Origin: Minisyncoccota bacterium | Lineage (GTDB): Bacteria > Patescibacteriota > Minisyncoccia > Phycocordibacterales > JABMNX01 | Length of the DNA stretch: 64,000 nt | NCBI GenBank assembly: GCA_026195275.1 | Contig: JAPHQU010000002.1 | Location: forward strand, 69,964 to 133,963 | Direction: 5' to 3' | In this document: piece by piece, positions 1 to 64,000 of the stretch | Layout: each line of letters starts with the position of its first letter | Numbering within the stretch: position 1 is the first letter of the stretch | The notes under the pieces: model-generated | What the model was told of the DNA's origin: nothing | Seen by the model: the letters and a program-made list of their open reading frames with translations, nothing else | Database searches by the model: none | Program-made: the position numbers and the translations under genes

Positions 1-1266
1 TATGTGTTCTCTCGCGCCGGGGTGGGGGTGCCGCGTATCGCTATTGATCAGTACGTATGTGGCGAGGAGGTGGCTGAAGACGACCTAAAGCCGGGGGACG
101 TAGTTTTCTCTATTGGGAAGGATACAGAAGCACGAGAGTCGTTCAAGCGAGTTGCAGACGGTGCTGAGGTAACCGTACAAGCTGTTAAGTATCAGACCAT
201 TGAATACATGCCGGGTACTGCGGTTGTAAGTGGGGTGAGTCACTGTGGTATCTACCTCGGCGATGGGAAGGTGATCCATGCGGCGGGGAAGAGTAGCGAC
301 AATCAAGTGGTGGTCAATGATATTGCTCATGATGTGAATTTTGCAAATATTGTGGGGTATCGCCGCATGGTGGATACCGCTCCGCGTTTCGTTGTTGCGG
401 TGCCATTTGAGCGGCTTGATCTTAGAATCAAAGAAGATCTTATTGAGGAAATCGGCCGTGTGTATGGGTATGAGAATGTCTCTGAGATACCTGTGGAGAA
501 AGAGAAACAGAAGGTCTCAGTAAATAAGAATTTTTATTATGCAGAGAAGATACGCGACCTCCTCACCACAAAAGGGTTTGCTGAGGTATATACATATTCA
601 ATGGGTGAGTCTGGCGACATTGAGATTGAGAACCCGATTGCCGAAGATAAAAAGTTCCTCCGCACATCGCTTGTTGGCGGGCTTTCCGGTTCTCTTGGAC
701 TCAACACCAAGAACGCACCGCTTTTTGGTGGGGGAGATGTGCGCATCTTTGAAATCGGCAAAGTTTTTTCGGACGACATCGAGTACACTTCGCTTGGTAT
801 TGCATCCTCAAACAGCAAGAATGTTCTTGAGGTGCTGACAGACCTCTCAGGCGAACTTGAGCAAAAGATCGAGGCGTCTGAAAGTAATAAAGAGTTGTTT
901 GTGTGCAACCTCGATATGCTAGTTGCAAATCTTCCTGAGCCGAAGGAGTACGATGTCTCAGTCGAGCAAAAGCAGGTTGTGTACAGACCATTCTCGAGCT
1001 ATCCGTTTGCACTTCGCGACATTGCGGTGTGGGTGCCGGAGAAGGTGACAGCCGATGATCTTCTTGAGGAGATTGTGTCTGTTGCAGGAGACCTGCTCGT
1101 ACAAAGCTCACTCTTTGATGAGTTTTCGAAAGACGGAAGAGTCTCGTATGCTTACCGGCTCGTCCTTCAATCACCCGAGAGAACCCTCTCTGATGAAGAT
1201 ATTGATGCGGTCATGAATCGTGTGACCGTGCAACTAAGCAACAAAGAAGGATTCGAAGTTCGGTAA
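1..1266 (+). CDS. pheT: Phenylalanyl-tRNA synthetase beta subunit, C-terminal portion (5' end lies outside window)
   Basis: ORF open to the window edge. It has a B5-like GDVRIFEIGKVF segment. The C-terminal FDX-ACB-like segment FDEFSKDGRVSYAYRLVLQSPERTLSDEDID matches the PheT anticodon-binding domain. Confidence 0.75.
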   Translation, partial: YVFSRAGVGVPRIAIDQYVCGEEVAEDDLKPGDVVFSIGKDTEARESFKRVADGAEVTVQAVKYQTIEYMPGTAVVSGVSHCGIYLGDGKVIHAAGKSSDNQVVVNDIAHDVNFANIVGYRRMVDTAPRFVVAVPFERLDLRIKEDLIEEIGRVYGYENVSEIPVEKEKQKVSVNKNFYYAEKIRDLLTTKGFAEVYTYSMGESGDIEIENPIAEDKKFLRTSLVGGLSGSLGLNTKNAPLFGGGDVRIFEIGKVFSDDIEYTSLGIASSNSKNVLEVLTDLSGELEQKIEASESNKELFVCNLDMLVANLPEPKEYDVSVEQKQVVYRPFSSYPFALRDIAVWVPEKVTADDLLEEIVSVAGDLLVQSSLFDEFSKDGRVSYAYRLVLQSPERTLSDEDIDAVMNRVTVQLSNKEGFEVR

Positions 1267-1406
1267 GATAATCTCATGCGGTATGAGATAGTGAACAGGG
1301 CTTTATAGAGCCGCTCTGAGGTGCTTTCAATCCCTCCCTCAAGGCTGTCGGGACAGGTAAAATTACTTTATTTTTGGGGGTTATTTTGCTATAATTAAGG
1401 GTACTA

Positions 1407-3536
1407 ATGGAGCTCTATTTGGGGCGACCATATTTATTTATGGCTGAGAGAAAAGCAAAAGAGACCACCGAAAAAAAGACCGCAACCCCCAAAGGTGCCA
1501 AGACTGCGGGGAAATATGGTGCAGAGGAGATCACGGTCCTTGAGGGGCTTGAGGCGGTGCGCCGTCGCCCGGGAATGTATATCGGCACGACCGGCCCGGA
1601 AGGGCTCCATCATCTCGTATGGGAGGTGTTTGATAACTCACGCGATGAAGCGATGGGCGGCTTTGCAGACCGTATTGAAGTAGCGCTTTTGCCCGAGGGC
1701 AGGGTGCGTGTTGCTGACAATGGTCGCGGTATCCCGGTCGACATTCACTCGAAGACAAAAGTCTCGGCGCTTGAGACGATCATGACAACACTTCACGCCG
1801 GCGGTAAGTTTGGCGGTGAAGGTTATAAGGTCTCCGGCGGACTCCACGGTGTGGGTGTCTCCGTGGTGAACGCACTCTCAAGGTATGTGAAGGCGGTTGT
1901 GCACCGCGATGGCGGTATGTACATGCAGGAGTACACCAAGGGTGGCAAAGCAAAGGCGAAAGTAAAGAAAGTAAGAGCGTCAAAACTCACCGGAACCGTG
2001 ATCACCTTTGAGGCTGACCCGGAAATCTTTACTGAGATTGCCTACGATTGGAATAAGATCGTCTCACATCTTCGCCAACAGGCGTACCTGGTCAAAGGTC
2101 TTTCTATTGCCATCCTCGACTTGCGTGAGTACACAGGAGGGGTCGAGGATGAAGCCGGTCTTTATCTCCGCGACCTCGGTCTTGAGTGTCCGTCGATGTC
2201 ATTTTACTTTGAAGGTGGACTCCTTTCGTTGGTGAAATTCCAGAACCGCCACCAGAAGTCGGTTCATAAGAATATCTTTTATGTTGAAAAAGAGGCGGAT
2301 GATGTTGGGGTCGAGATCTCGCTCCAGTACGTTGACGATATCTCAGCACGCATCTCAGCATTTGCAAACAATATCTATAATCCAGAACACGGGACACACA
2401 TCACCGGCTTCAAGACGGCACTCACGCGCACACTCAACAACTACAGCAAGAAGGCTGGCGGCAAGGAGGGCGAAGCATTCACCGGAGACGATGTGCTTGA
2501 AGGTATCACGGTAGTGGTATCGGTTAAGATGCCGGAGATCCAGTTTGAAGGGCAGACCAAAGGCAAGCTTGGGTCTGTTGAAGCACGCGGAGCTGTCGAG
2601 AGTGTCTTTAGCGAAGCGTTCAGCACTTTCCTCGAAGAACATCCTGAGGACGCTAAGATGATCATCGGTAAGGCGACGCTCGCGCTTAAGGCTCGCAAGG
2701 CAGCAAAAGCAGCCAAGGACAGTGTACTTCGCAAGGGAGCGCTCGAAGGGCTCACGCTCCCCGGAAAGCTCGCTGATTGTTCTACAAGGAATGCTGATGA
2801 GTCCGAGCTCTTCATTGTGGAGGGAGACTCTGCAGGAGGCTCCTCAAAACAGGGACGCGACCGGCGCACACAGGCGATCCTCCCACTTCGTGGCAAGATT
2901 CTCAATGTTGAGCGCGCACGTCTCGACCGCATGCTTGCCTCGAACGAGATTAAATCACTCGTGGTTGCGCTTGGTACTGCGATTGGAGATACATTTGATA
3001 TTGAAAAGCTTCGCTACCACAAGATCATCATCGCAACCGATGCTGATGTGGACGGAGCGCACATTCGCACACTCCTTCTCACACTCTTCTATCGCTACTT
3101 CAAGCCGATCATTGAGGGTGGGTACCTCTACATCGCGCAACCACCGCTGTATAAGATTAAGAAAGGGCGCGAGGTGTCCTACGCGTACACAGAAGATGAT
3201 AAGATAAAAATCCTTGGGAAAGATGCCGAGGTGATTGAAGAGACACCGGAGGGAGCAACTGATGTGGAGGAAGACGCAGAGGAAGCGGAAACAGGCGAGG
3301 CGAAAGCAAAGAGTTCAAAGAAGGTTCATATCCAGCGTTACAAAGGTCTTGGTGAGATGAACCCTGAGGAACTCTGGGAGACGACTATGGACCCTGAGCA
3401 CCGTGTACTCAAGCAGGTTACCATTGAGGATGTGCAAGAAGCCGATCGCATCTTTGACACACTTATGGGTACTGATGTGGCGTCACGCAAGACATTCATC
3501 CAATCGAACGCGAAGTACGCACAGTTGGATATTTAA
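1407..3536 (+). CDS. gyrB: DNA gyrase subunit B
   Basis: LEGLEAVRRRPGMYIG ATPase N-terminus, TOPRIM region, EGDSAGG and C-terminal QRYKGLGEMNPE motifs. There is a K/T-rich N-terminal extension of about 30 aa, and an alternative start at 1440 (MAERKAKE). Confidence 0.95.
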   Translation: MELYLGRPYLFMAERKAKETTEKKTATPKGAKTAGKYGAEEITVLEGLEAVRRRPGMYIGTTGPEGLHHLVWEVFDNSRDEAMGGFADRIEVALLPEGRVRVADNGRGIPVDIHSKTKVSALETIMTTLHAGGKFGGEGYKVSGGLHGVGVSVVNALSRYVKAVVHRDGGMYMQEYTKGGKAKAKVKKVRASKLTGTVITFEADPEIFTEIAYDWNKIVSHLRQQAYLVKGLSIAILDLREYTGGVEDEAGLYLRDLGLECPSMSFYFEGGLLSLVKFQNRHQKSVHKNIFYVEKEADDVGVEISLQYVDDISARISAFANNIYNPEHGTHITGFKTALTRTLNNYSKKAGGKEGEAFTGDDVLEGITVVVSVKMPEIQFEGQTKGKLGSVEARGAVESVFSEAFSTFLEEHPEDAKMIIGKATLALKARKAAKAAKDSVLRKGALEGLTLPGKLADCSTRNADESELFIVEGDSAGGSSKQGRDRRTQAILPLRGKILNVERARLDRMLASNEIKSLVVALGTAIGDTFDIEKLRYHKIIIATDADVDGAHIRTLLLTLFYRYFKPIIEGGYLYIAQPPLYKIKKGREVSYAYTEDDKIKILGKDAEVIEETPEGATDVEEDAEEAETGEAKAKSSKKVHIQRYKGLGEMNPEELWETTMDPEHRVLKQVTIEDVQEADRIFDTLMGTDVASRKTFIQSNAKYAQLDI

Positions 3537-3549
3537 TTATTTGAAGATA

Positions 3550-3587
3550 CCAACACAAAACCCGCCTTTAGGCGGGTTTTGTGTTGG
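3550..3587. terminator. Bidirectional rho-independent terminator hairpin (gyrB / convergent surface-protein gene)
   Basis: Perfect long inverted repeat ccaacacaaaacccgcc-ttta-ggcgggttttgtgttgg, flanked by A and T runs, between convergent stop codons. Confidence 0.7.
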
Positions 3588-3609
3588 GTTATCCAGTTCT
3601 TCGCAAAGG

Positions 3610-4629
3610 TTACTCGGTCGTTACCGTGATAGGGAACTGTTTGATGTTGTTCTCTTCGTTGCGTTCCTTCATGCTTCCGGTTGGGTCTGCATTAATGGTG
3701 ATTGCGCCACCATGAACTGCAAGGTCGATTTGGTTGAATTCAAGTGTGAAGACAATTTTGTCTCCGGGGTTGAGTGCTTGCTGGCTTTCTGAATGGAAAA
3801 TATACATTGGCATAGTTGGAAGCACTGCGTTGAATGTCCACTGGTCTGAAGTCTTGTCGCCAATGTTTTTGATTTCGAAGCGGATTGCCGCTTTCGTGTC
3901 TGTTGCGGTGAGGGTGTCGATTGGAGTGAATGTGCCATCATTCTCAACAATACCGATACCGATGATATGTACCGCGAGATCAGGGAGTCCTGATGGGTTT
4001 GAGATAGTGCCTCCGTTGGTGATCTCGTAGGTCCCTGTGGTTTCCTCTCCCGGAGTGAGTGTATTGCCGCCAGCGGTGTTTCCTCCCGTTGGCGCGCCTA
4101 GACCGCTTTTTGAGATAGTAAGGGTCACTGAGCCGCTCGCTGCGGTATCACCGGATGTGTCCACCGCATTGATGGTTACAGGAACACTCACAAAGTCACT
4201 CCCTTCAAGGAGGGGGATTATAAGGAGCGTGCCTTCGGTGCTTGAGAATGCAAATGGTGTATCACACACGACCTCCTCGTAGATACCGCCGGTGTTTGGA
4301 CTCTGTATCGAGAGTCCGTCACGACACGTAAAGGACGCCGTGTATGCGTCTGATTGTTTATTGCGGTGGCTCCATGAGAGCTCATACACACTGTCTGTTG
4401 GCACGATAGATTCCGGTGTATCGATGGTAATGGTCTGTGCCGGCGCGAAAACCGAAGTAAGAGAAGTGGCGACTGCGGCAAGGGAAGAGAGCACTGACGG
4501 CGCAAGGCGCGCGATCTGAACTGAGCCCCAGAGTCCGACTGAGAGGATGGCGATAAAACCAATAATAGCGAGTGCTTTCACACCGAGCTGCTGTAATTCT
4601 GCTTTTGGAAAATTTTTCATGTGCACCAA
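3610..4629 (-). CDS. Membrane-anchored extracellular protein (N-terminal signal anchor, Thr/Gly-rich, CARDB-like beta-rich domain), function unknown
   Basis: 339-aa ORF with N-terminal TM helix ALAIIGFIAILSVGLWGSV. Composition is typical of a cell-surface protein. It lies next to the sortase gene. Confidence 0.55.
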   Translation of the reverse strand: MVHMKNFPKAELQQLGVKALAIIGFIAILSVGLWGSVQIARLAPSVLSSLAAVATSLTSVFAPAQTITIDTPESIVPTDSVYELSWSHRNKQSDAYTASFTCRDGLSIQSPNTGGIYEEVVCDTPFAFSSTEGTLLIIPLLEGSDFVSVPVTINAVDTSGDTAASGSVTLTISKSGLGAPTGGNTAGGNTLTPGEETTGTYEITNGGTISNPSGLPDLAVHIIGIGIVENDGTFTPIDTLTATDTKAAIRFEIKNIGDKTSDQWTFNAVLPTMPMYIFHSESQQALNPGDKIVFTLEFNQIDLAVHGGAITINADPTGSMKERNEENNIKQFPITVTTE

Positions 4630-4746
4630 TATGTATCACAACTCGGCTGCTGTGTCAAGTTTTCTCAGGAGGAGGGAGTCTTTCAGAGAGCATGGATTTC
4701 TTGACAATACTGCATATTTGGTGTATAAAGGCTCAGAGCATCTTAT

Positions 4747-5391
4747 ATGAAAGACCAAGGAATAAAAGGGCACACAGGTTCTCTCGTTACCGCCATTGTG
4801 GCGGTGCGGTGGCGTTTTCTCTTTCTCTTTGTCTTTATGTTTGGTATGACGCTCTTCTTGCTTTCAATGGTTGGGCTTGTCCCCGAGAGGATCACAGAGC
4901 GAGAGCCTGCAGGCACTGAGGTTGCGTATGCTTCTCGTGAGTACGCGGGGGACCCTAAGCGGATCCTCATCCCTTCAGTCGGAGTGGATGCTAATATTGA
5001 AAATCCACAGAGCCGCGAGATCGAGGCACTTGATCGTGCCCTCAAGGAAGGAGTGGTACGATATCCCGGCACCGGAGTGCTTACCGAAAATGCAAATATT
5101 TTTCTTTTCGGACACTCCAGCTACTTGCCGAGCGTCATCAACAAGAACTATCAGGTATTCAACAATCTACAGAAGCTTGGTGCGGGGGATGAGATCTTTG
5201 TTGATTCGGGGGATATGCGATATGTATACCGCGTCACATCGGTTGTGCTTGATGAAGCGGGAAATGTTGTTGTTGACTTCAGTCGTGGAGAGCGGATGCT
5301 CACACTTGCGACCTGTAACTCTTTTGGAGAGAAAGACGAGCGATACGTTGTCCGCGCAAAGTACGTAGGAAGCTACCTGCTTACGATCTAG
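4747..5391 (+). CDS. Sortase family transpeptidase
   Basis: N-terminal TM anchor followed by sortase-like H (LFGHSSY), LTLATCNSFG (TLxTC) and R (VVRAKYVG) motifs in the canonical His-Cys-Arg order. Confidence 0.8.
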   Translation: MKDQGIKGHTGSLVTAIVAVRWRFLFLFVFMFGMTLFLLSMVGLVPERITEREPAGTEVAYASREYAGDPKRILIPSVGVDANIENPQSREIEALDRALKEGVVRYPGTGVLTENANIFLFGHSSYLPSVINKNYQVFNNLQKLGAGDEIFVDSGDMRYVYRVTSVVLDEAGNVVVDFSRGERMLTLATCNSFGEKDERYVVRAKYVGSYLLTI

Positions 5392-5522
5392 GTCGTACGC
5401 AGATAGCTCTCTAAGTAGAGAGTGTTTGTTCTTTTATAATCCAGTTCACATTCTTCACGTCTCTCTCGCATTCTCGGGAGATCAGACTTCAACGTTCAAG
5501 AGAAAAGGAAAGGAGAGCAACC

Positions 5523-6728
5523 ATGCTCAGAAATATCAGTGTTGTCGTAGTCGCTACGTTGGCGATTGCGGCGTGTGCGGTCCCCGTGAGGGTCGTCAAC
5601 ACCGAGCAGGAGTCGGTGCCGACCAAAGAGGTCTCACTACAGGAATCTATTCCTGTGGTCAGGGCTCCTTCTGGACCGGTGAAAGTCCGCCCGAAAGAGT
5701 GGTCTCTTCCCGGTATGACTTGGATTGGCGATGGATTCTCCTGCCCCACATCGGCCGTACAGGGCGAGCGTCTGCGCAAGTGGGCACGCCCCGGCGCACA
5801 CCCATACGCCGGCACTCTCGGCCAGGCAATCGGGCTCTTCCGGGATGTTCCCAAAGAGGTTCGTGCCTCCTGGCAGGAGGACTTCAAGATGAACAAGCTC
5901 ACGACACGCCCGCTTTCTGAAGGCGAGCGTTTCTGCGGTATGTTCTACACCATCGACGGCAAGAAAGGTCCCTACCATAGGGTCTGGCCGAATGTCAGGA
6001 CTGGTGCGTGGGTCAACGAACCAAACGCCAACAACGGCGCTCGGGTCGTTACTGCCACCTATGGCGGCTACGAATGGGATCTTGTGATCCCGGACATCTG
6101 CGACAACGTCTCATACGTTGCTCGTAAGATGCCGACACCAGTCCCGCACAATACGCAGAGCGTCAAGCAGTCGGTATCTCCTATGCCGATACCGCTGGCT
6201 AAGCTGGCAGAAGATCCGTTCTTCATTCGGGTCAACTACTGGGAGTGGGATTCAATCCCTGAAGACCTTCAGAAGAAGATCATGAAGATCGTGGAATATG
6301 AAGGCAACGAGACGTACGCCGAAGAAGACGGCGCCGTCTCAAGGGACTTGTACGATGATTTGGTCGCGTCATGGAAAGAAGGTGGCGCAACCACGGTTAC
6401 CGTCCCCACCTCGGCGTCGATCAGCTATCCGGGCAGCAACGGCGTGGAGAGCATCCTCTCGAAGCAGGGTGACCACGCTAAGTTCTCGGACCTTGTGTAC
6501 TGGGAGAAGTACATCAGTCGTTCGCTTGCGTCAGAGCTCGAGAGTCAGGTTTTACTCTCGAGAGTCTCTGCAGAAGGGTGTACGGTAGTGTATCCCACTG
6601 AAAAGATGGAATACACCATCAGCACCCGACTGAACACGAAACCTAAAGCTCCCGGGGAACTTGCCTTATTGGCAAGGAATCCTAAGGAAGTAGGTGCGAA
6701 CATGAACGTCGTACTGGATTGCCCGTAA
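5523..6728 (+). CDS. Putative secreted lipoprotein, function unknown
   Basis: Signal peptide with a lipobox-like AIAAC. The 401-aa ORF lies in the surface-protein cluster. Confidence 0.55.
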   Translation: MLRNISVVVVATLAIAACAVPVRVVNTEQESVPTKEVSLQESIPVVRAPSGPVKVRPKEWSLPGMTWIGDGFSCPTSAVQGERLRKWARPGAHPYAGTLGQAIGLFRDVPKEVRASWQEDFKMNKLTTRPLSEGERFCGMFYTIDGKKGPYHRVWPNVRTGAWVNEPNANNGARVVTATYGGYEWDLVIPDICDNVSYVARKMPTPVPHNTQSVKQSVSPMPIPLAKLAEDPFFIRVNYWEWDSIPEDLQKKIMKIVEYEGNETYAEEDGAVSRDLYDDLVASWKEGGATTVTVPTSASISYPGSNGVESILSKQGDHAKFSDLVYWEKYISRSLASELESQVLLSRVSAEGCTVVYPTEKMEYTISTRLNTKPKAPGELALLARNPKEVGANMNVVLDCP

Positions 6729-6799
6729 GGGCTACTCAACTTGGTGTGGGAGTAGAGATGCGCTATAGTGCACCCTACCTCCCATACCTTTTTATACTT

Positions 6800-8554
6800 A
6801 TGAAAAATCAACTCACAGAAAAGACATCAACAATGAACACAACGCTTATGCAGGCGATTCTTTTCTGTATTTTTTTACTTTCACTTTTTGCCTTTGCGCT
6901 CAATATCACATTTGAGGGGCATCAGGTACAGGTAGGCCCAACACAGGTACTTGCTTTTGGTAGTGGCGCTGGAGCAGGTGGTGGTGGCGGCGCAGGTGGT
7001 GGTGGCGGCGCAGGTGGTGGTGGCGGCGACTCTGCTGGTGGTAGTGGATTTGGGAGCGGTTCAGGCTCTGGTAACGGAAACTCCTCAGATTCAGGATTTG
7101 GGGGTGGTTCGGGAGCGGGGAATGGTAACCCGGGTGATCCTGGAGATGAGGGAGGTGGTACTCCGTCAAACCCGCCCCAGAATCCACCAACGCCGGATCC
7201 AACCCCGTCCTGTTCACTTTCTGTCGACAAGAGCACACTTACCCTTGGCGGATCTGCGTCACTCTCATGGTCTTCGAGTAATGTATCAAGTGGGTCTATC
7301 GACCAGGGAGTCGGCACTGTTTCAACTTCCGGAAGCACAAATGTTTCGCCGGAAAGCTCGGTGACCTATACCGGCACCTTTACCGGGCAGTATGGCTCTG
7401 CAACATGTTCAGTGTCGGTACAGGTTTCAACAACACCAGACCCGGAAGCACCATCGTGTTCTCTCTCGGTCGGAAAGAGTGTGCTTGCAAAAGGGGAGTC
7501 GACCACACTTTCGTGGACTTCAGTCAATACAATCGAAGGTTCGATTGACCAGAGCATTGGATCAGTTGACACTTCAGGAAGCACGAGTGTTACACCGGAC
7601 AGCAACACAACATACACCGGTACGTTCACCGGGCAAGATGGTTCGGTACAGTGTCGTGCCTCAGTCGAGGTCACAACAACCCCGCCACCAGGATGTACGG
7701 TCAATTGTGGCGGAGGAATCGACCCGCCGACAGTCTCGCTCAACTCACTTAAAGGACCGGGGGAGAACCCACTCGCATTTATTACCCTCAGCCAGATCCC
7801 GTACACCGGATTTGACGCCGGACCAATCGCAACCGCACTCTACTGGCTCGTACTTATACTCTGGAGTGCCTTTCTTGCATACGCAATCATTACCTACAAC
7901 ATCGGGGCACGACTCTTCTCTTCAATCGGCGCAATTCTTGGAGGCGGTCGGACCTCTGCCCCTGCAGAGCGCGCGCAAGCCAACCGGTCTTTCTATGCTC
8001 ATGAAATAGCAGATGACGCGACGGCAGAAGGGGTGCATGGTGACGAGCTCACCCTTGAGATTGATGGTGGTGTGCCACGGATTATCCTGAAGCGGGTGGT
8101 GGCTGAGAAGACCCCCACAGCTTTTCTCAATGAGGGACATGAGCAGCAGAACAACTCGCACCAGACCGCGTATATTAAGACAGATACTACCGACAGACTT
8201 CCTGTAGCTGGCACGCATACAGCAGTGCTTCTCCAGGCGATTGCCCGAGGAGACAGCGCGCGTGCACTTCGTGTGATTCAAGAGCATCGTAAAGAAGGTA
8301 AGGATGTGACCACTACACTTGTCTCGCTTGTGTGTGAGCTCGATCGACTTCACTGTGTCCGTTGTGATGAGAAGACATCTGAGATGGTTGACCCGGCCAC
8401 AGCAGAGCGTTTCCACTCTTGGAGTGCGTACGATATTGAGCAGGCAATTCACATCCTCACCGAAGGGATTGATCGCAACCGCATCTCTCCGGCAACCGGT
8501 GCCAAAGTTGCCATTCTCCGGGTACTTGAATATTCCAGCAACCGTCACAACTAA
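6800..8554 (+). CDS. Large cell-surface protein: signal peptide, Gly/Ser-rich low-complexity region, Pro-rich linker, two tandem ~85-aa Cys-containing Ig-like repeats, IPYTG motif, TM helix, ~190-aa cytoplasmic domain
   Basis: The ORF runs 6719..8554 and the likely start is 6800 (MKNQLTEK) or 6833 (MNTTLMQ). The repeats PSCSLSV[D/G]KS...TYTGTFTGQ.GS..C..SV.V.TTP occur twice. A TM helix IATALYWLVLILWSAFLAYAII follows IPYTGFDAG. Confidence 0.65.
   Translation: MKNQLTEKTSTMNTTLMQAILFCIFLLSLFAFALNITFEGHQVQVGPTQVLAFGSGAGAGGGGGAGGGGGAGGGGGDSAGGSGFGSGSGSGNGNSSDSGFGGGSGAGNGNPGDPGDEGGGTPSNPPQNPPTPDPTPSCSLSVDKSTLTLGGSASLSWSSSNVSSGSIDQGVGTVSTSGSTNVSPESSVTYTGTFTGQYGSATCSVSVQVSTTPDPEAPSCSLSVGKSVLAKGESTTLSWTSVNTIEGSIDQSIGSVDTSGSTSVTPDSNTTYTGTFTGQDGSVQCRASVEVTTTPPPGCTVNCGGGIDPPTVSLNSLKGPGENPLAFITLSQIPYTGFDAGPIATALYWLVLILWSAFLAYAIITYNIGARLFSSIGAILGGGRTSAPAERAQANRSFYAHEIADDATAEGVHGDELTLEIDGGVPRIILKRVVAEKTPTAFLNEGHEQQNNSHQTAYIKTDTTDRLPVAGTHTAVLLQAIARGDSARALRVIQEHRKEGKDVTTTLVSLVCELDRLHCVRCDEKTSEMVDPATAERFHSWSAYDIEQAIHILTEGIDRNRISPATGAKVAILRVLEYSSNRHN
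6974..7027 (+). repeat. Perfect 3 x 18-bp tandem repeat (gcaggtggtggtggcggc) encoding (AGGGGG)3 inside the surface protein gene
   Basis: Counted directly: three identical 18-nt units. Confidence 0.9.
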
Positions 8555-8665
8555 CAAACAACCGCCTGATGGACATTGGATGTCCGTCATCGGGGATATT
8601 CATTTTGTCTGCCTGTCCGCAAACAGGACTTATGGAAGTCCAGATATCGTAAATATTAATAAAAT

Positions 8666-8690
8666 AAACGCCAGGCTATGCCTGGCGTTT
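8666..8690. terminator. Terminator hairpin aaacgccaggc-tat-gcctggcgttt plus T-run (member of conserved-stem family)
   Basis: Perfect inverted repeat followed by ttatttt, downstream of the surface protein gene. Confidence 0.65.
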
Positions 8691-8718
8691 ATTTTCTAGT
8701 GGCTCAAGTAAGCCACGA

Positions 8719-8744
8719 TAAACGCCAACCCGGGGTTGGCGTTT
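8719..8744. terminator. Terminator hairpin aaacgccaacc-cggg-gttggcgttt flanked by A/T runs (thrS side)
   Basis: Perfect inverted repeat. It lies immediately distal to the thrS stop on the - strand. Confidence 0.65.
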
Positions 8745-8757
8745 ATTTTTGACTGTT

Positions 8758-10506
8758 TTACTCTGGGTTGATCTCGGCTTTGAGGCGTGCTGTTAGATCT
8801 TCAACACTCATACTCCCCACCTTGCCTTCGTCGCGACTCTCAAGCGTGACCTCTTTTTTATCGACTTCTTGCTCACCAATGACGAGGAAGTATGGAACCT
8901 TCTCAAGCTTTGTATTGCGGATCTTTTTGCCGAGTGATTCAGATGAATCATCGAGTTCAAGTCGAATACCGCTTGCTTTCAGTTGTTCAGCAACCTCCTT
9001 TGCGTACGCGGTGTGGTTCTCGCTGATGGGGAGTATCTTTATCTGCACCGGTGAGAGCCAAAGCGGGAAGGCTCCGGCAAAATGCTCGATCATGATTGCC
9101 ATGAAGCGCTCAAGCGAGCCGGCAATGGCGCGGTGGATCATGACGGGCGTCTTTTTTTCGCCGTTCTCATCAACATATGAAAGTGTAAAGCGCTCCGGCA
9201 TGACAAAGTCGAGTTGTGCGGTTGCGAGTTGACGCTCTCTACCAAGTGCGTCAAAGAACATAAAGTCGAGTTTTGGTCCGTAGAACGCCGCCTCACCCTC
9301 GACACGTTTGTAGGGAAGGTCGAGTTGCTTCGCGATATCCTCAAGTACACTTTCTGCTTTGTCCCATCCCGCAGCATCACCGAGATACTTCTCAGGTTCA
9401 TCTGGGTCGCGGACTGAAAGCGAAACCCAGAACTTTCCTTCTTGGAACATGTCGAGACTCGTATAGAATTCTTTGATAACGTGGACGATATTCTCAACCT
9501 CTTGTCTGATTTGCTCAAACGTACAGAACACATGACCGTCATCCTGCGTGATACTGCGTACGCGTGAAAGCCCGAGGAGCTCGCCTTGTTGTTCGTCACG
9601 ATAGACCATGGTGGTCTCAGCGAAGCGGAGTGGCAGTTCTTTGTATGAGCGCGGGCGACTGTCGAATATCTGGGTGTGGTGCGGACAGTTCATTGGCTTC
9701 ATAACAAACTCAGTGTCGCTCTTGCCTCGTACTTTGAAGAGCTCATCGCCAAACTTGTCCCAGTGTCCGGAGGTTTTGTACAGGTCGCTCTTAGTGATGT
9801 GTGGGATTGATACCTTGGTGTAACCGAAACGTTCTTGAATTGACATGATCTTATCAACGATCAGGTCGCGCATAAGGGTACCGCGCGGTGTAAAGAGGGG
9901 GAGACCAGGGCCGACCAGGTCTGAGAAGGTAAAGAGGTCAAGCTCCTTGCCGAGTTTGCGGTGGTCGCGTGCTTTCGCTTCTTCTTGTTGTGCGAGGTAC
10001 GCATCAAGTGCTTCTTTGTTTTCAAACGCGAGTCCGTAGATACGTGTGAGCATGGGGTTTTTCTCGTCACCGCGCCAGTATGCTCCCGCTACGTGAGAGA
10101 GTGCGAAGCTCTCCAGGTCGACTTCGCTCGATGAAGCAACGTGCGGACCCTCACAAAGGTCGACAAATTCACCGATTGTATAGGTGGTGATGTTCTCTCC
10201 TTCTTTTGCAATCCCTTCGATAAGCTCGAGTTTGTACGGTTGGTCCTTGAATAGCTCGCGCGCTTCATCAACTGATACTTCCTGACACTCCGGCTCGAAT
10301 CCCTTCTTGAGGATCTTGTGCATTTCCTTCTCAAAGCTCTTGAGGTCGCCCTCGCCGGGAATCTTTCCCTTGGAGAATTCAAAATCATAATAAAAACCGT
10401 TCTCAATTGCAGGACCAATGGCAATCTTTACCTTGGGGTCGTGTGTTAAGACGGCTGCAGCGAGCACGTGGGCAAGAGTATGGCGGACGCTCTGTAGGTC
10501 TTTCAT
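8758..10506 (-). CDS. thrS: Threonyl-tRNA synthetase (lacks N-terminal TGS domain; starts at N2/editing domain)
   Basis: HRKLGKELDLF, FRVRGKSDTEFVMKPMNCPHHTQIF, class II motifs and a C-terminal anticodon-binding domain. The N-terminus aligns with the ThrRS N2 domain (RHTLAHVLAAAV). Confidence 0.93.
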   Translation of the reverse strand: MKDLQSVRHTLAHVLAAAVLTHDPKVKIAIGPAIENGFYYDFEFSKGKIPGEGDLKSFEKEMHKILKKGFEPECQEVSVDEARELFKDQPYKLELIEGIAKEGENITTYTIGEFVDLCEGPHVASSSEVDLESFALSHVAGAYWRGDEKNPMLTRIYGLAFENKEALDAYLAQQEEAKARDHRKLGKELDLFTFSDLVGPGLPLFTPRGTLMRDLIVDKIMSIQERFGYTKVSIPHITKSDLYKTSGHWDKFGDELFKVRGKSDTEFVMKPMNCPHHTQIFDSRPRSYKELPLRFAETTMVYRDEQQGELLGLSRVRSITQDDGHVFCTFEQIRQEVENIVHVIKEFYTSLDMFQEGKFWVSLSVRDPDEPEKYLGDAAGWDKAESVLEDIAKQLDLPYKRVEGEAAFYGPKLDFMFFDALGRERQLATAQLDFVMPERFTLSYVDENGEKKTPVMIHRAIAGSLERFMAIMIEHFAGAFPLWLSPVQIKILPISENHTAYAKEVAEQLKASGIRLELDDSSESLGKKIRNTKLEKVPYFLVIGEQEVDKKEVTLESRDEGKVGSMSVEDLTARLKAEINPE

Positions 10507-10570
10507 ATACGCTCAATCATAGCAGATTAGACACAGCAGACAAAGAATACCAGACAAGAACTCACAAATG

Positions 10571-13500
10571 TTAGGTATTCGTTCTTTGGAGCGGTTTGAC
10601 CGCTTCTGCAACAATGCTGACCTCACCATTCCGGTGTGACATCCGCCCCTTGAGCCCAATGCAACGCTCTGGCTGCAAGAGGTCTTTATGTTTTGCGAAC
10701 AGCTTAGGGAAGATTACACACTCTATACTGCCACTCAGGTCGGCGATCCGGAGGAATGCCATTTGGTCGCCTTTCTTGGTAAGGATAATCCGCGCATCCT
10801 CGATGATGCCGTAGATGACAATGGGCATTCCTTCCCGAACCTCCGCCCGTGCCTCTTTGATGGTGTATTTTTGTTTGTCGAGTATCTCCTTGAAAGTATC
10901 AAGTGGGTGCCCTGAGACATACAGTCCGAGAAGCTCCTTCTCCCATGCGAGCTTCTCTGCGGGGTCGATCGGCGGGGCGTCAGGGAGACGCAGCGTGTTA
11001 TGCGGCGCGCCTACCCCTGCGCCAAAAAGTGAGTCTTGCGCTGTGTGCATCTTTGCTGATTCTTTACTGTATTCGAGAAGCGCGTCGATGTTCTCAAGCA
11101 TGGTGCCGCGACGCTCAAATTGGTCGAGCGCGCCTGCTTTGATGAGCGACTCAAGTGACTTGCGGTTGAGGTTCTTGTTGTTTGTCCTCTCAAGAAAGTC
11201 TGCGAGCGATGCATACGGACCGTTTTCTTTTCGCTCTCGGATAATACTCCTCGCGATTCCTTCGCCAAAATTCTTGATCGATGATAGACCGAACCGTATC
11301 TGCGACTTTGTATGGTCCTCTCGGTTGGGTACGACAGAGAAATCACTGAAGCTCTCGTTGATATCCGGTGGCAGAACCTCAATTCCCATCTGTGCACATC
11401 CGGCAATCGTCTCGGCAACCTTCTCCACATCTCCCGAATCAGCAGTCAGCACAGCTGAGAGGTACTCGACCGGGTAGTGTGCTTTCATGTACGCGGTCTG
11501 GTATGCAACTTTGCCGTAACTTGCGGCATGCGCCTTGTTGAAACCATACCCCTGGAACGGCTCAAAGAGCTTCCAGAGCTTCTCGGCAAACTCCTTCGTC
11601 TGGCCATGTTCGACAATTCCTTTGGTGAGCTTCTCTTTCTGAGCGGCCATCTCCTCCGGAATCTTCTTTCCAATCGCTTTGCGGAACTTATCGGCCTCAA
11701 GCCAGGAGTAGCCGGCGAGCTTGATCGAAGAGAGAAGCACGTCCTCTTGGTAGACGATCACCCCGAGTGACTCTTTGAGATATTCTTCCATACGCGGGTC
11801 GGGGTAGGAAATACGTGCGGGGTTTCGTTTGCGCTCGATGTACTCGGGGATGTTGTCCATTGGCCCCGGGCGATAGAGGGCGACCATCGCGTTGATATCA
11901 TAAATACTGGTTGGCTTGAGCTCCTTGAGGAAGTGGGTCATGCCTGAGCCGTTTAGTTGGAAGACGCCCATGGTCTCGCCGCGCGCGAGCATTTCGAATG
12001 TTTTTGTGTCATCAAGAGGGATGTTCTCAATGTCTATCTTCTCGCCATGAATCGCCTCTACTCGCTCGATTGCGTCAGCGAGAATTGCGAGGTTGGTGAT
12101 GCCGAGGAAGTCGAACTTTAAAAGTCCGATGCCGTCTTCGCCGACCGCGTGCATATCGTACTGGGTCACGAGCTTACCACTTCCTTTCGGGTCATACTGA
12201 AGCGGTACATATTCGGTAAGTGGCTTCGGCGCGATCACCACACCGGCGGCGTGGATACCCATGTGGCGCGCGCGCCCCTCAATCTTCTTCGCAAGATCAA
12301 TAACCTCTTTTACCTCGGTTTCCTTTTTATAAAGCTCAGCAAGCTCCGGCGTCATCTCAAGCGCTTTATCGATCGTCATGGGGAAGCCTTGTGAACCAAA
12401 GGGGATGAGCTTCGCGATGCGATCGCCAAGCGAGTAGGGGTGCCCGAGGGCGCGCGCGACATCGCGCACCACGCCGCGGGCGAGCATGGTACCGAAGGTG
12501 CCGATTTGTGCCACTTTGTCCTCGCCGTACTTCTCGCGCGCGTACTGGATCATCTCATCGCGCCGGTTGTCGGCGTAGTCCATGTCGATATCCGGTGCTG
12601 ACGGTCGCTCCGGATTCAAGAATCGCTCAAACGGGATTTTGTACGCAACCGGGTCCACGTTGGTGACGCCGAGTACATAGGTGGTGAGTGAGCCCGCGAC
12701 TGACCCACGAATGGTGGTGAGGATCCCTCTGCGGTGCGCCTCTTTGAGCAGGTCGGCAACAACGAGGAAATAAGTGGCGTAGCCTTTTTGTTTGATGACA
12801 CCAAGCTCGTAGTCGAGCCGCTCCCTGATTTCCGGGTCTTCAAGTGAGAGTCCGCGGCGCTCTACACCCTCGTACGCCACGTGTTTGAGTTCATCATCCG
12901 GTTCACGCCCACTCTCAATAATGAAGTTTGGGAATTGCCACTCCATCTCGATCTCCAGGTTGCACGCGTCAGCTATCTTTTGTGTATTCTCAAGTGCTTC
13001 CGGATAGTCTTTGAAATACTCGCGTGCGGTCTCCTGCGATATGAATGAGAAGTCCTCATCTTTTTCTTCCTCATATGCGTTCACCTCAGACCCGGTCTGG
13101 ATCTTGATCATGGTCTCGCGGGCGAGTCGATCTTCTTTGTCGAGGTAGTAAACATCGTGCGCGGCAACGAGCGGCACCTGAGAGCCTTTTGCAAGCTCGA
13201 CAATCTGCTGCATGAGGTCTTGGTGTCCGGCGATCTCAGGGTGGTGCGTGAGTTCGAGGTACAGGTCGTCTCCGAATACACTTTTGTACCACTTGAGCTT
13301 CTCGCGCGCCTTATCCGGATCATTCCCCTTGTATGCAAGAGAGACTTCGCTTGAGAAGGAGGGGAGAATGGCAATGAGCCCGTCTTTGTGCTTCTCGATG
13401 AGCGCATGGTCGATGCGTGGTTTGTAGTAGAAACCTTCGAGGTGTGCGGCGGTTACGAGCTGTATGAGGTTCTTGTAGCCGGTTTGGTCTTTTGCGAGTA

Positions 13501-13780
13501 GTACGAGCCGCGACCAGCGATTGTCAATGCGCGGCTCTTTGTCGTCTTTGGTGCGCACCGCGACGAACGCATCAATCCCAATGATTGGTTTAATACCTTC
13601 TTTCCGACATTTTTGGTAGAACTCAACTGCGCCGTAGAGGTTGCTATTGTCGGTGAGTGCGAGTGCCCCCATACCCTCTTCTTTCGCCCGCTTGATGAGC
13701 TCAGGAACCTTCGGAAGCGCTTGAAGAAGGGAATAGTGGCTGTGGGTATGAAGATGCAAAAACGGTCTCTCTGATACCAT
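10571..13780 (-). CDS. dnaE: DNA polymerase III alpha subunit
   Basis: PHP domain start FLHLHTHSHYSLLQAL, a GxP(M/L)(D/E)N-type motif, and a length of 1069 aa. Confidence 0.95.
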   Translation of the reverse strand: MVSERPFLHLHTHSHYSLLQALPKVPELIKRAKEEGMGALALTDNSNLYGAVEFYQKCRKEGIKPIIGIDAFVAVRTKDDKEPRIDNRWSRLVLLAKDQTGYKNLIQLVTAAHLEGFYYKPRIDHALIEKHKDGLIAILPSFSSEVSLAYKGNDPDKAREKLKWYKSVFGDDLYLELTHHPEIAGHQDLMQQIVELAKGSQVPLVAAHDVYYLDKEDRLARETMIKIQTGSEVNAYEEEKDEDFSFISQETAREYFKDYPEALENTQKIADACNLEIEMEWQFPNFIIESGREPDDELKHVAYEGVERRGLSLEDPEIRERLDYELGVIKQKGYATYFLVVADLLKEAHRRGILTTIRGSVAGSLTTYVLGVTNVDPVAYKIPFERFLNPERPSAPDIDMDYADNRRDEMIQYAREKYGEDKVAQIGTFGTMLARGVVRDVARALGHPYSLGDRIAKLIPFGSQGFPMTIDKALEMTPELAELYKKETEVKEVIDLAKKIEGRARHMGIHAAGVVIAPKPLTEYVPLQYDPKGSGKLVTQYDMHAVGEDGIGLLKFDFLGITNLAILADAIERVEAIHGEKIDIENIPLDDTKTFEMLARGETMGVFQLNGSGMTHFLKELKPTSIYDINAMVALYRPGPMDNIPEYIERKRNPARISYPDPRMEEYLKESLGVIVYQEDVLLSSIKLAGYSWLEADKFRKAIGKKIPEEMAAQKEKLTKGIVEHGQTKEFAEKLWKLFEPFQGYGFNKAHAASYGKVAYQTAYMKAHYPVEYLSAVLTADSGDVEKVAETIAGCAQMGIEVLPPDINESFSDFSVVPNREDHTKSQIRFGLSSIKNFGEGIARSIIRERKENGPYASLADFLERTNNKNLNRKSLESLIKAGALDQFERRGTMLENIDALLEYSKESAKMHTAQDSLFGAGVGAPHNTLRLPDAPPIDPAEKLAWEKELLGLYVSGHPLDTFKEILDKQKYTIKEARAEVREGMPIVIYGIIEDARIILTKKGDQMAFLRIADLSGSIECVIFPKLFAKHKDLLQPERCIGLKGRMSHRNGEVSIVAEAVKPLQRTNT

Positions 13781-13834
13781 GATAGACTTAGTATACCACT
13801 CGCGGCAGATGAGGCGCCCTGAGGAAAACTCCTT

Positions 13835-14413
13835 ATGAAAAAGGTCAAGTATATTATCGGAATCGACGAAGTGGGGCGTGGGCCGGTCGCAGGGCCGGTT
13901 TCAGTTGGTGCCGTGTTGCTCTCACGCGAGTCATCATGGCAGGACTTCGATGGGCTTCGTGACTCCAAGAAGCTTACTGAAAAAAAACGAGAAGGATGGT
14001 TTACCGAAATAAAGGAGTCAGGTGTCATTTATGCGGTCTCCTCGGTGGGTGAGCAGGTAATCGATGAAAGAGGGATTGCGTATGCAATCAGACTTGCGCT
14101 TTCCCGCTCGCTTAAAAAGCTCAGTGTCGACCCGGGGGAATGTCTCGTGCTTCTCGACGGGGGGCTTAAGGCACCGGAGGAGTATGTGAACCAACAGACC
14201 ATCATTAAAGGGGATGAGAAAGAACACGTAATTGCGCTTGCCTCGATTGTTGCCAAGGTCACCCGTGATCGCTACATGACACACATGGGGAAGCGTCATC
14301 CTGAGTATTGTTTTGAGCAGCATAAAGGATACGGCACGAAACGTCACTATGAGGCGATAGAGGAGCACGGACTGTGCCCGCTGCATCGGCGCAGCTTCTT
14401 AAGAGGTTTCTAG
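13835..14413 (+). CDS. rnhB: Ribonuclease HII
   Basis: IIGIDEVGRGPVAGPV N-terminal catalytic motif and a length of 192 aa. Confidence 0.9.
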   Translation: MKKVKYIIGIDEVGRGPVAGPVSVGAVLLSRESSWQDFDGLRDSKKLTEKKREGWFTEIKESGVIYAVSSVGEQVIDERGIAYAIRLALSRSLKKLSVDPGECLVLLDGGLKAPEEYVNQQTIIKGDEKEHVIALASIVAKVTRDRYMTHMGKRHPEYCFEQHKGYGTKRHYEAIEEHGLCPLHRRSFLRGF

Positions 14414-14476
14414 TCGCCGGTTGGCGCTCATCGTCCTTAACCACCTAGCGTCTAAAACCTAACGCTTCACGACATC

Positions 14477-14504
14477 TTGCGATTCGTAAGATATCATGTA
14501 TAAT
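14477..14504 (+). promoter_or_regulatory. Putative sigma70-type promoter for rpmF (TTGCGA-16 bp-TATAAT), probably leaderless
   Basis: TTGCGA at 14477-14482 and TATAAT at 14499-14504. The first ATG (14513) is 8 nt downstream of the -10, with no SD. Confidence 0.5.
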
Positions 14505-14512
14505 CTCGTCAT

Positions 14513-14794
14513 ATGGGAGCACGGATGCGACTTACACGATCAAAAACCGGCAGCCGCCGGAGTAACCACGGGCTTGTTGAGCCGCGTGTTTCGACGTGTC
14601 CGAACTGTCAGGCACCACAGCTTCGTCACCGGGCGTGCACAGAGTGTGGTCAGTACCGCGGTCGTGTTGTCCTCGACGTCGCTCGAAAGGCCGAGAAGAA
14701 AGCCGTAAAGGCCGAGGCACGACAGCGGGAGATGGGGGAGGCAACACCCGAGAGAGAGGGTGATACAAAGACTCCGGAGGAATCTTCAAAGTAA
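14513..14794 (+). CDS. rpmF: 50S ribosomal protein L32 with Lys/Ala/Glu-rich C-terminal extension
   Basis: RRSNHGL...CPNC...LRHRACTECGQYRG matches the bL32 zinc-ribbon pattern. An alternative start is at 14525. Confidence 0.8.
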   Translation: MGARMRLTRSKTGSRRSNHGLVEPRVSTCPNCQAPQLRHRACTECGQYRGRVVLDVARKAEKKAVKAEARQREMGEATPEREGDTKTPEESSK

Positions 14795-14839
14795 ACGCAG
14801 GGCGTTTAGCTGGGGAGGTTCCACACATTTGTTTTAGAT

Positions 14840-15769
14840 ATGGCAAATAGGCACCTTTCAAGAAGTATTGTTCTTCAAACTCTATTCGAGGTTGATTTTG
14901 ATGATGTGGCAGGAAAAGGTGTGGATATCGATGAGGCGCTCGCTCGAAACACGGACGAATTTGCTCCGGGTTCGAGCGATATTTCGTTTATGAAGCGACT
15001 CCTTGATACTGTGGTCTCAAAACGCAAGGAACTCGACGATATTATTGTAAAAGCAGCACCCGAGTGGCCAATTGAGAAGATATCGGTAGTTGATCGCAAT
15101 GTGCTGAGGATGGGGTTGGCAGAGCTTCTCTTTGCGGATCGCGCAGAAGTGCCGGCGAAAGTTGCGATCAATGAGGCAATCGAACTCGCCAAGACCTTTG
15201 GTGGAGAGAGTAGTGGCCGGTTCGTGAACGGAGTTCTTGGTGCAGTGTATAAAGAGCTTGGCGAGCCGGGCAAACACGAGACCTCAAAGAAGAAAAAGAA
15301 GAAAGAGGTACCGTATGAGGACATGCCAATCGAGCGTCTTGGTGGCGCGGTGGTGTATGCGCGCGAAGGTGAAGAGGTATACCTCGCACTCGTGCATGAC
15401 GTCTTCGGACACTGGACGCTCACCAAAGGGCATGTTGAGGAAGACGAGGAGATCAAGGATGGGATTAAGCGTAGTGTGAAGGAAGAACTCGGTATTGAGG
15501 TATCGACTGAGAAAAAACTCGGCACCAATGAGTATGTCGCGACACATCCAGAGAACGGCAAGGTCCGCAAGCAGGTGATCTACTACCTCGCCAAGGCGCC
15601 GTTTGATGATCTTATGCTTCCTGAGAACAAAGGTGGGTTGGACGACGCGAAGTGGTTCAAACTCTCGAATATCCTTGACCTCAATTTCTACGATGATATC
15701 CTCCCAATAATCACGTCCGCAATCAATTTGCTCGTGAAGAATGATGAACCGAAAGAGGCAGAAGAGTAA
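14840..15769 (+). CDS. nusB: NusB (transcription antitermination) fused in-frame to a C-terminal Nudix hydrolase domain
   Basis: The N-terminal 145 aa is NusB-like (SRSIVLQTLFEVDF...AINEAIELAKTFGGESSGRFVNGVL). A poly-Lys linker (KKKKKK) follows. The C-terminal part has a near-canonical Nudix box, GHVEEDEEIKDGIKRSVKEELGI. Confidence 0.8.
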   Translation: MANRHLSRSIVLQTLFEVDFDDVAGKGVDIDEALARNTDEFAPGSSDISFMKRLLDTVVSKRKELDDIIVKAAPEWPIEKISVVDRNVLRMGLAELLFADRAEVPAKVAINEAIELAKTFGGESSGRFVNGVLGAVYKELGEPGKHETSKKKKKKEVPYEDMPIERLGGAVVYAREGEEVYLALVHDVFGHWTLTKGHVEEDEEIKDGIKRSVKEELGIEVSTEKKLGTNEYVATHPENGKVRKQVIYYLAKAPFDDLMLPENKGGLDDAKWFKLSNILDLNFYDDILPIITSAINLLVKNDEPKEAEE

Positions 15770-15777
15770 TACTGAAT

Positions 15778-16470
15778 ATGGAAAAAGATATACACAAATT
15801 TGAAACGGCACTTGGCGTTTCTTTCAATGACATCGGCTTGCTTAAGCAAGCGTTTATTCACCGTTCATATATCAATGAGCACAAAGAGAGTGGTCTTGAA
15901 CACAACGAGCGACTCGAGTTTCTTGGGGATGCGGTTCTTGAGCTCGTGGTGACTGATTTTCTCTATAAGAAGTACCCCAAGAAGACCGAAGGCGAGCTTA
16001 CTGCGTATCGCGCGGCACTCGTTAATACAGGTTCGCTCTCAGCGGCATCAGATAAGCTTGGAGTGAATGAATACCTCTGTCTCTCAAAAGGAGAGGCGCA
16101 GGACACCGGGCGAGCGCGTCAGTATATTCTCGCAAACACTTTTGAAGCGATTGCGGGCGCGCTTTACCTCGATCAGGGCTACGAAGCGGCGCAGAAGTTT
16201 ATTGACGACAACCTCTTTCATCTCACTGAAGATATCGTCGAGAAGGGTCTCTGGCAAGACGCAAAAAGTCGCTTTCAAGAGCAGGCACAGGAGCACGCTG
16301 GTATTACCCCGCGCTACGAGCTTGTTGAAGAGCGTGGACCAGATCATGATAAGACATTTGTGATCGGTGTTTATCTCGACAAAGCGCAGATTGCGACTGG
16401 TAAAGGGCTCTCAAAACAAGAGGCAGAGCAGGATGCGGCACAAGCAGCACTTGAACTCAAGGGGTGGTAA
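15778..16470 (+). CDS. rnc: Ribonuclease III
   Basis: ERLEFLGDAVLELVV signature plus a C-terminal dsRBD. Confidence 0.9.
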   Translation: MEKDIHKFETALGVSFNDIGLLKQAFIHRSYINEHKESGLEHNERLEFLGDAVLELVVTDFLYKKYPKKTEGELTAYRAALVNTGSLSAASDKLGVNEYLCLSKGEAQDTGRARQYILANTFEAIAGALYLDQGYEAAQKFIDDNLFHLTEDIVEKGLWQDAKSRFQEQAQEHAGITPRYELVEERGPDHDKTFVIGVYLDKAQIATGKGLSKQEAEQDAAQAALELKGW

Positions 16471-16478
16471 TTGTGAGC

Positions 16479-16514
16479 AAAAACCCCGGCGCGCCTTTAG
16501 GCGCGCCGGGGTTT
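16479..16514 (+). terminator. Rho-independent terminator after rnc
   Basis: aaaaccccggcgcgcc-ttta-ggcgcgccggggtttt perfect hairpin with a T-run. Confidence 0.75.
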
Positions 16515-16538
16515 TCTTTGATATAATAGGGCGTATCT

Positions 16539-18755
16539 ATGTACTTGAAATCACTCGAACTCTCCGGATTCAAATCTTTTGCGAAGAAGAGCGAGCTTAC
16601 GTTTGCCTCAGCAATCACCGCTATTGTGGGCCCCAATGGCTCGGGAAAGTCGAACGTCGCCGAAGCGTTCCGTTTTGTGCTCGGCGAGCAGTCGCTTAAG
16701 TCGATGCGTACCAAGCGTGGCGAAGACCTTATCTGGGGTGGCTCACACACCCAGTCGCGCGGGAATCGCGCATCCGCAAGAGTGTCTTTTGACAATACCT
16801 CACGGCTCTTTGATATCGATTTTGACGAAGTGACCATTGAGCGTATTGTGCACCGCGACGGAGTGAATCAGTACCTCATCAACGGAAGCTCCGTGCGACT
16901 CAAGGATGTCGCTGAACTGCTTGCAAGTGCAAATATCGGCTCGTCCGGGCACCATATCATCTCGCAGGGCGAGGCTGATCGGCTTCTCTCGGCGAGTATC
17001 AAAGAGCGTCGCGAGATGATTGAGGATGCGCTCGGGCTCAAGATCTTTCAATACAAGAAAAAGGAGAGCGAGAAGAAGCTTGAGCAGACGGAAGAAAATA
17101 TCAACCAGGTTATGAGTTTGCGTAAGGAGATCGCGCCGCATCTCCGCTTCCTTAAACGACAGGTCGAGAAGATTGAGCGCTCAAAGCAGATGCGCGAAGA
17201 ACTCACCGAGCTTTTGCGCGACTATCTCAGGCGTGAAGAGTTTTATATTACAAGCAAGAAAGCGGATATCGCGGTACGAGCGGCTGAGCCGCGCGAGAAG
17301 CTCGCACGACTCAATGCCGAGCTTGCCGAAGCCCGTGCAACACTGGAGAAGGTTTCAGAAGAAGACGCTCGTGGCAAAGAGGTGCTCGAGGTGGAGCAGA
17401 AGCTCAGGGAGACCCGCAAAGAGCGCGACGAGCTTGCTCGGAGAGTGGGGCGGCTCGAGGGCCAGATCTCATACGCGGAGAAACATGTGCAGCGTACGGC
17501 CGACAGTGTTGTCAAACTGTCTGCAGTAAAGATGCTCGCTGACGATATCGAACGTGAGGTTGCTGATGCAATGACGCTCGATTCGCTTGACCGAGTAAAG
17601 AGTGGGCTTGAGAAGGTTCGCTCGCTTGTCGTCTCATTTTTCAATACACACAAAGAACAAGAAGGAGTCGAAGATGGCCATGGAGATATTGAAGCGCTCC
17701 GCAAAGAAAAAGATGAGCTTGACGGTAAACTCAAGGAAGCAGAAACAAAGGAGGCCGAGCTCAGGGAGACATACAAAAAGCTCCAAGAGGAGCTTGATGA
17801 GAGCAGGGAAGAGGGGCGTGATGCTGAGCGTGCGGTCTTCCGTATTACAACCGAGAAGAACACGGTTGAGGGTACATTGCGTGACCTGGCGCGTGACGAA
17901 GAGGTCCTCAAGCAGCAGGAAGCAGAGTTTAATCGTGATGTGGAAGAAGGGGCAGTACTCGGCGGAAGGCTTGTCCTTGGCTATGCGGATATTACGCTTA
18001 ACGAAGACGCGGCACGCGCTGAGGCGCGGAGCTCTCAAGAGGAGCGGAAGCGGGAGGTTGAGCGCTTGAAGATTCGTGTTGAGGAAGCCGGGGGCGGCTC
18101 AAGCGACGAGGTGCTCAAGGAGTACCAAGAGGCGAGCGAGCGCGACGAGTTTCTTGAGCGCGAGGTGCGCGACCTCGAGACATCGAGTGAGTCACTCAAG
18201 CGCGTCATTGCCGACCTTGATGAGCAGTTGGCGGTGAAGTTTCGAGAGGGGATTGTTAAAATCAACAAGGAGTTCCAGCACTTCTTTGAACTTCTTTTTG
18301 ATGGCGGCTCGGCGAAGCTTACGGTGCTTGAACAGAAGAAGCGTGTGAAGAACAATATGCTTCTTACGGGAGATTTGGGAGAGGAAGAAGCCGAGATAGA
18401 AGCCGGTATTGATATTGGTGTCTCGCTTCCACGCAAGAAAGTGAAGGGACTCCAGATGCTCTCCGGTGGTGAGCGTGCACTTACCTCAATCGCGCTTCTC
18501 TTTGCAATGAGCCAGGTGAACCCACCGCCATTTTTGATACTCGATGAGACCGAAGCGGCGCTCGATGAGGCTAACTCGCGTAAGTATGGCGAGATGATTA
18601 AAGAGCTTGCGAAGAAGACGCAGCTTATCCTTATTACCCACAATCGTGAGACGATGTCAGTCGCCGGTATCCTCTACGGGATCACTATGGGGTCAGACGG
18701 CATCTCAAAACTTCTCTCGGTCAAATTCGACGAAGCAGTGCAGGTAGCGAAATAG
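16539..18755 (+). CDS. smc: SMC-like chromosome segregation ATPase, short form lacking recognisable hinge domain
   Basis: N-terminus LELSGFKSFAKK...GPNGSGKSN (Walker A) and QGEAD. The C-terminal part has LSGGERALTSIALLFA (ABC signature) and ILDETEAALD (Walker B). It is only 738 aa, with a continuous coiled-coil-like middle and no Gly-rich hinge. Confidence 0.8.
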   Translation: MYLKSLELSGFKSFAKKSELTFASAITAIVGPNGSGKSNVAEAFRFVLGEQSLKSMRTKRGEDLIWGGSHTQSRGNRASARVSFDNTSRLFDIDFDEVTIERIVHRDGVNQYLINGSSVRLKDVAELLASANIGSSGHHIISQGEADRLLSASIKERREMIEDALGLKIFQYKKKESEKKLEQTEENINQVMSLRKEIAPHLRFLKRQVEKIERSKQMREELTELLRDYLRREEFYITSKKADIAVRAAEPREKLARLNAELAEARATLEKVSEEDARGKEVLEVEQKLRETRKERDELARRVGRLEGQISYAEKHVQRTADSVVKLSAVKMLADDIEREVADAMTLDSLDRVKSGLEKVRSLVVSFFNTHKEQEGVEDGHGDIEALRKEKDELDGKLKEAETKEAELRETYKKLQEELDESREEGRDAERAVFRITTEKNTVEGTLRDLARDEEVLKQQEAEFNRDVEEGAVLGGRLVLGYADITLNEDAARAEARSSQEERKREVERLKIRVEEAGGGSSDEVLKEYQEASERDEFLEREVRDLETSSESLKRVIADLDEQLAVKFREGIVKINKEFQHFFELLFDGGSAKLTVLEQKKRVKNNMLLTGDLGEEEAEIEAGIDIGVSLPRKKVKGLQMLSGGERALTSIALLFAMSQVNPPPFLILDETEAALDEANSRKYGEMIKELAKKTQLILITHNRETMSVAGILYGITMGSDGISKLLSVKFDEAVQVAK

Positions 18756-18764
18756 TACAAAAAT

Positions 18765-18790
18765 AAACGCCACACACATGTGTGGCGTTT
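18765..18790. terminator. Bidirectional terminator hairpin aaacgccacacac-atg-tgtggcgttt (smc / rnr convergent)
   Basis: Perfect palindrome between convergent stops, flanked by A and T runs. It carries the same AAACGCCA/TGGCGTTT stem ends as the 8.6-kb and 36.2-kb hairpins. Confidence 0.65.
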
Positions 18791-18804
18791 ATCTTCGTAT
18801 CCTT

Positions 18805-20808
18805 TTATACCGGTTTCCAGGTGAGTTGCTTGTCATCAAGGCTTGCTTCGGCGAGTTTAACGTGAATCGAGTCGCCGAGGCGGTAGGCGCGCTTGGTGCG
18901 CTCGCCCACAACTGCGTACTTTGAGCGGTCGAACACATAGTAGTCGTCCGGGAGGTCGCGGAGACGAATCATGCCGGTCGCCTTCGTCTTATTCTCCTCA
19001 ACAAAAACACCAAAGTCGGTGACGCCACTGATGATGCCGTCGAACATTTCGCCAACATGGTCTTGCATATACTCAACCTGCTTGTAGCGGATTGATTCGC
19101 GCTCTGCAGCAACTGCGTCGGCTTCACGCTGAGACGACTCAATCGCGAGTCTGCGGTAGCGCTGGAGTTCGTCGTGCGGTACCTTCTCACCACCGAGGTA
19201 GTGGGCGAGGATGCGATGCACCATCATGTCCGGGTAGCGCCTAATCGGAGAAGTGAAGTGTGTGTAGTAACTAAAGGCGAGCGAAAAGTGCCCAATATTC
19301 TTTGTCGAGTAGATTGCTTTTGCCATTGAGCGAATAGTGGCGGTCTGAATAAGCTTTTCTTCAGGCTTTCCTTTTGCCGCTTCGAGGAGTTTGTTGATAT
19401 CACGCGAGCGTACAACACCCTGCTTCTCTTCGAGATCGTAGCCGATTGCTTTGAGGAAGACCGCGAGTTCTTGGATCTTCTCTTCGTCTGGTGCGTCGTG
19501 GATTCGGTAGACAACAGTATCTCTGAGTTGGCTCGTGCCGTTACTTTCATCATAGAGGAATCGGGCGACTTCGCGGTTTGCAAGGAGCATGAAGTCCTCA
19601 ATCATCATCATGGTCTCAAGGCGCTCCTTTACAATGACGTTAATCGGCTTTCCTTTCTCGTCGAGTTCAAACTTCACTTCATCGCTCTCAAACGCAATCG
19701 ATCCTTCCTTAAAACGTCCTGCACGAAGTTCTTTTGCGAGTCGTTCCATCTCCTTGAGCTCTTTCTCGTATTCTCCCGATGCGCCGTCGAGTACATCTTG
19801 CGCGCTTTGGTAGGTAAAGCGTTTGTCTGAGTGGATCACGGTGCGACCGAACCAACGACTTTTTACCTCTGCATTTCGATTAAGTTCAAAGACCGCGGAG
19901 AAAGCGAGCTTATCTTCGTTCGGGTTTAAGCTACATACGTCGTTTGAGAGTACCTCGGGGAGCATGGGGATAGTGCGATCAACGAGGTAGATTGACGTGC
20001 CGCGCTTCTGTGCCTCCTCGTCAATCGCTGAGCCGGGCCGTACGTAGTGGGTGACGTCGGCAATGTGGATTCCGACCTCAATCGTGTCTTCATCAATAAA
20101 CGTAACCGAGAGTGCATCATCAAAGTCTTTCGCGTCTGCCGGGTCGATGGTGAAGGTGGTTGCTTCTCGCATGTCGCGCCGCTTTGTGACTTCTTCTTCG
20201 GTGATCTCACGGTTTTCTCCTATCTTTAGAGCTTGTGTCTCAACGTCAGCAGGGAATGATGTGTCGACATCGTGTCCAATCAAGATGGCCTGCATCTCGG
20301 TTTCGTGCTCGCCTTTCTTTCCAATGACTTGGATGACCTTGCCATGCGGGTTTTTGCGCGGGTCGTGCCACTCGGAAAGCTCGACAAGCACCTTTGTATT
20401 CTCGGGAGTCGCCTCAGCACCTTCGGTGACAACAATGTCTGCGTACATACGTCGTTCATCAGGGACGAGATAATACATGCCACTCTCACGCTTGATTGTC
20501 CCGACGAAGCGGGTTCGTGCTCGTTCTTTGACACTAAGAACCTCGCCTTGTTGGCGTATATCCGCACGCTTCGGAAGGAGGACAATCTCAACCGTATCAC
20601 CATGGAGCGCTGTGTTGAGCGACCCCTCGGGAATCTCGATATCTTGCTCAAATCCCTCTGCAGTGACGTAGCCGATGCCGCGTCCGGTGACGCTGATTAT
20701 TCCTTCTATAGTATTTTCTTTCTGTGATGTCATGATTGTTGAGTATAACACGAGAGCTACGCCTGGAAACTCAGAGGAGATTGACGCAGGACGCCCGCTC
20801 TGGTACAT
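18805..20808 (-). CDS. rnr: Ribonuclease R / RNase II family 3'-5' exoribonuclease
   Basis: RNB domain motifs (FTIDPADAKDFDDAL, HIADVTHYV) and a C-terminal S1 domain. Confidence 0.9.
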   Translation of the reverse strand: MYQSGRPASISSEFPGVALVLYSTIMTSQKENTIEGIISVTGRGIGYVTAEGFEQDIEIPEGSLNTALHGDTVEIVLLPKRADIRQQGEVLSVKERARTRFVGTIKRESGMYYLVPDERRMYADIVVTEGAEATPENTKVLVELSEWHDPRKNPHGKVIQVIGKKGEHETEMQAILIGHDVDTSFPADVETQALKIGENREITEEEVTKRRDMREATTFTIDPADAKDFDDALSVTFIDEDTIEVGIHIADVTHYVRPGSAIDEEAQKRGTSIYLVDRTIPMLPEVLSNDVCSLNPNEDKLAFSAVFELNRNAEVKSRWFGRTVIHSDKRFTYQSAQDVLDGASGEYEKELKEMERLAKELRAGRFKEGSIAFESDEVKFELDEKGKPINVIVKERLETMMMIEDFMLLANREVARFLYDESNGTSQLRDTVVYRIHDAPDEEKIQELAVFLKAIGYDLEEKQGVVRSRDINKLLEAAKGKPEEKLIQTATIRSMAKAIYSTKNIGHFSLAFSYYTHFTSPIRRYPDMMVHRILAHYLGGEKVPHDELQRYRRLAIESSQREADAVAAERESIRYKQVEYMQDHVGEMFDGIISGVTDFGVFVEENKTKATGMIRLRDLPDDYYVFDRSKYAVVGERTKRAYRLGDSIHVKLAEASLDDKQLTWKPV

Positions 20809-20816
20809 TAGAGCGC

Positions 20817-21251
20817 ATGTTAAAGATTAGATTAGCACGAATTGGCCGCAAGAATGACCCGTCATTCCGCGTGGTCGTTACCGAATCAACTCGCGGACCA
20901 AAGTCCGGGAAGTATATTGAGGTGCTTGGCAACTACAACCCAAAGATGGACTCAGTTGTTATTGACGGTGAGCGCGCAAAGCATTGGATCAGTGCGGGCG
21001 CGCAAGTCTCAGACACGGTACACAACCTACTTGTTGGACAAGGGGTGATTGAGGGGAAGAAGGTGAACGTGCTTCCAAAGAAATCTCCGATTGTAAAGGA
21101 AGTCGAAGAGTCGGCAGAAATTCCGGCCGAAGCAGCAGAGGCACCTGCGGAGGGGACGGCGCCCGCTGAAGAAGCACCAGCAGAGGAGACTTCAGCTGAG
21201 AAAGAGAAGTCAGTAGAGGAAGCTCCGGCAGAAGAAGAGAAGAGCGAATAA
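20817..21251 (+). CDS. rpsP: 30S ribosomal protein S16 with Ala/Glu/Pro-rich C-terminal extension
   Basis: MLKIRLARIGRKNDPSFRVVVTE...GNYNP matches bS16. The ORF opens at 20736, but the S16 start (M28) is at 20817. Confidence 0.9.
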   Translation: MLKIRLARIGRKNDPSFRVVVTESTRGPKSGKYIEVLGNYNPKMDSVVIDGERAKHWISAGAQVSDTVHNLLVGQGVIEGKKVNVLPKKSPIVKEVEESAEIPAEAAEAPAEGTAPAEEAPAEETSAEKEKSVEEAPAEEEKSE

Positions 21252-21359
21252 GCACAAGTGAGTCATTGACTTCACCTCCGGACTTCATCATAGTTATAGA
21301 TAGGTATTGCTTAGCGTAGGCTGCTGAGTAGGCCGTTACAAATATCAGATAAGATCTAT

Positions 21360-21677
21360 ATGGAACAAGACAGAGAGTTTCTCGAGTACGTAGTTAAAGC
21401 ACTGGTTGATAATCCGGATGATGTAAAGATCGATCGCGTTGTTGACGAGATGGGGGTGCTCCTTACGCTTAATGTGAACCCCGCGGACATGGGAAAGATC
21501 ATCGGACGCTCAGGCAACACCGCGAAAGCGATCCGCACACTCCTTCGCGTCGTTGGTATGAAGAACGACGCCCGAGTAAACCTCAAGATCAATGAGCCAG
21601 CAGGCGGCACCGGCGGTAGGGAAGGAGGAAGTGCAACCAAGACCGTTGACGAAGCGATGGAAGGACTCGACCTCTAA
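21360..21677 (+). CDS. KH-domain RNA-binding protein (UPF0109/YlqC-like, canonical rpsP neighbour)
   Basis: KIIGRSGNTAKAIRTLL is a KH GXXG-type motif. The gene sits between rpsP and trmD. Confidence 0.8.
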   Translation: MEQDREFLEYVVKALVDNPDDVKIDRVVDEMGVLLTLNVNPADMGKIIGRSGNTAKAIRTLLRVVGMKNDARVNLKINEPAGGTGGREGGSATKTVDEAMEGLDL

Positions 21678-21712
21678 CCAGGTTTTAGGTAGTAGGTTTT
21701 AGGTTTTAGTGA

Positions 21713-21739
21713 AAACACCCGGCTTCGCCGGGTGTTTTC
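21713..21739 (+). terminator. Rho-independent terminator after KH-protein gene, flanked by inverted GGTTTTAG / CCTAAAC repeat arrays
   Basis: aaaacacccggc-ttcg-ccgggtgtttt perfect hairpin with a U-run. Confidence 0.75.
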
Positions 21740-21794
21740 TTAGGAACTTGAATTACAACCCAATCACCTATAACCTATAACCTAACACCTAAAC

Positions 21795-22439
21795 ATGATT
21801 CATTTTCACATAGTTACTTTATTTCCCGAGAGCATCGAGCCGTATCTCGATGCATCGATCTTGGGGCGCGCACAAAGGGACAAAAAAATAAAAGTCTCAT
21901 TTTATAATCCGCGCGATTACACGAAAGACAAGCACAATAGGGTTGACCAAAAACCTTATGGCGGTGGCCCCGGTATGGTCCTTGAGGCAGCGTCAGTGCT
22001 CCGCGCAGCAGGGAAGGCTATCGGGCGAAAGAAAGATGTGCTTACGGTCTTTTTCTCGCCAAGCGGCGAGCAGTTTACGAATAATCTTGCGCGCAAGTTC
22101 ACAAAGAAATACAAACATATTGTTTTCATCTGTGGGCACTACGAAGGAGTAGACGCGCGTGTCGCAAAGATACTCAAAGCAAAACATGTCTCGATCGGAC
22201 CATATGTGCTCACTGGTGGAGAGCTTCCGGCAGCAGTCATGATCGACGCGATGGTGCGGCAGATCCCCGGGGTGCTCGGCGCGTACGAGTCGCTCGAAGA
22301 AGAGCGAGTGAGCGCGAGCGAGGTGTACACACGCCCCGAAGTGCTCGTTTGGAAGGATAAACAATACCGAGTTCCTAAAATATTACTCTCAGGTCATCAT
22401 AAGAAGATAGAGGAGTGGAAAAAAAAGAGAAGTAAGTAA
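21795..22439 (+). CDS. trmD: tRNA (guanine37-N1)-methyltransferase
   Basis: IVTLFPE...YGGGPGMVL motifs and a length of 214 aa. Confidence 0.9.
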   Translation: MIHFHIVTLFPESIEPYLDASILGRAQRDKKIKVSFYNPRDYTKDKHNRVDQKPYGGGPGMVLEAASVLRAAGKAIGRKKDVLTVFFSPSGEQFTNNLARKFTKKYKHIVFICGHYEGVDARVAKILKAKHVSIGPYVLTGGELPAAVMIDAMVRQIPGVLGAYESLEEERVSASEVYTRPEVLVWKDKQYRVPKILLSGHHKKIEEWKKKRSK

Positions 22440-22582
22440 ACGAACAACACCAGGCATATATATCAAGATTCGTCGCTCAGTGTGGATAAGAAGCTATTGA
22501 CAGATCTTATTTTTTGTATACTATAGTCAACAGAAATAAGGCAGGCCACGGGGGTCTGCTAAAAACCTTAGGGGGTTTTACA

Positions 22583-22756
22583 ATGCCAATAATCGACGAT
22601 CAGTCTTCACAACAAGAATCAGAGCGGAGCTGCCTGAACTGCGGACATTGCGACCGCTGTCACGGCAACGACTGCGACACAGTCTCTGCTGCGGCAAGCA
22701 GACAACCCGCAATCAAGTCCGCGCTCGCTGAGTCTTGGGTGCCCAGGCCCTACTGA
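22583..22756 (+). CDS. Small (57 aa) Cys/His-rich protein, function unknown
   Basis: A good SD (agggggttttacaATG) precedes the start at 22583. The internal motif CLNCGHCDRCHGNDCD looks like a metal-binding cluster. A strong terminator follows. Confidence 0.45.
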   Translation: MPIIDDQSSQQESERSCLNCGHCDRCHGNDCDTVSAAASRQPAIKSALAESWVPRPY

Positions 22757-22772
22757 GAGCTCTTCTTTGCAG

Positions 22773-22802
22773 AAGACCCGACGCGTATGCGTCGGGTCTT
22801 TT
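22773..22802 (+). terminator. Rho-independent terminator after small Cys-rich gene
   Basis: aagacccgacgc-gta-tgcgtcgggtctt followed by tt. Confidence 0.7.
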
Positions 22803-22996
22803 AATTTGTGATAGTCCCGCGGCGCTATACACACCTCTCTCAAGGACGGATTTGACACCTTCAAAGGCTTCGTGTAGTATGGCAACATACGTTTTTCTGA
22901 GATGATTGAGTAACTGACGCTTTCTTTTTAATACGTTTTTGAGTATTCAACAGGCTGAGTACTCAGATTACAAATCGAATCACACAACACACTTTC

Positions 22997-23024
22997 AAGA
23001 TAAACTTCTATTGAAGTTTATCTT
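22997..23024 (+). promoter_or_regulatory. Perfect 12-bp-stem hairpin (aagataaacttc-tatt-gaagtttatctt) followed by U-rich tract in rpoB leader; candidate attenuator
   Basis: Perfect inverted repeat counted directly. It lies 45 nt upstream of the rpoB ATG, and a T-rich tract tgtgctgttattttgttt follows. Confidence 0.45.
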
Positions 23025-23068
23025 TGTGCTGTTATTTTGTTTACTCCCACATAAATCACGCGCGCGAC

Positions 23069-26000
23069 ATGCTAGAGACAAAAGACACAAAGATCTTCGG
23101 CCGCTTCAAAGAGCCGAAAGCTGAGTACCCACACTTTGTGGAAGCACAACTCGAGTCATACCGCTGGCTCATTGAAGAAGGCATCAAAGAGATATTTGAT
23201 GAGTTTTCTCCGATCAAAGATTATTCAAGCAAGAAGTTTGATCTTGAGATCTCAAAGATAGAGTTTGGTGAGCCAAAGTATGACGAGTACTTTGCCAAGA
23301 AGAACATGCTCACCTACGAGGCACCGCTGCGCGCGATCGTGTCTCTTAAGAATAAAACCATTGGCGGAACCAAGGAGCAGGAGATTTTTCTTGCTGATAT
23401 CCCAATGATGACCGATCACGGGACTTTTGTGATCAACGGTGTTGAACGAGTTATCGTGCCGCAGCTTGCACGCTCGTTTGGCGTATTTTTTGGTACGAAA
23501 GAGCTTCGTGGCAAATCGCACTTTGGTGCAAAGATCATACCGGCGCGTGGTGCGTGGGTTGAAATCGAGTCGGAAGCAGACGGTGCAATCTACGTTAAGA
23601 TCGATCGTAAGCGAAAGTTCCCGGTCACATCACTTCTGCGTATCATGGGCGCGACCTATGACAAGGACATGTTCGACCTTCTTAAAGGGAACCCGAACGC
23701 AAAGGCGGCGCTTGAAGCAACGCTCGAGAAGGATCCCGCAAAAACAGTCGATGAAGCATATATTGAGATTCACCGACGTCTCCGTGACGGGGATCTTGCG
23801 ACCGCGCAAAATGCGCGGGAGTATATCCAATCAATCTTTAGTGAAGAGCGATATGACCTCTCCAAAGTAGGTCGACGACACTTCAACCAGCGTTTTGGTA
23901 TGTCGATTGACGGCAAGGAGCTTGAGCGACGCACGGTCTCGCTTGATGATATTGTCCTGATCGTCTCAAACATCATCTCTCTCAACAATACACCGGACGC
24001 GGTCGCTGACGATATTGATCACCTTGGCTTCCGTCGTGTGCGGTACGTTGGTGAGCTACTTCAGCAAAAGGTCCGTGTTGGTATGAGTCGCATGAAGCGA
24101 AATATTCAGGACCGCATGTCAACGGTTGAGGCGGAGACAACACTTCCAATGCAGTTTATCAACCCGCGACCGTTCCAAGCGGCGGTCAAAGAATTCTTTA
24201 CGACCAACCAGCTTTCTCAGTTTATGAGTCAGCAGAACATTCTCTCTGAGATGGAGCATCTTCGCACGCTCTCAGCACTCGGTCCGGGTGGACTCACTCG
24301 TGAGCGCGCCGGCTTCGAGGTGCGCGATGTACATCCGTCTCACTACGGACGCCTCTGTCCGATCCACACACCGGAAGGACCGAACATTGGTCTTATCCTT
24401 CACCTCTCGACATACGCACGAATCAATGAGTTTGGCATCATAGAAACACCATATGTAAAAGTCTCAGGTGGCAAGGTTACCGGAGAGATCGAGTACTTAA
24501 ACGCGCTTGAAGAGGAGCGACGAAAAATAGCACATGCCGCAACGTCATACGGGGAAGACGGCCTCATCACAGAGAAGGTGGTTGAGGTGCGTATCGCCGG
24601 CGAGCCAACGCTCGTCCCTCGTGAAGATATTGAGTATATCGATGTCGCAACAAACCAGGCGTTCTCAATCGCCCCATCAATGATTCCGTTCCTTGAGAAC
24701 GACGATGCGAACCGCGCACTCATGGGTTCAAACATGCAGAAGCAGGCGACTCCGTGTATCTTGCCGGAGGCGCCTATTGTGGCAACAGGGATTGAGGAAC
24801 AGATTGCCCGCGACTCAGGACGACTCATTTATGCTCCTGAATCTGGCGAGATTACCTATGTTGACGCAAAGAAGATAGAACTAACCACCAACAAGGGCGA
24901 GAAAAAGACGTTCTCACTTGTGAATTTCTTGCGCACCAACGACTTCGGCGTCTCACACCACCGTCCGGTGGTTTCAGTTGGGCAGAAGGTTAAGAAAGGA
25001 GCACTCCTTGCCGACAACACGTCGAGTGATAATGGACAGGTGGCACTCGGGCAGAACATCCGTGTTGCGTTCATGTCATGGTCAGGAGCGAACTACGAGG
25101 ACGCCATTATTATTTCTGAGCGGCTCGTAAAGAATAGTCGTTTTACCAGTATTCATACTGAAGAGTTCAGTGTCTCGGTTCGCGATACCAAGCTCGGTCC
25201 TGAGGTGACCACACACGACATCCCGAATGTTGGTGAAGTAAAGCTTCGGAATCTTGATGAGGAAGGAATTGTTCGTATCGGTGCTGAGGTGCGACCGGGT
25301 GATATCCTGGTTGGAAAGGTCACCCCGAAGGGTGAGACACAGCTTACGCCGGAAGAGCGACTTTTGCGCTCAATTTTCGGAGAGAAAGCAAAAGATGTGA
25401 AGGACACCTCACTTCGTCTTGAGGGAGGGAAGCGCGGTCGCGTGGTCGGGGTAAAGATCTTCTCGCGTGAGAATGGTGACAATCTCGAATCAGGCATCAT
25501 TAAGCGTATCCATGTTGAAGTAGCGCAACTCCGCCCAATTTCAGTTGGAGACAAGATGGCGGGGCGTCACGGAAACAAGGGTGTGATCTCACACATTCTT
25601 CCTGAAGAAGACATGCCATACTCAGCAGACGGTGAGCCGATTGACATCATTCTCACGCCACTTGGTGTGCCTTCTCGTATGAACCTCGGGCAGATTCTTG
25701 AGATGCACCTCGGACTTGCCGCAAATACGCTTGATTACCAAGCAATCGTACCACCATTTGCCGGCGCAACCGGAGAGGAGATTGAGAGTGAGCTTGAGAG
25801 GGCGGGGCACAACAAGAACGGTAAGATGGAGCTCTTTGACGGCCGCACCGGAGAAGCGTTTGATCAGGATGTGGCAGTTGGTTATATGTATATCCTTAAG
25901 CTTCACCACATGGTGGAGGACAAGATCCACATGCGTTCAATCGGCCCATACTCACTCATCACCCAGCAACCGCTTGGCGGAAAGGCTCAGGGTGGTGGTC

Positions 26001-26242
26001 AGCGATTTGGAGAGATGGAAGTCTGGGCACTTCTTGGATATGGAGCCGCATATACGCTCCGTGAAGTGCTCACCATCAAATCGGACGATATTGTCGGGCG
26101 ATCAGCCGCCTTCGACACTATCGTGAAGGGTGGTCACATCTCTCAACTAAACACCCCGGCATCGTTTAATGTCCTACTCAAGCATTTGCGAGGACTTTCA
26201 CTTGACGTCGAACTTAAGAGCGAAGAGTCTAACGAAGAGTAG
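23069..26242 (+). CDS. rpoB: DNA-directed RNA polymerase beta subunit
   Basis: Conserved beta subunit blocks throughout (e.g. GPGGLTRERAGFEVRDVHPSHYGR, NMQKQA, GDKMAGRHGNKGV). Start is at MLETKD. Confidence 0.95.
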   Translation: MLETKDTKIFGRFKEPKAEYPHFVEAQLESYRWLIEEGIKEIFDEFSPIKDYSSKKFDLEISKIEFGEPKYDEYFAKKNMLTYEAPLRAIVSLKNKTIGGTKEQEIFLADIPMMTDHGTFVINGVERVIVPQLARSFGVFFGTKELRGKSHFGAKIIPARGAWVEIESEADGAIYVKIDRKRKFPVTSLLRIMGATYDKDMFDLLKGNPNAKAALEATLEKDPAKTVDEAYIEIHRRLRDGDLATAQNAREYIQSIFSEERYDLSKVGRRHFNQRFGMSIDGKELERRTVSLDDIVLIVSNIISLNNTPDAVADDIDHLGFRRVRYVGELLQQKVRVGMSRMKRNIQDRMSTVEAETTLPMQFINPRPFQAAVKEFFTTNQLSQFMSQQNILSEMEHLRTLSALGPGGLTRERAGFEVRDVHPSHYGRLCPIHTPEGPNIGLILHLSTYARINEFGIIETPYVKVSGGKVTGEIEYLNALEEERRKIAHAATSYGEDGLITEKVVEVRIAGEPTLVPREDIEYIDVATNQAFSIAPSMIPFLENDDANRALMGSNMQKQATPCILPEAPIVATGIEEQIARDSGRLIYAPESGEITYVDAKKIELTTNKGEKKTFSLVNFLRTNDFGVSHHRPVVSVGQKVKKGALLADNTSSDNGQVALGQNIRVAFMSWSGANYEDAIIISERLVKNSRFTSIHTEEFSVSVRDTKLGPEVTTHDIPNVGEVKLRNLDEEGIVRIGAEVRPGDILVGKVTPKGETQLTPEERLLRSIFGEKAKDVKDTSLRLEGGKRGRVVGVKIFSRENGDNLESGIIKRIHVEVAQLRPISVGDKMAGRHGNKGVISHILPEEDMPYSADGEPIDIILTPLGVPSRMNLGQILEMHLGLAANTLDYQAIVPPFAGATGEEIESELERAGHNKNGKMELFDGRTGEAFDQDVAVGYMYILKLHHMVEDKIHMRSIGPYSLITQQPLGGKAQGGGQRFGEMEVWALLGYGAAYTLREVLTIKSDDIVGRSAAFDTIVKGGHISQLNTPASFNVLLKHLRGLSLDVELKSEESNEE

Positions 26243-26245
26243 CCT

Positions 26246-29200
26246 ATGAAAAAAGATTCACACACAAAGCAAGATTTCGACACGATTTCACTGCGGCTCG
26301 CGAGCCCGGATCGTATCCTCGAGTGGTCACATGGGGAGGTGACCAAGCCTGAGACCATCAACTATCGTACACAACGCGCAGAGAAGAACGGACTCTTTGA
26401 CGAGAAGATCTTTGGTCCGGAGAAGGACTTTGAGTGTTACTGTGGTAAATACCGCGGCATCCGCTTTAAAGGTATCGTCTGTGAGAAGTGTGGTGTTGAG
26501 GTGACTCGCTCGATCGTGCGCCGTGAGCGTATGGGGCATATCGAGCTGGCAACCCCGGTATCGCACATCTGGTTCCTTCGTGGCATCCCGTCACGTATCG
26601 CTCTTATCTTGGGGCTCTCAGCAAGTGATGTAGAGAAGGTGGTTTACTTCGCCGGATACATCATCACCAAGGTGAGCGAAAATGAACGCGGACGACTTCT
26701 TAAGGAGCTTGATACCGAATACAAGACCAAGGTGAAAGCGGTCTCTGATGCGAAGACCAAGACAAAGCTCAAAGAGCTCTTTACGCAGACCAAAAAGGAT
26801 ATCGAAGGAATCGCTACAGGGATCGTCCTTGGTGAGGCGACCTACCATACCTACTCGGTGAAATTTGGCGGTCTTTTCGAAGCGGAGATTGGCGCGGAAG
26901 CGATTTATAACATCTTTAAGAATACTGATCTTGGGAAGCTCGCACAGACGCTCGAAGAACGATTTGAGAAAGCCGGTGCGGTTGAGCGAGTCAAATTGAA
27001 TAAACGGCTCAGCCTCATCCGCTCGATGGCAGGAGCAGAACTCCGTCCCGAGTGGATGTTCATGACACGACTTCCGGTCATCCCGCCAATGCTTCGTCCG
27101 ATGGTTGCTCTTGAGGGTGGACGCCACGCGTCTTCTGACATTAACGACCTGTATCGTCGCGTGATCAACCGCAACAACCGCCTCAAAAAACTTATTGATA
27201 TCAATGCGCCTGATGTGATATTGCGCAACGAGAAAAGAATCCTTCAAGAGGCAGTTGATGCACTTCTTGATAACTCGATCCGCCACGGCAACACGGCATT
27301 TTCAGCAATGAGTCAGTCGCACCGACGACCACTCAAGTCTCTCTCTGACTACCTTAAAGGAAAGCAGGGGTACTTCCGCGGTAACCTTCTCGGCAAACGA
27401 GTCGACTACTCAGGTCGTTCGGTAATTGTCGTTGGTCCTCATCTCAAACTTGATGAGTGTGGATTGCCGAAACATATGGCACTCGAACTCTTTCGACCGT
27501 TTGTTATTTCACAGCTACTCCAGAAGGAACTCGCGTATAACATCCGCGGCGCAGGGCGCCTCATTGACGATGGTATTCCCGAGGTGTGGGCAATCCTTGA
27601 AGATGTGATCAAAGACAAGCACGTGCTTCTTAACCGTGCGCCAACACTCCACCGTCAAGGTATCCAGGCATTTCGTCCGCAGCTTATCGAGGGTAACGCA
27701 ATCCAACTTCATCCGCTCGTCTGTTCGGCATTCAATGCTGACTTCGACGGTGACCAGATGGCGGTTCATGTACCACTCTCAGAAGAGGCACAGCTCGAAG
27801 CGCGTGAGATCATGTCTGCAAACAAGAACATTCTTAAACCGGGTTCAGGGGAAGTGGTCACGAGTCCACGCCAGGACATCATTCTTGGTTGTTACTGGAT
27901 GACCAAGATTGTTGAAGGCGAGCGAGGGGAAGGAAAATATTTCCCAACACCAAACAACGCAATCACCGCGTACGACTTTGGTGCGGTTGGATTCCGTGCA
28001 CGCGTGAAAATTCTCCCAACTGACAGTAAAAAATACGAACAGTTTGACGGAAAGGTATTTGAGACCTCTGTTGGACGTCTCCTCTTCAACTCAGTGCTTC
28101 CAAGCGACTACCCATTCATTAACGATGAGATGACCAATAAAAAGATGTCAGTCCTCGTTGATAGTCTTATTGAACAGTATGGCCTCGACGGCATCTCAGA
28201 CATTCTTGATAAGATCAAGGCGTTTGGATTCAAGTATGCGACGTACTCGGGTATCACCTGGAGTCTCTCTGATCTTATTGTTCCTGAGAAGAAGAAAGAG
28301 ATCATTGCTGGTGCTAAGAAGAAGAGCGAGGAAATCATTCTTCAGTACAACGAAGGGCTCCTTTCAACTACAGAACGGCATCGTATGTCCGTAGAAAACT
28401 GGATGCAAGCAAAGAATGATATCGAGAAACTGCTTCCCGATTCTCTTGACCCAAATGGTTCAATTAACGACATGCTTGTCTCCGGGGCACGTGGTTCGAT
28501 CAGTCAGCTCTCACAGATGGCCGGTATGAAGGGACTTATTCAGAACCCGCGTGGCGAGACCATTGAATTCCCGATTGTGGCGTCTATGAAAGAAGGTCTC
28601 TCACCAATTGAGTACTTTATTACCACTCACGGATCGCGAAAAGGTCTTACTGACACCGCGCTCCAGACTGCGAAGGCGGGGTATCTGACCCGACGACTCT
28701 TCGACGTTGCACAAGATGCGATTGTCTCAGAGGATGATTGTAAGAGTAAGGAAAGCGTGCGCATCACTCACGAGAGCGCTTCTGGGATTCAGGTCTCTAT
28801 CGCGCGCGATATTGTTGGTCGCTATCTTGCAGAGAACGCCCTCGACAAAGATGGTAAGGTGCTCTACAAGAAGGGAGACCTCGTTGGTCCAAAAGAGGCT
28901 CGTGAGATTGAGGAAGGTGGCGCTGAAGAGGTGTTCGTACGCTCACCAATGACCTGTAAATCAAGACATGGTGTATGTCGCGCGTGTTACGGGACCGACA
29001 TGTCGCATGGCGGAATTGTTGAGCTTGGAGAAGCAGTCGGAACTGTGGCTGCACAAGCAATCGGTGAGCCGGGAACACAGCTGACGATGCGTACCTTCCA
29101 CGCCGGAGGTATTGCCTCAGCCGGAGGCGACATTACTCATGGACTTCCACGAGTTGAGGAGGTGTTTGAGAAACGATCTCCAAAGAACTCCGCCGCAATT

Positions 29201-29914
29201 GCACATGTCTCGGGAACTGTCTCAGAGATCAGGCAAGAAGGTAAGGAGAGGATCGTTGTACTACTACCAGATGAGGGAAGTAAGACTGCCAAGAAGAAAG
29301 ACATTGAATATACGATACATCACCTTCGAACACCAACAGTCAAAGAAGGGAGTCGTGTCGAGAAAGGTCAGCTTATGACCGATGGCTCTGCCGATATCAC
29401 CGAACTCTTCACCTATGCCGGCAAGGAGGTAGCGCAGAAATACATCATTAATGAAGCAACGAAGATTTATGAACTTCAGGGTGTAACCATCTCACGAAAG
29501 CACATTGAGGTTATCGTGAAGCAAATGTTCTCACGGCAGAAGATCAAGAGCCAGGGGGATTCATCGTTCGTTGTGGGTGATATTATCGAAGAAGCTGAGC
29601 TTGTTGCCGAGAATGAGGCGCTTAAAGCGGCAGGAAAGAGTCCGGCAACTGCGGAGCCGCTGGTCCTTGGTATCACTGAGGTGTCGCTCTCACGAAAGAG
29701 CTTCCTCTCTGCCGCTTCCTTCCAAAATACAACACGTATCCTCATTAACGCAGCTACGCGTGGTAGTGTTGATCACCTCAGAGGTCTTAAGGAGAACGTT
29801 ATCATCGGTCGTCTGATTCCGGCTGGAACCGGGTTCCCCGGCAGTCCAAAGTTTGAGATGGTTGATGAGCTCCAGAAGAAGATCCGTCAGACCGAAGAGA
29901 TTGACGAAGCGTAG
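26246..29914 (+). CDS. rpoC: DNA-directed RNA polymerase beta' subunit
   Basis: Zinc-binding [23 protein letters not shown], the [12 protein letters not shown] catalytic motif, and a length of 1222 aa. Confidence 0.95.
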
Positions 29915-30037
29915 TCTCACGCCCGCAGGGTTTCGGTGTTCTTTCCTTTTTGAAAGTTTGTAGCCCGCCAGCTCTGATCTGTCGGCCTATCAAAACAGAT
30001 TGCGTTACACGGAGCGCACCCTAGACGTCTAGATGTT

Positions 30038-31768
30038 ATGCCATCACCAGTAGAACAGATCAAAGAAAGACTCGGTATTGTTGATGTTGTATCAGTGTAT
30101 GTAAAGTTGCAGAAGGCGGGCAAGAATTACAAAGGTCTCTCTCCCTTCAGCAACGAGAAAACTCCATCTTTCTACGTCTCGCCCGAGCGAGACATGTACT
30201 ACTGCTTTTCGACAAATCAAGGAGGCGACGTGTTCACTTTTGTGGAGAAGATGGAGGGTGTGGATTTTGCCGGAGCGCTCAAGATCCTTGCTGAGCGTGC
30301 CGGAGTCGAGTTGGTTCACGAGAGCAAAGAAGTGCGCGATAAACGCACACGACTCTACGATATCCTTGAGAAAGCGAGTGCGTTTTACACACACACGCTG
30401 AAGCGAAGTGACGCCGCGTCCGCCTATGTAGCCTCGCGTGGCATTAGCGACAAATCAATTGCTCACTTCGGGATAGGTTTTGCGCAAAATGAGTGGCGTA
30501 CGCTCTACGATCATCTTAAGCAAAGCGGCTACAGCGAAGACGACCTTATTGCTGCGGGGCTACTCAAGCGCGCGGAGGCAACAGACGGCACGCGGTATTA
30601 CGATACGTTTCGCGGCAGAATCATGTTTCCGATTCGCGATAGTGCAGGACGCACCATTGGATTCTCGGGGAGAATCCTTCCTGAGTATGATGACGGGAAG
30701 ACAGGGAAGTATATTAACAGTCCGGAGACCGAGTTGTTCAATAAATCAAAAGCGCTCTTCGGGTATGATCTTGCGAAGGGGGGGATTAAGAAGTTCAACT
30801 TCTCAGTTCTTGTTGAAGGGCAGATGGATGTTGTCTTGTCACATCAGGCAGGATACACCAACACGGTTGCTGTCTCAGGGACTGCGCTCACCTCTGAACA
30901 ACTCACGCTTCTCGGACGCCTATCAAAGAACATTGTAATGGCCTTTGATGCCGATCGTGCGGGAGTGGCATCTGCAGGGCGCGGTGCAACCCTCGCGCTT
31001 GCGCGCGGCATGGACGTAAAGGTGGCGCGCCTACCCGAAGGGGTCGACCCGGCAGACGCGATCCTTAAGGATCCGGAGATGTGGAAAGTTGCCATCCGTG
31101 AGGCAACACACATCGTTGATTTTTATCTTACTCTTCTCCGCGAATCAAAAGGTGATAATGAACGGAAATTCAGACTAGCCGTCCATGAAACAGTGTTGCC
31201 GTTTGTCGCGCAGATCCACAACAAGATAGACCAGACCTACTTTCTGCAGAAGGTTGCACGAGAACTCGGAGTCTCAGAAGAGATTGTTCGTGAGGAAATG
31301 GCTCGTTCTCTCAACGACGCAACAGGACTGCCGGCGACCACACAAGATCAAGAGACAAAGACAGAAACTCCGCGACGAGAAACCGCTGAAGAGAAGCTCT
31401 TGCAGATTATTATGTGGCAGGAGTCGCTTGCTGAGCCGCAGATTGATCTTGCGGGACTGAAGGAGAAATTTCAGGAGGTTGTCGGTGAAGATCGGTTCAA
31501 AGAGTTAAAGAGTGCCACTGAGGCGACGAGGCAGCAACAAATATTCAAAACAGAACTTCTCTACGACGACTCACATCAACTAAAGGAAGACATAGAAGAA
31601 TTACTACATCATCTGACCTACCGCACCACGAAGCGTGAGCTTGAGGAGACCACAAGGGAACTCCGGGAGGCAGAGTCATCGGGAGACGTTGAAGCATCAT
31701 CTCGCCTATTAGAGAAGATTCAAGAGATCGCCAATAAGTTGAAATCTTTCATTGGCAAAAAATATTAA
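30038..31768 (+). CDS. dnaG: DNA primase
   Basis: CHC2 zinc finger (YKGLSPFSNEKTPSFYVSPERDMYYCFSTNQGGDVFTF) and the TOPRIM motif EGQMDV. Confidence 0.9.
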   Translation: MPSPVEQIKERLGIVDVVSVYVKLQKAGKNYKGLSPFSNEKTPSFYVSPERDMYYCFSTNQGGDVFTFVEKMEGVDFAGALKILAERAGVELVHESKEVRDKRTRLYDILEKASAFYTHTLKRSDAASAYVASRGISDKSIAHFGIGFAQNEWRTLYDHLKQSGYSEDDLIAAGLLKRAEATDGTRYYDTFRGRIMFPIRDSAGRTIGFSGRILPEYDDGKTGKYINSPETELFNKSKALFGYDLAKGGIKKFNFSVLVEGQMDVVLSHQAGYTNTVAVSGTALTSEQLTLLGRLSKNIVMAFDADRAGVASAGRGATLALARGMDVKVARLPEGVDPADAILKDPEMWKVAIREATHIVDFYLTLLRESKGDNERKFRLAVHETVLPFVAQIHNKIDQTYFLQKVARELGVSEEIVREEMARSLNDATGLPATTQDQETKTETPRRETAEEKLLQIIMWQESLAEPQIDLAGLKEKFQEVVGEDRFKELKSATEATRQQQIFKTELLYDDSHQLKEDIEELLHHLTYRTTKRELEETTRELREAESSGDVEASSRLLEKIQEIANKLKSFIGKKY

Positions 31769-31789
31769 AGGTGTAATATATATAAAAAT

Positions 31790-33088
31790 ATGGCTACAAA
31801 AAAGAAAGCAGTAAAAAAAGCCCCAAAGAAAACTGCAAAAAAAGCGGTCAAGAAAACACCGAAAAAGAAAATTACACCAAAAAAAGCGGTGAAGAAAGTA
31901 TCCAAAAAAGCAGCAAAAAAGAAGGCGGCTAAGGTGGCACCAAAGAGAAAAGCAACTCCCAAGAAAACGGTAAAGAAAGCAGCGAAGAAGACCACTCGTC
32001 GAACAAAGAAATCAGCAGCAGACATGGAGAAGAAAGCAGAATTGCTCCTCATGCGCGGTCGTGAGCGTGGTTATGTGACGTACGACCAGATCCTTAGGGA
32101 GTTTCCGAAGATCGAAGAAGATGTGCTATTTCTCGAGGAGATGTATGAACGCTTTGCGACCGCAAGCATTGACGTGCTTGAAGGTGGCGGACTTCTTGAG
32201 GCGGGTGTCGAGGATGATGTTTTGGATAAGAAGAATATCTACCGCCGTAGCGATTCATCCTACGACTCAATTCAGATGTATTTACGCGAGATCGGTCAAT
32301 ACCCGCTCCTTACCGCAGAAGAAGAGCGCACGCTCGCAAAGCGTATCACCGAGGGAGATGAGGAGGCAATCAACCTGCTTGCGCGCGCGAACCTACGCCT
32401 TGTGGTCTCAATCGCAAAGAAGTATGTTGGCCGAAGTCCGGACCTCACACTGCTCGACCTTATCCAGGAAGGCAACCTTGGCCTACGTCGTGCAGTTGAT
32501 AAGTTTGATTATACAAAAGGCTACAAGTTCTCAACGTACGCAACGTGGTGGATCCGTCAGGCGATCACACGCGCACTCGCCGACCAGTCGCGCACCATTC
32601 GTATTCCGGTGCATATGGTAGAGACCATTGCCAAATATAAGCAGAAGGTACGCCAGTTGAGTCAGGACCTCGGGCGTGACCCGCTTCCTGAGGAAGTGGC
32701 GGCGGAGATGGGGCTCGATGTTGAGAAGATTCATAATATCGAGAAGATCAACCAGGATACTGTCTCACTCGAGAGTCCGGTTGGGGATGAAGGGGATGAC
32801 AAGTCAACACTTGGTGATTTCATTGCTGACGATAAGATCCTCTCTCCTGATAAGGTTGCCTCACAGCGTATCTTGGCTGATCAGATGCGCGAGGTGCTCG
32901 ATGAACTCTCACCAAAGGAGCGTAAGATCCTTGAGATGCGTCATGGGCTTGAAGACGGTATTTACAATACACTTGAAGAGGTGGGGAAGGAGTTCGGGGT
33001 TACCCGCGAACGTATCCGTCAGATCGAGGCAAAAGCACTCGAGAAGATCCGCACCCACGAGCGCGCCAACCAGCTAAAGAATTACTAA
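31790..33088 (+). CDS. rpoD: RNA polymerase sigma-70 factor with Lys-rich histone-H1-like N-terminal tail
   Basis: The N-terminal ~75 aa is [10 protein letters not shown] repeats. Conserved regions follow: 1.2/2 ([16 protein letters not shown]), 2.4 ([18 protein letters not shown]), 3 and 4 ([16 protein letters not shown]...[19 protein letters not shown]). Confidence 0.9.
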
Positions 33089-33116
33089 CGCAGTCAGACT
33101 CGTTAGTCTGCGTGAT

Positions 33117-33146
33117 TAAAACACCGGGTTGCGTCTTGGTGTTTTT
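33117..33146 (+). terminator. Probable terminator after rpoD (weak stem aaaacacc...ggtgtttt plus T-run)
   Basis: 6-8 bp stem with a 12-nt loop followed by ttttt. It is weaker than the other hairpins. Confidence 0.35.
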
Positions 33147-33224
33147 ATGACTCGGTAAAGTCGATATATCGGCATACTGTAGTGGTGCAGGCGGTCCAGT
33201 GGGTGCATGATATAATGACCGTTA

Positions 33225-36215
33225 ATGAGCGACGCGCCGACATTTAATACTCTCTATAAAAAGCTCAACGCTGAGCAGAAAAAGGCGGTCGATGCCATTG
33301 AAGGACCTGTCATGGTTGTTGCGGGACCGGGGACGGGGAAGACACAAATCCTTACACTGCGCATTGCAAACATCCTTAAGCAGACCGACGCAGATCCATC
33401 ATCAATACTCGCGCTCACGTTTACGGAAGCGGGTGTTGCCGCGATGCGCAAACGCCTCGTCTCGATGATCGGGGCAGATGGTTATCGGGTTGGTATCCAC
33501 ACTTTCCACGGATTCTGTAACGCGATGATCGGCCGGTATCCGGACGATTTTCCGCGCTTGGTAAGCTCGCAGGCAATCACTGATATCGATAAAATACTCC
33601 TCCTTCATGAGATTCTTGAGTCGACCGAAGGACTCAAGGAGATTCGCCCGTTTTATGACCCAGTGGCGTATACGCGAGACATCGTCGGTGCCATAAGCAC
33701 ACTTAAGCGCGAATACCTCACACCGGAAGAGTTCAAAGATCGGGTCGAGGAAGAGGAGAAGGTGTTTTGGGCACAAGATGATCTCTACAACGAGAAGGGA
33801 ACATACAAAGGCAAAATGAAGACGATGCACCAGCGTGCCCAGAAGCGTATAGAGCGCAACAAAGAACTCGCTCGGGTCTTTGAGACATACGAGGCAGCGC
33901 TTCGTGAGCGAAAACTCTACGACTATGAGGACATGATCTCAGTTGTGGTGCGTCGTCTTGAGGAAAATCGCGATGTATTGCAGCGACTCCAGGAGGAGTT
34001 TCACTATCTGCTTGCCGATGAGCACCAAGACGCGAACGATGCGCAGAACCGATTGTTGGAGCTTCTTGCGGATTTTCATGACAACCCCAACCTCTTCATT
34101 GTGGGCGACGAGAAGCAAGCAATCTTTCGTTTTCAAGGTGCGTCGCTTGAGAATTTCCTCTACTTCAAGAAGAAATACCCGGAAGCGCTTTTGGTGGAGC
34201 TTAAAGACTCGTATCGCTCCGGACAAGTCATTCTTGACGCATCGCACTCACTTATGGAAGGAACTCCCGGGCAAGAAGCGCGCACGCCGCTTGTCTCTTG
34301 TGCGGGAGTGATCGGTGCGACGGTCGAATTGCGGGTATTCTCTGCGGATCAATATGAAGCTGCGTGGGTAGCGCGTGAAGCAGCCCGGCTTGTCGGTGAG
34401 GGGGTTCCTGCGGAGGAGATAGCGATACTTTATCGTACCAACGCTGACGCCGCAGTGTTTGCGCAAGCACTTGAGCGCGAAGCAGTGCCGCATACAGTCG
34501 AATCTAATCGCAATGTGCTAGATGACCCGGCAATCGCGCAATTTGTGATGCTGCTTCGCGCCACTGCACACTACGGGAGCGACGAGTATCTCGCGCGCGT
34601 CCTCCATGCACGCTTCTTAGGGTTTGCGCCGATCGATGTATATCGCGCTCTTAAGTACGCAAGCCGTGAACGCATGCTGCTTCATGACCTCCTTTTGAAT
34701 GAGGAGAAACTCAAAGATGCCAAGGTTGCAGACCCGAAGAAGATGAGTGTTTTTGCAAAGCGGCTCGCAAAGTGGGCTGAGGCGGGGAGTAACGATCCGG
34801 TTCCGGATGTATTCAATCGTATTCTTGATGAGTCGGGTTTTCTTACTCATGCGCTCAACACTACACGTTCAGTCGAGATGATTGAGAAGCTCTCGGGGTT
34901 GGCGCGTAGCACCGAGATGCTCGCTTTAGGTGAGCGTAGTTACACTCTGGGGGATTTGGTGCGACATTTTGATCTGCTCGATGAGTATCGTATTTCAATA
35001 CAAAAAACAGGCGGAGCGCGTGCCGGGCACGGGGTGCGTCTCATGACCGCACATCGATCCAAAGGGCTTGAGTTCGAGCAAGTATTCCTTGTGGGTGCGT
35101 GGGACACACACTGGGGTAATAAGCGAAAGATGGACAAGTTTTCACTACCACTCCGTGGTGCCGATGATGAAGGCGATAACGATGACGAGCGTCGGCTTTT
35201 CTACGTTGCACTCACGCGGGCGAAGGCGCGAGTTGCGATCAGTTATGCATCAAGCGCACTGAGTGGTAGCGAGCGGCTCCCCTCAATATTTCTTGAAGAG
35301 ATGGACGAGAAGGCGGTTGTAAGTGAGAGTATCCGAGAGTTTGAAGAGGCACTCCCTCCGGAGACGTTTCTTGTCGCATCACCCGAGCAAGACGGGTTCT
35401 CGATTGCTGATGGCGAGTACCTTCGCGAGCTTTTCATCGAACAAGGTCTCTCCGTTACTGCGCTCAATAACTATCTCGCGTGCCCATGGCGGTATTTCTA
35501 CAGTAACCTTATCCGCATACCGAAGATACCGACAAAAGACATGATCTTAGGAACGGTGGTACACCAAGCGCTTCGCGCGTTCTTTGATGCGCTCGGAAAA
35601 GGGAAAGTAAAAAAGGATGTTCTTTTGCAAACGTTCCGTGATGCGTTGCTGCATACCACACTCTCAGGGCGTACCTATGATGATGTACTTAAAAAAGGGG
35701 AAGAAGCGCTTTCCGGTTGGTTTGACGCGCATGATTCATGGAGCAAAGAGACGCTCAACGAGTACCGCATCGAGACCACGCTTCCTCTGTCGATTGAGGG
35801 TCTCTCTGAGCTTCGTCTGCGAGGTGATATCGATAAAATGGAGATCTGTGATGATGGTGTGCGAGTTATTGACTACAAGACCGGCAAGCCAAAGTCGCGC
35901 AACGAGATGATGGGGAAGACCAAGGCGCGCGGTGCGGGAGACTACTTCAGGCAACTGGTTTTCTACAGGCTTCTGCTTGATCTTGAAGGCAGGTACACCA
36001 TGAAGGACGGCGCAATCGACTTCATCCAACCGAAGCCGAATGGTACATACACAAGCGAGGTCTTTTCTGTTGAAGAGGATGACGTTGCGGTCCTTCGCGA
36101 TGAGATTGCGCGAGTCTCTCAGGAGATACTCACGCTCTCGTTTTGGGATACCCGCTGCGAAGCGCACAAGAAGGGGGAGTGCGAGTACTGTGCACTACGC
36201 GATCTTATGCAGTAG
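33225..36215 (+). CDS. UvrD/PcrA-family SF1 helicase fused to C-terminal PD-(D/E)XK (RecB/Cas4-like) nuclease domain with Cys cluster
   Basis: Walker A VVAGPGTGKTQIL plus UvrD motifs. The C-terminal part has DYKTGKP, YFRQLVFY and a Cas4/AddB-like cysteine pattern: C in LACPWRYF, then CEAHKKGECEYC. Confidence 0.85.
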   Translation: MSDAPTFNTLYKKLNAEQKKAVDAIEGPVMVVAGPGTGKTQILTLRIANILKQTDADPSSILALTFTEAGVAAMRKRLVSMIGADGYRVGIHTFHGFCNAMIGRYPDDFPRLVSSQAITDIDKILLLHEILESTEGLKEIRPFYDPVAYTRDIVGAISTLKREYLTPEEFKDRVEEEEKVFWAQDDLYNEKGTYKGKMKTMHQRAQKRIERNKELARVFETYEAALRERKLYDYEDMISVVVRRLEENRDVLQRLQEEFHYLLADEHQDANDAQNRLLELLADFHDNPNLFIVGDEKQAIFRFQGASLENFLYFKKKYPEALLVELKDSYRSGQVILDASHSLMEGTPGQEARTPLVSCAGVIGATVELRVFSADQYEAAWVAREAARLVGEGVPAEEIAILYRTNADAAVFAQALEREAVPHTVESNRNVLDDPAIAQFVMLLRATAHYGSDEYLARVLHARFLGFAPIDVYRALKYASRERMLLHDLLLNEEKLKDAKVADPKKMSVFAKRLAKWAEAGSNDPVPDVFNRILDESGFLTHALNTTRSVEMIEKLSGLARSTEMLALGERSYTLGDLVRHFDLLDEYRISIQKTGGARAGHGVRLMTAHRSKGLEFEQVFLVGAWDTHWGNKRKMDKFSLPLRGADDEGDNDDERRLFYVALTRAKARVAISYASSALSGSERLPSIFLEEMDEKAVVSESIREFEEALPPETFLVASPEQDGFSIADGEYLRELFIEQGLSVTALNNYLACPWRYFYSNLIRIPKIPTKDMILGTVVHQALRAFFDALGKGKVKKDVLLQTFRDALLHTTLSGRTYDDVLKKGEEALSGWFDAHDSWSKETLNEYRIETTLPLSIEGLSELRLRGDIDKMEICDDGVRVIDYKTGKPKSRNEMMGKTKARGAGDYFRQLVFYRLLLDLEGRYTMKDGAIDFIQPKPNGTYTSEVFSVEEDDVAVLRDEIARVSQEILTLSFWDTRCEAHKKGECEYCALRDLMQ

Positions 36216-36234
36216 TTTGTCTCTGAGACATACA

Positions 36235-36267
36235 CAAAAAACGCCAGGATGACCCTGGCGTTTTTTT
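36235..36267. terminator. Bidirectional terminator hairpin aacgccagg-atgac-cctggcgtt flanked by A6 / T7
   Basis: Inverted repeat between the convergent helicase and dsbA-like stops, with the same stem ends as the 8.6-kb and 18.77-kb hairpins. Confidence 0.65.
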
Positions 36268-36287
36268 GTGGCTCTCTGGAGCCGTCT

Positions 36288-37010
36288 TTATTGGATAGGC
36301 ACTGCGGGTATACTCTGTGCCCCTGAGTCATCGAGGAGAGTCTCGATGACGCGGCGCATGACTTCGATTGGCTGCGCTCCTTCAATCGGCGCTTGTTGAT
36401 CGCCAACAATGACCACATTGTGTGGGGTACCACGACCGCCGGCAGCAACCACCTCTTCATACTGTCTCTGGACCTTTTCGCGGTACCGACCACTCTCAAG
36501 ACATTCATTGAATGCACCTTCATCAAGCCCTACTGATGTGGCAATCTCGGGGAGTTTGGTGAGATCAAATTGGTTATTTCCGGGGGTCGTACGGTAGAGC
36601 TCATCCGCGAAGTCCCAGAACGCTTGGTTGCCGCCGAGTTCTGCCGCACACTCAGACGCTTCTGCCTGTGTGACCGCCTTAGGGTGGCGAGAGACGATCG
36701 GGAAGTGTCGATAGACCCAGGCGACCTCTCCGCCAGTACCGTATTCGTTCATGATTGCGTGCATGGTTGAGTGAAAATTCTTACAAAACGGACACTCAAA
36801 ATCAGAATATTCAACAATCACCACTTTCGCATCCGGGTTGCCTAAGATGTGGTCGTCGGCCGAGACAGCAGGGACGGCAACCGTCCCTCGTTCTGTGTCG
36901 CCGGTTGATGTGTCGCTCGGCTGGTTTACCATGTAGAGCGCTCCGGCTATGATAAGACCCGCGATTACTATTGCGGCGGGTATAGTATATTTCTTGTCCT
37001 CCATATTCAT
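36288..37010 (-). CDS. DsbA-like thiol:disulfide oxidoreductase (thioredoxin fold, membrane-anchored)
   Basis: N-terminal TM helix, a CPFC active site (EYSDFECPFCKNFH) and a length of 240 aa. Confidence 0.8.
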   Translation of the reverse strand: MNMEDKKYTIPAAIVIAGLIIAGALYMVNQPSDTSTGDTERGTVAVPAVSADDHILGNPDAKVVIVEYSDFECPFCKNFHSTMHAIMNEYGTGGEVAWVYRHFPIVSRHPKAVTQAEASECAAELGGNQAFWDFADELYRTTPGNNQFDLTKLPEIATSVGLDEGAFNECLESGRYREKVQRQYEEVVAAGGRGTPHNVVIVGDQQAPIEGAQPIEVMRRVIETLLDDSGAQSIPAVPIQ

Positions 37011-37055
37011 ATGCTTAGTCTTATATTTACGGTATTATGTAGTGTATCATAACGT

Positions 37056-37853
37056 ATGGATTTTACCTCAGCAATTATCCTCGGCGCAGTACAAGGAATC
37101 ACGGAATTCCTTCCCATTTCTTCTTCGGGGCACCTTATTCTCGCGAGAGAGGCGCTCGGGCTTGAGACATTTTATGGTCTCTCCATAGACGCGGTGCTCC
37201 AATTAGCTACCTCGCTGGCCATTCTGCTTTACTTTTGGCGGGATTTCTGGAAGATGGCAGTATCCGGGTTCAATTGGTTGCGTGGTCGGGTTATTCCGAC
37301 AGAGGAGCGCATTCTTATCATTGCGCTCGTTGTTGGAACGATACCCGCAATCATCTTTGGGCTTTTGCTTGAGGGCATGATGGAGACAACCTTTCGGAGC
37401 GCTGAGCTTGTCGCGTGGACACTTATCCTCGGCGCCGTATTCTTTTTTGTAGCAGAACGACTCGCGAAACAGTCGCGTACACTCAATGTGAAGCGTGGGT
37501 TCTGGATTGGTATGTTCCAAGTGCTCGCACTCATTCCCGGCATGTCCCGTTCAGGCTCAACCATTGCGGGAGGACTCCTCCTTGGTCTTTCGCGCACAGA
37601 CGCTGCACACTTTGGCTTTATGCTTGGTTTTCCAATCATTTTCGGTTCTGGGATGAAAAAACTTCTTGAGTTGGGTGGAAATGGTGGAATCCTCTCAATC
37701 GGTTGGCCGCTTGCTGTCGGTGCAGCAACCGCATTTATTGTCGGTGTCCTTGCGATGCATCTGATGATGCGTTATCTCAAGAACCACACACTTGATGTGT
37801 TCGTAATATACCGCATAGCACTTGCGGTACTCGTATTGTATTTTGTTGCCTAA
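37056..37853 (+). CDS. uppP: Undecaprenyl-diphosphatase
   Basis: GITEFLPISSSGHL and SRSG.TI motifs in a polytopic membrane protein. Confidence 0.9.
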   Translation: MDFTSAIILGAVQGITEFLPISSSGHLILAREALGLETFYGLSIDAVLQLATSLAILLYFWRDFWKMAVSGFNWLRGRVIPTEERILIIALVVGTIPAIIFGLLLEGMMETTFRSAELVAWTLILGAVFFFVAERLAKQSRTLNVKRGFWIGMFQVLALIPGMSRSGSTIAGGLLLGLSRTDAAHFGFMLGFPIIFGSGMKKLLELGGNGGILSIGWPLAVGAATAFIVGVLAMHLMMRYLKNHTLDVFVIYRIALAVLVLYFVA

Positions 37854-38431
37854 AACGGGAGTGAGTGCGTCATCGTTGCGCCCTTGTCTTCATCTCTCTC
37901 CCAGTCTGACGTGTCGAGTGCGATATTCTTTTTTTCTGAGAAATCCATATAACGGAGCTTGCCGTTCTTCATGGCATAGTCGTATACCTCTTTGGTAATC
38001 TTTACATCGTCGAGGCAATATTGGCGAATCTTGTCGATCTCACCCTGTTGCCACCAGCGGATCGCATCAAGCCCGTGTCCGCTCTTTTTCACGCCGAGTG
38101 TTGCTTCAGCGACAGAGTCGAGACGGAGACGTCTCCCGAGTGAGTTTTTTATCTCCTTGAGAAGGTCGAGGCTCTTAATACGCGTGAGATCACCGTGGTA
38201 ATACTTATTAAGCAGGGGGATATCAAAATGGTCTGAGTTGTAGCCAATAAGCATGTCGGTCTGCTCAAGGAGTGGCCAGAGTTGTGGCAACTCTTCTTGT
38301 AAGTATGAGTGGTATGCGTTGGTCTCATAGTCGTAGACACAGACCATAGAGATATCAAGAAGCGCCGGGTCCGCTTTCCCGACATCTTCGAATGTATTTT
38401 TAGTTTCAATATCAAATACAACTTTTCTCAT
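37850..38431 (-). CDS. DEDDy-type 3'-5' exonuclease (RNase H-like fold, DnaQ-like), function unknown
   Basis: Exo I FDIET, Exo II YNSDHFD and Exo III YCLDDVKITKEVYDY motifs. Its stop overlaps the uppP stop by 4 bp, in convergent orientation. Confidence 0.6.
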   Translation of the reverse strand: MRKVVFDIETKNTFEDVGKADPALLDISMVCVYDYETNAYHSYLQEELPQLWPLLEQTDMLIGYNSDHFDIPLLNKYYHGDLTRIKSLDLLKEIKNSLGRRLRLDSVAEATLGVKKSGHGLDAIRWWQQGEIDKIRQYCLDDVKITKEVYDYAMKNGKLRYMDFSEKKNIALDTSDWERDEDKGATMTHSLPF

Positions 38432-38458
38432 TCCGGTAGCGTTATTGGTCTGCGGTGT

Positions 38459-39718
38459 TTAAATCTTTGAAAATATAAAATCGGCGACCGCATCCTTCTT
38501 GACCGTCTCTTGTTCGCCGCTTTCGAGGTGTTTAACCGCAACAGAGTCGCTTATGATTTCCTCTTCGCCAATCACGATGACAAAGGGGATTTCTTTCTTG
38601 TCTGCAACCTTGATCTGGTCACCAACTTTCTTTTGTGAAAGCGATACCTCGACATTGATGTCTTCTGCGCGAAGTTGAGCTGCAAATTTTTGAGCGAACT
38701 CCGCCGCTTCAGGTGAGAGGGTGCAGAGATACAAATCGGTGCGTGACGTGTATTCCGGAAGCAGTTCGTGCGTCTCAAGGAAGTCGCGGATGGTTATGTC
38801 ACCCATACCAAACCCGACCGCGGGTGTTTTCTCGACACCAAAGACCTCAAGGAGGTTGTCGTAGCGGCCACCACCAAAGAGTGAGCGGTTATTCTCCGGA
38901 GAGGCATCAAAGACCTCAAAGACAATACCGGTATAATACTGGAAACCACGCACCACGCTCGTGTTGACCGTGGCATTGGCGACACCGAGTGCAGCGAGTT
39001 TTTTAAGGAGTGATTCAAGATGCGGACTGCTGCTGGTCTGAGAGAGCGCTGTATCAAATGACTCCGCACGGTCGCCGAGGATTGCTGTGAGTTGTGTATT
39101 AAAGTCGTCTATCTTCTCTTTCTTATCAAGAAGGCGCATGACTTGCGATTGTTCTCCTTCACTGATGCTGTGTTGAGTAAAGAGGGAAGAGAGAATCTCG
39201 CGGTCGTTAATGCGGATCTCGAAATCACCCTCATCGGCACCAAAGGCCTTCATAAGATTGTGTGCAAGGAGGATAATCTCTGCCTCTGCATCTACTCCCT
39301 CGACCCCGAACAAATCGGCATTAAGCTGCCAATGTTCACGCATACGCCCACGTTGTGGTCGCTCGTAGCGGAAGACGTTTGGAATCGAATACCAGCGAAG
39401 CGGGAAGGGGAGCTCCTGGCGTTTGCCGGCCACCATGCGCGCTAGAGTCGGAGTCATCTCAGGGCGCAAGGTGACCTCGCGCTCTCCGCGGTCGGTGAAG
39501 GTGTAGGTTTGCTCTGAGACGATCTCCTCACTTGATTTGCTTCGGTAGAGATCTCCCGACTCAAGGATGGAAGCTCCATACTCCTGGTACCCAAAACTCT
39601 CAACCACACGGCTCATTGTGTCGAAGATGTATCGCTCGATAAACATGTCGCGCGGGTAAAAGTCGCGAACACCCTTATACGGTTCTGTTGGTAGGTTTCC
39701 CTTCATGAATACGCTCAA
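38459..39718 (-). CDS. hisS: Histidyl-tRNA synthetase
   Basis: RDFYPRDM, TYTFTDRGEREVTLRPEMT and RYERPQRGRMREHWQ (class II motifs), plus a C-terminal anticodon-binding domain. Confidence 0.9.
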   Translation of the reverse strand: MSVFMKGNLPTEPYKGVRDFYPRDMFIERYIFDTMSRVVESFGYQEYGASILESGDLYRSKSSEEIVSEQTYTFTDRGEREVTLRPEMTPTLARMVAGKRQELPFPLRWYSIPNVFRYERPQRGRMREHWQLNADLFGVEGVDAEAEIILLAHNLMKAFGADEGDFEIRINDREILSSLFTQHSISEGEQSQVMRLLDKKEKIDDFNTQLTAILGDRAESFDTALSQTSSSPHLESLLKKLAALGVANATVNTSVVRGFQYYTGIVFEVFDASPENNRSLFGGGRYDNLLEVFGVEKTPAVGFGMGDITIRDFLETHELLPEYTSRTDLYLCTLSPEAAEFAQKFAAQLRAEDINVEVSLSQKKVGDQIKVADKKEIPFVIVIGEEEIISDSVAVKHLESGEQETVKKDAVADFIFSKI

Positions 39719-39766
39719 TTGTAGCGAAAATCACACGAAAGATAAAGGGGAGCAGACCTCCGCTTG

Positions 39767-40303
39767 CTACACGACAGAGCCCCGTCCCTCTGTAGCTTGA
39801 TCAAGATTCTCCAGTATGATTCTCTTTGCATGCTCAGGACGCGAGACACCAAGCATGGCAAACTCCTTGACCTCTCCCGCTGTCTGCACGTGAATGTCTC
39901 CGAAGTTGAGTACGGTCGCGACGATGCCGGTCACCTCGGCAGTAACGTCTTGGATACGCTCTACACGAAGTGTCGATATCTCGCGGTTAAAGAGGCTCTT
40001 TTGTTCGATATTTATAATGCGACGGTCGGTAACGATCCATATATCGAGATAATACTCGGTCCAAACAGTGAACAACCACGCCCACATAATGAGGAGCCAC
40101 GTACTTATAAGAAACGTTGTGAGTGAGACGGAGAGTCTTCCTAAGATGAGATTGGTGGTGAGAGGAGACTGATTCACCAAGAGACCCCAGCCAATAAAGG
40201 GGAGAAGCGCGAGGATGATTACACCAAAAGCATCGCGTGCAAACAAGAACCAATGCTTCCGTGCCTTGACCTGTATACGTTCTCCTTCTTGTAGGTGGAT
40301 CAT
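39767..40303 (-). CDS. Membrane protein with bacterial PH (bPH_2/YdbT-like) domain
   Basis: The ORF runs to 40411 and the likely start is MIHLQEGERIQVKARKHWFLF at 40303. Two TM helices precede a PH-like C-terminal domain. Confidence 0.5.
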   Translation of the reverse strand: MIHLQEGERIQVKARKHWFLFARDAFGVIILALLPFIGWGLLVNQSPLTTNLILGRLSVSLTTFLISTWLLIMWAWLFTVWTEYYLDIWIVTDRRIINIEQKSLFNREISTLRVERIQDVTAEVTGIVATVLNFGDIHVQTAGEVKEFAMLGVSRPEHAKRIILENLDQATEGRGSVV

Positions 40304-40313
40304 GGTGAGATGG

Positions 40314-40544
40314 TTATGAGATAAGGCTGGCAAACGAGAGGAGCATAGTAAGGAGGATCGCCGCGCTCGCCCCCGCGTATACCACTGTCGCAATAAGGGA
40401 CACAAGGACATTCATGCCGAAGCGGAACCAGTGATACACAAGGAAGATGCTGTAGAAGAGGAACACAAGGATGACCCCGAGAAAGATATACCAGAGGATG
40501 TCTGTGTCGAGAGCGATGAGTGACAGAATAGGGAACTCGTTCAT
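40314..40544 (-). CDS. Small 2-TM membrane protein (YdbS-like partner of the downstream bPH protein?)
   Basis: 76 aa with two hydrophobic helices, lying 10 bp upstream of the bPH gene on the same strand. Confidence 0.4.
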   Translation of the reverse strand: MNEFPILSLIALDTDILWYIFLGVILVFLFYSIFLVYHWFRFGMNVLVSLIATVVYAGASAAILLTMLLSFASLIS

Positions 40545-40595
40545 TGATTCTATTTTTACATAAAAGCAGCGTGCACACCACAGGTCAGCTGTTAT

Positions 40596-41045
40596 GTGTT
40601 ATACTCTGCCGTATCTATGGCTCCAAGAATAGCAGAAAAGGATACGTTTAAGGTTGTTCGTGCTCGTAAGGGTGCAGGGCTTGGTCTGGTGGCACTCGTG
40701 CCGTTTAAGAAAGAGGACTTTGTAATCGAGTATACCGGGAACCTCATCCCTACCGAAGAAGCAGACGAGAAAGGTGGGAAGTACCTCTTTGACATAAACT
40801 CAAAATGGACGATTGATGGATCGCCGCGCGAGAACCTCGCGCGCTACATCAACCACTCCTGTAAGCCGAACTGCGAAGCGGAAATCTCTGGAAAGCGCGT
40901 AAAGATATATGCGATCAAGAATATAAAAGCGGGCGAGGAGCTCACCTACGATTATGGCGAAGAGTACTTCGATGAGTTTATTAAGCCACATGGTTGCAAA
41001 TGCAATCACTGTGTGAGCAAGAAGACAAAAGCGAAGAAAAGATAG
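40596..41045 (+). CDS. SET-domain protein (putative lysine methyltransferase)
   Basis: YINHSCKPNC (NHSCxPN), ELTYDYG and a post-SET Cys cluster CKCNHC. Confidence 0.8.
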   Translation: MLYSAVSMAPRIAEKDTFKVVRARKGAGLGLVALVPFKKEDFVIEYTGNLIPTEEADEKGGKYLFDINSKWTIDGSPRENLARYINHSCKPNCEAEISGKRVKIYAIKNIKAGEELTYDYGEEYFDEFIKPHGCKCNHCVSKKTKAKKR

Positions 41046-41063
41046 AGGCTACAGTAAAAGAAG

Positions 41064-41088
41064 ACGACCGGTGTAAAAACCGGTCGTT
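41064..41088. terminator. Bidirectional terminator hairpin gacgaccgg-tgtaaaaa-ccggtcgt between SET gene and convergent hypothetical gene
   Basis: 9-bp perfect stem between convergent stops. Confidence 0.55.
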
Positions 41089-41113
41089 ATTGAGGTGCTG
41101 TGCTTGCTTGCGT

Positions 41114-41443
41114 CTAAAGAGCGGGTTGTGTTGAGATGCGCTCGACCGTTTCCACGGCGGCATTGTTCCACGTGTCGGGGCTCTCGTCCTTCCCTAGTCC
41201 CATCCCCAAGAGGATCCTCTTTGCCACCGCATCATCGATTCCTTTCACGCGCTCGTGAGCGCGTTGAAGTGCATCTTTGAGGGTGTTTGGATCTTCCGGC
41301 CGAACCAGGTGTGTCGGATATGTGACGATGCTTTCGGTGATGTTGCGGAAGTTGCGCAGAGCCTCTTCGGGGCTACGATTCTCACAGACCATCGTGTTGA
41401 GCTTCCCGACGACAGACCAGTCTCGGGGTTGGTTAGTCTTCAT
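41114..41443 (-). CDS. Hypothetical protein (109 aa)
   Basis: An SD (gagggag) lies 8 nt upstream of the ATG, and a terminator follows the stop. The overlapping + strand ORF 41255..41791 is rejected. Confidence 0.5.
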   Translation of the reverse strand: MKTNQPRDWSVVGKLNTMVCENRSPEEALRNFRNITESIVTYPTHLVRPEDPNTLKDALQRAHERVKGIDDAVAKRILLGMGLGKDESPDTWNNAAVETVERISTQPAL

Positions 41444-41524
41444 GTTGGCACTCCCTCGTATGTACGAAACTCAGCATATTGTGCCATAGTAGAGGAGAGG
41501 AGTCAATATGTTATCCTGAAAGGG

Positions 41525-41561
41525 CAAAAAACACACCCCGCGCACTTGCGTGCGCGGGGTG
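41525..41561 (-). terminator. Rho-independent terminator after cspA-like gene
   Basis: cacaccccgcgcac-ttgc-gtgcgcggggtgtg with a U-run on the - strand. Confidence 0.7.
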
Positions 41562-41581
41562 TGCTTCGTAAGGAGTGTTCC

Positions 41582-41782
41582 TTACACGACAGTGACGTTG
41601 GTCGCCTGAGGACCCTTCTCACCCTCGGTCATCTCGAACTCAACTGCGTCACCCTCCTTGAGGGTGTCGAAGTCAACGTCCTTGACTTCACGAGCGTGGA
41701 AGAAAAGATCCTTGTCGCTTGCCTCGGACTTGATGAAGCCGTAGCCCTTGTCCATGAGACGCTCGATTGTTCCTTTTTCCAT
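41582..41782 (-). CDS. cspA: Cold-shock protein (CspA family)
   Basis: MEKGTIERLMDKGYGFI...DLFFHAREV, i.e. the RNP1/RNP2 motifs of a cold-shock domain, in 66 aa. Confidence 0.9.
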   Translation of the reverse strand: MEKGTIERLMDKGYGFIKSEASDKDLFFHAREVKDVDFDTLKEGDAVEFEMTEGEKGPQATNVTVV

Positions 41783-41908
41783 TGTGAATAGAACTAGATT
41801 CGAATAAATCTTTGGATAGAGCGCAATTCGCTTGTATCCAACCTCAAATACACTCCAAAGATTCAAACTCGACTCGTTTCTCCACTTAGCAGCTTATTTG
41901 ATAGAAGA

Positions 41909-41937
41909 ACTATAGAGGATTGAAGCTCATATGTCAA
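41909..41937 (-). promoter_or_regulatory. sigma70-type promoter for cspA (TTGACA-17 bp-TATAGT) giving a ~120-nt 5'UTR
   Basis: On the - strand the sequence reads gtgTTGACAtatgagcttcaatcctcTATAGTtc. A long leader is typical of csp genes. Confidence 0.6.
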
Positions 41938-41998
41938 CACAAAACGAGGGACATCAGATGCCCCTCCATTTATGACTCTATATGCCGCCGGCGCGAGA

Positions 41999-42112
41999 CT
42001 ATTTCGTCTTGCCACGTGCTTTTAGCATCTCTCGCTTCGTTGTGAGACGTTTTTGTGTCTTTTTCGATCGAGACGTCTTCATGGTCCCGACCCCTGTTGC
42101 TCTCTTTGCCAT
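41999..42112 (-). CDS. Unannotated 37-aa highly basic ORF (MAKRATGVGTMKTSRSKKTQKRLTTKREMLKARGKTK), ribosomal-protein-like composition
   Basis: Translated by hand. It is preceded by the same 12-mer atcatgtataat that precedes rpmF, and lies between the lpxC-like terminator and the csp promoter. Confidence 0.3.
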   Translation of the reverse strand: MAKRATGVGTMKTSRSKKTQKRLTTKREMLKARGKTK

Positions 42113-42121
42113 ATGGACGCC

Positions 42122-42133
42122 ATTATACATGAT
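42122..42133 (-). promoter_or_regulatory. ATCATGTATAAT -10 element (TG-extended) upstream of the 37-aa basic ORF; identical 12-mer to rpmF promoter
   Basis: The - strand reads atcatgtataat-ggcgtccat-ATGG. rpmF has atcatgtataat-ctcgtcat-ATGG. Confidence 0.35.
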
Positions 42134-42167
42134 AATCTTGAATTAGGAAAAGGGGATGGGATATTAA

Positions 42168-42191
42168 AAAAAGACCGCTCCTAGACAGGAG
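42168..42191 (-). terminator. Terminator after lpxC-like gene (gaccgctcc-tagaca-ggagcggtc plus T7 on - strand)
   Basis: 9-bp perfect stem followed by ttttttt on the - strand. Confidence 0.65.
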
Positions 42192-42222
42192 CGGTCACAC
42201 AACGGTTTTAATGGTCTATGGT

Positions 42223-43035
42223 TCATATGAACCGATTTGGTACTCGAAGCTCTTCAACAAGAAGCATATCACTTTGGTGGTTTGCAAACTGCGGACTTAT
42301 GATCCTTCCGGCCAGACGCGTTCCTTTTGGGGTAACACACAGTAACGCCCCAAGAAGGTCGAGCAAGCGGTGTGTCGCGATCTCCTCAAGTTTCTCTTGA
42401 GACGATATGCCTTCATTCTGTTCAAACCACACGAACTGGTCTTTGCGACCGAAGATCTGACTGAGTACCTTAAGTACTGGTCTGCCGTACGGTCTTGCAT
42501 GTGATAATGCAGCAATGTCGATTTGATCGAGATCTCCTTCAAGGATGCTTTCCCCGATACTTTCGTAATTGACCACGATCCTGTAGACAAGGGTCCTGGT
42601 TTGATTGGTCTCTTCGCTCGGATGGATCTCCAACGATCGCCCGCTGCAGACCGGTATCTCGATCATCGTGGTGGGCGTGACGCAGGAGAACACACCACTG
42701 CGTTTCAATTGCGGCCCGATCATTTTGTGAAAGAGAACCGCACAGCCGTCATAGGGAAGTCGGGAAGCGCTGATGCGCACCCCGTCAACACCTGCTGCGT
42801 AAAGATACCCTAGCAGATGCTCAGGCACATAGAGCTCCGCCTTTTTGTGTGACAGTTTGAGGCAGTGTAGGTATGGATGCGCAGTGATGCACACCTTATC
42901 AAGGGGTACATCCGTGCCGTCCGCATTCCAGTAGATCCCCGGAGCGCCAATCGGGCTCAAGACGACTCGCGCCGTTTTCCCGAAAGCATCACGCCCGTTT
43001 ATCTCCACCTCCTTTAAGAGTGTGTTGCGGATCAT
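42223..43035 (-). CDS. lpxC: UDP-3-O-acyl-N-acetylglucosamine deacetylase (LpxC) family zinc deacetylase
   Basis: By-eye alignment to E. coli LpxC. The N-terminus matches: [26 protein letters not shown] against [44 protein letters not shown] corresponds to TVEHLNAALAGLGIDNIVI (E78/H79). [10 protein letters not shown] corresponds to HKMLDAIGDL (H238/D242). NH near the C-terminus corresponds to H265. Confidence 0.6.
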   Translation of the reverse strand: [270 protein letters not shown]

Positions 43036-43372
43036 CGAAGACTCCTTTCTTTGTTCTTGTGATATTGATATCTCACCAATGTATAGCACACCGAGCAGTT
43101 GTTGTCATGCCCTGCGCGATATGCGTGCTCGGAGACTTGCCTATGACCTTGGGTTACATACAAAATTCAAAATTGAGTAAAAATGGTGTAAAAATAAAAA
43201 GAAGAGACCACCCCCAATTGACGAGGGTGGTTTGAAGCATCATAAGGTCTCTTGAGGATGTTAGTCGTCGTGGTCGGTGCCGACTTCTAGAGAAAGGATA
43301 CTTTATACACACGCTCATTATGTACTCGTGCCTCTGGTTTGTTAATATGAGATGTATAACCGAAGATTCAAT

Positions 43373-43795
43373 ATGAACAAGAAAATAGCACTTATCGTCG
43401 TGGTCGTCATTGTCATTGCTGGTCTTGTATACTATCGAGAGACCATAACCGGGTATCTTTCCAAAGAAGCCGAGTACGTCTCAGTCACTGAGAATATTGA
43501 TGTGACAGCCTTTCGTAAGATCAGCGCAGTGACCATGTTTGATGTGCCGGAAGGGGGAGACCACCGGGCTGAATTCAGCATCTTTGTTGATGCAGACGGG
43601 GTTGTCCAGAACGTTCGTGCAATCGAGCTCGATGGCGAATCGAAAGTATATTTCGACAAGTTCTCAGATGGTGCGTACGAAGTCATAAAAGGGAAGAAGT
43701 TGAGCGAAGTCGGTCCAATCGACCGCGTGGGCACCTCCTCGCTTACTACTAACGCATTCAACTCAGTGCTCAACGATCTCAAAGCACAGCTCTAA
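43373..43795 (+). CDS. Small membrane-anchored (signal-anchor) protein, function unknown
   Basis: MNKKIALIVVVVIVIAGLVYY N-terminal TM helix. The ORF runs 43352..43795. Confidence 0.5.
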   Translation: MNKKIALIVVVVIVIAGLVYYRETITGYLSKEAEYVSVTENIDVTAFRKISAVTMFDVPEGGDHRAEFSIFVDADGVVQNVRAIELDGESKVYFDKFSDGAYEVIKGKKLSEVGPIDRVGTSSLTTNAFNSVLNDLKAQL

Positions 43796-43804
43796 GCTGG
43801 CAGG

Positions 43805-44677
43805 ATGAAAGAGTTCTCGTTTAAAGGTATCGGCACTCGGTGGAATATCTCCATAGATGATACTGGGTCTACTGAAGAGGCCGAGCAAGAGATACTTGCT
43901 CTGGTTGGTACGTTTGAAAAACGTTTTTCTCGGTTTTTGCCGGACTCTGAAGTAAACGCATTTCGGTACGCGCTCCCCGGAGTGTACGAAGTATCAGAAG
44001 AGTTCTTAGTATTGCTTACGCGAGCAGATGAGCTTCGGGTACTCACTGGTGGTGCCTACGATCCGGCTGTGGGTCCTTTGCTTGAGGGTGCGGGGTATGA
44101 CGCATCGTACCGAATGCAGCCAGACGACTCTGTAGAGAAGTTTACACTTCCTGAATGGGAAATCACCCAGGGCAGTCTTTGTATAGACGGCCCAACAGGG
44201 TTCGACTTCGGTGGTATCGGGAAAGGATACTGTATTGATCGTGTCTCAGACCTCCTTAAAGACCTCGGGTTCAAATACTTCATCGTGGAGGCTGGCGGTG
44301 ACATGTACGGCACGTCTAAAGAGAATGATGAGCCGTGGAAGATTGCTATTGAGTACCCGGGGAAAGAGGATACTGCCGCCGGGGTCGTGCCACTGAAGGA
44401 CGGAGCAGTCGCTGTCTCAGACAGTTTTCGACGGCGGTGGGGGAGGTGGCACCATATTGTTGACCCGACAAAGAAGAGTCCAGTTGAAGATGTTATTGGT
44501 GCTGCGGTTGTGGCGCCCTCAGCCTGGAATGCCGACTGCATGACCTCAGCCCTGTTTCTCTCAAATGAGGAGATGTACGCCTCGGCGGCGGAGAAGTACG
44601 ATGCCGCGTATCTTGTGTTCCGTAGCGATGGGGTATCTGTGGTAAGCAAGAGTTGGCCGGGGGAGCTTTTCGTATAA
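43805..44677 (+). CDS. apbE: FAD:protein FMN transferase (ApbE family)
   Basis: GGAYDPAVGPL, FDFGGIGKGY and EAGGDMY motifs characteristic of ApbE. Confidence 0.8.
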   Translation: MKEFSFKGIGTRWNISIDDTGSTEEAEQEILALVGTFEKRFSRFLPDSEVNAFRYALPGVYEVSEEFLVLLTRADELRVLTGGAYDPAVGPLLEGAGYDASYRMQPDDSVEKFTLPEWEITQGSLCIDGPTGFDFGGIGKGYCIDRVSDLLKDLGFKYFIVEAGGDMYGTSKENDEPWKIAIEYPGKEDTAAGVVPLKDGAVAVSDSFRRRWGRWHHIVDPTKKSPVEDVIGAAVVAPSAWNADCMTSALFLSNEEMYASAAEKYDAAYLVFRSDGVSVVSKSWPGELFV

Positions 44678-44749
44678 GGTTTTTATAAAAACCCTATGAC
44701 ACAACAAGACAGTGACCCGAGTATCAGTTTTATATGAGTTTCTCTGAGG

Positions 44750-46009
44750 CTAATTAACAAAAGTTAGAGCCTTTCCTACCTTTTCACCACGTCCCGTCCT
44801 TCCAATTCTGTGAATGTAATCATCAAATGTCTCAGGAAGCTCGTAGTTGATCACATGAGAGACGTTGCTGATATCCAGACCTCTTGCGGCGACATCTGTT
44901 GCAGTAAGGACTTGTATTTCACCATTTTTGAATTTCTTTAGAGACCGCTGTCTCTGTCCGTGGTTTTTGTTGCCGTGTATGGATTCGGCTTTAATTCCTA
45001 GTTTTGAAAGAGATTTACTTAGTTTCTCAACACCGTATTTTGTTCTTCCAAAGACGAGAACCTTACTAAACTCCGGATCTGAGAGAAACTTCTCTAATAT
45101 ATGTAGTTTATCCTTCCCGCCGATTCTAACTATATCCTGGTCAATATTTTTCGAGGTGGCTCGGGTTTTTACAGAAATGTTTATCGGGTCATTAAGAAAA
45201 TCTTTGATAAGCCTTTCGATATTTGACGACATTGTTGCTGAAAAGAAGATCGTATGTCTCTTTTCTGGCATCTTGTCCATGACAAAACGCATATCATTTA
45301 CGAATCCCATGTCGAGCATTCTATCAGCTTCATCAAGTACGATTGTGTTAAACGTATCAAGTTTAAGAACCTCTCTTTTTATTAGGTCCATGACTCTTCC
45401 TGGGGTGCCTATAACAAAGTGATTCTGTTTTCGTAAGCTGGTTATCTGTCTATTTATAGGAGTTCCTCCAACACATATGGTTGAAGATATACCCATCCCG
45501 CGCACAAATGATCGCAGTTCTTCTTCGATCTGAATAGCCAGCTCTCTTGTTGGAGTTAAAATTATGACGCGCTCATTTTTGTTTAGAGACACCTTATCAA
45601 TTAGCGGGATCAGAAAAGCTGCTGTCTTACCGGTCCCTGTGTTTGCCAGTCCAACAATATCTTCTCCATTAAGAATGTGGGGGATTGTCTCGTCCTGTAT
45701 GGGAGTAAGTAGTTTATAACCCCTGCCCAATATATTCTTTTTTAAGATGTCTACTATTTTTAGTTCAGAAAAAGAATTTTGGGGAACAAAATCGATCTCT
45801 TCTCCTGTTGTTGGGACTGCTTTATTAATGAAGTTAGACACGTCCATATTGACGCTTTTTTTAGCCGATCGTCTACTTCCTGCGCCAGTTCTCCTTCTGC
45901 CAGAAAAAGACCTTCCTTTTGAAGAGAAGTTTTTACCTCTACTGAGACTGTATTTTTTTGCAGGAGATTTAGAATTAACCCCAGAAGCCGTGCTTCTTGT
46001 TTTTTGCAT
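44750..46009 (-). CDS. DEAD-box ATP-dependent RNA helicase with RG/RS-rich N-terminal region
   Basis: Q motif, ANTGTGKTAAF (motif I), VLDEADRMLDMGF (DEAD), SAT, and HRIGRTGRG (motif VI). Confidence 0.9.
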   Translation of the reverse strand: MQKTRSTASGVNSKSPAKKYSLSRGKNFSSKGRSFSGRRRTGAGSRRSAKKSVNMDVSNFINKAVPTTGEEIDFVPQNSFSELKIVDILKKNILGRGYKLLTPIQDETIPHILNGEDIVGLANTGTGKTAAFLIPLIDKVSLNKNERVIILTPTRELAIQIEEELRSFVRGMGISSTICVGGTPINRQITSLRKQNHFVIGTPGRVMDLIKREVLKLDTFNTIVLDEADRMLDMGFVNDMRFVMDKMPEKRHTIFFSATMSSNIERLIKDFLNDPINISVKTRATSKNIDQDIVRIGGKDKLHILEKFLSDPEFSKVLVFGRTKYGVEKLSKSLSKLGIKAESIHGNKNHGQRQRSLKKFKNGEIQVLTATDVAARGLDISNVSHVINYELPETFDDYIHRIGRTGRGEKVGKALTFVN

Positions 46010-46273
46010 GATATGTAATTAGTTAGTTAGTGACTTGTTTAACAAGCCTGATATAGATATGAAAAAAATAAAGACCCCTGATTAAAGGGTCTATATCCGT
46101 ACCTTTAATGGTATGTATATAAATAACATGAAATGTGTATAAAGTCAATAATGCGTATATAACCAAACACTTTTCTATTCTGACTAGCTCCGCGTTTTGA
46201 GCCCCATTAGAACCCATATTTTGGAACTGGATCAGTTTGAGCTTGCGTGTATTCAGAACTATTGGGATTGGTA

Positions 46274-47443
46274 TCAATTAGAGCGGGTCAGGATTGGTTG
46301 ATCAATGTCTATCGCAGGTACTATGCCGTAGCTTGAAAGAGCGCCCTGTAAGTAGTGAAAAAACTCTGGACTAGGTGGAGGAAACTTTGGGTGCTGAATT
46401 ATTTTGCCGCACACTTCTCCGTGTTCTGCTTCGTGCTCAGTTTGATAATGGTAGGAGTAGTTGGTGAAGAATACAGCGTTCAAAGGGTATTCCTCTGGTG
46501 GTAGGTCTTTCAGTTTCCGATCAACGATAGATTTTACGTCCTTGATCCATTGTTTGTCGTCCGCGGGAACATCTGGGGTCGGAGGAGTGTTTACGTCAAT
46601 GAATACTGCGAATGGCACGTCCTTCGGATTTTGTTCAAGTGCCTCCTTGAACAATCGTTTTATTACGCGAGCAGAGTACAGTTTTTCTAAAGGTTGCAAT
46701 AAGCCAGTTTCGTGGAGTACACCACTTCTTTTCTTGCTCTTTGCTTCAACGGCGAGTACGGCTTTGGTTTCTCTATGTGTAGCGATAAACTCACAGTGCT
46801 TATTCTTGCTATTTTCGTCAGTGAACTCAATATCACAATCTAGTCGTGCAAATATTGCCGCGATTGCAATCTCGTACCGTGCACCTTGATAGTGTTCGCG
46901 TGTCTTTAGGCGATCCAGTAGTGAAGGTGGCAAGTTGCGCGTATGTATCAAGCTACACACATCAAAGGCGAGAAGTAACAAACTTTTTGAGTATCCGTCT
47001 GGCTTTGCTCCCCACACTTCGTCGCTGACACGTTCCGCTACCTTTTCGTTGCGCTCAATCCATTCACCAAGCTTCTCCAGACACAAAGATATAAAGTGTC
47101 GTTCCTCTTGAGGTAGTTCTGTTTGTGCACGGAACCAGTCAAGCCCGATTGTTTCTTTGAGTATTTGGATAATGAAGCTATGGAATGTCGTGTTGGTGGG
47201 AATATCTGCATATACTTTATTCCCAAGAGCAAACACTTTTTTACCTTTGAACACGATCGGCTTTACATAGTTGATGTGTATCCCTGCTTGCTTCAGGTAC
47301 TCTTGTCTGGCTACTACTTCTCTAAAGTGTTCAATAACTTCTGGCGGAATATCATTGCTTTGGTCTTTGTTCATACAGCATCTTTTATATTTTTTTCCAC
47401 TTCTACAGGGACAAGGTTGGTTTCTTCCAGTACGAGCATTCAT
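46274..47443 (-). CDS. SEC-C motif protein with possible PD-(D/E)XK-like nuclease core
   Basis: N-terminal PCPCRSGKKYKRCC is a SEC-C metal-binding motif. Downstream, DCDIEF...LAVEAKSKK resembles the D...(D/E)xK nuclease motifs (tentative). Confidence 0.55.
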   Translation of the reverse strand: MNARTGRNQPCPCRSGKKYKRCCMNKDQSNDIPPEVIEHFREVVARQEYLKQAGIHINYVKPIVFKGKKVFALGNKVYADIPTNTTFHSFIIQILKETIGLDWFRAQTELPQEERHFISLCLEKLGEWIERNEKVAERVSDEVWGAKPDGYSKSLLLLAFDVCSLIHTRNLPPSLLDRLKTREHYQGARYEIAIAAIFARLDCDIEFTDENSKNKHCEFIATHRETKAVLAVEAKSKKRSGVLHETGLLQPLEKLYSARVIKRLFKEALEQNPKDVPFAVFIDVNTPPTPDVPADDKQWIKDVKSIVDRKLKDLPPEEYPLNAVFFTNYSYHYQTEHEAEHGEVCGKIIQHPKFPPPSPEFFHYLQGALSSYGIVPAIDIDQPILTRSN

Positions 47444-47800
47444 AAGAGTATTTTATAACTTTTGAGTACTCAGCGCTCTTTATTGGTTTCAGAGAAAGAG
47501 GTATACTTGATTTACAACTGAATATTGAGCCCGTGAGGGCTAGCACCTAACCCTGTCGCTTCGGCGCAGGTATGGTGGGTTTCATAAACGCGGGAGTACA
47601 GATTGCACTCTTGAGAGAAGGTGTGATTGATGTGCCAGAATATCTCTCCTCGTGGCTTGAAGGAGACGAGCGCACCATAACAAAAGAAAAAATGGGACTG
47701 CTGGTGCGATAAGCAACATTCCATTGCGGGCAAATGGTCGCATATGGTCGCAAAATTGACACAGAGAGCGCACCAGTAGCATTTTCGCTATACTTTAGGT

Positions 47801-48280
47801 ATGGATACCTTTTCGTTATCAAACATACGAACTGCCCGTCAAAGCCAAGCCATTCAGTTTTGGATTGATGGAGGACGTAAGAGTAAGGCGGAGGCGCTTC
47901 GTAAAGCAGGATATAGCGAGGCGGTTGTTCGGCACCCCGAGCGTGTCTTTGGAAGTCCGAGCGTTCAACAAGAACTAGAACTGCGCGGGCTCGGCAGAGA
48001 CGGGTTCGGTATTCCTAAACCAATGCCAGCGGAAATATTGGTTGAGGAGGACATACTGCCCACGTCTCCTGTCTACTCGTTCAACCCGCAGGAGATACCA
48101 ACCGAACAATTGCAAGAACTCAAAGAAAAACTGCGTGCCATTGGTTATGAGCCAACCTCACCTCGTGCGACTACTGAACCAATACGCGCAACTCCAATGA
48201 CTTTGCGCAACAATCTTGGGTGTGCTGATGTGTTGGAAGTTTCTGCGGAAAAATCGTTTCCAAATATGTCGTCTATGTGA
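47801..48280 (+). CDS. HTH protein resembling phage terminase small subunit N-terminal DNA-binding domain
   Basis: QAIQFWIDGGRKSKAEALRKAGYSE resembles the terminase_2-type HTH (AGYSE...). The remainder is Pro/Glu-rich. Confidence 0.4.
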   Translation: MDTFSLSNIRTARQSQAIQFWIDGGRKSKAEALRKAGYSEAVVRHPERVFGSPSVQQELELRGLGRDGFGIPKPMPAEILVEEDILPTSPVYSFNPQEIPTEQLQELKEKLRAIGYEPTSPRATTEPIRATPMTLRNNLGCADVLEVSAEKSFPNMSSM

Positions 48281-48344
48281 GCCATTTTTTCTAGCCGCTA
48301 GGGCTGAAATGTGGTAAAATAAAGCCAACATATGCCTCAACGCT

Positions 48345-49910
48345 ATGAAAAAAGCCACAAAATCAACCAAAAAGAAAACAGAAAGTGCTGGACGATTTGA
48401 GGCACAACTTTTCAAAGCGGCAGACAAACTCCGAAAGAACATAGACGCGGCTGAGTACAAACACGTTGTACTCGGTCTTATTTTTCTGAAGTTCATATCA
48501 GACGCATTTGATGTGCACTACCAGAAACTTGCCTCGGGTAAGGGTGAATATGAGGGTGCCAACCCAGAGGATCAAGACGAATACAAAGCAGAAAACGTAT
48601 TTTGGGTACCGCCAGAAGCGCGGTGGGCACACCTTCATTCACGCGCAAAGTTGCCGAGTATCGGTAAGGATTTGGACGCGGCAATGGAGGCGATTGAGCG
48701 AGCCAACCCGACACTCAAGGGTATCCTCCCGAAAGAGTACGCAAAACCAAACTTGGACAAGGTAGCACTCGGTGGTTTGGTAGACCTTATTGCAGACGTT
48801 GCACTCGGCGAGGAAAGCGAAAAATCAAAAGACCTTATTGGACGTGTGTATGAGTACTTTCTCGGCGAGTTCGCTTCGCTTGAAGGCAAGAAGGGCGGGC
48901 AATTCTACACTCCTAGAAGCATTGTTGAACTTATGGTGCAAATGATAGAGCCAATGACGGGACGTGTGTACGACCCTGCGTGTGGTTCGGGTGGAATGTT
49001 TGTGATGAGCGAGAAGTTTGTGCTCGCACATCGCGGGCGTTTGGAAGACATTTCTATTTACGGACAAGAGAGCAACCACACCACCTACCGCCTTTGCCGT
49101 ATGAACCTCGCGCTTCGCGGAATAGATGGCTCGCAAGTGAAATGGAATAGCGAAGGGTCATTTCTCAAAGACGCACACCCTGACCTCAAAGCGGATTACA
49201 TTTTGGCAAATCCGCCTTTCAACCAAAACGACTGGGGCTGGGACATTCTCAGAAACGACGCTCGTTGGAAGTACGGTTTGCCGCCAGAAGGCAACGCAAA
49301 CTATGCGTGGCTTCAACATATGATCCACCACCTTTCTCCAAAAGGTGTAATGGCAACGGTACTTTCAAATGGTTCGCTTTCCTCCAACCAAGGTGGCGAA
49401 GGAGAACTGCGAAAGAAACTTGTGGAGGAGGATATGGTGGACTGTATCGTTGCGCTTCCAAACCAACTTTTCTACAACACAGGCATTCCTGCTTGTTTGT
49501 GGTTTATCTCACGTAAGCGCATTGGCAACGGCGACAGGAAACGCACAGGAGAAGTGCTATTTATAGACGCGTCGCAAATGGGGGCGCTGGTAGACCGAAC
49601 GCACAGAGAGTTTACCGAGGAGGACATCAAAAAGATTGCGGGCACGTATCACGAGTGGCGACAGAAAAACAACAAGTACAAGGACATCAAGGGCTTCTGC
49701 AAATCATCATCACTCGCGGAGATACAAAAGAACGGCTACGTGCTCACGGCAGGGCGCTATGTGGGTATTGCAGATGGCGCGAAAGACAGCGAGCCGTTTG
49801 AGGAGAAAATGACGCGGCTCACCAGTACCCTCAAGGAGCAAATGGAGCAGGAGCAGACCTTGAACGAGGAAATAAAGAAGCAACTGAAAAAAGTTGGATT
49901 TGAACTATGA
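48345..49910 (+). CDS. hsdM: Type I restriction-modification system methyltransferase subunit
   Basis: N-terminal LFKAADKLRKNIDAAEYKHVVLGLIFLKFISD, motif I DPACGSGGM and motif IV NPPFN. Confidence 0.92.
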   Translation: MKKATKSTKKKTESAGRFEAQLFKAADKLRKNIDAAEYKHVVLGLIFLKFISDAFDVHYQKLASGKGEYEGANPEDQDEYKAENVFWVPPEARWAHLHSRAKLPSIGKDLDAAMEAIERANPTLKGILPKEYAKPNLDKVALGGLVDLIADVALGEESEKSKDLIGRVYEYFLGEFASLEGKKGGQFYTPRSIVELMVQMIEPMTGRVYDPACGSGGMFVMSEKFVLAHRGRLEDISIYGQESNHTTYRLCRMNLALRGIDGSQVKWNSEGSFLKDAHPDLKADYILANPPFNQNDWGWDILRNDARWKYGLPPEGNANYAWLQHMIHHLSPKGVMATVLSNGSLSSNQGGEGELRKKLVEEDMVDCIVALPNQLFYNTGIPACLWFISRKRIGNGDRKRTGEVLFIDASQMGALVDRTHREFTEEDIKKIAGTYHEWRQKNNKYKDIKGFCKSSSLAEIQKNGYVLTAGRYVGIADGAKDSEPFEEKMTRLTSTLKEQMEQEQTLNEEIKKQLKKVGFEL

Positions 49911-50938
49911 GCGAAAAAATAACAACAGAAAATGTATTTGAGGTAGATGTTCCAGCATTGGCACTGGACAGCCGCTTTGGCAGTTTGGTATTTGAAAACG
50001 CCAACAAAAAACTCGGTAAGGCGCAAGCGTTTCTGAAAGAAGTGTACGATCTTGGCTATCAAGAACTTCTCAACGAAAGTGGTATAAATCAGGTTGGAAA
50101 TCTAACCAACAAACTGACGGAGCATTTGGAATGGCTTCGCAACTTTGATATTGGTACAGTTGCAAACGCAAAGCAGGAGCACGACAACTTTGAAAGTCGT
50201 ATTGACGGCTTCTATAACGATATTTACGAGCAGATACTGATGAGAACGCTCCCGTTCCTCCGAGAGGAGCGCCGTCGCGAAAACCCTGACCAAAAACAGT
50301 TGGATGAGGAGGTAAAGAAAGCAGTACAGGTACGCACTGAGCTTGAGGATGAACTAAAAGCAATACGCGAGGAAACTCAAAAAATCCGCACTGCAAATAA
50401 ACAAGTTGGTTCCGCTAAGGGTCAGAGGGCGGCAGTACAAATGGCGGCACACTTTGATGATGAAGTAGAACGCTATGCAACTCTCTCAAAGTATTGGCTT
50501 TGGGGCGTTGTAGGCGGATATGTCGCTATTGTTGCAGTTCTTGTTTGGCTCGGGTTTGTTACCGCCTCATATGTACATCAAATCGTCTCTTTGCCCGACA
50601 CCGTGGACACGAGTGGTATCTGGAGCGCTGTGATCTCAAAACTCGTTATCTTGGCGGCGCTATGGTATGGCTTATCGTTCGTTATCAAAAACTACAACGT
50701 GAACTCTCATTTGGCGGCAGTAAACCGACACCGCGCCGCAGTGGCACGAACTCTGGAGGACTTCATAGCGGTAGAACAACAGCAGGAAAATCCGCGCTTG
50801 TCGGAAGTGCTACAGCACGCTTCCGAAGCAATGTTCAAGAATGTGCCGATTGGTTTCGTCTCTAAGACAGAACGCGAACAAAGCAATCCCGTGCTTCAGA
50901 TAGTGAATGACCTGATCGGGATAAAGAACAACACATAG
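49907..50938 (+). CDS. Embedded gene X1: coiled-coil N-terminal domain plus 2-TM membrane protein, function unknown
   Basis: 343 aa. The start overlaps the hsdM stop (ATGA). TM helices are WLWGVVGGYVAIVAVLVWLGFV and SAVISKLVILAALWYGLSFVI. No motif recognised. Confidence 0.6.
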   Translation: MSEKITTENVFEVDVPALALDSRFGSLVFENANKKLGKAQAFLKEVYDLGYQELLNESGINQVGNLTNKLTEHLEWLRNFDIGTVANAKQEHDNFESRIDGFYNDIYEQILMRTLPFLREERRRENPDQKQLDEEVKKAVQVRTELEDELKAIREETQKIRTANKQVGSAKGQRAAVQMAAHFDDEVERYATLSKYWLWGVVGGYVAIVAVLVWLGFVTASYVHQIVSLPDTVDTSGIWSAVISKLVILAALWYGLSFVIKNYNVNSHLAAVNRHRAAVARTLEDFIAVEQQQENPRLSEVLQHASEAMFKNVPIGFVSKTEREQSNPVLQIVNDLIGIKNNT

Positions 50939-50941
50939 TAT

Positions 50942-51535
50942 ATGGAAATCGTTTATATTCTCACCAACCAAGCAATGCCCGACTACGTGAAGGTTGGGCG
51001 CACCAAAGACCTCCAGCAAAGGTTGAAAAGTTTGTATCGCACACCCGTGCCACTTCCTTTTGAGGTGTTCTATGCGTGCACTGTTGAGAACTCTATGGAA
51101 GTAGAGGCGTGGCTGTTTGAGATTTTTGACGATAGGCGGGTGAGCAAAGAGCGAGAGTTTTTTGAGATAGCGCCAGAGCGCGTTGCCGCGGCATTGCGTG
51201 CACGAGCGGTGCAGGAGGTAACCCCGAAGCAGACGTACACAGAGAACAAAGAGGACGAGGTGGCACTGGAAAAGGCACGCTCAAAACGCGACAAGTTCAA
51301 CTTCGCAATGGTGGGTATTCCTGCTGGTGCTGAACTTACCTTCAGTAGAGACGAGAATATAAGGGCGCGGGTAGTAGACAACCACAACATTGAATACAAC
51401 GGCAAGGTAACGAGTTTGTCTACCTCGGCACAGGAAATACTTGGCTACAACTATGGAGTGGCGGGCACGTTGTATTGGTCGTATGAAGGCGAAACTCTCC
51501 ACGCGCGGCGCGTGCGAATGGAGGAAGGAGAATGA
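50942..51535 (+). CDS. Embedded gene X2: T5orf172 (GIY-YIG-like) + DUF4357-like domain protein
   Basis: N-terminus IVYILTNQAMPDYVKVGRT...REFFE is T5orf172-like. The C-terminal part KFNFAMVGIPAGAELTF...SLSTSAQEILGY...WSYEG is DUF4357-like. This family is commonly found inside type I R-M loci. Confidence 0.65.
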   Translation: MEIVYILTNQAMPDYVKVGRTKDLQQRLKSLYRTPVPLPFEVFYACTVENSMEVEAWLFEIFDDRRVSKEREFFEIAPERVAAALRARAVQEVTPKQTYTENKEDEVALEKARSKRDKFNFAMVGIPAGAELTFSRDENIRARVVDNHNIEYNGKVTSLSTSAQEILGYNYGVAGTLYWSYEGETLHARRVRMEEGE

Positions 51536-52797
51536 ATATGAGCACGACGACACAATGGAAAAAAGGATTTTTATACGAGATCGCGACGGTAGTCGGGGGC
51601 TATGCATTCCGAGGTGAGGATTTTGGAAGTGAAGGAACTGCCGTCATAAAAATAAAAGACATTCAGCCGCCGTATGTTGATATTCAAAATGCCGAAAGGA
51701 TAGATCAACAGAAGTACAATCAACAAAAGATTGAGAAGTTCAAACTTTCAAAGGGAGATTGTTTAGTCGCTATGACTGGAGCGACGATAGGAAAGGTTGG
51801 AAAGATTTCGTATGACGAGGTTTCTTATCTGAACCAACGAGTAGCAAAGGTGGCGGAAAAGAGAGGTGTGGCGGATAAGAACTTTGTTTACTACGCGGTT
51901 TTAGGTAGTGATTTCCAGCGATACGTGAACACAACCTCATCTGGTAGCAGTGCTCAGCAAAACATTAGCGCCGATGATATAGGGCGTTTTCCTATTGTTT
52001 ATCCCATAGACATAAAAGATCAATGTACAATCGCGCAAGTTCTCATCAGTTTAGACAAAAAGATTGAGTTGCTACGGAAGCAAAACGAGACGCTGGAGGA
52101 AATGGCGAGGGCGATTTTCAACGCGTGGTTTGTGGAGTTCAACTTTCCAGATAAGGACGGTAAGCCATACAAAGCGTCTGGCGGGAAAATGGTAGACAGT
52201 GAATTTGGCGAAATCCCAGAGGAATGGCGCGTCGGTACTCTTGCCGAACTTATAGATCAGTTGAGTGAACGCATTGGCTCTGATGAGCAGTCAAAGTACA
52301 CGGTTATGTCTGCAGTAAACACAGGGCAACTCGTGCCTTCAAGTGAGTATTTTACTAAACAGGTTTTTAGTAAGAGCATTTCAAAATACATCAAAATCCA
52401 CCAAGGAGATTTTGCATACAATCCAGCACGTATCAACATCGGTTCTATTGGGAGATTGCGAGAACTTATCTTGGGAGCTGTTAGTCCTGTATATGTCGCG
52501 TTTCGCGCAAAAGAAGGCGCGGGAGCGTTTGTTGATTTCTTGATCCAGACGGCAAAAATGAAAAAACATATTGAACTCTATGCTAACGGGTCAGTGCGGC
52601 AAACACTTGACTATGACGGTTTCGGAGCATTTTCTTTTGCAGTTCCAACGGAAAATATCCTGAAAGAGTTTGACAAGATCACTGCTTCTCTACGGAATAT
52701 TTTTGAACGGAAGGAAGCCCAGATTGAGAACCTGCGAACTGTTCGGGATTTACTACTGCCAAAACTAATGAGCGGAGAGGTTCGCGTAAATACGTAA
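51532..52797 (+). CDS. hsdS: Type I restriction-modification system specificity subunit
   Basis: Two target-recognition halves separated by the conserved central helix region LLRKQNETLEEMARAIFNAWFVEF. C-terminal LRTVRDLLLPKLMSGEV. Start overlaps the X2 stop. Confidence 0.85.
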   Translation: MNMSTTTQWKKGFLYEIATVVGGYAFRGEDFGSEGTAVIKIKDIQPPYVDIQNAERIDQQKYNQQKIEKFKLSKGDCLVAMTGATIGKVGKISYDEVSYLNQRVAKVAEKRGVADKNFVYYAVLGSDFQRYVNTTSSGSSAQQNISADDIGRFPIVYPIDIKDQCTIAQVLISLDKKIELLRKQNETLEEMARAIFNAWFVEFNFPDKDGKPYKASGGKMVDSEFGEIPEEWRVGTLAELIDQLSERIGSDEQSKYTVMSAVNTGQLVPSSEYFTKQVFSKSISKYIKIHQGDFAYNPARINIGSIGRLRELILGAVSPVYVAFRAKEGAGAFVDFLIQTAKMKKHIELYANGSVRQTLDYDGFGAFSFAVPTENILKEFDKITASLRNIFERKEAQIENLRTVRDLLLPKLMSGEVRVNT

Positions 52798-52801
52798 ACA
52801 T

Positions 52802-53458
52802 ATGGAAAGCACAGTAGAAAAAATCACCGATACAGTATCCGACGCATTCAGAAGCATAGCCGAGATTGCAAAGGAGCGAATATTTACGCCAATGTATTTC
52901 TACTTCCTTGGTGCGTGGCTCATTACCAACTGGAAGTTTGTGTACACATTCTTTTTTGCTGATGAAAAACTGATACTTGAACACACTGGAATGTTGAAAG
53001 TTGAGTATCTGACGCAAATCTATCCTCACGACTGGACGGCGGTATTTCCGTTATTTGTTATACCGTTCGGGCTCGCGTATTTGGCAGTTTGGTGGTTCTC
53101 TGTCGTTTCCGAGAGGTTTTATAAAAAACACGAGGAGCACCAAATGAATAAGCGTGTGATCAAGCGCGAAGTTGAGTACCGCGAGAAGGTGGCATATTTC
53201 AAATCAGAGCGTGAAGTACGCGAGCAACAACTTGATCCGCAGGTGAAGTATGAGGAGAACAGGGACTACAACGAGCAAATAGACGAGAGCAATCCAGAGG
53301 TGGAAGTGAATGGAGTGCCTATGTTGCCAAGCGAAGTTTTGTATAAAACGGATTACCTTGCATATAAAACAGGGCTAGACGAATATACAGCAGAACTCGC
53401 ACAGAAGGGCGAGGATTTGGCAGTTCAGGCAGAAATAGACCGCCGACGCGGAAAATGA
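52802..53458 (+). CDS. Embedded gene X3: 2-TM membrane protein with charged C-terminal tail, function unknown
   Basis: 218 aa. Helices are [22 protein letters not shown] and [22 protein letters not shown]. Its stop overlaps the hsdR start (ATGA). Confidence 0.55.
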
Positions 53459-56400
53459 TTATGACCAAAATATACGAAAGCGATATAGAACTGTGGGTGA
53501 TAGAACTGCTGGAAAAGCAGGGTTATGTGTATCTATCTCCAGAGGAACAAGAAGCAGAGCGCCCCGATATGCGCGAGGTTGTTTTGCGTACGCGACTTAC
53601 AGAAGCGGTGGCGCGGCTCAACCCGCTAGTACCAAAGGACGCACAAGACGACGCGATACGGCAAGTAATAAACCTCTCGCCACAGCACTTGGTGGAAAGC
53701 AACGAGACATTCCAGAAAATGCTCACTGACGGAGTGAGCGTGGAGGTGGCGGGCGATCAGGGTGGCACACGTGGCGAAGTGGTGCACCTGATTGATTTTG
53801 CTAACCCAGAAAATAACGACTTGGTGGTAACCAATCAGTTCATTATTCCGTACGACCACACGAGTAAACGTCCAGACGTGGTGCTTTTAGTAAATGGACT
53901 ACCGCTTGCCGTGATTGAACTCAAAAATCCTGCGGACGAAAACGCGACGGTACACAAGGCGTTCACGCAACTCCAAAACTACAAAGACGCAGTGCCACAA
54001 CTCTTTACCTACAACGGCATTCTTGTTGCCTCTGACGGTTTGGATACTCGTGTCGGTTCACTCACGGCTCCGTGGGAGCGCTTTGTGGTGTGGCGTGCAC
54101 CTGAGGATAAAAAACACGGCGAGGATAAACGCCCGCAAATGGAAACGGTAGTTGAGGAAATGTTGAAACCCGCAGTGCTTCTGGATTTGATACGCAACTT
54201 CACGGTGTTTGAAAAGGTGAAAAAAGAGAACAAAGAGACAGGGCTGGTAGTGGTGGAAAGTGTAAAAAAGGTTGCGGCATACCACCAGTACTATGTGGTC
54301 AACAAGGCGATCAACTCAACGCTTCGCGCTACCGAGGAGCACGGAGAGCGCAAAATTGGTGTGGTGTGGCACACACAGGGATCGGGCAAATCCCTCTCTA
54401 TGGTGTTTTATACAGGCAAAGCGGTGCTTGCACTCAATAACCCGACGGTAGTGGTGATTACCGACCGCAACGATTTGGACGACCAGTTGTTTGATACATT
54501 TGCGGCGAGCCGCGGGCTTCTGCGCCAAGAGCCAGTACAGGCAGAAAGCCGAGCACATTTGAAAGAACTCTTACAGACCGCAGGAGGCGGGATTGTGTTT
54601 ACGACCATCCAAAAGTTTTTCCCCGAGGACGGCGGCGAGACATACGATCAACTGACCGACCGCAAAAACGTAGTGGTGATTGCAGACGAAGCGCACCGTA
54701 GCCAATACGGATTTGCCGCTCGTACGGTATTCAAAGATGACGAAGCGATTACCCGCTATGGCAACGCAAAATATTTGCGCGATGCACTTCCGAATGCCTC
54801 ATTCATTGGTTTTACGGGCACACCGATTGAAAGCACTGATCGCTCCACCCCTGCCGTGTTTGGTGAATACCTTGATGTGTACGACATTCAAGACGCAGTG
54901 CGCGATGGCGCTACTGTTCCTATCTACTACGAGAGCAGATTGGCAAAAGTACACCTGCCAGAGGAAAAAAGTGAGGAAATAGACGCAGACGTGGAAGCAG
55001 TGGCAGAAGGTTTGGAGTTCACCGCAAAGGAAAAAGCGAAGGCGAAGTGGGCGCAATTGGAAGCAATCATTGGCAACCAAGAACGCCTGAAAGAGATAGC
55101 GAAGGACTTGGTGGTGCACTTTGAAGCGCGACAGGAAGTGAACGTGGGCAAGGCAATGATTGTGGCGATGAGTAGACGCATTGCCGTTGATTTGTACCGC
55201 GAGATAGTGGCACTTCGCCCAGAGTGGTACAACGACGATTTGGAGAAAGGTGCAATCAAAGTTGTAATGACGGCGAACTCGTCAGACCCGAAGGAGTTTC
55301 AGCCACACCACACGAATAAAGAAGCACGACGACGACTTGCCGATCGTTTCAAAGACGCGGGAAGCGACCTCAAACTAGTTGTGGTGTGCGATATGTGGCT
55401 CACAGGATTTGATGTGCCGTCTTTGCACACAATGTACATAGACAAACTTATGCGCGGACACAATCTTATGCAGGCGATTGCCCGCGTGAACCGCGTCTTT
55501 AGAGATAAGGAAGGAGGTCTTATCGTGGACTACATTGGTTTTGCCGCCGACCTCCAGAAAGCACTCGCCGTGTATACGGGAAGCGGTGGTACAGGAAGCC
55601 CGACCGTAACTCAAGACAAGGCGGTGGAGATAATGCTGGAGAAATACGAAGTCGTGAAGCAAATGTTCCACGGCTTTGACTACCACCGTTACTTCACGCT
55701 TGATACTCGTGGCAAACTCGGGCTTATTTTGGAAGCGCAGGAGCACGTCTTGGCGCAAGACAATAAAGTACCCGCAGAGGGCGAAAAGAAGTCCCAGAGC
55801 CCTTCAGAGCGCTTTATACACGAGGTTACAGCCCTCTCTAAGGTCTTTGCCATTGCGGTGCCACACGAGGAGGCACTGGCGATACGCGACGAAGTGGCAT
55901 TTTTCCAAACAATCAAAGCCCGCTTGATCAAGTTTGACCCAGACCCGACCAACTGCCGCGAGGATATAGAGACGGCAATACGACAGATTGTAGATAAGGC
56001 AGTGGTTACCGAAGGCGTAGTGGATATTTTCCAAGTCGCGGGTATTCCAAAGCCAGACATTTCCGTGCTCTCGGACGAGTTCCTTGCAGAGGTGCAGGGA
56101 ATGAAGCACCAGAATGTCGCAATGGAACTTATGAAGCGGCTCCTCAATGACGAAATACGCTCACGATTGCGAAAGAACCTCATACAAGGAAAGAAGTTCT
56201 CAGAAATGCTCGGTAAGACCATCACGAAGTATCAGAACAACCTCCTCACTGCCGCCGAAGTCATACAAGAACTCATTGCGCTTGCGAAAGAATTACGCGG
56301 TGCAGATGAACGCGGTGAGGATTTGGGACTTTCTGACGATGAACTCTCGTTCTATGACGCATTGGCAAACAACGAAAGTGCTCGTGATGTAATGAACGAC

Positions 56401-56613
56401 GAGACACTTCGCGATCTTGCGCGAGTGCTGGTAGACAGGGTACGGGCGAGTGCCACGGTGGACTGGACGATACGCGAGAACGTAAAAGCAAAGTTGCGCG
56501 TCTTGGTAAAACGTACGCTCGCCAAGTACGGCTATCCACCAGACAAGCAGGCAATCGCTACGGAAACCGTGCTCAAACAGGCGGAACTTTTCGCTGATGA
56601 TTGGGCGAAATAA
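53455..56613 (+). CDS. hsdR: Type I restriction enzyme endonuclease/helicase subunit
   Basis: N-terminal nuclease domain, SF2 motifs ([16 protein letters not shown]) and a length of 1052 aa. Confidence 0.92.
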
Positions 56614-56619
56614 AGTTTT

Positions 56620-57366
56620 ATGAAAAAGAGAGAAAACAAAAAGGCGCTTCTACAAGCGCAGGAGAAAATGTATTTGTATCTGACTTCTCTTGCGTCAGAT
56701 CAGTCATTTCTCGCACGAGTAACAGAAATACGGGAAAGGTATGGAATACCCGAAGGTGGTTTTGAAAGTGATTTGAAGGACGAGTTTGAGTTTATAAACT
56801 CACTCCCCAAGGGAAACGAAGCGGATTTCCAAAAAGAAATATACGACCTTGCAGAGAGTTTCAATGCCTCTCTTGCGTGGCTCACGAATATTCGCGATTA
56901 CGTACTTTACAATGACTTCTTTTTTACGAAAGTTTCCCCTTTGGTTGAAATGGTTGATGTGCTCGGTCTTACAGACGAGATAGTAGAAATGGACGTAGAT
57001 TTGTATGAGGAATACGAAGTGGACGAAAACGCAGTCGTGCGGCGGGTACTCAACAATCTGACTAACAGTTATCCGCTTGCAATTTTTGTTTCGCCTTATG
57101 CAACAGGTCGCGACATAATAGATTTTATAAAAAAGAACAAAACTAGCATTGAAACTCTCCAGAACAAACACTGTGATAGTGATGTGCGGATTGGCAAGGT
57201 GAGAAAAAGAAAAGCGAACGTACAGGAGAGGGATTTGTTCATTTGTAACAACAAACACCTTTCTGCCAAGGTGCTAATGAGTAAAGTGAACGAGAAGTTT
57301 GGTACACAACTGGACTACGATTACATAAACAAAATCATTGCCAAAAAGTGCCCGCGAGGAAAATAA
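56620..57366 (+). CDS. Embedded/trailing gene X4: hypothetical acidic protein, function unknown
   Basis: 248-aa ORF starting 7 bp after the hsdR stop. No motif recognised. Confidence 0.5.
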   Translation: MKKRENKKALLQAQEKMYLYLTSLASDQSFLARVTEIRERYGIPEGGFESDLKDEFEFINSLPKGNEADFQKEIYDLAESFNASLAWLTNIRDYVLYNDFFFTKVSPLVEMVDVLGLTDEIVEMDVDLYEEYEVDENAVVRRVLNNLTNSYPLAIFVSPYATGRDIIDFIKKNKTSIETLQNKHCDSDVRIGKVRKRKANVQERDLFICNNKHLSAKVLMSKVNEKFGTQLDYDYINKIIAKKCPRGK

Positions 57367-57919
57367 GTGGGCTCACTTGTAGTCCTATATCACAAATACA
57401 TTTCCTCCTACTCTGGCTTCTAGGTCAGAGTTTTTCTTTGACCTGAACAATCAGCTCAGACGAGGACAGAACCTTCCCTCTGCCTCGGAAAAAACAATCA
57501 AACGGGAATAGTGAGAGGTTTTCAGATCACGCGGGCGGGAGAACCGCCCCCCTAATCTGAAAATCTCCTAGGAAGGTGTTGGAGGAAAGTTGGGACATTG
57601 GAAAAGAGAGGACGAACGGCGGGCTGACCTTTTGCCCAACACTGTCCATCTCTCTTTTGCTCCGATCCTTCTCTGAACTGTACATACCCACCTCTCCCTT
57701 TTGGGTAGGGTGCCCAACTCCCTAATGTCTTTAGGGAAAGCGGGAGATATGGAAAAGATTTTATGGATATACCAGACGAAAAAATCCAGAAACTCCGAGA
57801 GATATACCGTAAAGAATACGGGGTTGAAATCTCTGACGAGGAGGCAAAAGTACTCGGCGAATATCTCGTGAACCTTTTTCGTGCTGTATACAATGTTTGA
57901 AATCCTATAGAATAAACTT

Positions 57920-59662
57920 ATGCGTACACCACCGTCAGACCTCAAATATTTCCTCTATGCTCGCAAGTCCACGGAAAGCGAGGATAGACAGGCGGCTTCC
58001 ATTGAGGATCAGGTTTCCGAAATGAAGCGTTTGGCAGAGCGGTTGGGTATTCAGATTGCGGAAGTAATCACCGAAAGCCATTCAGCAAAGAAACCGAACA
58101 ATCGTCCCCAGTTTACAAAAATGATGGAGCGTATTCACGCAGGAGAAGCCAATGCAATCTTGTGTTGGAAACTCAACCGCCTTGCCCGCAATCCCATAGA
58201 CGGAGGTTTGGTGAGTTGGTCGCTTCAACAAGGAATAATCCAGCACATTCAGACCTTCGGCGGTGGTTTCAGTCCAGACGATAATGTGCTCCTTATGCAG
58301 GTTGAGTTTGGTATGGCAAACCAGTATGTGAAGGATTTGAGCGTGGACACTAAGCGAGGTATGCGTAAGAAGGCAGAGCGTGGCTGGTATCCTGCTGGCG
58401 TGCTTCCTGCGGGCTATGAGCACCGCCCAAGCGCAAGCAACACGGGTGAGGACGAGATTGTGCCGAATGATGATTTTTCACTGGTAAAGAACCTGTGGGG
58501 TAAGTTGCTCACGGGGCGCTATACGATAATGGACATAAAACGCGAGGGAGACAGAATAGGATTGCGTAATCGCAAGGGACAGAAATATTCAAAAAATAAC
58601 TATTATGCGATGTTTGCCAATGAGTTCTACGCTGGTTGGTTTTATTGGGTGGACGAAAATGGAGTACACCAGCGCGTCCACGGCAAACACAAGGCAATGA
58701 TTAGCGAGGAGGAGTTTAGGAAAGTGCGTATTTTCCTTGGCAACCAAGGCGGCAAGAATAGATTGGTACGGTACACGTTCCCATTCAGGGGGAAAATGGT
58801 GTGTGGCGAATGTGCACGAATGATTACCGCCGAGCAAAAGATACAGGCGCGGTGTACGAACTGTCGGCACAAGTTTTCAATCAAACACACGAACGTATGC
58901 CCGCAATGCGAGACGGTGCTACAAGATATGGATAGTCCGCACATTGTGGATCGTACCTATTACATCTGCGTTGGTGCTACCAAGAAAATTTGCTCACAGC
59001 GCGGTGCCGTAGAGCAGGGCGAACTTACGAAGCAAATAGACCAAATCCTTCAGAATGTCTCTATCCCCAAGAGTTTCCACGAGTGGGCTGTGGACGCAGT
59101 GAAGCACGTAACCGAAAAGGACGCGGTTGAGGATGGAGCGACGCTAAACGTAATGCGGAACCGTGAGAGCGACCTTGAACAGCAGTTGAACGAGGTAACA
59201 GTTATGCGTGCCCGTCAGGAGATAACCCCTGCACACTTCAGCAAGACAATGGCAAGGATTGAAAAAGACCTTACCGATATTCGCGGAGAGATTGGCAAAA
59301 TGCACAAAAGCAAGATTGACTGGGGGCACATAGCGAACCAGTACCTCACCTTTGCAGAGACAGCGCAGGAGCGCTTTGAGAATGGAGACACGGCGACCAG
59401 AAAACTGATACTGGAGTGTATTAGTCCGAACCTGCTTTTGAAGGACAAAAAACTAAGCGTTGTAATGCCAAAACCACTGTTGGGTGTACGCTCTGCCTTC
59501 AATGTGCTATCCACTGACGTGCTGGGGTTAGAACCAGAAAAAGCCCTTGCGGGGCAAGGACTTTTTCAACGTATTGAACCCTCAAATACAATCGGGCTCC
59601 GCCTAGTAGACGACGTTCGAACCTATTGCCTTAGTGTACAAGTTAATCTTTTTGGAATTTAA
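57920..59662 (+). CDS. Large serine recombinase (resolvase/integrase family)
   Basis: N-terminal catalytic domain YARKSTESEDRQ...NAILCWKLNRLARN. Then a recombinase domain and a zinc-ribbon (CGECARM...CTNCRH...CPQCE), with a coiled-coil C-terminus. Length 580 aa. Confidence 0.85.
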   Translation: MRTPPSDLKYFLYARKSTESEDRQAASIEDQVSEMKRLAERLGIQIAEVITESHSAKKPNNRPQFTKMMERIHAGEANAILCWKLNRLARNPIDGGLVSWSLQQGIIQHIQTFGGGFSPDDNVLLMQVEFGMANQYVKDLSVDTKRGMRKKAERGWYPAGVLPAGYEHRPSASNTGEDEIVPNDDFSLVKNLWGKLLTGRYTIMDIKREGDRIGLRNRKGQKYSKNNYYAMFANEFYAGWFYWVDENGVHQRVHGKHKAMISEEEFRKVRIFLGNQGGKNRLVRYTFPFRGKMVCGECARMITAEQKIQARCTNCRHKFSIKHTNVCPQCETVLQDMDSPHIVDRTYYICVGATKKICSQRGAVEQGELTKQIDQILQNVSIPKSFHEWAVDAVKHVTEKDAVEDGATLNVMRNRESDLEQQLNEVTVMRARQEITPAHFSKTMARIEKDLTDIRGEIGKMHKSKIDWGHIANQYLTFAETAQERFENGDTATRKLILECISPNLLLKDKKLSVVMPKPLLGVRSAFNVLSTDVLGLEPEKALAGQGLFQRIEPSNTIGLRLVDDVRTYCLSVQVNLFGI

Positions 59663-60191
59663 GCAAATCAGTTTTAGAAAACAATCTTCTGTCAGTTGAT
59701 TCTTTTATCATTCCAAATGATGGATTTTTACTGAAACCTATATACTCCACTTTCTTAGCTTTTGCTTTGATGACATATTTTATAGCAGGAATCAAATCTG
59801 TATCAGAACTAATTACTATCGCAGTGTCATACAAATTATCAACTGCACCTACAACTAAATCTACTGATAATTTAATATCAACACCTTTTTCTCTGATGCT
59901 GTTATTGTCGTACATTATTCGACCTCTTTTAATATCAAAATTTTCGGACTCCAGTCCTGCTAAGAATTTTTGTTGCCCTTTAACCATTTTCTCTCCTTTC
60001 TCTGTATTGTTAAAATTTTTAACTATGCCGATATAGTATCTTTTTGAAACAAGATTACGTTCACCAACAAGATGTTCGACAAAAGATGAGTAATCAAACT
60101 TCATTTCTCTTTCTGGCATCTCGGATTCCTTTAGTCTTTGGTAAGTATTTCCACCATCTATATAAATAGCAACTTTTTCTTTCTTAAACAT
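59643..60191 (-). CDS. NYN-domain (LabA-like) putative RNase
   Basis: KVAIYIDGGNTYQ N-terminal NYN motif and SSDTDLIPAI. It overlaps the recombinase 3' end by 20 bp in convergent orientation. Confidence 0.7.
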   Translation of the reverse strand: MFKKEKVAIYIDGGNTYQRLKESEMPEREMKFDYSSFVEHLVGERNLVSKRYYIGIVKNFNNTEKGEKMVKGQQKFLAGLESENFDIKRGRIMYDNNSIREKGVDIKLSVDLVVGAVDNLYDTAIVISSDTDLIPAIKYVIKAKAKKVEYIGFSKNPSFGMIKESTDRRLFSKTDLLKFQKD

Positions 60192-60215
60192 ATGTTTATT
60201 TTATCATAAACAAAA

Positions 60216-60239
60216 CCACTCCTGCCGAAGCAGGAGTGG
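60216..60239 (-). terminator. Rho-independent terminator downstream of tRNA-Asn
   Basis: ccactcctgc-cgaa-gcaggagtgg, then ttttgttt on the - strand. Confidence 0.65.
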
Positions 60240-60356
60240 TGCTGTTAGTACGTATATGATTACATAATTTATAAAATAAATCAAGAGGACTGTTGATATG
60301 TTTATTTGATAAATTAGTTGAGAATAGCTCTAAAAAATAAGGTTATTTTTACTCTG

Positions 60357-60429
60357 CTCCACGGACAGGGCTCGAACCTGTGACCCAGCGATTAACAGTC
60401 GCTTGCTCTACCAACTGAGCTACCGTGGA
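60357..60429 (-). tRNA. tRNA-Asn (anticodon GTT)
   Basis: Hand-folded cloverleaf: acceptor tccacgg/ccgtgga, D-arm gctc-agttggtag-agc, anticodon stem agcga/tcgct with loop ctGTTaa, and T-arm acagg-ttcgagc-cctgt. CCA is not encoded. Confidence 0.85.
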
Positions 60430-60439
60430 ATGTTTCAAC

Positions 60440-60468
60440 ATTTTACAAGAGAAGGAGAATATTGCAAT
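60440..60468 (-). promoter_or_regulatory. Putative promoter for tRNA-Asn (TTGCAA-17-TAAAAT)
   Basis: The - strand reads TTGCAAtattctccttctcttgTAAAATgttgaaacat followed by tRNA +1. Confidence 0.45.
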
Positions 60469-60558
60469 ACATAGGTTTTCACGATATGCTGTGTGTTCCG
60501 CGTGAAGCCAGACTTCGCGCGGATATTCATTTTAAAATCAATCAAAGACAATATTCAT

Positions 60559-61986
60559 ATGTCATTCATCAAGGAAGAGAAGACAAAAATCGTCGCAACA
60601 ATCGGTCCGGCAACTGAGAGCGAAGAGATGCTCACCAAACTCACGAAAGCAGGACTCGATGTGATGCGACTCAACTTCTCGCACGGTGACCACCAAGAGC
60701 ATCTTGGGCGTATTGTCGCGGCACGGAAGGTGTCAAAGAAGCTGGGGAAGACCGTGGCTATCCTGCAGGACCTTGCAGGACCCAAGATCCGTATCGGCGA
60801 GTTCTACCAAGAGCGCGTTATGCTTAAGAAAGGCAGTGTCTTTACACTCACAACGAAGAATGTTGTTGGCGACGAGACAAAAGTGTTTGTGAACTACAGA
60901 ACGCTTCCGAAGGAAGTGAAGAAGGGTGGCACCATTTTACTTGATGATGGAAAGAAGAAGCTCGAAGTTGTCGGCACAACAGCCGACTCTATCAAATGTA
61001 AGGTGATTGTTGGTGGAGAGACCAAGGGGCGACGTGGAGTGAACGTGCCCGGGGCGTATCTCAAGATCAGCTCACTTACCGCAAAAGATAAGAAGGACCT
61101 CGCATTTGGTATTAAACAAGGGGTCGACTTTGTCGCGCTTTCATTTGTGCGTCAACCGAAGGATGTTCTCGATCTTCGCAAGATCCTTGATAAGGAGAAA
61201 TCAGACGCGGCGATCATCGCAAAGATCGAGACTCAAGAGGCGGTAGATAATATTGATGAGATTATTGCACTTGCGGACGGGATTATGGTTGCGCGTGGTG
61301 ATCTTGCAATCGAGGTGCCGGCAGAAGATGTGCCGGTCATTCAGAAGATGATCGTGAAGAAATGCAACGAGCTCGGCAAGCCGGTTATTGTGGCAACACA
61401 GATGCTTGAGTCGATGATCCACTCACCGGTACCGACTCGCGCCGAGGTATCAGACGTCGCAAACTCGATCTTCGACGGGACGGACGCGATCATGCTCTCA
61501 GAAGAGACCACGCTCGGCGAGTACCCGCTTGAGGCAGTCTTGGTCATGAGCAGGATCGCACGGCGAGTTGAAGCACTCGCTAAGTGGCACCGCGAGATCA
61601 TGGTTCGCGAAGATGGTACCCAGAGTACGGTGGACACGATCTCAAGCTCAGCGGTTGATGTAGCTGACCGTGTGAAGGCGAAAGCCATCGTGGCGCTCAC
61701 CGAATCAGGCTCGACCGCGCGTATGGTCTCGCGTTTCAAACCAACTCAGCCGATTATTGTCATGAGTCCGAACGAGCGCGCGCGTACGAAGCTCTCACTC
61801 TCGTATGGGTGTTACCACGCACCGATTAAAGGTTTTACGTCGATCCGCGAGGTGACTAAGACAGTGAGCGTTTGGATGGCGAATAACAAACTTGCTAAAA
61901 AAGACGATAAGATCGTCATTGTTGCCGGTATTCCGTTTGGCAAGACAGGCGGTACGAACATGGTCTTTGTGCACAAGCTCTCGTAA
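60559..61986 (+). CDS. pyk: Pyruvate kinase
   Basis: KTKIVATIGPA...MRLNFSHG N-terminus and MVARGDLAIE. Start is at MSFIKEEK; the ORF opens at 60493. Confidence 0.9.
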   Translation: MSFIKEEKTKIVATIGPATESEEMLTKLTKAGLDVMRLNFSHGDHQEHLGRIVAARKVSKKLGKTVAILQDLAGPKIRIGEFYQERVMLKKGSVFTLTTKNVVGDETKVFVNYRTLPKEVKKGGTILLDDGKKKLEVVGTTADSIKCKVIVGGETKGRRGVNVPGAYLKISSLTAKDKKDLAFGIKQGVDFVALSFVRQPKDVLDLRKILDKEKSDAAIIAKIETQEAVDNIDEIIALADGIMVARGDLAIEVPAEDVPVIQKMIVKKCNELGKPVIVATQMLESMIHSPVPTRAEVSDVANSIFDGTDAIMLSEETTLGEYPLEAVLVMSRIARRVEALAKWHREIMVREDGTQSTVDTISSSAVDVADRVKAKAIVALTESGSTARMVSRFKPTQPIIVMSPNERARTKLSLSYGCYHAPIKGFTSIREVTKTVSVWMANNKLAKKDDKIVIVAGIPFGKTGGTNMVFVHKLS

Positions 61987-62128
61987 AGAGATGTTCAAGG
62001 ACCCCAGAGGAGGTCGCATCCTCGGAAAAACGGAGCTCATGGGTCGTTACTCACGAGAGTAGAAAATTAAAAAACGGTGCGGTATAGTTAGTAGGCATTT
62101 TTAATCTTATAACTCGTAACGAATTTCT

Positions 62129-62383
62129 ATGTTGACACTCTACGTACTTACCGGCTGCCCATACTGCGAAAAGGTTCTCGAGAAAGTTGAGGCACTTGGT
62201 GTTGAGGTTGAGAAAAAAGATATTGTAAACAACGACTTTGCGAAAGAGCTTGAAGCGCGTGCTGGGCGCCGTCAGGTGCCGTATCTTGTTGACTCAGAGC
62301 GAGGTGAGGAGATGCTCGAGTCTGATGTTATTAACAAATACCTTGAGGAGCACTACGGCCCTGAGGTAGAAAGCAACGAATAG
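62129..62383 (+). CDS. Glutaredoxin
   Basis: CPYC active site in an 84-aa thioredoxin fold (LTGCPYCEKV). Confidence 0.8.
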   Translation: MLTLYVLTGCPYCEKVLEKVEALGVEVEKKDIVNNDFAKELEARAGRRQVPYLVDSERGEEMLESDVINKYLEEHYGPEVESNE

Positions 62384-62385
62384 CG

Positions 62386-62604
62386 ATGTACGTCCGAGTA
62401 CGAGCGCATCCCGATGCTAAGAAGGAGTTGATCCTCAAAGAGTCGGACTCCGAATACACAATCTCGGTCAAAGAAAAGGCAGAGCGGAATCAAGCAAATA
62501 AGCGCATTATTGAGATTATTGCCGAGGAATTTAACATTCCGACAAATCGGGTTAAAATGATTACAGGGCATCGCTCACCGCGGAAGATTATCAGTATAGA
62601 GTAA
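62386..62604 (+). CDS. DUF167/YggU-family small protein
   Basis: VRVRAHPDAKKE...ISVKEKAERNQANKRIIEIIAEEFNIP pattern. Confidence 0.6.
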   Translation: MYVRVRAHPDAKKELILKESDSEYTISVKEKAERNQANKRIIEIIAEEFNIPTNRVKMITGHRSPRKIISIE

Positions 62605-62610
62605 ATTTTT

Positions 62611-62979
62611 ATGCAAAGCACTATCAAAACAACTAATTATGAGATGACTCCTGATGTGTCTGCGTACATTGACGAGAAATTCGTCACGTTTGAGAAATAT
62701 ATCAGCAAGGACGACGAGAGTGTAAAGTGTGACATTGAAGTTGGGCGCACCACCAACCACCACCAGACAGGTGATATCTATCGTGTGGAAGTGAACCTCT
62801 CGATTGGCAAGACTATGTTTCGCGCTGAATCAACAAGCAAGTCACTCCATGGCGCAGTCGATGAGGTGAAGGACGAGATCAACAAACAGCTCAGGCGAAG
62901 CAAGAAAAAACGAACCGATCTTTTCCGAAAGGGGGGTGACCAGATCAAGAAAATGCTCCGTTTCGGAAGAGGAGAGTAG
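62611..62979 (+). CDS. hpf: Ribosome hibernation promoting factor (HPF/RaiA family)
   Basis: MQSTIKTTNYEMTPDVSAYIDEKF...DIYRVEVNLSI...LHGAVDEV pattern. Confidence 0.85.
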   Translation: MQSTIKTTNYEMTPDVSAYIDEKFVTFEKYISKDDESVKCDIEVGRTTNHHQTGDIYRVEVNLSIGKTMFRAESTSKSLHGAVDEVKDEINKQLRRSKKKRTDLFRKGGDQIKKMLRFGRGE

Positions 62980-62988
62980 CATGAGCAG

Positions 62989-63405
62989 ATGATGCAAACC
63001 TTCTACATTGCAGCGCGGGCTCGTCATCGCGCTGAGGAAGTCTCGAGACTCCAAGACCTCTTAAGAGAGAAAGGTCTTGAAAGCGCACTCGACTGGGTTG
63101 CGCTTGGGGCAAACGGAGAAGTCAAGAAACCGTACAAAGAGAATCCTAAGAACTCGGGGATGTTAGGTGACCTCATGCTTGAGGCGGCACAAAAAGCCGA
63201 TTTATTCATACTTCTTCACGATCAAGATCTTGAGGGAGCGCTTATGGAGTACGGAGTGGCGCGATATGCGGCTATACGTGACTCAGAGAAGCGAGTGCTC
63301 GTTGTTGACCTTGGTGGTCGCGACTCAATCTTCTTACATCGAACGAATGTGACCAATGTTGACTCTATCGAGTCCCTCAAAGTGTGGATCGAAGAAAATT
63401 TGTAA
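62989..63405 (+). CDS. Hypothetical protein, possibly nucleoside 2-deoxyribosyltransferase-like Rossmann fold
   Basis: FYIAARARHRAEEV...(Glu in MEYGVA) gives a weak resemblance only. Confidence 0.4.
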   Translation: MMQTFYIAARARHRAEEVSRLQDLLREKGLESALDWVALGANGEVKKPYKENPKNSGMLGDLMLEAAQKADLFILLHDQDLEGALMEYGVARYAAIRDSEKRVLVVDLGGRDSIFLHRTNVTNVDSIESLKVWIEENL

Positions 63406-63407
63406 TA

Positions 63408-63440
63408 AAAATAAATACCCACTTAAGTGGGTATTTATTT
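63408..63440. terminator. Bidirectional terminator hairpin aaataaatacccac-ttaa-gtgggtatttattt
   Basis: Perfect 14-bp stem between convergent genes. It overlaps the fmt stop. Confidence 0.65.
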
Positions 63441-64000
63441 TAGGTCGCTATAATCCATCTCTTTTTTCCCTTCGGGGATGACGCGTTTGATAGTAAATGT
63501 GTCGCCCTCGAGCGATGCGTCAGTGACCTTTACACGCTTGTCATCTTTGAAGAAAAAGACGCCCGGCCACTCTTTGTACGCGCGATACTTATTCCAATTC
63601 TCTTGTGCTGGTGCATTGAGCGATATCTCACCCTCTTCTTTTTTAATCTTCGGGGCGTAGGTTGCCGCAGAATCATCTTGTGGGGTGGGAGTAGTGTTTC
63701 CTGCTTCAAAGTAGGGGAGTGTGTCGATGAGGAGCTTTGCGCCAAGATCAATGAGTCGCGCACGGAGCTCGATGGTTGTCTCTTGTGGCTTGATATCTGT
63801 TTCTTCCACAGCGATGATATCGCCCGCATCAAGCTCTTTCACCACCTCTTGAATAGTGACACCGGTTTTCTCATCGCCGTTAAGGAGTGCTGCTTCAACA
63901 GGGGATGCCCCGCGGTATCTCGGCAGGAGTGAGTAGTGGACATTGATAATTCCTTTCGGGAAGCTTTTAATAAGGTCCTCGGGGAGGATCTTGCCGTAGG
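63435..64000 (-). CDS. fmt: Methionyl-tRNA formyltransferase (3' part in window; 5' end beyond window edge)
   Basis: The reading frame continues to the window edge: ...HYSLLPRYRGASPVEAALLNGDEKTGVTIQEVVKELDAGDIIAVEE..., followed by the C-terminal domain. Confidence 0.85.
   Translation of the reverse strand, partial: YGKILPEDLIKSFPKGIINVHYSLLPRYRGASPVEAALLNGDEKTGVTIQEVVKELDAGDIIAVEETDIKPQETTIELRARLIDLGAKLLIDTLPYFEAGNTTPTPQDDSAATYAPKIKKEEGEISLNAPAQENWNKYRAYKEWPGVFFFKDDKRVKVTDASLEGDTFTIKRVIPEGKKEMDYSDLK

Follow-up and report, generated by a model that had tools for sequence, protein, structure and literature searches.

We asked if the sortase of a tiny-celled Paceibacteria bacterium (CPR/Patescibacteria) reads an IPYTG motif found beside a transmembrane (TM) helix in a protein encoded shortly downstream and, if it does, what becomes of the long cytoplasmic part that follows the helix. 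The window, meaning the whole stretch of DNA that was analysed, is 64 kb long, and the region under study is 3610–8554. Four proteins are encoded there: a CARDB membrane protein on the minus strand and, on the plus strand, a sortase, a lipoprotein-like exported protein and a surface protein. The original prediction of a sortase among three exported neighbours agreed with this layout, and each element it listed was present. The features (window positions) are as follows.

3610..4620, minus strand: CARDB-domain membrane protein (ORF listed as 3610–4629, ATG read at 4620)
4621..4746, between the CARDB and sortase genes: divergent intergenic region of 126 nt, read from the sequence and presumed to hold a promoter region common to both genes
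4747..5391, plus strand: sortase of 214 aa with N-terminal TM anchor (PF04203, triad, AF2, Foldseek)
5113–5115, 5314–5316 and 5341–5343, plus strand: codons of the sortase catalytic residues His123, Cys190 (in TLATC) and Arg199
5523..6728, plus strand: “MID”, exported lipoprotein-like protein (ORF; lipobox LAIAAC)
6800..8554, plus strand: PYTG protein, probable dedicated sortase substrate (584 aa from the likely ATG at 6800; listed ORF 6719–8554, 611 aa)
6854..6901, plus strand: hydrophobic N-terminal segment AILFCIFLLSLFAFAL of the PYTG protein, signal peptide or signal anchor (sequence)
about 6953–7204, plus strand: Gly/Ser/Pro-rich low-complexity stalk (sequence)
7205..7702, plus strand: two Ig-like repeats of ~85 aa with two Cys each (sequence, weak Pfam matches)
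7787..7810, plus strand: extended sorting motif L357-S-Q-I-P-Y-T363-G364 (sequence, family conservation)
7796–7810, plus strand: IPYTG, with the predicted scissile bond T363|G364 at 7805–7810
7823..7894, plus strand: TM helix, aa 369–392, followed by Arg398 (AF2)
8213..8548, plus strand: C-terminal six-helix cytoplasmic domain, aa 499–610 (AF2, Foldseek)

The sortase, the CARDB protein and MID

The product of 4747–5391 is a true sortase by identity and by fold. It matched Pfam PF04203 at E=3e-21 (75.9 bits, cut-off 26.6) and, in the NCBIfam scan, TIGR01076 at 39.8 against 39.35, and was 100% identical to a database protein (P0002, “MAG: sortase [Candidatus Pacebacteria]”). The His/Cys/Arg triad and TLxTC motif noticed beforehand were borne out: the motifs FGHSS, TLATC and RYVVRAK are present; H123, C190 and R199 were invariant in a 39-sequence alignment of sortase homologues; and the three residues aligned with the catalytic residues of 4d70. 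The AF2 model (pLDDT 87.7; helix at residues 21–42) and the Foldseek search gave the eight-stranded beta-barrel of sortases together with an N-terminal membrane anchor. Foldseek returned 132 PDB matches at E≤1e-3, and the 50 matches listed were sortases without exception; E-values to SrtA, SrtC, SrtD and SrtE structures were about 1e-10 to 1e-11. The fold search does not tell these classes apart, and class C in particular is not favoured above the others. This was the sole sortase found in the cassette and in the 64-kb window.

The divergently transcribed neighbour had been described as Thr/Gly-rich and membrane-anchored. Its TM helix was found at the N-terminus, where the segment LAvvGF...W is conserved, and a C-terminal CARDB domain may now be added (PF07705, 28.9 bits, cut-off 22.7, aa 243–330 of the listed ORF). 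In 63 loci an orthologue takes up the same place, facing the same way, and has kept the domain; the protein has no sorting signal. MID, expected to be a lipoprotein, carries the lipobox-like LAIAAC (LSAC or LGAC in close orthologues; distant family members have no Cys), and on this sequence criterion it would be a lipoprotein. Searches for Pfam or PDB matches to MID returned none, and NCBIfam gave a weak local match to NF038119. Of 68 loci, 47 have a middle ORF, and 34 of these ORFs cluster as one divergent family. None was found in the other 21, among which are 12 loci whose PYTG gene begins no more than ~130 nt from the sortase gene, on the same strand. MID is an accessory member of the cassette.

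The extended PYTG motif

The window PYTG protein, whose length agrees with the 580+ aa first given for it, begins with a hydrophobic segment that is also present in 54/63 complete orthologous ORFs. The repeats of its ectodomain follow the pattern PSCSLSV.KS...YTGTFTGQ.GS..C, and the region aa 242–321 gave weak, below-threshold matches to Pfam Big_12 and Ig_ADGRF3. AF2 placed the TM helix at aa 369–392 of the 611-aa ORF (segment residues 34–57) with pLDDT 87–97, so that IPYTG, reported at the outset as lying directly before a TM helix, ends 5 residues ahead of it; the motif stretch was predicted to be unstructured (pLDDT 54–60). The protein therefore has the N-terminal signal or anchor, the LPXTG-like pentapeptide and the hydrophobic helix within ~10 residues past the motif that are found in LPXTG-type substrates. 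The short positively charged C-terminal tail is absent from it, and none of the three neighbours, whose ends were all read, has a canonical LPXTG C-terminus, as had been stated. The NCBIfam scan (E≤0.1) found no match of the PYTG protein to the LPXTG-anchor model TIGR01167.

HMMER, run at E≤1e-3, gathered a family of 834 representatives (clusters at 50% identity) that have the module of LSQ[IV]PYTG, TM helix and C-terminal helical domain. Members range from 280 to 1500 aa, the module being conserved and the ectodomain variable, and 286/286 confirmed genome matches were Patescibacteria MAGs. Over 216 distinct sites the P, T and G of the motif were invariant, with Y at 99%, [IV] at 95% and Q at 94%. 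Conservation extended past the motif core to LSQ upstream, GP downstream and polar and aromatic positions within the TM helix (T, [YF]W, WS, AY; column frequencies W 87%, S 79%, A 81%, Y 92%), and the family signal can be written LSQ[IV]PYTG[FL]xxGP.

The pentapeptide could in principle lie beside a TM helix by accident and have no function: such a string is expected about once or twice per 64 kb, and two [LIVM]PxTG strings were indeed found in the long ORFs of the window, the second (VPTTG) within an unrelated helicase ORF. Only IPYTG precedes a TM helix, and it is the near-invariance of the motif at the 216 homologous sites and in the 834 representative clusters, with its position constant relative to both the TM helix and the sortase gene, that makes an accident exceedingly improbable; chance origin was rejected, being ruled out by conservation across hundreds of homologues.

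The original prediction that the sortase may recognise a non-canonical signal holds for IPYTG as the likely signal; the term “non-canonical” does not, because IPQTG (RrgB) and VPDTG (RrgC) are established pilin sorting signals of S. pneumoniae (PMC5640630). The PYTG family resembles LPXTG-type and pilin [IV]PxTG signals in the invariant P/T/G, in the placement just outside a C-terminal hydrophobic helix and in the basic residues that follow, and the system resembles LPXTG-type systems in that a membrane-anchored His/Cys/Arg sortase is encoded beside the substrate. It differs in its extended and more rigid signal, in the conserved polar and aromatic TM positions, and in the 250–330 further cytoplasmic residues usually found in place of a short basic tail.

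The pilin likeness raises the question of whether the sortase might cleave PYTG as a protein-protein ligase, either building a pilus-like fibre of the Ig-repeat protein or joining it to a Lys of an envelope protein, e.g., the CARDB protein, instead of to peptidoglycan. Signals of the [IV]PxTG form typically belong to pilins that class C sortases process (PMC5640630), the ectodomain is built of Ig-like repeats, the CARDB protein is co-conserved across its 63 loci, and class C structures were among the best fold matches, although, as noted, not in preference to other classes. Against this, the sortase fell under every NCBIfam class A–F cut-off (best scores: class E 43.7 vs 160; class D 43.0 vs 165; class C 33.1 vs 160), inspection of the sequences by eye picked out neither a YPKN-like pilin-motif Lys nor a class C lid motif, and there is no second sortase, all of which sets the cassette apart from class C pilin systems. 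We regard ligation of this kind as improbable.

Linkage of the sortase and PYTG genes

Linkage was examined from both sides. In the substrate-led sample (80 GTDB loci picked by motif), a same-family sortase was found 2–5 kb upstream on the same strand in 64 loci, i.e., in every motif-picked locus with at least ~4 kb of upstream sequence; L012, the single apparent exception, opens with an IS30-like transposase right at the edge of its contig. In the sortase-led sample, six sortase homologues (44–67% identical to the window sortase) from six distinct loci were used, and 6/6 of these loci carry an [IV]PYTG + TM protein between the sortase gene and thrS. In ~1.4 Mb of related loci, as in the window, no other gene was found to combine a sortase-like motif with a TM helix after it. 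Adjacency of the two genes may nevertheless be inherited gene order instead of selected linkage, because the flanking genes, gyrB on the upstream side and thrS on the downstream side, keep their places too in nearly all loci. The cassette appears to be single-copy and vertically inherited within this core housekeeping neighbourhood (gyrB...thrS-dnaE) across a whole class of CPR bacteria.

The synteny of gyrB and thrS with the cassette, equal to that of the PYTG gene, lends itself to another reading: the PYTG protein could be an uncleaved bitopic membrane protein, receptor- or tether-like, in which motif and TM helix serve as a structural or oligomerisation element, with the sortase serving other substrates elsewhere in the genome and its position beside the PYTG gene being mere inherited synteny. 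The conservation of the TM helix and motif flanks, which runs far past that of a usual sorting signal, could mark such a juxtamembrane element, and the lack of a match to the LPXTG-anchor HMM would fit as well. However, the invariant P, T and G are exactly the residues that a sortase reads, the stretch around the motif came out unstructured in the AF2 prediction, the PYTG ORF starts within ~130 nt of the sortase gene in the 12 loci already mentioned, and the related loci offered no alternative substrate. We consider an uncleaved protein unlikely.

Sortases paired with a single substrate are known: SrtB serves IsdC (NPQTN) in staphylococci, and a marine proteobacterial sortase (TIGR03784) has its own target. 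The present cassette is like these pairs in coupling one sortase to one cognate substrate with its own variant motif, and differs in this from a housekeeping sortase that serves many scattered LPXTG proteins. It differs from the TIGR03784 pair in sortase lineage (the window sortase scored 17.9 bits in NCBIfam, cut-off 158), and from both pairs in its core, apparently single-copy and vertical, neighbourhood and in the cytoplasmic domain of its substrate.

The cytoplasmic domain and the proposed sorting reaction

The cytoplasmic part had been put at ~190 aa; the long tail is there, and its length is about 217 residues beyond the TM helix. Following a disordered linker, it ends in a domain of ~110 aa that AF2 modelled as six helices at pLDDT above 90. 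In the PDB, the top 40 Foldseek matches were chains of the E. coli clamp loader (best E=6e-4); the alignments covered ~113 residues at 18% identity and an rmsd of ~3 Å, and the modelled fold is thus like domain III of the clamp loader (DnaX gamma/tau). The resemblance is to the six-helix collar bundle of DnaX gamma/tau, delta and delta'. Homology to DnaX domain III is uncertain because the sequence similarity lies below threshold (PF12169 on the window protein, E=0.004–0.018, 15.2–17.3 bits, cut-off 24.4, with a weak NCBIfam match to DnaX domain III besides) and PF12169 matched just 1/23 family members. The PYTG domain differs further in being tethered to a TM helix, no match to AAA+ domains I or II having been found in the protein, and we draw no link to replication.

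The tail had been called atypical. With respect to the missing short tail this was correct; as the oddity of one gene it was not, since the domain was found at the C-terminus in 77/84 loci, and most members of this large uncharacterised family share the long tail as a conserved feature. The searches of Pfam, NCBIfam and the literature gave no record of a sortase signal and TM helix joined to a conserved cytoplasmic domain, and we know of no precedent among sortase substrates for a conserved 217-aa cytoplasmic extension. Four orthologues lack the domain in every frame (L046, L082, L027 and L033), and all four loci keep the sortase. Two of them alone among the orthologues have a short positively charged tail, L046 ending ...SQVPYTGFEAGP-TM-KKNESRKNLNVRP and L082 ...KKKHSQTLSK; these are canonical sorting signals of motif, TM helix and Lys-rich tail. 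The tails of L027 and L033 are 82 and 91 aa. Retention of the domain in most loci is what would be expected if the intact chain were the functional form, whereas the likeness of the short-tail orthologues to textbook sorting signals speaks against the protein remaining uncleaved. Since the TM helix is still followed by basic residues, Arg or Lys, and a few orthologues have no such domain, the domain looks like an addition to a sorting signal that is classical in other respects.

That the adjacent sortase reads IPYTG as its signal is very probable, given the invariant P/T/G, Y at 99%, the 5-residue spacing to the TM helix, the gene linkage found from both directions and the tails of L046 and L082. 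The explanation that we favour, and think reasonably probable, is that sortase and substrate form a dedicated pair and that the sorting signal is an extended one. The conserved single-copy Paceibacteria cassette would then provide one membrane-anchored sortase (4747–5391) and one substrate (6800–8554). The substrate would be exported through its N-terminal signal or anchor and would display the Gly-rich stalk and Cys-containing Ig-like repeats outside the cell, held by the C-terminal TM helix with LSQ[IV]PYTG on the outer face 5 residues ahead. Cys190, with His123 and Arg199, would attack the Thr363-Gly364 bond; the ectodomain would pass into an acyl-enzyme intermediate and then be moved to an amine nucleophile, most likely a peptidoglycan precursor. 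The window also encodes an undecaprenyl-diphosphatase (BacA), a finding that fits lipid-carrier-dependent wall synthesis, which would supply a lipid II acceptor. Counting against a dedicated pair are the missing LPXTG-anchor match, the scores of the sortase below the cut-offs of classes A–F, the conservation that runs past a normal sorting signal and the gene order that may be inherited, besides the lack of a precedent known to us for the long cytoplasmic extension.

Cleavage at this bond would leave a stub, from Gly364 to the C-terminus, made up of the TM helix, the linker and the 110-aa DnaX-domain-III-like domain. The original prediction had the cytoplasmic domain released upon processing; this we do not retain, since the fragment keeps the TM helix and would therefore stay in the membrane. 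The probable role of the domain is to position the precursor, to make it oligomerise, or to report on or regulate sorting; recognition probably does not require it. Work on S. gordonii, as summarised in PMC11502775, describes a “C-pep” membrane remnant of ~30 aa that, after sortase A cleavage of streptococcal adhesins, signals via a histidine kinase. By that account a TM-containing C-terminal remnant left in the membrane can have a function of its own; the PYTG remnant would differ in its size (~250 aa), its folded cytoplasmic domain and the lack of an evident kinase partner. The C-pep may be taken as a precedent for the conserved membrane remnant that we propose for the PYTG protein.

The sortase and its neighbours between gyrB and thrS

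Four genes lie between gyrB and thrS in the window, which comes from a Paceibacterota (CPR/Patescibacteria) MAG. The original prediction of a sortase with exported neighbours, one of them carrying IPYTG before a TM helix, was borne out in substance, as each of these elements is present.

Features of the cassette and its flanks
1407-3536, gyrB, upstream flank of the cassette
3610-4620 (-), CARDB protein, TM helix at the N-terminus, CARDB domain (PF07705, 28.9 bits) at the C-terminus
4747-5391 (+), sortase (PF04203, E=3e-21)
5523-6728 (+), exported middle protein, unmatched to any family, whose LAIAAC resembles a lipobox
6800-8554 (+), ORF listed 6719-8554, PYTG gene, encoding the putative sortase substrate
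8758-10506 (-), thrS, downstream flank of the cassette

From its N-terminus the PYTG protein (611-aa ORF) has a hydrophobic segment, a Gly/Ser/Pro-rich stalk, two Cys-containing Ig-like repeats of ~85 aa each, the sequence LSQIPYTG (nt 7787-7810), a TM helix, and a further ~217 residues. The 64-kb window holds only one sortase and only one [LIV]PxTG site with a TM helix.

The window gene encodes a genuine sortase that lies outside the curated classes. Its product is 100% identical to a database protein (P0002) entered as "MAG: sortase [Candidatus Pacebacteria bacterium]", and His123, Cys190 (in TLATC) and Arg199 are invariant among 39 homologues with 36-62% identity to it. AF2 predicted a confident sortase barrel (pLDDT 87.7) following an N-terminal TM helix. 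Sortase structures of classes A, C, D and E were about equal Foldseek matches (E ~1e-10 to 1e-11, 20-28% identity); the top PDB sequence matches were C. perfringens SrtD and B. anthracis SrtA; and the score against every NCBIfam class model fell far under the cut-off (43 bits vs 160-165). Sortases are common in CPR/Patescibacteria (PMC6744442); full-text literature searches found no defining paper on the substrates or motifs of these enzymes.

Several other genes in the window were recorded. The phenylalanyl-tRNA synthetase beta subunit (4-1266 (+)) carries an inserted NlpC/P60 domain of the cell-wall hydrolase type (PF00877, 33.6 bits), as do those of related loci L002 (2400-4781) and L003 (4165-6489); PheT from the more distant L085, L086 and L088 is without the insertion (639-650 aa vs 774-793 aa). 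An LpxC-like ORF (42223-43089 (-)) matches PF03331 over the full model length (30.7 bits vs a cut-off of 27); in the CPR bacteria studied so far, lipid A biosynthesis genes, lpxC included, were reported absent (PMC5220378). Genes of a Type I restriction-modification system (hsdM, 48345-49910; hsdS, 51532-52797; hsdR, 53455-56613) are followed by a large serine recombinase (57920-59662), and the region ~48345-59662 may be an acquired island since its GC content is lower (0.44-0.48 vs ~0.51 elsewhere). Genes for a DsbA-like thioredoxin-fold protein (36288-37010 (-)) and BacA/UppP (37056-37853 (+)) are adjacent, and this pair may bear on the paired Cys of the Ig-like repeats and on the lipid-carrier cycle.

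Conservation of the PYTG motif and its linkage to the sortase

The family was searched exhaustively with HMMER, using the C-terminal 276 aa of the PYTG protein as query against representatives of 50%-identity clusters, which gave 834 representatives with E<=1e-3, 243 of them with E<=1e-10. Members mostly align in two stretches, the motif with the TM helix and roughly the final 110 aa; the N-terminal part varies in length from ~0 to 1,100 aa. A word-indexed protein search returned one homologue with the C-terminal module and at least 25 with the alignment of module homologues (A2), all named "hypothetical protein". Pfam and NCBIfam have no model over the C-terminal module, and all database names read "hypothetical protein"; a PDB sequence search with the module profile gave noise only, and full-text searches on PYTG, CPR sortases and sorting signals found no description of the motif or module.

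The family signature aFvyLSQ[IV]PYTG[FL]xxGPxxTxx[YF]W...WS...AY is nearly fixed. Over 216 distinct sites, collected with a search pattern that itself fixed P, T, G and the L upstream, Q was conserved in 94%, I or V in 95%, Y of PYTG in 99%, G at +8 in 91%, and the TM-helix W and Y in 87% and 92%, respectively; alignment A2, which was unconstrained, likewise shows no variation at L, P, T or G. Conservation across the homologues excludes a chance origin of IPYTG before the TM helix, a reading to which we give negligible probability.

Within the substrate TM helix (window 7823-7894 and homologues) there are conserved T (81%), [YF]W (87-96%), S (79%) and AY (81-92%) positions. Conserved polar and aromatic TM positions are unusual among LPXTG signals, and here their pattern suggests a specific helix-helix contact in the membrane. 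The TM region of the sortase has a conserved W.FL..F; the two patterns together hint at specific TM-TM recognition.

We scanned one genome per GTDB species with the pattern LSQ[IV]PYTG[FL], using also the trimmed motif and TM alignment (A3); there were 319 matches, 286 of them confirmed, and 80 loci were retrieved. By title every one is either a MAG of Patescibacteria type (Kaiser-, Nomura-, Adler- and Wolfebacteria, Parcubacteria, Paceibacterota) or an unclassified "bacterium" MAG; some are titled "uncultured Candidatus Saccharibacteria", probably a generic label, because those loci have the same synteny. Wherever a locus extended at least ~4 kb upstream of the PYTG gene (64 loci), a sortase HMM found a sortase of the same family 2-5 kb upstream and in the same orientation, and the loci without a sortase match were all truncated upstream. 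Locus L012 was considered as a sortase-less counter-example and rejected, as its contig edge falls there and the first gene encodes an IS30-like transposase; this gene (100-975 (-)) lies directly upstream of the middle gene, at the position expected for the sortase.

The order gyrB - CARDB(-) - sortase - [middle gene] - PYTG gene - thrS(-) is kept nearly everywhere. Closed genomes with the cassette include CP174360.1, OZ244961.1 and CP060229.1. When six distinct loci were chosen by their sortase alone (six homologues, 44-67% identical to that of the window), a protein with [IV]PYTG and a TM helix was located between sortase and thrS in all six. The adjacency is in part inherited gene order, and alone is no proof of a functional link, since gyrB and thrS are also syntenic. 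Across ~1.4 Mb of related loci no other gene was found that combines a sortase-like motif with a TM helix after it; it is unlikely, in our estimation, that the PYTG protein is an uncleaved bitopic protein in which the motif is structural and the sortase acts on targets elsewhere. It is very unlikely that the sortase cuts at PYTG for protein-protein ligation, polymerising the protein or coupling it to an envelope protein (e.g., the co-conserved CARDB protein) and not to the wall.

Of 68 loci, 47 have a middle ORF of 150 aa or longer, and 34 of these ORFs cluster into a single, very divergent exported family (mean column identity 13%); such an ORF was not found in the other 21, and in 12 of those no more than ~130 nt separate the sortase from the start of the PYTG ORF. 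The family has no Pfam or PDB match, and profile searches of Pfam, NCBIfam and the PDB yielded nothing useful past a weak, short local match of residues 86-119 (RKWARPGAHPYAGTLGQAIGLF...) to the N-terminus of NF038119 ("MHFG family PEP-CTERM protein") in 4 of the 34 members.

The cytoplasmic tail of the PYTG protein

AF2 modelling on a 23-sequence alignment left the motif region unstructured (pLDDT 54-60), followed by a confident TM helix (aa 369-392), a disordered linker, and a six-helix C-terminal domain (aa 499-610, pLDDT above 90). The top 40 Foldseek matches of this domain in the PDB were E. coli clamp-loader gamma/tau, delta and delta' chains, the match being to collar domain III (~113 residues, rmsd ~3 A, 18% identity, best E=6e-4). 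Concordant matches to Pfam PF12169 and NCBIfam PRK05563 were sub-threshold, and the clamp-loader sequence match occurs in only 1 of 23 family members, so the domain is named DnaX-domain-III-like by fold, with homology unproven.

In 77 of 84 loci the domain sits at the very C-terminal end of the protein. Of the seven exceptions, L058, L061 and L079 are truncated by their contigs; the other four (L046, L082, L027, L033) are genuine short-tail orthologues, a frameshift being rejected as cause because a domain remnant is absent from every frame. L046 ends ...SQVPYTGFEAGP-TM-KKNESRKNLNVRP and L082 ends ...KKKHSQTLSK, and both are textbook sorting signals; the tails of L027 and L033 are 82 and 91 aa. 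In more distant orthologues the tail may contain a YPREDGW[IV]xLN segment, whether the C-terminal domain is there or not, or be wholly different. With so many tail variants behind a constant motif and TM helix, the cytoplasmic part is therefore modular and dispensable.

Smaller motifs were also seen in the tails. Optional cytoplasmic elements occur in orthologues such as L085 (8733-9680), L088 (8769-9683), L086 (8904-12392), L058 and database homologues P0137-P0150; one such element is the YP[RT]EDGW[IV]xLN segment, and another is a terminal DDF[IL]xAQI motif, present in P0127, P0137, P0205, L027 and L033. A second P[FYA]TG string stands near the C-terminus of the cytoplasmic domain (window 8480-8510, SPATGAK, aa ~588-594 of the 611-aa ORF), where many homologues (P0159, P0162, P0168 and others) read ...Y.SPFTGVKLALAQAFE; its Lys is invariant (K261 in A2). 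Being on the cytoplasmic side, this string probably serves to cap a helix and is not read by a sortase.

A probable dedicated pair and its possible role in Paceibacteria

A dedicated sortase-substrate pair is the most likely explanation, and probably the correct one, because the pentapeptide agrees with the known [IV]PxTG sorting signals (PMC5640630), the invariant residues are those read by sortases, the spacing from motif to TM helix is classical, basic residues still come after the helix, canonical short-tail variants occur, and a sortase gene always accompanies the substrate gene. The data consist of sequences, predicted structures and gene context; all else, in particular cleavage, the acceptor and the role of the tail, is inferred. 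The sortase would cut T363|G364 and transfer the ectodomain to an amine acceptor, presumably a peptidoglycan precursor; a BacA/UppP undecaprenyl-diphosphatase gene is present in the window. The original suggestion that the cytoplasmic domain is released does not fit this scheme, as the G364-N611 remnant would stay anchored in the membrane. Possible roles for the cytoplasmic domain are localisation or oligomerisation of the precursor, control of sorting, or a function after cleavage, for which streptococcal C-pep signalling (PMC11502775) is a distant precedent.

The enzyme family and reaction type are already known. As far as the databases and papers searched show, there are three novelties: an extended signal of rigid sequence, the coupling of this signal to a CPR sortase of no assigned class within a core single-copy cassette, and a substrate with a conserved folded cytoplasmic domain after the sorting signal, an arrangement which to our knowledge is undescribed in sortase substrates. 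The candidate enzyme-substrate pair comes from a major uncultivated lineage, and its rigid recognition sequence, LSQ[IV]PYTG, could also serve as an orthogonal tag for sortase ligation. Were cleavage confirmed, a new route might link surface-protein sorting to the cytoplasm.

More speculatively, and as a whole rather doubtful, the cassette could be a universal, single-copy, "sortase-gated" TM module of Paceibacteria. A surface adhesin would be synthesised in bitopic form, and its cytoplasmic clamp-loader-collar-like domain would oligomerise this precursor or dock it at a defined intracellular site; the cut at LSQ[IV]PYTG would pass the ectodomain to the wall, and the folded cytoplasmic remnant would report or regulate surface display, a much enlarged form of streptococcal C-pep signalling. 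If true, sorting signals that include an intracellular domain would form a new class. With its fast-evolving ectodomain on a conserved anchoring module, the PYTG protein is a candidate host-attachment protein of episymbionts, and such a module might be part of their host-attachment apparatus.

Follow-up and report, generated by a model that had tools for sequence, protein, structure and literature searches.

The window analyzed here, a stretch of DNA of 64,000 nucleotides, encodes a NusB protein joined in frame to a Nudix-fold domain (nusB::nudix, 14840..15769, + strand). Judging from comparative sequence data, this fusion is real and ancient, not a sequencing artefact, and it is probably the normal nusB of the Parcubacteria/Paceibacteria, a whole class of ultra-small bacteria. 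Its Nudix domain has lost a glutamate on which related enzymes depend for catalysis in the window genome and in about half of the relatives, and may bind rather than cut. The reading that we prefer, albeit tentatively, is that of a working NusB carrying a tethered module that would bind nucleotide polyphosphates or RNA 5' ends, with hydrolysis being optional.

The gene was identified from the ORF list and the sequence itself as an unbroken ATG-to-TAA ORF of 309 aa plus stop, and all the parts described below lie on the + strand. An all-helical NusB domain (aa 1–140; 14840..15259), supported by Pfam, TIGR01951, AF2, Foldseek and profile searches, is followed by a flexible linker of low AF2 pLDDT (aa 141–163, GEPGKHETSKKKKKKEVPYEDMP; 15260..15328) and by the Nudix-fold domain (aa 164–300; 15329..15739), which was recognized by Pfam, PDB sequence matches, profile and Foldseek. 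A protein search returned an exact match (P0001) annotated as 'transcription antitermination factor NusB [Candidatus Pacebacteria bacterium]', and thousands of database entries contain both Pfam domains together, labelled merely NusB. The fusion is known to the databases in the form of these entries, where the annotation "NusB" alone hides the second domain. The initial annotation knew of no described fusion of this kind. This holds for the literature, where no paper describing a NusB–Nudix fusion was found at the level of titles and abstracts, and where searches on NusB in the CPR, and on Nudix proteins in Parcubacteria/Patescibacteria or in antitermination, likewise returned nothing relevant; it does not hold for the databases.

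Equivalog score, profile and fold all identify the N-terminal 140 aa as a complete NusB. The Pfam NusB model (PF01029) covers aa 7–138 with an E-value of 3.1e-32 and 112 bits (cutoff 23.1), and the NCBIfam equivalog TIGR01951 nusB scores 119.1 bits, above its cutoff of 88.35. In the AF2 models, this half folds into seven helices with pLDDT values mostly >90, and a Foldseek search matched it to the NusB chain of the Aquifex NusB–NusE–RNA complex (3r2d_B; TM 0.87, rmsd 1.9 Å, 31% identity). The family profile matched T. maritima NusB (1tzt) with an E-value of 3.8e-30 and E. coli NusB with one of approximately 1e-24. No second NusB was found among the ORFs of ≥100 aa within the 64-kb window. The solved NusB chains matched by the profile measure 139–156 aa, whereas the window protein possesses 170 aa more, corresponding to linker and Nudix domain. 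To our knowledge, the one well-known protein in which an RNA-binding domain of NusB type is joined to a catalytic domain that acts on rRNA is RsmB/Sun. There, the NusB-like N-terminal domain, which is a paralogue and not the cell's NusB, is joined to a 16S rRNA m5C methyltransferase, while the partner in the window protein is a Nudix domain. Neither Pfam nor NCBIfam detected a methyltransferase domain in the window protein, and RsmB models matched the NusB half below threshold (NF011494, 53.5 bits against a cutoff of 319), with only the NusB-like part being aligned.

To establish whether relatives carry the fusion or separate genes, as the initial annotation had suggested, both genome and protein searches were employed. 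At least 569 genome stretches matched, and 80 species-representative loci were examined. A single ORF with both NusB and Nudix was present in 79 of the 80 loci, and the 80th runs off its contig; re-split genes were observed in none of the 79 evaluable species. Both Pfam domains were also found in all of the best 120 matches of one protein search and in 119 of the best 120 of the other. Further, no adjacent but separate nusB and nudix genes were found among the relatives examined. Taxon names retrieved from cluster look-ups and from the second protein search comprised only Pacebacteria, Paceibacterota, Parcubacteria and Patescibacteria. Many of the matched TPA MAGs are titled "Candidatus Saccharibacteria", which look like generic labels. 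Regarding apparent stand-alone Nudix genes, two candidates (P0135 and P0128) were discarded as fragments of the fusion, as their starts coincide with contig edges and P0128 is followed by rnc. In a third case (P0178) the upstream gene is not NusB, and a fourth (P0190) does stand alone, in phage-like surroundings. Two additional proteins without the NusB half (P0243 and P0250) have a canonical box and reside in unrelated metabolic neighbourhoods.

The genomic environment of the fusion is conserved as well. In the window, rpmF, encoding ribosomal protein L32 (14513..14794, +; Pfam Ribosomal_L32p, E 6e-16), lies upstream, and rnc, encoding RNase III (15778..16470, +; Pfam Ribonucleas_3_3 and dsrm), starts 8 nt past the nusB::nudix stop codon. 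The order rpmF–nusB::nudix–rnc (–smc) is conserved across loci, with rpmF being found upstream in most of the 80 loci and rnc directly downstream in nearly all loci with a long enough flank. Both neighbours are also present in divergent loci (L085 and L087), where the Nudix half is only about 30% identical. A consensus scan, which in itself provides no evidence of function, detected a promoter-like site before rpmF (TTGCGA-16-TATAAT, 10/12 consensus; 14477..14504, +), and a strong terminator-like hairpin of 16 pairs (12 G-C) followed by a T-run was detected, also by consensus scan only, right after rnc (16480..16515, +). Taken together, the two elements suggest one rpmF–nusB::nudix–rnc transcription unit.

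With regard to the C-terminal half, the Pfam NUDIX model (PF00293) covers aa 170–282 with an E-value of 3.1e-13 and 50.3 bits (cutoff 21.1), and Foldseek assigned the fold to many Nudix structures with a probability of 1.00. By profile and fold, this half belongs to the Ap4A/Ap6A-hydrolase clade formed by CT771, the Aquifex Ap4A hydrolase, Ndx1 and NUDT2. The PDB sequence matches were CT771 (1.6e-6), Ndx1, NUDT2 and the C. elegans Ap4A hydrolase, while the only Nudix chains matched in the profile search were CT771, 3i7u, 1kt9, 1vc8 and NUDT2 (E 7e-12 to 1e-8). The top Foldseek matches were 3i7u (the Aquifex Ap4A hydrolase, TM 0.85–0.89), 1vc8, 4mpo and 9cxx. Human NUDT2, the C. elegans Ap4A hydrolase, Chlamydia CT771, Aquifex aq_158 and Thermus Ndx1 are the closest sequences and folds, and they share with the Nudix half the stretch H-W-T-x-x-K-G-H-x-E-x-x-E and the segment VRK-x-V-x-Y-x-LA. 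They are free-standing enzymes with an intact REUXEE, in contrast with the window protein, which is fused to NusB and has serine at motif position 16. The Nudix half is best explained as a descendant of such free-standing Ap4A/Ap6A hydrolases, close to RppH. RppH itself belongs to a related Nudix clade and represents a functional analogy, as it acts on RNA 5'-terminal phosphates; so does NUDT2, which dephosphorylates ppp-RNA (PMC8616924). None of the NCBIfam RppH equivalogs reached its cutoff in the window protein (NF001936, 19.4 bits vs. 118; NF001937, 13.2 vs. 139; NF001938, 12.6 vs. 116).

The Nudix box itself (aa 197–219, GHVEEDEEIKDGIKRSVKEELGI; 15428..15496, +), identified by direct reading of the sequence and identical to the box quoted in the initial annotation, had been described there as near-perfect. 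It contains one important flaw, however: relative to GX5EX7REUXEEXGU, motif position 16 deviates, with Ser212 (codon agt, 15473..15475, +) in place of the glutamate of the 'RE' pair; E203, R211, E215 and E216 are retained. The box aligns without gaps to that of NUDT2, with S212 opposite E58, so the window protein lacks the equivalent of a catalytic residue whose replacement in the E58A variant inactivates NUDT2 (PMC8616924). Likewise, in E. coli RppH, where the motif comprises residues 38–60, position 16 corresponds to the catalytic E53, and the E53A variant is inactive (PMC6061791). With serine at position 212, little or no hydrolase activity is predicted for the window protein.

The same position proved to be variable throughout the family. 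Glutamate occupies it in only 45% of 356 fused homologues, being replaced, among others, by Lys, Val, Ile, Ala, Gly or Ser, and a canonical box (E203, R211, E212, E215 and E216) is present in 132 of the 356 (37%), or, by sample, in 33 of 79 species loci, 6 of 38 cluster representatives and 30 of 120 close homologues. The Kaiserbacteria protein of locus L004 (REIKEE) is one ortholog with a canonical box. Some lineages have also lost E203 and R211 (e.g., L016, L017, L024, L028 and L064). Still, E216 is kept in 92–100% of sequences, and E203, R211 and E215 in approximately 70–97%. On a tree of 238 fused proteins, at least 39 changes were counted at position 212 and at least 42 at position 215, against one each at W192 and K196; these counts derive from a simple NJ tree, and the sequence samples are phylogenetically non-independent. 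When the 137 positions of the domain were ranked by conservation, position 212 came 91st, the lowest of the box residues, while E216 came 12th. This contrasted with the short relatives without a NusB half, 18 of 19 of which retain REUxEE. The expectation that the catalytic residues would be conserved in orthologs was thus borne out only in part.

In contrast to position 212, the putative pocket residues W192, K196, Y232, W272 and Y284 are nearly invariant, and T193 and E216 are also strongly constrained. The best-conserved segments are common to ApnA hydrolases, namely W-T-x-x-K-G before the box, E216, Y232 and K244-x3-Y248, which probably correspond to ligand-pocket positions of known ApnA hydrolase structures.

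The strongest alternative to our preferred reading, possible although less probable, is that of a fully active pyrophosphohydrolase, either RppH-like on ppp-RNA and Np4N caps or an Ap4A/alarmone hydrolase, which NusB would bring to transcription complexes and in which position 212 would be non-essential in this subfamily. The clade consists of active ApnA hydrolases, and one of its members, NUDT2, removes RNA 5' phosphates. Further, every box residue has been kept in 37% of the family after deep divergence, and the four other catalytic residues are mostly retained and are all present in the window protein. Those 37–45% of canonical boxes, together with the retention of E203, R211, E215 and E216 in about 80–95% each, argue that catalysis is probably still under selection in many lineages, and perhaps in all of them if position 212 is dispensable in the subfamily. 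However, the residue replaced is precisely the one whose alanine mutants abolish the activity of NUDT2 and RppH, it flips repeatedly within the family, E203 and R211 are lost in some lineages, and the RppH models score only 13–19 bits against cutoffs of 116–139. From the residues present, an active RppH-like or Ap4A hydrolase, as proposed initially, is plausible for some lineages but doubtful for the window protein, although the initial guess of an Ap4A-hydrolase or RppH-related type of domain was itself supported by sequence, profile and fold.

The linker was also analyzed. In the window protein it spans about 24 aa, a length that would reach about 80 Å, and is hydrophilic and disordered, with aa 143–155 showing pLDDT <50 in both AF2 models. 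It contains the poly-Lys run recorded in the initial annotation (S149-KKKKKK-E156; codons aag aag aaa aag aag aaa, 15287-15304), which proved to be a local feature. Across 238 fused homologues, the linker varies from 9 to 42 aa (median 24), in steps of whole codons, with a median net charge of +1; a role of poly-Lys as an RNA-binding element was discarded as a general feature because of this low charge and variable length. An internal translation start at Met162 was rejected too: close relatives all have this Met, but across the family just 156 of 238 proteins do, and the GAGG motifs are poorly spaced relative to the ATG (14 nt and 1 nt). AF2 predicted no interdomain interface in either of two models: with 25 or 147 aligned sequences, pLDDT of the domains rose to >90 while pTM stayed at 0.49–0.50, and a fixed interface was discarded on the grounds that the deeper alignment of 147 sequences still gave a pTM of 0.49. 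Our preferred reading takes the domains as tethered and, according to these models, probably independent.

A linker that is not consistently basic and the lack of a predicted interface would, however, fit just as well with a single chain performing two functions that have nothing to do with each other. An ApnA hydrolase gene of the housekeeping kind located beside nusB might simply have lost the intervening stop codon in a streamlined genome, leaving two domains with independent jobs, a scenario that we regard as rather unlikely. It would be in line with the flexible, variable linker and with the closest NusB-less relatives, which are ordinary small Nudix proteins, the two canonical-box ones with examined neighbourhoods being found in unrelated contexts. 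On the other hand, the absence of re-splitting in 79 of 79 species, the lack of separate adjacent nusB and nudix genes in any relative examined and the identification as contig-edge fragments of those seemingly stand-alone close homologues whose contigs were checked all speak against it. Moreover, the catalytic glutamate should have persisted in a housekeeping hydrolase, as it has in the NusB-less short relatives, whereas the fused copies have lost it repeatedly.

A further alternative, which we consider improbable, is that the Nudix fold acts in the antitermination complex as a subunit with a structural or protein-binding role, nucleotide binding being irrelevant, similarly to SuhB, an enzyme fold that moonlights in the E. 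coli rrnTAC. The erosion of catalytic residues alongside a conserved fold and many conserved surface residues would fit such a role, but the best-conserved residues fall in segments common to ApnA hydrolases, and for this reason ligand binding is favoured over a new protein interface. Lastly, a frameshift in the linker joining two genes through an assembly or sequencing error, for which the A-rich Lys run (15287-15304) is the sole point in favour and which had already been deemed unlikely, is refuted by the comparative data, since the same single ORF recurs in 79 of 80 genomes assembled independently of one another, as well as among hundreds of metagenome proteins, with linkers that vary by whole codons.

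Nudix folds serving as ligand sensors fused to nucleic-acid-binding regulators have precedents in NrtR and Bacteroides AraR, whose Nudix boxes are often degenerate. In these, the partner is a DNA-binding winged helix and the ligand is ADP-ribose or arabinose, whereas in the window protein an ApnA-clade Nudix domain is linked to the RNA-binding NusB. The NrtR Nudix domain (3gz8) was among the top ten Foldseek matches, and AraR (5bs6) was a weak sequence match. The eukaryotic 3'-end processing factor CFIm25/NUDT21 (PF13869), whose Nudix fold is no longer a hydrolase but binds RNA and Ap4A, is an analogy only, its similarity being below threshold (Pfam NUDIX_2 matched the window protein weakly, E 0.037).

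Returning to a working NusB with a tethered binding module, we infer the following roles. The NusB half would do what NusB ordinarily does in the rRNA antitermination complex, where it binds boxA RNA jointly with S10. The Nudix half would be kept mainly as a module binding Mg-polyphosphate-nucleotides, as suggested by the strong constraint on the putative pocket residues W192, T193, K196, Y232, W272 and Y284 and on E216. Hydrolysis seems to be optional, given how freely the family replaces the 'RE' glutamate that NUDT2 and RppH cannot do without. Most speculatively, the module on boxA-bound NusB might reach the 5' end, with its triphosphate or NpnN cap, of the very nascent leader to which that NusB is bound, or alternatively pick up a free ApnA signal. 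Such a ligand would be held or sensed and, in lineages with a canonical box, also converted, all of this being coordinated with the processing of the leader by RNase III, which is encoded alongside. In its most complete form, this amounts to a NusB with a built-in Nudix sensor, a pseudoenzyme in about half of the lineages, that reads ApnA alarmones or the transcript 5' end (ppp or Np4N cap) and conditions antitermination and RNase III processing; we consider this version rather unlikely.

If true, the antitermination machinery would be physically and directly coupled to RNA 5'-end chemistry or to alarmones, a connection not known to have been described before. Within the rRNA antitermination and chaperone complex, NusB is a core factor that otherwise consists of a single domain, and in hundreds of species it is tethered to an ApnA-hydrolase/RppH-type Nudix domain, near-constantly beside RNase III, which points to a possible coupling of the nascent rRNA 5' end, or of ApnA signalling, to antitermination or processing. 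For the window protein, the automatic inference of an active hydrolase is unsafe. The family as a whole, in which one scaffold bears catalytic boxes ranging from intact to eroded, constitutes a natural series useful for asking at what point a Nudix enzyme turns into a module for binding.

The nusB::nudix gene (14840-15769, forward strand) forms an uninterrupted open reading frame (ORF) of 309 aa, encoding a full-length NusB domain (aa 7-138; Pfam E 3.1e-32) and a NUDIX domain (aa 170-282; Pfam E 3.1e-13). The interdomain linker GEPGKHETSKKKKKKEVPYEDMP includes six Lys codons at 15287-15304, and the Nudix box GHVEEDEEIKDGIKRSVKEELGI spans aa 197-219. All that the initial annotation described was found where it had been placed. 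NCBI lists an identical protein (P0001), annotated as NusB, from a 135,698-bp contig of a “Candidatus Pacebacteria bacterium”. Given this annotation, a score of 119 bits against TIGR01951, the NCBIfam NusB equivalog (vs. a curated cutoff of 88), and the higher conservation of the NusB half (mean pairwise identity 0.56 vs. 0.45 for the Nudix half), we infer that it is the organism’s NusB. Met162-Pro163, where the Nudix domain begins (Met162 codon at 15323-15325), was invariant in 25 close homologues, and Met occupied position 162 in 156 of 238 fused sequences family-wide. Since the pair resembles the N-terminus (M-P/K-x-E...) of free-standing Nudix relatives, Met162 is probably a relic of an ancestral start codon; the spacing of nearby GAGG motifs argues against internal translation initiation there.

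The family profile matched solved NusB proteins from T. maritima (3.8e-30), Aquifex (1e-26) and E. coli (~1e-24). Its Nudix matches were ApnA hydrolases only, namely CT771 of Chlamydia (7e-12), the Aquifex Ap4A hydrolase (1.6e-11), the C. elegans Ap4A hydrolase, Thermus Ndx1 (an Ap6A hydrolase) and human NUDT2; a single-sequence search also led to this clade. AlphaFold modelled both domains confidently (mean pLDDT 82 from a 25-sequence alignment, 87 from one of 147). Because the linker (aa 143-155) had a pLDDT below 50 and pTM was 0.49-0.50 at either alignment depth, the models show each domain well folded but predict no fixed orientation between them. In Foldseek comparisons, the Nudix half was nearest to the Aquifex Ap4A hydrolase (TM 0.85-0.89), followed by Ndx1, CT771, M. 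tuberculosis Rv2985 and the NrtR Nudix domain, and the NusB half to Aquifex NusB (TM 0.87). The fusion protein is hence a NusB by both sequence and fold, and we assign its Nudix half to the ApnA-hydrolase clade with good confidence. Scores against the NCBIfam RppH equivalogs fell far under their cutoffs, so that by curated models it is not RppH.

Competent Nudix hydrolases carry a complete box (GX5EX7REUXEEXGU). The window protein belongs to the Nudix superfamily, in its ApnA-hydrolase clade, but lacks such a box. The box had been described as near-perfect, which holds for G197, E203, R211, E215, E216 and G218 but not for motif position 16, the Glu of “RE”, which is replaced by Ser212. This residue aligns without gaps with E58 of human NUDT2, a numbering confirmed by the PDB “E58A” entries, in which LRATQEE replaces the wild-type LRETQEE. 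The E58A variant of NUDT2 is inactive on ppp-RNA and ppp-dinucleotides (PMC8616924). In E. coli RppH the motif covers residues 38-60, and position 16 is therefore E53, whose E53A substitution is the standard inactive mutant (PMC6061791).

Among fused homologues, in samples that overlap phylogenetically, Glu was found at position 212 in 49% of 79 species loci, 24% of 38 representatives of 50%-identity clusters, 34% of the 120 closest homologues and 45% of all 356 fused sequences, with a full canonical box in 33/79, 6/38, 30/120 and 132/356 (37%), respectively. E203 and R211 were also gone in some fused lineages (e.g., GKIPEGVDPSDGTIAKVKEEIGL). REUxEE was intact in 18 of 19 short relatives (134-178 aa) without the NusB half, for four of which genomic context was examined. 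Judged from these sequences, the box defect is a family trait of the fused proteins. On a crude NJ tree of 238 fused proteins, at least 39 state changes were counted at position 212, 42 at 215, 22 at 203, 17 at 211, five at 216 and one each at W192 and K196. Ranked by conservation among 137 Nudix-domain positions in a diverse set of 117 sequences, position 212 came 91st, E203, R211 and E215 each about 40th and E216 12th, the best-conserved positions being W192, K196, Y284, T193, W272, D187, G169 and Y232; residue conservation does not equal activity. These comparisons show that the fold and a set of non-box residues common to ApnA hydrolases are strongly constrained, and that one catalytic Glu, which both of the best-studied relatives require, is free to vary in the fused family and is absent from the window protein. 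We lean towards impaired hydrolysis in the latter. A fully active hydrolase, as first proposed, is the less likely reading: E216, E215, E203 and R211 are well retained and over a third of fused sequences keep a canonical box, but the equivalent of NUDT2 E58 and RppH E53 is lost.

A protein search with the fusion returned at least 8000 homologues, the best 120 of which (297-335 aa) all carried both Pfam domains; a second search, with the very divergent member P0254, gave both domains in 119/120. Scanning one genome per species yielded at least 569 matching stretches, from which 80 loci were retained, bearing the names Kaiser-, Nomura-, Zambryski-, Vogel-, Ryan- and Niyogibacteria, Paceibacterota, Parcubacteria and Minisyncoccia; “Candidatus Saccharibacteria”, on many TPA MAGs among the matching stretches, was taken to be a generic label. 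NusB and Nudix shared one ORF in 79 of the 80 loci, a contig end cutting the last, and linkers among fused homologues (9-42 aa) varied by whole codons. With the Nudix half as sole query, an exhaustive search gave 155 clusters (50% identity, E<=1e-10); both profiles were matched by 60 of the best 150, some of them partial sequences, and the rest were mostly fragments. From the same search, P0145 (142 aa) combined a generic MutT-type Nudix-like N-terminal half with a C-terminal half (GGLDDARWF...LDLNFYEDMLPII) near-identical to the NusB-fused family, an apparent chimera that could be recombinant or due to assembly. P0190 (3001-3453 of locus L084) is a stand-alone, canonical-box relative of the Nudix domain in a phage- or mobile-element-like neighbourhood (integrase, Rep_O-like gene, DNA methylase).

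A fusion without mechanistic coupling, produced by genome streamlining, would fit the floppy linker and the lack of a predicted domain interface, but no re-split was seen and box erosion is specific to fused copies, which leaves it improbable. A purely structural, SuhB-like role of the Nudix half seems very improbable. As the single-ORF fusion recurs across genomes and protein searches, the frameshift artefact already considered unlikely is excluded, any sequence or assembly artefact has negligible probability, and the fusion is almost certainly real.

Local gene order in the window is thrS(-), dnaE(-), rnhB, rpmF, nusB::nudix, rnc, a short smc, rnr(-), rpsP, khpA and trmD, with rpoB, rpoC, dnaG and rpoD farther along. 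The core rpmF-nusB::nudix-rnc-smc was maintained in nearly all 80 loci, and likewise around the divergent fusions of L085, L086 and L087, whose Nudix half is only ~30% identical to the window’s. Only 8 nt separate the nusB::nudix stop codon from the rnc start, and consensus scans placed the best promoter-like site just 5' of rpmF (14477-14504) and a G+C-rich, 16-bp terminator-like hairpin just 3' of rnc (16480-16515), which points to a unit of three genes (L32, NusB::Nudix and RNase III) but does not prove one. L32 itself (14513-14794, +; 93 aa) matches its Pfam domain only at aa 6-55, the remainder being a charged, Lys/Glu-rich C-terminal tail (KAEKKAVKAEARQREMGEATPEREGDTKTPEESSK). The SMC-like protein after rnc (16539-18755, +) has 738 aa, with a Pfam SMC_N match spanning both ends (aa 2-723), and that of L085 (5624-7714) has 696 aa; bacterial SMC typically reaches ~1200 aa, so this lineage seems to have a much reduced coiled coil and hinge. 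The window has a small gene for a SET-domain (protein lysine methyltransferase-like) protein at 40596-41045 (+), and L085 has another just after smc (7711-8118).

Elsewhere in the window, a Type I restriction-modification island (48345-59662, +) comprises hsdM (48345-49910), hsdS (51532-52797) and hsdR (53455-56613), interrupted by a T5orf172/GIY-YIG-like gene (50942-51535) and three ORFs without Pfam match (49907-50938, 52802-53458 and 56620-57366). A large serine recombinase (57920-59662), an NYN-domain gene and a tRNA (60357-60429, -) follow, and the ensemble resembles a mobile defence island that inserted close to a tRNA. A weak full-length Pfam match to LpxC (UDP-3-O-acyl-GlcNAc deacetylase; 42223-43089, -; E 2.8e-7, barely over the cutoff) was unexpected because a CPR bacterium would be expected to lack lipopolysaccharide; the gene may instead encode another kind of deacetylase. 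Downstream of a sortase (4747-5391), itself after a CARDB-domain gene on the opposite strand (3610-4629), two long ORFs without Pfam match (5523-6728, 401 aa; 6719-8554, 611 aa; +) may encode sortase-dependent surface proteins.

The data show that a flexible linker permanently joins a complete NusB to a Nudix domain of the ApnA-hydrolase type. In the composite explanation that we tentatively put forward, the Nudix half would be selected for binding a Mg-polyphosphate-nucleotide ligand, some lineages having kept hydrolysis while others, the window protein’s among them, would have weakened or lost it. Most speculatively, NusB bound to the boxA of a nascent rRNA’s 5' leader would bring the tethered Nudix domain to the 5' end of that transcript. 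Since NusB sits on the leader boxA, RNase III is always encoded next and the clade can act on RNA 5' phosphates, the bound transcript’s 5'-terminal ppp or Np4N cap may be the ligand, although such a role at RNA 5' ends is doubtful; alternatively, the ligand may be free ApnA with a signalling function, in analogy to NrtR-type Nudix sensors. The nearest architectural precedents are RsmB (NusB-like domain and rRNA methyltransferase) and NrtR and AraR (Nudix sensor and DNA-binding domain). Full-text literature searches turned up no account of a NusB-Nudix protein; in databases, thousands of such sequences are already present under the sole label “NusB”. With its function inferred only from sequence, the NusB-Nudix fusion is real, widespread and unstudied, and carries a testable mechanistic implication.

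Follow-up and report, generated by a model that had tools for sequence, protein, structure and literature searches.

Accessory DNA flanked by a DEAD-box helicase gene and tRNA-Asn

Approximately 14.2 kb of accessory DNA (46,152-60,355) lies between a DEAD-box helicase gene and tRNA-Asn in the window, the whole 64,000-nt stretch of DNA that was analysed. Within this block are a SEC-C-motif gene, a type I restriction-modification (R-M) operon of eight genes, genes for a 580-aa large serine recombinase (LSR) and its 45-aa partner, and an NYN/HEC-09 gene. An earlier note had described such a block between the helicase and tRNA-Asn/pyk; the ORFs and domains were found where it placed them, with Pfam domain matches for the SEC-C protein, R-M operon, LSR and NYN gene. 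The flanks and the leftmost gene of the block are as follows.

44750-46009 (-): DEAD-box RNA helicase, left flank (Pfam DEAD and Helicase_C)
46010-46151 (-): conserved DEAD upstream region, leftmost possible edge of the variable region (blastn)
46274-47443 (-): SEC-C-motif protein, 389 aa (Pfam SEC-C 3.5e-8)
60216-60239 (-): terminator-like site after tRNA-Asn, a GC-rich hairpin followed by a T-run (read from sequence)
60356-60429 (-): tRNA-Asn (GTT), intact (ARAGORN; Rfam tRNA 68.8 bits)
60493-61986 (+): pyruvate kinase (pyk), right-flank core gene (Pfam PK and PK_C)

The 3' end of tRNA-Asn faces the island. The relatives used for comparison were metagenomic contigs (numbered with the prefix L) of uncertain taxonomy. 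On the right, tRNA-Asn and pyk are likewise neighbours in L002, L005, L008, L023 and L029, and pyk-DUF167-HPF-fmt synteny is conserved in many contigs of the candidate phyla radiation (CPR), to which the host of the island belongs. On the left, the DEAD upstream region matched L081 by blastn up to window position 46151 (77%) and L082 over 46023-46105 (74%), and the DEAD gene with its upstream region is kept in L081, whose neighbours differ. Homologues of the DEAD protein were all CPR proteins (60-83% identity), and its below-cutoff NCBIfam matches were to RNA-helicase models, the best being CshA and then RhlE. An ORF at 46023-46277 ('orf84') was rejected as a gene; it overlaps the conserved DEAD upstream region, is absent from the public annotation and is probably spurious.

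Contig L082/83, from a Pacebacteria relative of another species, 69% identical in DEAD, provided the best site comparison, presenting a DEAD(-)...tRNA-Asn(-)...DUF167-HPF frame with the slot filled by other genes, a 4.3-kb MacAB-type efflux operon. The island is absent from this site in L082/83 and also in L023 and L029, where tRNA-Asn-pyk is present without LSR or R-M genes; synteny of the whole block in all relatives, which had been named as evidence against acquisition, is thus not observed. Contigs L005, L008 and L002 stop 0-176 nt past the tRNA 3' end.

The GC content of 46152-60355 is 0.466 compared with 0.507 for the core (2-kb sd 0.016), and the tetranucleotide distance, previously suggested as a check over 46-60.4 kb, deviated with z values of 3.2-7.2 in every 2-kb window of 44001-61000 and z<1 outside. 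The impression that AT content is higher in the block than in the core therefore holds overall, but the signal is heterogeneous, with the HsdM, HsdR and LSR genes at 0.49-0.51, near the core value, which counts against foreign origin. The strongest outliers are the NYN gene (GC 0.308) and the DEAD gene (GC 0.397, GC3 0.36). The anomaly begins at the ApbE/DEAD junction and so covers the DEAD gene too (z 4.7-7.2 for 44-47 kb); this gene, taken in the earlier note for a housekeeping flank, is resident in the neighbourhood by synteny yet compositionally foreign.

The Pfam match of the SEC-C protein is limited to residues 7-25, an N-terminal zinc motif, and its C-terminal domain is uncharacterised. 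A 76% homologue in L091 adjoins a TaqI-like restriction enzyme and a LexA-MTase fusion, with none of the other island genes near it. The gene appears to behave as a stand-alone cassette of defence contexts, apart from the LSR element. A possible SEC-C/LSR link on one 8,045-nt Logan contig could instead put the left end of the element at ~46.2 kb.

The type I R-M operon and its embedded genes

The R-M operon and the non-coding regions bordering it comprise the following features.

47495-47580 (+): left end of the stretch common to L171, non-coding, with two tetraloop hairpins (blastn, folds)
47734-47752 (+): tandem ATGGTCGCA x2, possibly operator-like, upstream of orf159 (exact copies at 47734 and 47744)
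47801-48280 (+): orf159, first gene of the operon (L171 has a 70% homologue immediately before hsdM)
48345-49910 (+): HsdM, type I methyltransferase subunit (Pfam N6_Mtase 6.7e-109, HsdM_N)
49907-50938 (+): orf343, in the hsdM/hsdS slot (overlaps the hsdM stop by 4 nt)
50942-51535 (+): T5orf172/GIY-YIG-type protein, PDC-S57, in the hsdM/hsdS slot (PADLOC, Pfam)
51532-52797 (+): HsdS specificity subunit (Pfam Methylase_S 1.3e-13)
52802-53458 (+): orf218, membrane protein in the hsdS/hsdR slot (93% to its 218-aa counterpart at this place in L171)
53455-56613 (+): HsdR, type I restriction subunit (Pfam HSDR_N, SWI2_SNF2, T1R_D3-like and T1RH-like_C, up to 2.8e-132)
56620-57366 (+): orf248 (55% homologue upstream of the 88% identical LSR in L084/85)
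57430-57752 (+): conserved non-coding region with a 53-nt hairpin at 57515-57567 (77% to L171 14154-14477)

HsdM, HsdS and HsdR are encoded together and are all full length, and the coding regions of the operon (orf159-hsdM-[orf343, PDC-S57]-hsdS-orf218-hsdR-orf248) overlap or nearly abut. Three segments (47495-49911, 52051-56614 and 57430-57752) are 77-85% identical in DNA sequence to L171. Homology begins at 47495, with 47495-47575 matching L171 1885-1966 (blastn 82%), in agreement with the alternative left boundary of 47.45-47.8 kb that had been considered. The HsdM protein is 97% identical to that of L171, and HsdR is 96% identical to the L171 protein and 75-77% to those of L087-90 and L172. 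Residues 173-421 of HsdS are highly similar to L171 HsdS and residues 1-172 have diverged, with DNA homology resuming at 52051; by this comparison the first target-recognition domain (TRD1) is part of the swapped segment.

The genes in the slots vary between relatives. In the hsdM/hsdS slot, L171 has PD-T7-4 and HEC-05, L087 has Pycsar and L172 has PDC-S19, so that defence genes are exchanged in the positions separating the hsd genes. No homologue of orf343 was found in L171; the protein has two predicted transmembrane helices (195-227 and 238-261, by hydropathy) and PADLOC matches that are only weak, and is a candidate effector. The PDC-S57 profile matched residues 2-195 of 197 (PADLOC 1.8e-67, a full-length match), with a further Pfam T5orf172 match (9.9e-17), and the NCBI name of the product is 'GIY-YIG nuclease family protein'; this is a candidate anti-phage defence gene. 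The orf218 protein has one transmembrane segment (78-103) and matches phrog_4780 (5e-9).

The first gene, orf159, had been described as a terminase-small-like HTH protein, a description that gained no support, as the protein has no family match in Pfam, NCBIfam, PHROGs or PDB sequences; it is possibly a regulator. The ATGGTCGCA repeats upstream of it are conserved in L171 at 3760 and 3770, and an operator-like role is suggested by analogy with the RptR direct repeats (PMC12255303). At the other end of the operon, orf248 is absent from L171 and travels with the LSR module. The hairpin beyond it (-29.5 kcal/mol) shows one compensatory and two G:U-compatible changes, and region 57430-57752 has no Rfam match.

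The serine recombinase and the tRNA junctions of its relatives

Between the R-M operon and tRNA-Asn the following features are present.

57763-57900 (+): 45-aa ORF, conserved partner of the LSR clade (annotated MCW9054639.1)
57920-59662 (+): LSR (integrase), 580 aa (Pfam Resolvase 1.2e-18, Recombinase 7.7e-6)
59597-59601 (+): right junction of the LSR module, CTCCG (homology to L084 ends here)
59643-60191 (-): NYN-domain protein, defence candidate HEC-09 (Pfam NYN 2e-17; PADLOC HEC-09 2.5e-17)

The LSR ORF is not truncated, is much longer than those of small resolvases, and has its catalytic motif and domains intact. The catalytic domain (PF00239) occupies residues 11-155 and contains YARKS, the Y-x-R-x-S serine motif, at residues 13-17 as read from the translation, and PF07508 matched residues 195-269 with 26.5 bits against a cutoff of 21.1. 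The zinc-ribbon family PF13408, carried by several homologues, was not matched, with weak HypA and Zn_Ribbon_TF matches at 264-339 and CxxC pairs present. The protein matches PHROG 95 'integrase' (6e-52), its best NCBIfam likeness being CcrB, below cutoff. Homologues of the 45-aa ORF lie upstream of the LSR in L084 (82%), L087-90 (62%) and L086 (51%), and this protein is a candidate directionality factor or regulator.

Identity to the window LSR is 88% in L084/85, 53% in L087-90, 49% in L180 and 25% in L172/173. At four independent loci the LSR gene runs antisense into a tRNA gene and stops within its 3' end, the tRNA being Asn in three cases and Tyr in one.

L084: LSR 3725-5440, tRNA-Asn 5398-5475, overlapping on opposite strands
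L087-90: LSR 10001-11716, tRNA-Asn 11704-11776, overlapping on opposite strands
L172/173: LSR 4439-6043, tRNA-Asn 4406-4480, overlapping on opposite strands
L180: LSR 10001-11791, tRNA-Tyr 11671-11754, overlapping on opposite strands

This overlap lends weight to the integrative-element interpretation of the earlier note, and the LSR clade, common in Patescibacteria, appears from these comparisons to insert at tRNA-gene 3' ends, here that of tRNA-Asn. Two of the four loci (L087-90 and L172/173) carry type I R-M cargo with the 75-77% identical HsdR. An R-M operon lies upstream of the LSR in L086, L087-90, L171 and L172; that of L086 is distant (HsdM 26%) beside a 53% identical LSR, and no tRNA was found there. 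The L171 LSR shares merely 29% identity over 115 aa with the window LSR, and the embedded defence genes of L171 differ.

Window segments 56575-57390 and 57761-59601 match L084, the latter corresponding by blastn to L084 3566-5406. The CTCCG at which this homology ends forms the last 5 nt of the L084 tRNA-Asn, and the C-terminus of the window LSR differs from that of the L084 LSR after residue 561. The recombinase, said to lie at the tRNA-proximal end, is indeed at the edge of the LSR module, but 694 nt, the NYN gene among them, intervene before tRNA-Asn. Lying outside the L084 homology, the NYN gene behaves as a separate cassette parting the element end from the tRNA, an arrangement pointing either to tandem accretion at the same site or to insertion into a tRNA-like secondary site. 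Post-junction sequence (59602-59640) loosely resembles a tRNA 3' half, a resemblance undetected by the Rfam tRNA model and not above a shuffle null.

As the earlier note had found, there is no direct repeat of the tRNA 3' end: no copy occurs elsewhere in the window at <=3 mismatches, and local alignment was no better than for shuffles. A computational search likewise revealed no att repeat or P/P' arm symmetry in the window, and there is no tRNA-derived direct repeat at the far end of L172, so that the ends given for the element are putative. The missing tRNA repeat is compatible with a short common core, which can be 8 bp in serine-integrase prophages (PMC9303363).

The ORFs of 46-60.4 kb include no relaxase, coupling protein or type IV secretion genes, and the primase and HTH_17 genes of L172 are missing; given the latter, it is possible that the element is fixed or not autonomous. 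Conjugation genes of the relaxase/coupling/type IV secretion type do occur in the element that houses a distant Lutibacter relative of the LSR (L179).

Origin of the block and comparison with known systems

The 14 kb is a mosaic, not one homogeneous element. Shared homology divides it into an R-M module common to L171 (47,495-57,752) and an LSR module common to L084 (to 59,601), with the SEC-C and NYN genes as separate cassettes. Region 46,152-60,355 is likely to represent horizontally acquired mosaic defence DNA around an approximately 12-kb serine-recombinase integrative element (~47,45x-59,601) aimed at tRNA-Asn. The genes present, their composition, the sharing of modules and the overlap of LSR and tRNA in relatives are direct observations; we infer the crossover position, the order of events, any present-day mobility and what the unnamed genes do. 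In the proposed mechanism the LSR would recombine an attP located where its own gene ends with an attB in the last tRNA nucleotides (GCTCC region), probably assisted by the 45-aa partner, and a common core of just a few bp would leave no long direct repeat. HsdMS would methylate host DNA and HsdR would cut unmethylated invaders, with the embedded membrane proteins, GIY-YIG nuclease and NYN nuclease as further candidate anti-phage effectors.

A wider scheme, judged slightly less likely than not, is that an LSR clade widespread in Patescibacteria is specific for the very last 3' nucleotides of tRNA genes (Asn, Tyr), has an antisense frame such that integration and excision rewrite the integrase C-terminus, and ferries an R-M 'chassis' whose slots and integrase module are swapped independently, two events being stacked at one tRNA-Asn here. 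If active, such recombinases would offer a natural means of site-specific integration in CPR bacteria, a group that is genetically hard to manipulate.

Other origins were weighed against acquisition through a tRNA-targeting LSR element. The DEAD-to-tRNA-Asn slot might be a fixed variable hotspot into which homologous recombination with flanking core DNA brings defence genes, natural transformation being one possible route, while the LSR has decayed or been domesticated and no longer moves anything. The lack of detectable att sites, an NYN gene parting LSR from tRNA, an LSR C-terminus departing from that of L084, the absence of the excisionase-like HTH_17 and primase genes of L172, modules shuffled independently of the LSR and a DEAD gene that itself looks replaced by its composition all fit such an origin. 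It is nevertheless unlikely, since the LSR is intact and its 45-aa partner conserved, and since the LSR-antisense-into-tRNA junction could hardly recur across four differently flanked lineages unless integration were site-specific. One larger island of approximately 15.7 kb (44.7-60.4 kb), with the DEAD gene as cargo, would account for an anomaly starting at the ApbE/DEAD junction, but is quite improbable given the purely CPR homologues of the DEAD protein, the retention of gene and upstream region in L081 despite different neighbours, and the same DEAD(-) gene facing the tRNA-Asn 3' end, with DUF167-HPF beyond, in the island-free L082/83.

Even less probable is a prophage or phage-satellite remnant. 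The PHROG integrase match and several small unknown ORFs are in keeping with one, but no ORF matched a terminase, capsid, portal or tail family in Pfam or PHROGs, phage and plasmid collections gave no DNA match, and IMG/VR contains no member of the LSR clade (best 25% identity). It is barely conceivable that the LSR is not an integrase but a phase-variation invertase that shuffles hsdS for the R-M system (a shufflon). The constant linkage of LSRs with type I R-M operons, seen in several contigs, might suggest this; against it, hsdS is present once, with neither silent copies nor inverted repeats inside or beside it, the LSRs linked to the operons show no mutual relationship (29% over 115 aa) and are located at the element edge overlapping a tRNA, and 580 aa is the size of an integrase-type LSR, not of a small invertase.

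The island is of an ordinary kind, its probable pairing of integrase and target (LSR with tRNA 3' end) being less familiar. Protein-coding genes or intergenic sites are the usual targets of characterised serine integrases. The window element resembles those of the phiC31 and Bxb1 phage integrases, SCCmec CcrAB and Tn5397 TndX/Tn4451 TnpX in its Resolvase and Recombinase domains, possible Cys-rich zinc-ribbon motifs, edge position and lack of a long att repeat, and in a small conserved partner gene that could encode a directionality factor; the sub-threshold CcrB likeness noted above is to SCCmec. It differs from them in an LSR clade that ends antisense inside tRNA genes (Asn, Tyr), in cargo limited to defence, without phage, conjugation or resistance genes, and in its CPR host. 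Tyrosine-integrase islands adjacent to tRNA genes share with it an integrase near the tRNA 3' end, deviant composition, patchy distribution and defence cargo, but the window integrase is of the serine family and the island is not bordered by a duplicated tRNA 3' segment.

Published type I R-M operons can enclose defence systems, as does the EPEC operon RptR-hsdM-hsdS-DarTG2-hsdR (PMC12255303). The window operon is similar to this and to PrrC-type insertions in being packed, with extra genes between hsdM/hsdS and hsdS/hsdR, in the defence genes held by the slots of its relatives (PD-T7-4, HEC-05, Pycsar, PDC-S19) and, as in EPEC, in a small first ORF preceded by direct repeats. It differs from such operons in that it embeds PDC-S57 and uncharacterised membrane proteins, its orf159 has no detectable regulator-family similarity, and all of it is carried by an LSR element.

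Gene content and the R-M operon

An ORF map, a tRNA scan and profile searches were combined to map the genes of the locus, which lies in a Patescibacteria (CPR) MAG whose public protein records (MCW9054627-46, on a 135,698-nt contig) are labelled 'Candidatus Pacebacteria bacterium'. The resulting map bears out the gene list of the earlier note, which had proposed a defence/mobility island of about 14 kb (46020-60429) beside tRNA-Asn. For its description of orf159 as terminase-small-like, searches of Pfam, NCBIfam, PHROGs and PDB sequences gave no support.

Genes of the locus (minus strand marked)
44750-46009 (-), DEAD-box RNA helicase (DEAD)
46274-47443 (-), SEC-C, 389-aa protein with an N-terminal SEC-C zinc motif as its sole recognisable feature
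47801-48280, orf159
48345-49910, hsdM
49907-50938, orf343, predicted transmembrane helices
50942-51535, T5orf172/GIY-YIG protein, PADLOC defence candidate PDC-S57 (1.8e-67)
51532-52797, hsdS
52802-53458, orf218, predicted transmembrane helices
53455-56613, hsdR
56620-57366, orf248
57763-57900, 45-aa ORF
57920-59662, large serine recombinase (LSR), 580 aa
59643-60191 (-), NYN protein, PADLOC HEC-09 (2.5e-17)
60356-60429 (-), tRNA-Asn(GTT)
60493-61986, pyk

Neighbouring coding regions from hsdM through orf248 overlap by 4 nt or sit 3-6 nt apart and orf159 ends 64 nt upstream of hsdM, so orf159 to orf248 are read as a single eight-gene operon. Upstream of orf159 lies a tandem direct repeat, ATGGTCGCA x2 (47734-47752), also kept in the related contig L171, which looks operator-like and recalls RptR-type control of type I R-M islands. 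In E. coli, defence systems are embedded in type I R-M operons and a small first-ORF regulator binds direct repeats (PMC12255303); the repeat preceding orf159 would be an analogous, putative feature. We infer the roles of orf159, orf343, orf218, orf248 and the SEC-C protein, the last four being defence candidates through 'guilt by embedding'. An hsdS shufflon was ruled out, a second hsdS and inverted repeats both being absent. The tRNA was the sole Rfam find in 44-61 kb, where S15-leader and hammerhead matches fell below the gathering score; the S15-leader match at the start of pyk (60494-60615, +; 24 bits against a gathering score of 39.5, E 0.064) is probably due to chance.

The tRNA-Asn slot and the recombinase in relatives

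The arrangement of tRNA-Asn (-) followed by pyk (+) is kept in several CPR contigs (L002, L005, L008, L023 and L029), and the downstream order pyk-DUF167-HPF-fmt is likewise conserved across several. In the three closest tRNA-Asn-pyk relatives the contigs run on for just 0-176 nt after the 3' end of the tRNA (tRNA-Asn at 1-73 in L005, 15-88 in L008 and 176-248 in L002), the position at which the island starts in the window, which fits strain-variable insertions breaking assemblies there. In a Pacebacteria relative (GCA_023135835.1, contigs L082/83; DEAD 69%), DEAD and tRNA-Asn are oriented to each other as in the window and are followed by DUF167-HPF, and a 4.3-kb MacAB-type efflux operon occupies the interval from the 5' end of DEAD to the 3' end of the tRNA. 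Though not a clean empty site, this locus shows the slot between DEAD and tRNA-Asn to be ancestral and its content replaceable. A genome-representative scan with pyk found no same-species empty site, the nearest species being only 69% identical, and in L181 (DEAD 73%) both the tRNA and a homologue of the NYN gene are absent. The comparison proposed in the earlier note thus returned other content in the slot but not a clean empty site. The DEAD gene and 142 nt upstream of it share 77% DNA identity with L081, a 0.34-GC contig in which the next gene is different; the variable region therefore starts at or after 46152, and orf84, a small ORF (46023-46277) overlapping this upstream region, is probably not a gene.

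LSR homologues were placed on their contigs and overlaps with tRNAs were read there. In L084/85 (88% identity) the LSR ORF (3725-5440) overlaps an opposite-strand tRNA-Asn (5398-5475) by 43 nt, and in L087-90 (53%) the LSR (10001-11716) overlaps tRNA-Asn (11704-11776), with HPF-fmt-def next. A tRNA-Tyr (11671-11754) on the opposite strand lies wholly inside the 3' end of the LSR ORF (10001-11791) in L180 (49%), and a distant LSR in L172/173 (25%; 4439-6043) overlaps tRNA-Asn (4406-4480). An LSR is thus found at the very edge of accessory DNA, running antisense into a tRNA 3' end, in four lineages whose flanking genes differ. Such a recurring junction is the mark of site-specific insertion into the tRNA concerned, and it is the key evidence here. 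Targeting of tRNA 3' ends with antisense reading is unusual among serine integrases, and a CPR-wide LSR clade that apparently does so is the noteworthy aspect of a locus which, as a defence island beside a tRNA, is of an ordinary kind with classes already known. The 45-aa ORF accompanies the LSR clade in L084, L086 and L087-90 (82-51% identity) and is a candidate directionality factor or regulator. Members of the wider LSR family sit in a conjugative element in L179 (Lutibacter); no close relatives of the island or the LSR were found in IMG/VR, phage or plasmid collections. Two further CPR contigs carry distant LSRs (26-29%; L030 7316-8992 and L025 4-1293), co-oriented with pyk and 1-1.4 kb upstream of it; no tRNA was detected between LSR and pyk.

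Ends of the element, composition and competing explanations

At the right end, homology with L084 stops at 59601 after a common CTCCG (59597-59601), the five nucleotides with which tRNA-Asn terminates in L084, so that the LSR module ends where the tRNA has its extreme 3' end. A short crossover core is consistent with this and would explain why no tRNA repeat is detectable; an 8-bp core is described for a serine-integrase prophage (PMC9303363). Direct repeats of the tRNA-Asn 3' end were sought with exact seeds, with up to three mismatches and by Smith-Waterman alignment with three tRNA-Asn sequences, and none exceeded the shuffle null, upholding the absence of att repeats reported in the earlier note; none was found at the far end of the L172 island either. 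The locus accounts for the failure of att-repeat searches at such islands. The presumed P arm (59557-59600) was also searched for in inverted form at both candidate left ends, and likewise in L172, and such a copy was rejected (p 0.07-0.8).

Between the junction at 59601 and the real tRNA-Asn, which also begins GCTCC, lie 754 nt that include the NYN gene (GC 0.31) and the terminator-like hairpin belonging to the tRNA. The recombinase is accordingly on the tRNA-proximal side of the island, as the earlier note had it, but is separated from the tRNA by the NYN-containing segment. The LSR element may have inserted at the distal, tRNA-like junction of a NYN cassette that already occupied the tRNA; alternatively, NYN may have been inserted after the LSR element. 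The tRNA likeness of 59602-59640 is weak, its common features being only TCGAACCT and the CTCCG core, and a pseudo-tRNA there is a weak hint at most, the Rfam tRNA model giving no match even in a 201-nt search. A 98% relative of the NYN protein (P0376) is found on an 88,811-nt Logan contig.

At the left end, homology with L171 begins at 47495, and the SEC-C start codon lies 51 nt away. A 76% homologue of SEC-C in L091 lies in a different defence context, adjoined (3077-5287) by a TaqI-like restriction enzyme and by a 507-aa protein in which LexA DNA-binding and S24 peptidase domains are fused to an N6/N4 DNA methyltransferase. Together these favour a length of about 12.1 kb for the element (about 47,45x-59,601), with SEC-C a probable separate cassette. 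Relatives at no less than 90% identity of SEC-C (P0363, whose call starts at Met24 and thus omits the SEC-C motif) and of the LSR (P0373, ending ...IGLRG) each occur on an 8,045-nt Logan contig, possibly the same one; if so, SEC-C and the LSR would travel together, placing the left end at 46.15-46.27 kb.

GC content is 0.466 in the block 46152-60355 against 0.507 in the core (2-kb sd 0.016), and tetranucleotide distance is 3.2-7.2 sd over the core mean in every 2-kb window of 44001-61000, with z below 1 again on either side. The AT-richness judged by eye in the earlier note thus holds for the block overall but not as a uniform signal, hsdM, hsdR and LSR lying at 0.49-0.51, hsdS, orf218, orf248 and SEC-C at 0.41-0.45 and NYN at 0.31. 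DEAD, taken there as core flank, is resident by synteny but compositionally foreign (GC 0.397, GC3 0.36). A larger island including DEAD would fit this composition, yet L082/83 keep the DEAD-tRNA-Asn frame and DEAD orthology is CPR-wide, making it less likely than the allelic replacement from a low-GC relative that DEAD's composition and its match to the 0.34-GC contig L081 suggest.

That the locus is instead a fixed hotspot with a decayed integrase seems improbable: the LSR ORF is intact and its 45-aa partner conserved, even though att sites were not found, the LSR is displaced from the tRNA, and the excisionase and primase present in L172 are absent here. A prophage or satellite was rejected because its defining features fail. 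The LSR-tRNA junctions in relatives, the composition and the exchangeable slot support and sharpen the interpretation as a serine-recombinase integrative defence island at tRNA-Asn, in which present-day mobility and the exact crossover position are putative. The locus offers a concrete attB candidate, the tRNA-Asn 3' end, and the LSR with its 45-aa partner is a candidate genetic tool; for genome annotation it is otherwise ordinary, a defence island adjoining a tRNA.

Exchange of cargo

A type I R-M operon lies upstream of the LSR in L086, L087-90, L171 and L172; in L084, orf248, the 45-aa ORF and the LSR match the window (56575-57390 and 57761-59601) and the operon is absent from the 3.7 kb upstream of the LSR. 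The R-M module of L171 is nearly the same as that of the window (HsdM 97%, HsdR 96%, orf218 93%, orf159 70%; matching DNA at 47495-47575, 47635-49911, 52051-56614 and 57430-57752), whereas the LSRs share only 29% identity over 115 aa. Between hsdM and hsdS, L171 carries PD-T7-4 and HEC-05 (GmrSD) in place of orf343 and PDC-S57. The exchange extends from the stop codon of hsdM into hsdS as far as its central conserved region and hence includes TRD1. Between hsdS and hsdR, L087 has a Pycsar system and L172 has PDC-S19. The island is a mosaic of exchangeable R-M, integrase and defence cassettes. CPR mobile elements and defence islands are poorly charted, and this locus and its relatives show that type I R-M operons, together with plug-in defence genes, are exchanged among these small genomes on elements that carry a serine recombinase and are aimed at tRNA-Asn.

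The cargo in L180, which adjoins ClpB, comprises Prim-Pol, DndB, Vsr and a C5-methylase. A stretch of 323 non-coding nucleotides (57430-57752), located between orf248 and the 45-aa ORF, is 77% conserved in L171 despite the unrelated adjacent LSRs. It contains a 53-nt hairpin (57515-57567, +; -29.5 kcal/mol), matching no Rfam family, with one compensatory change (T:A to C:G) and two G:U-compatible changes. Where the R-M module begins on the left, a second conserved non-coding segment (47495-47580, +) has two hairpins closed by GUGA and UUCG tetraloops; L171 has it too (1885-1966), with four additional small ORFs between it and the orf159 promoter region.
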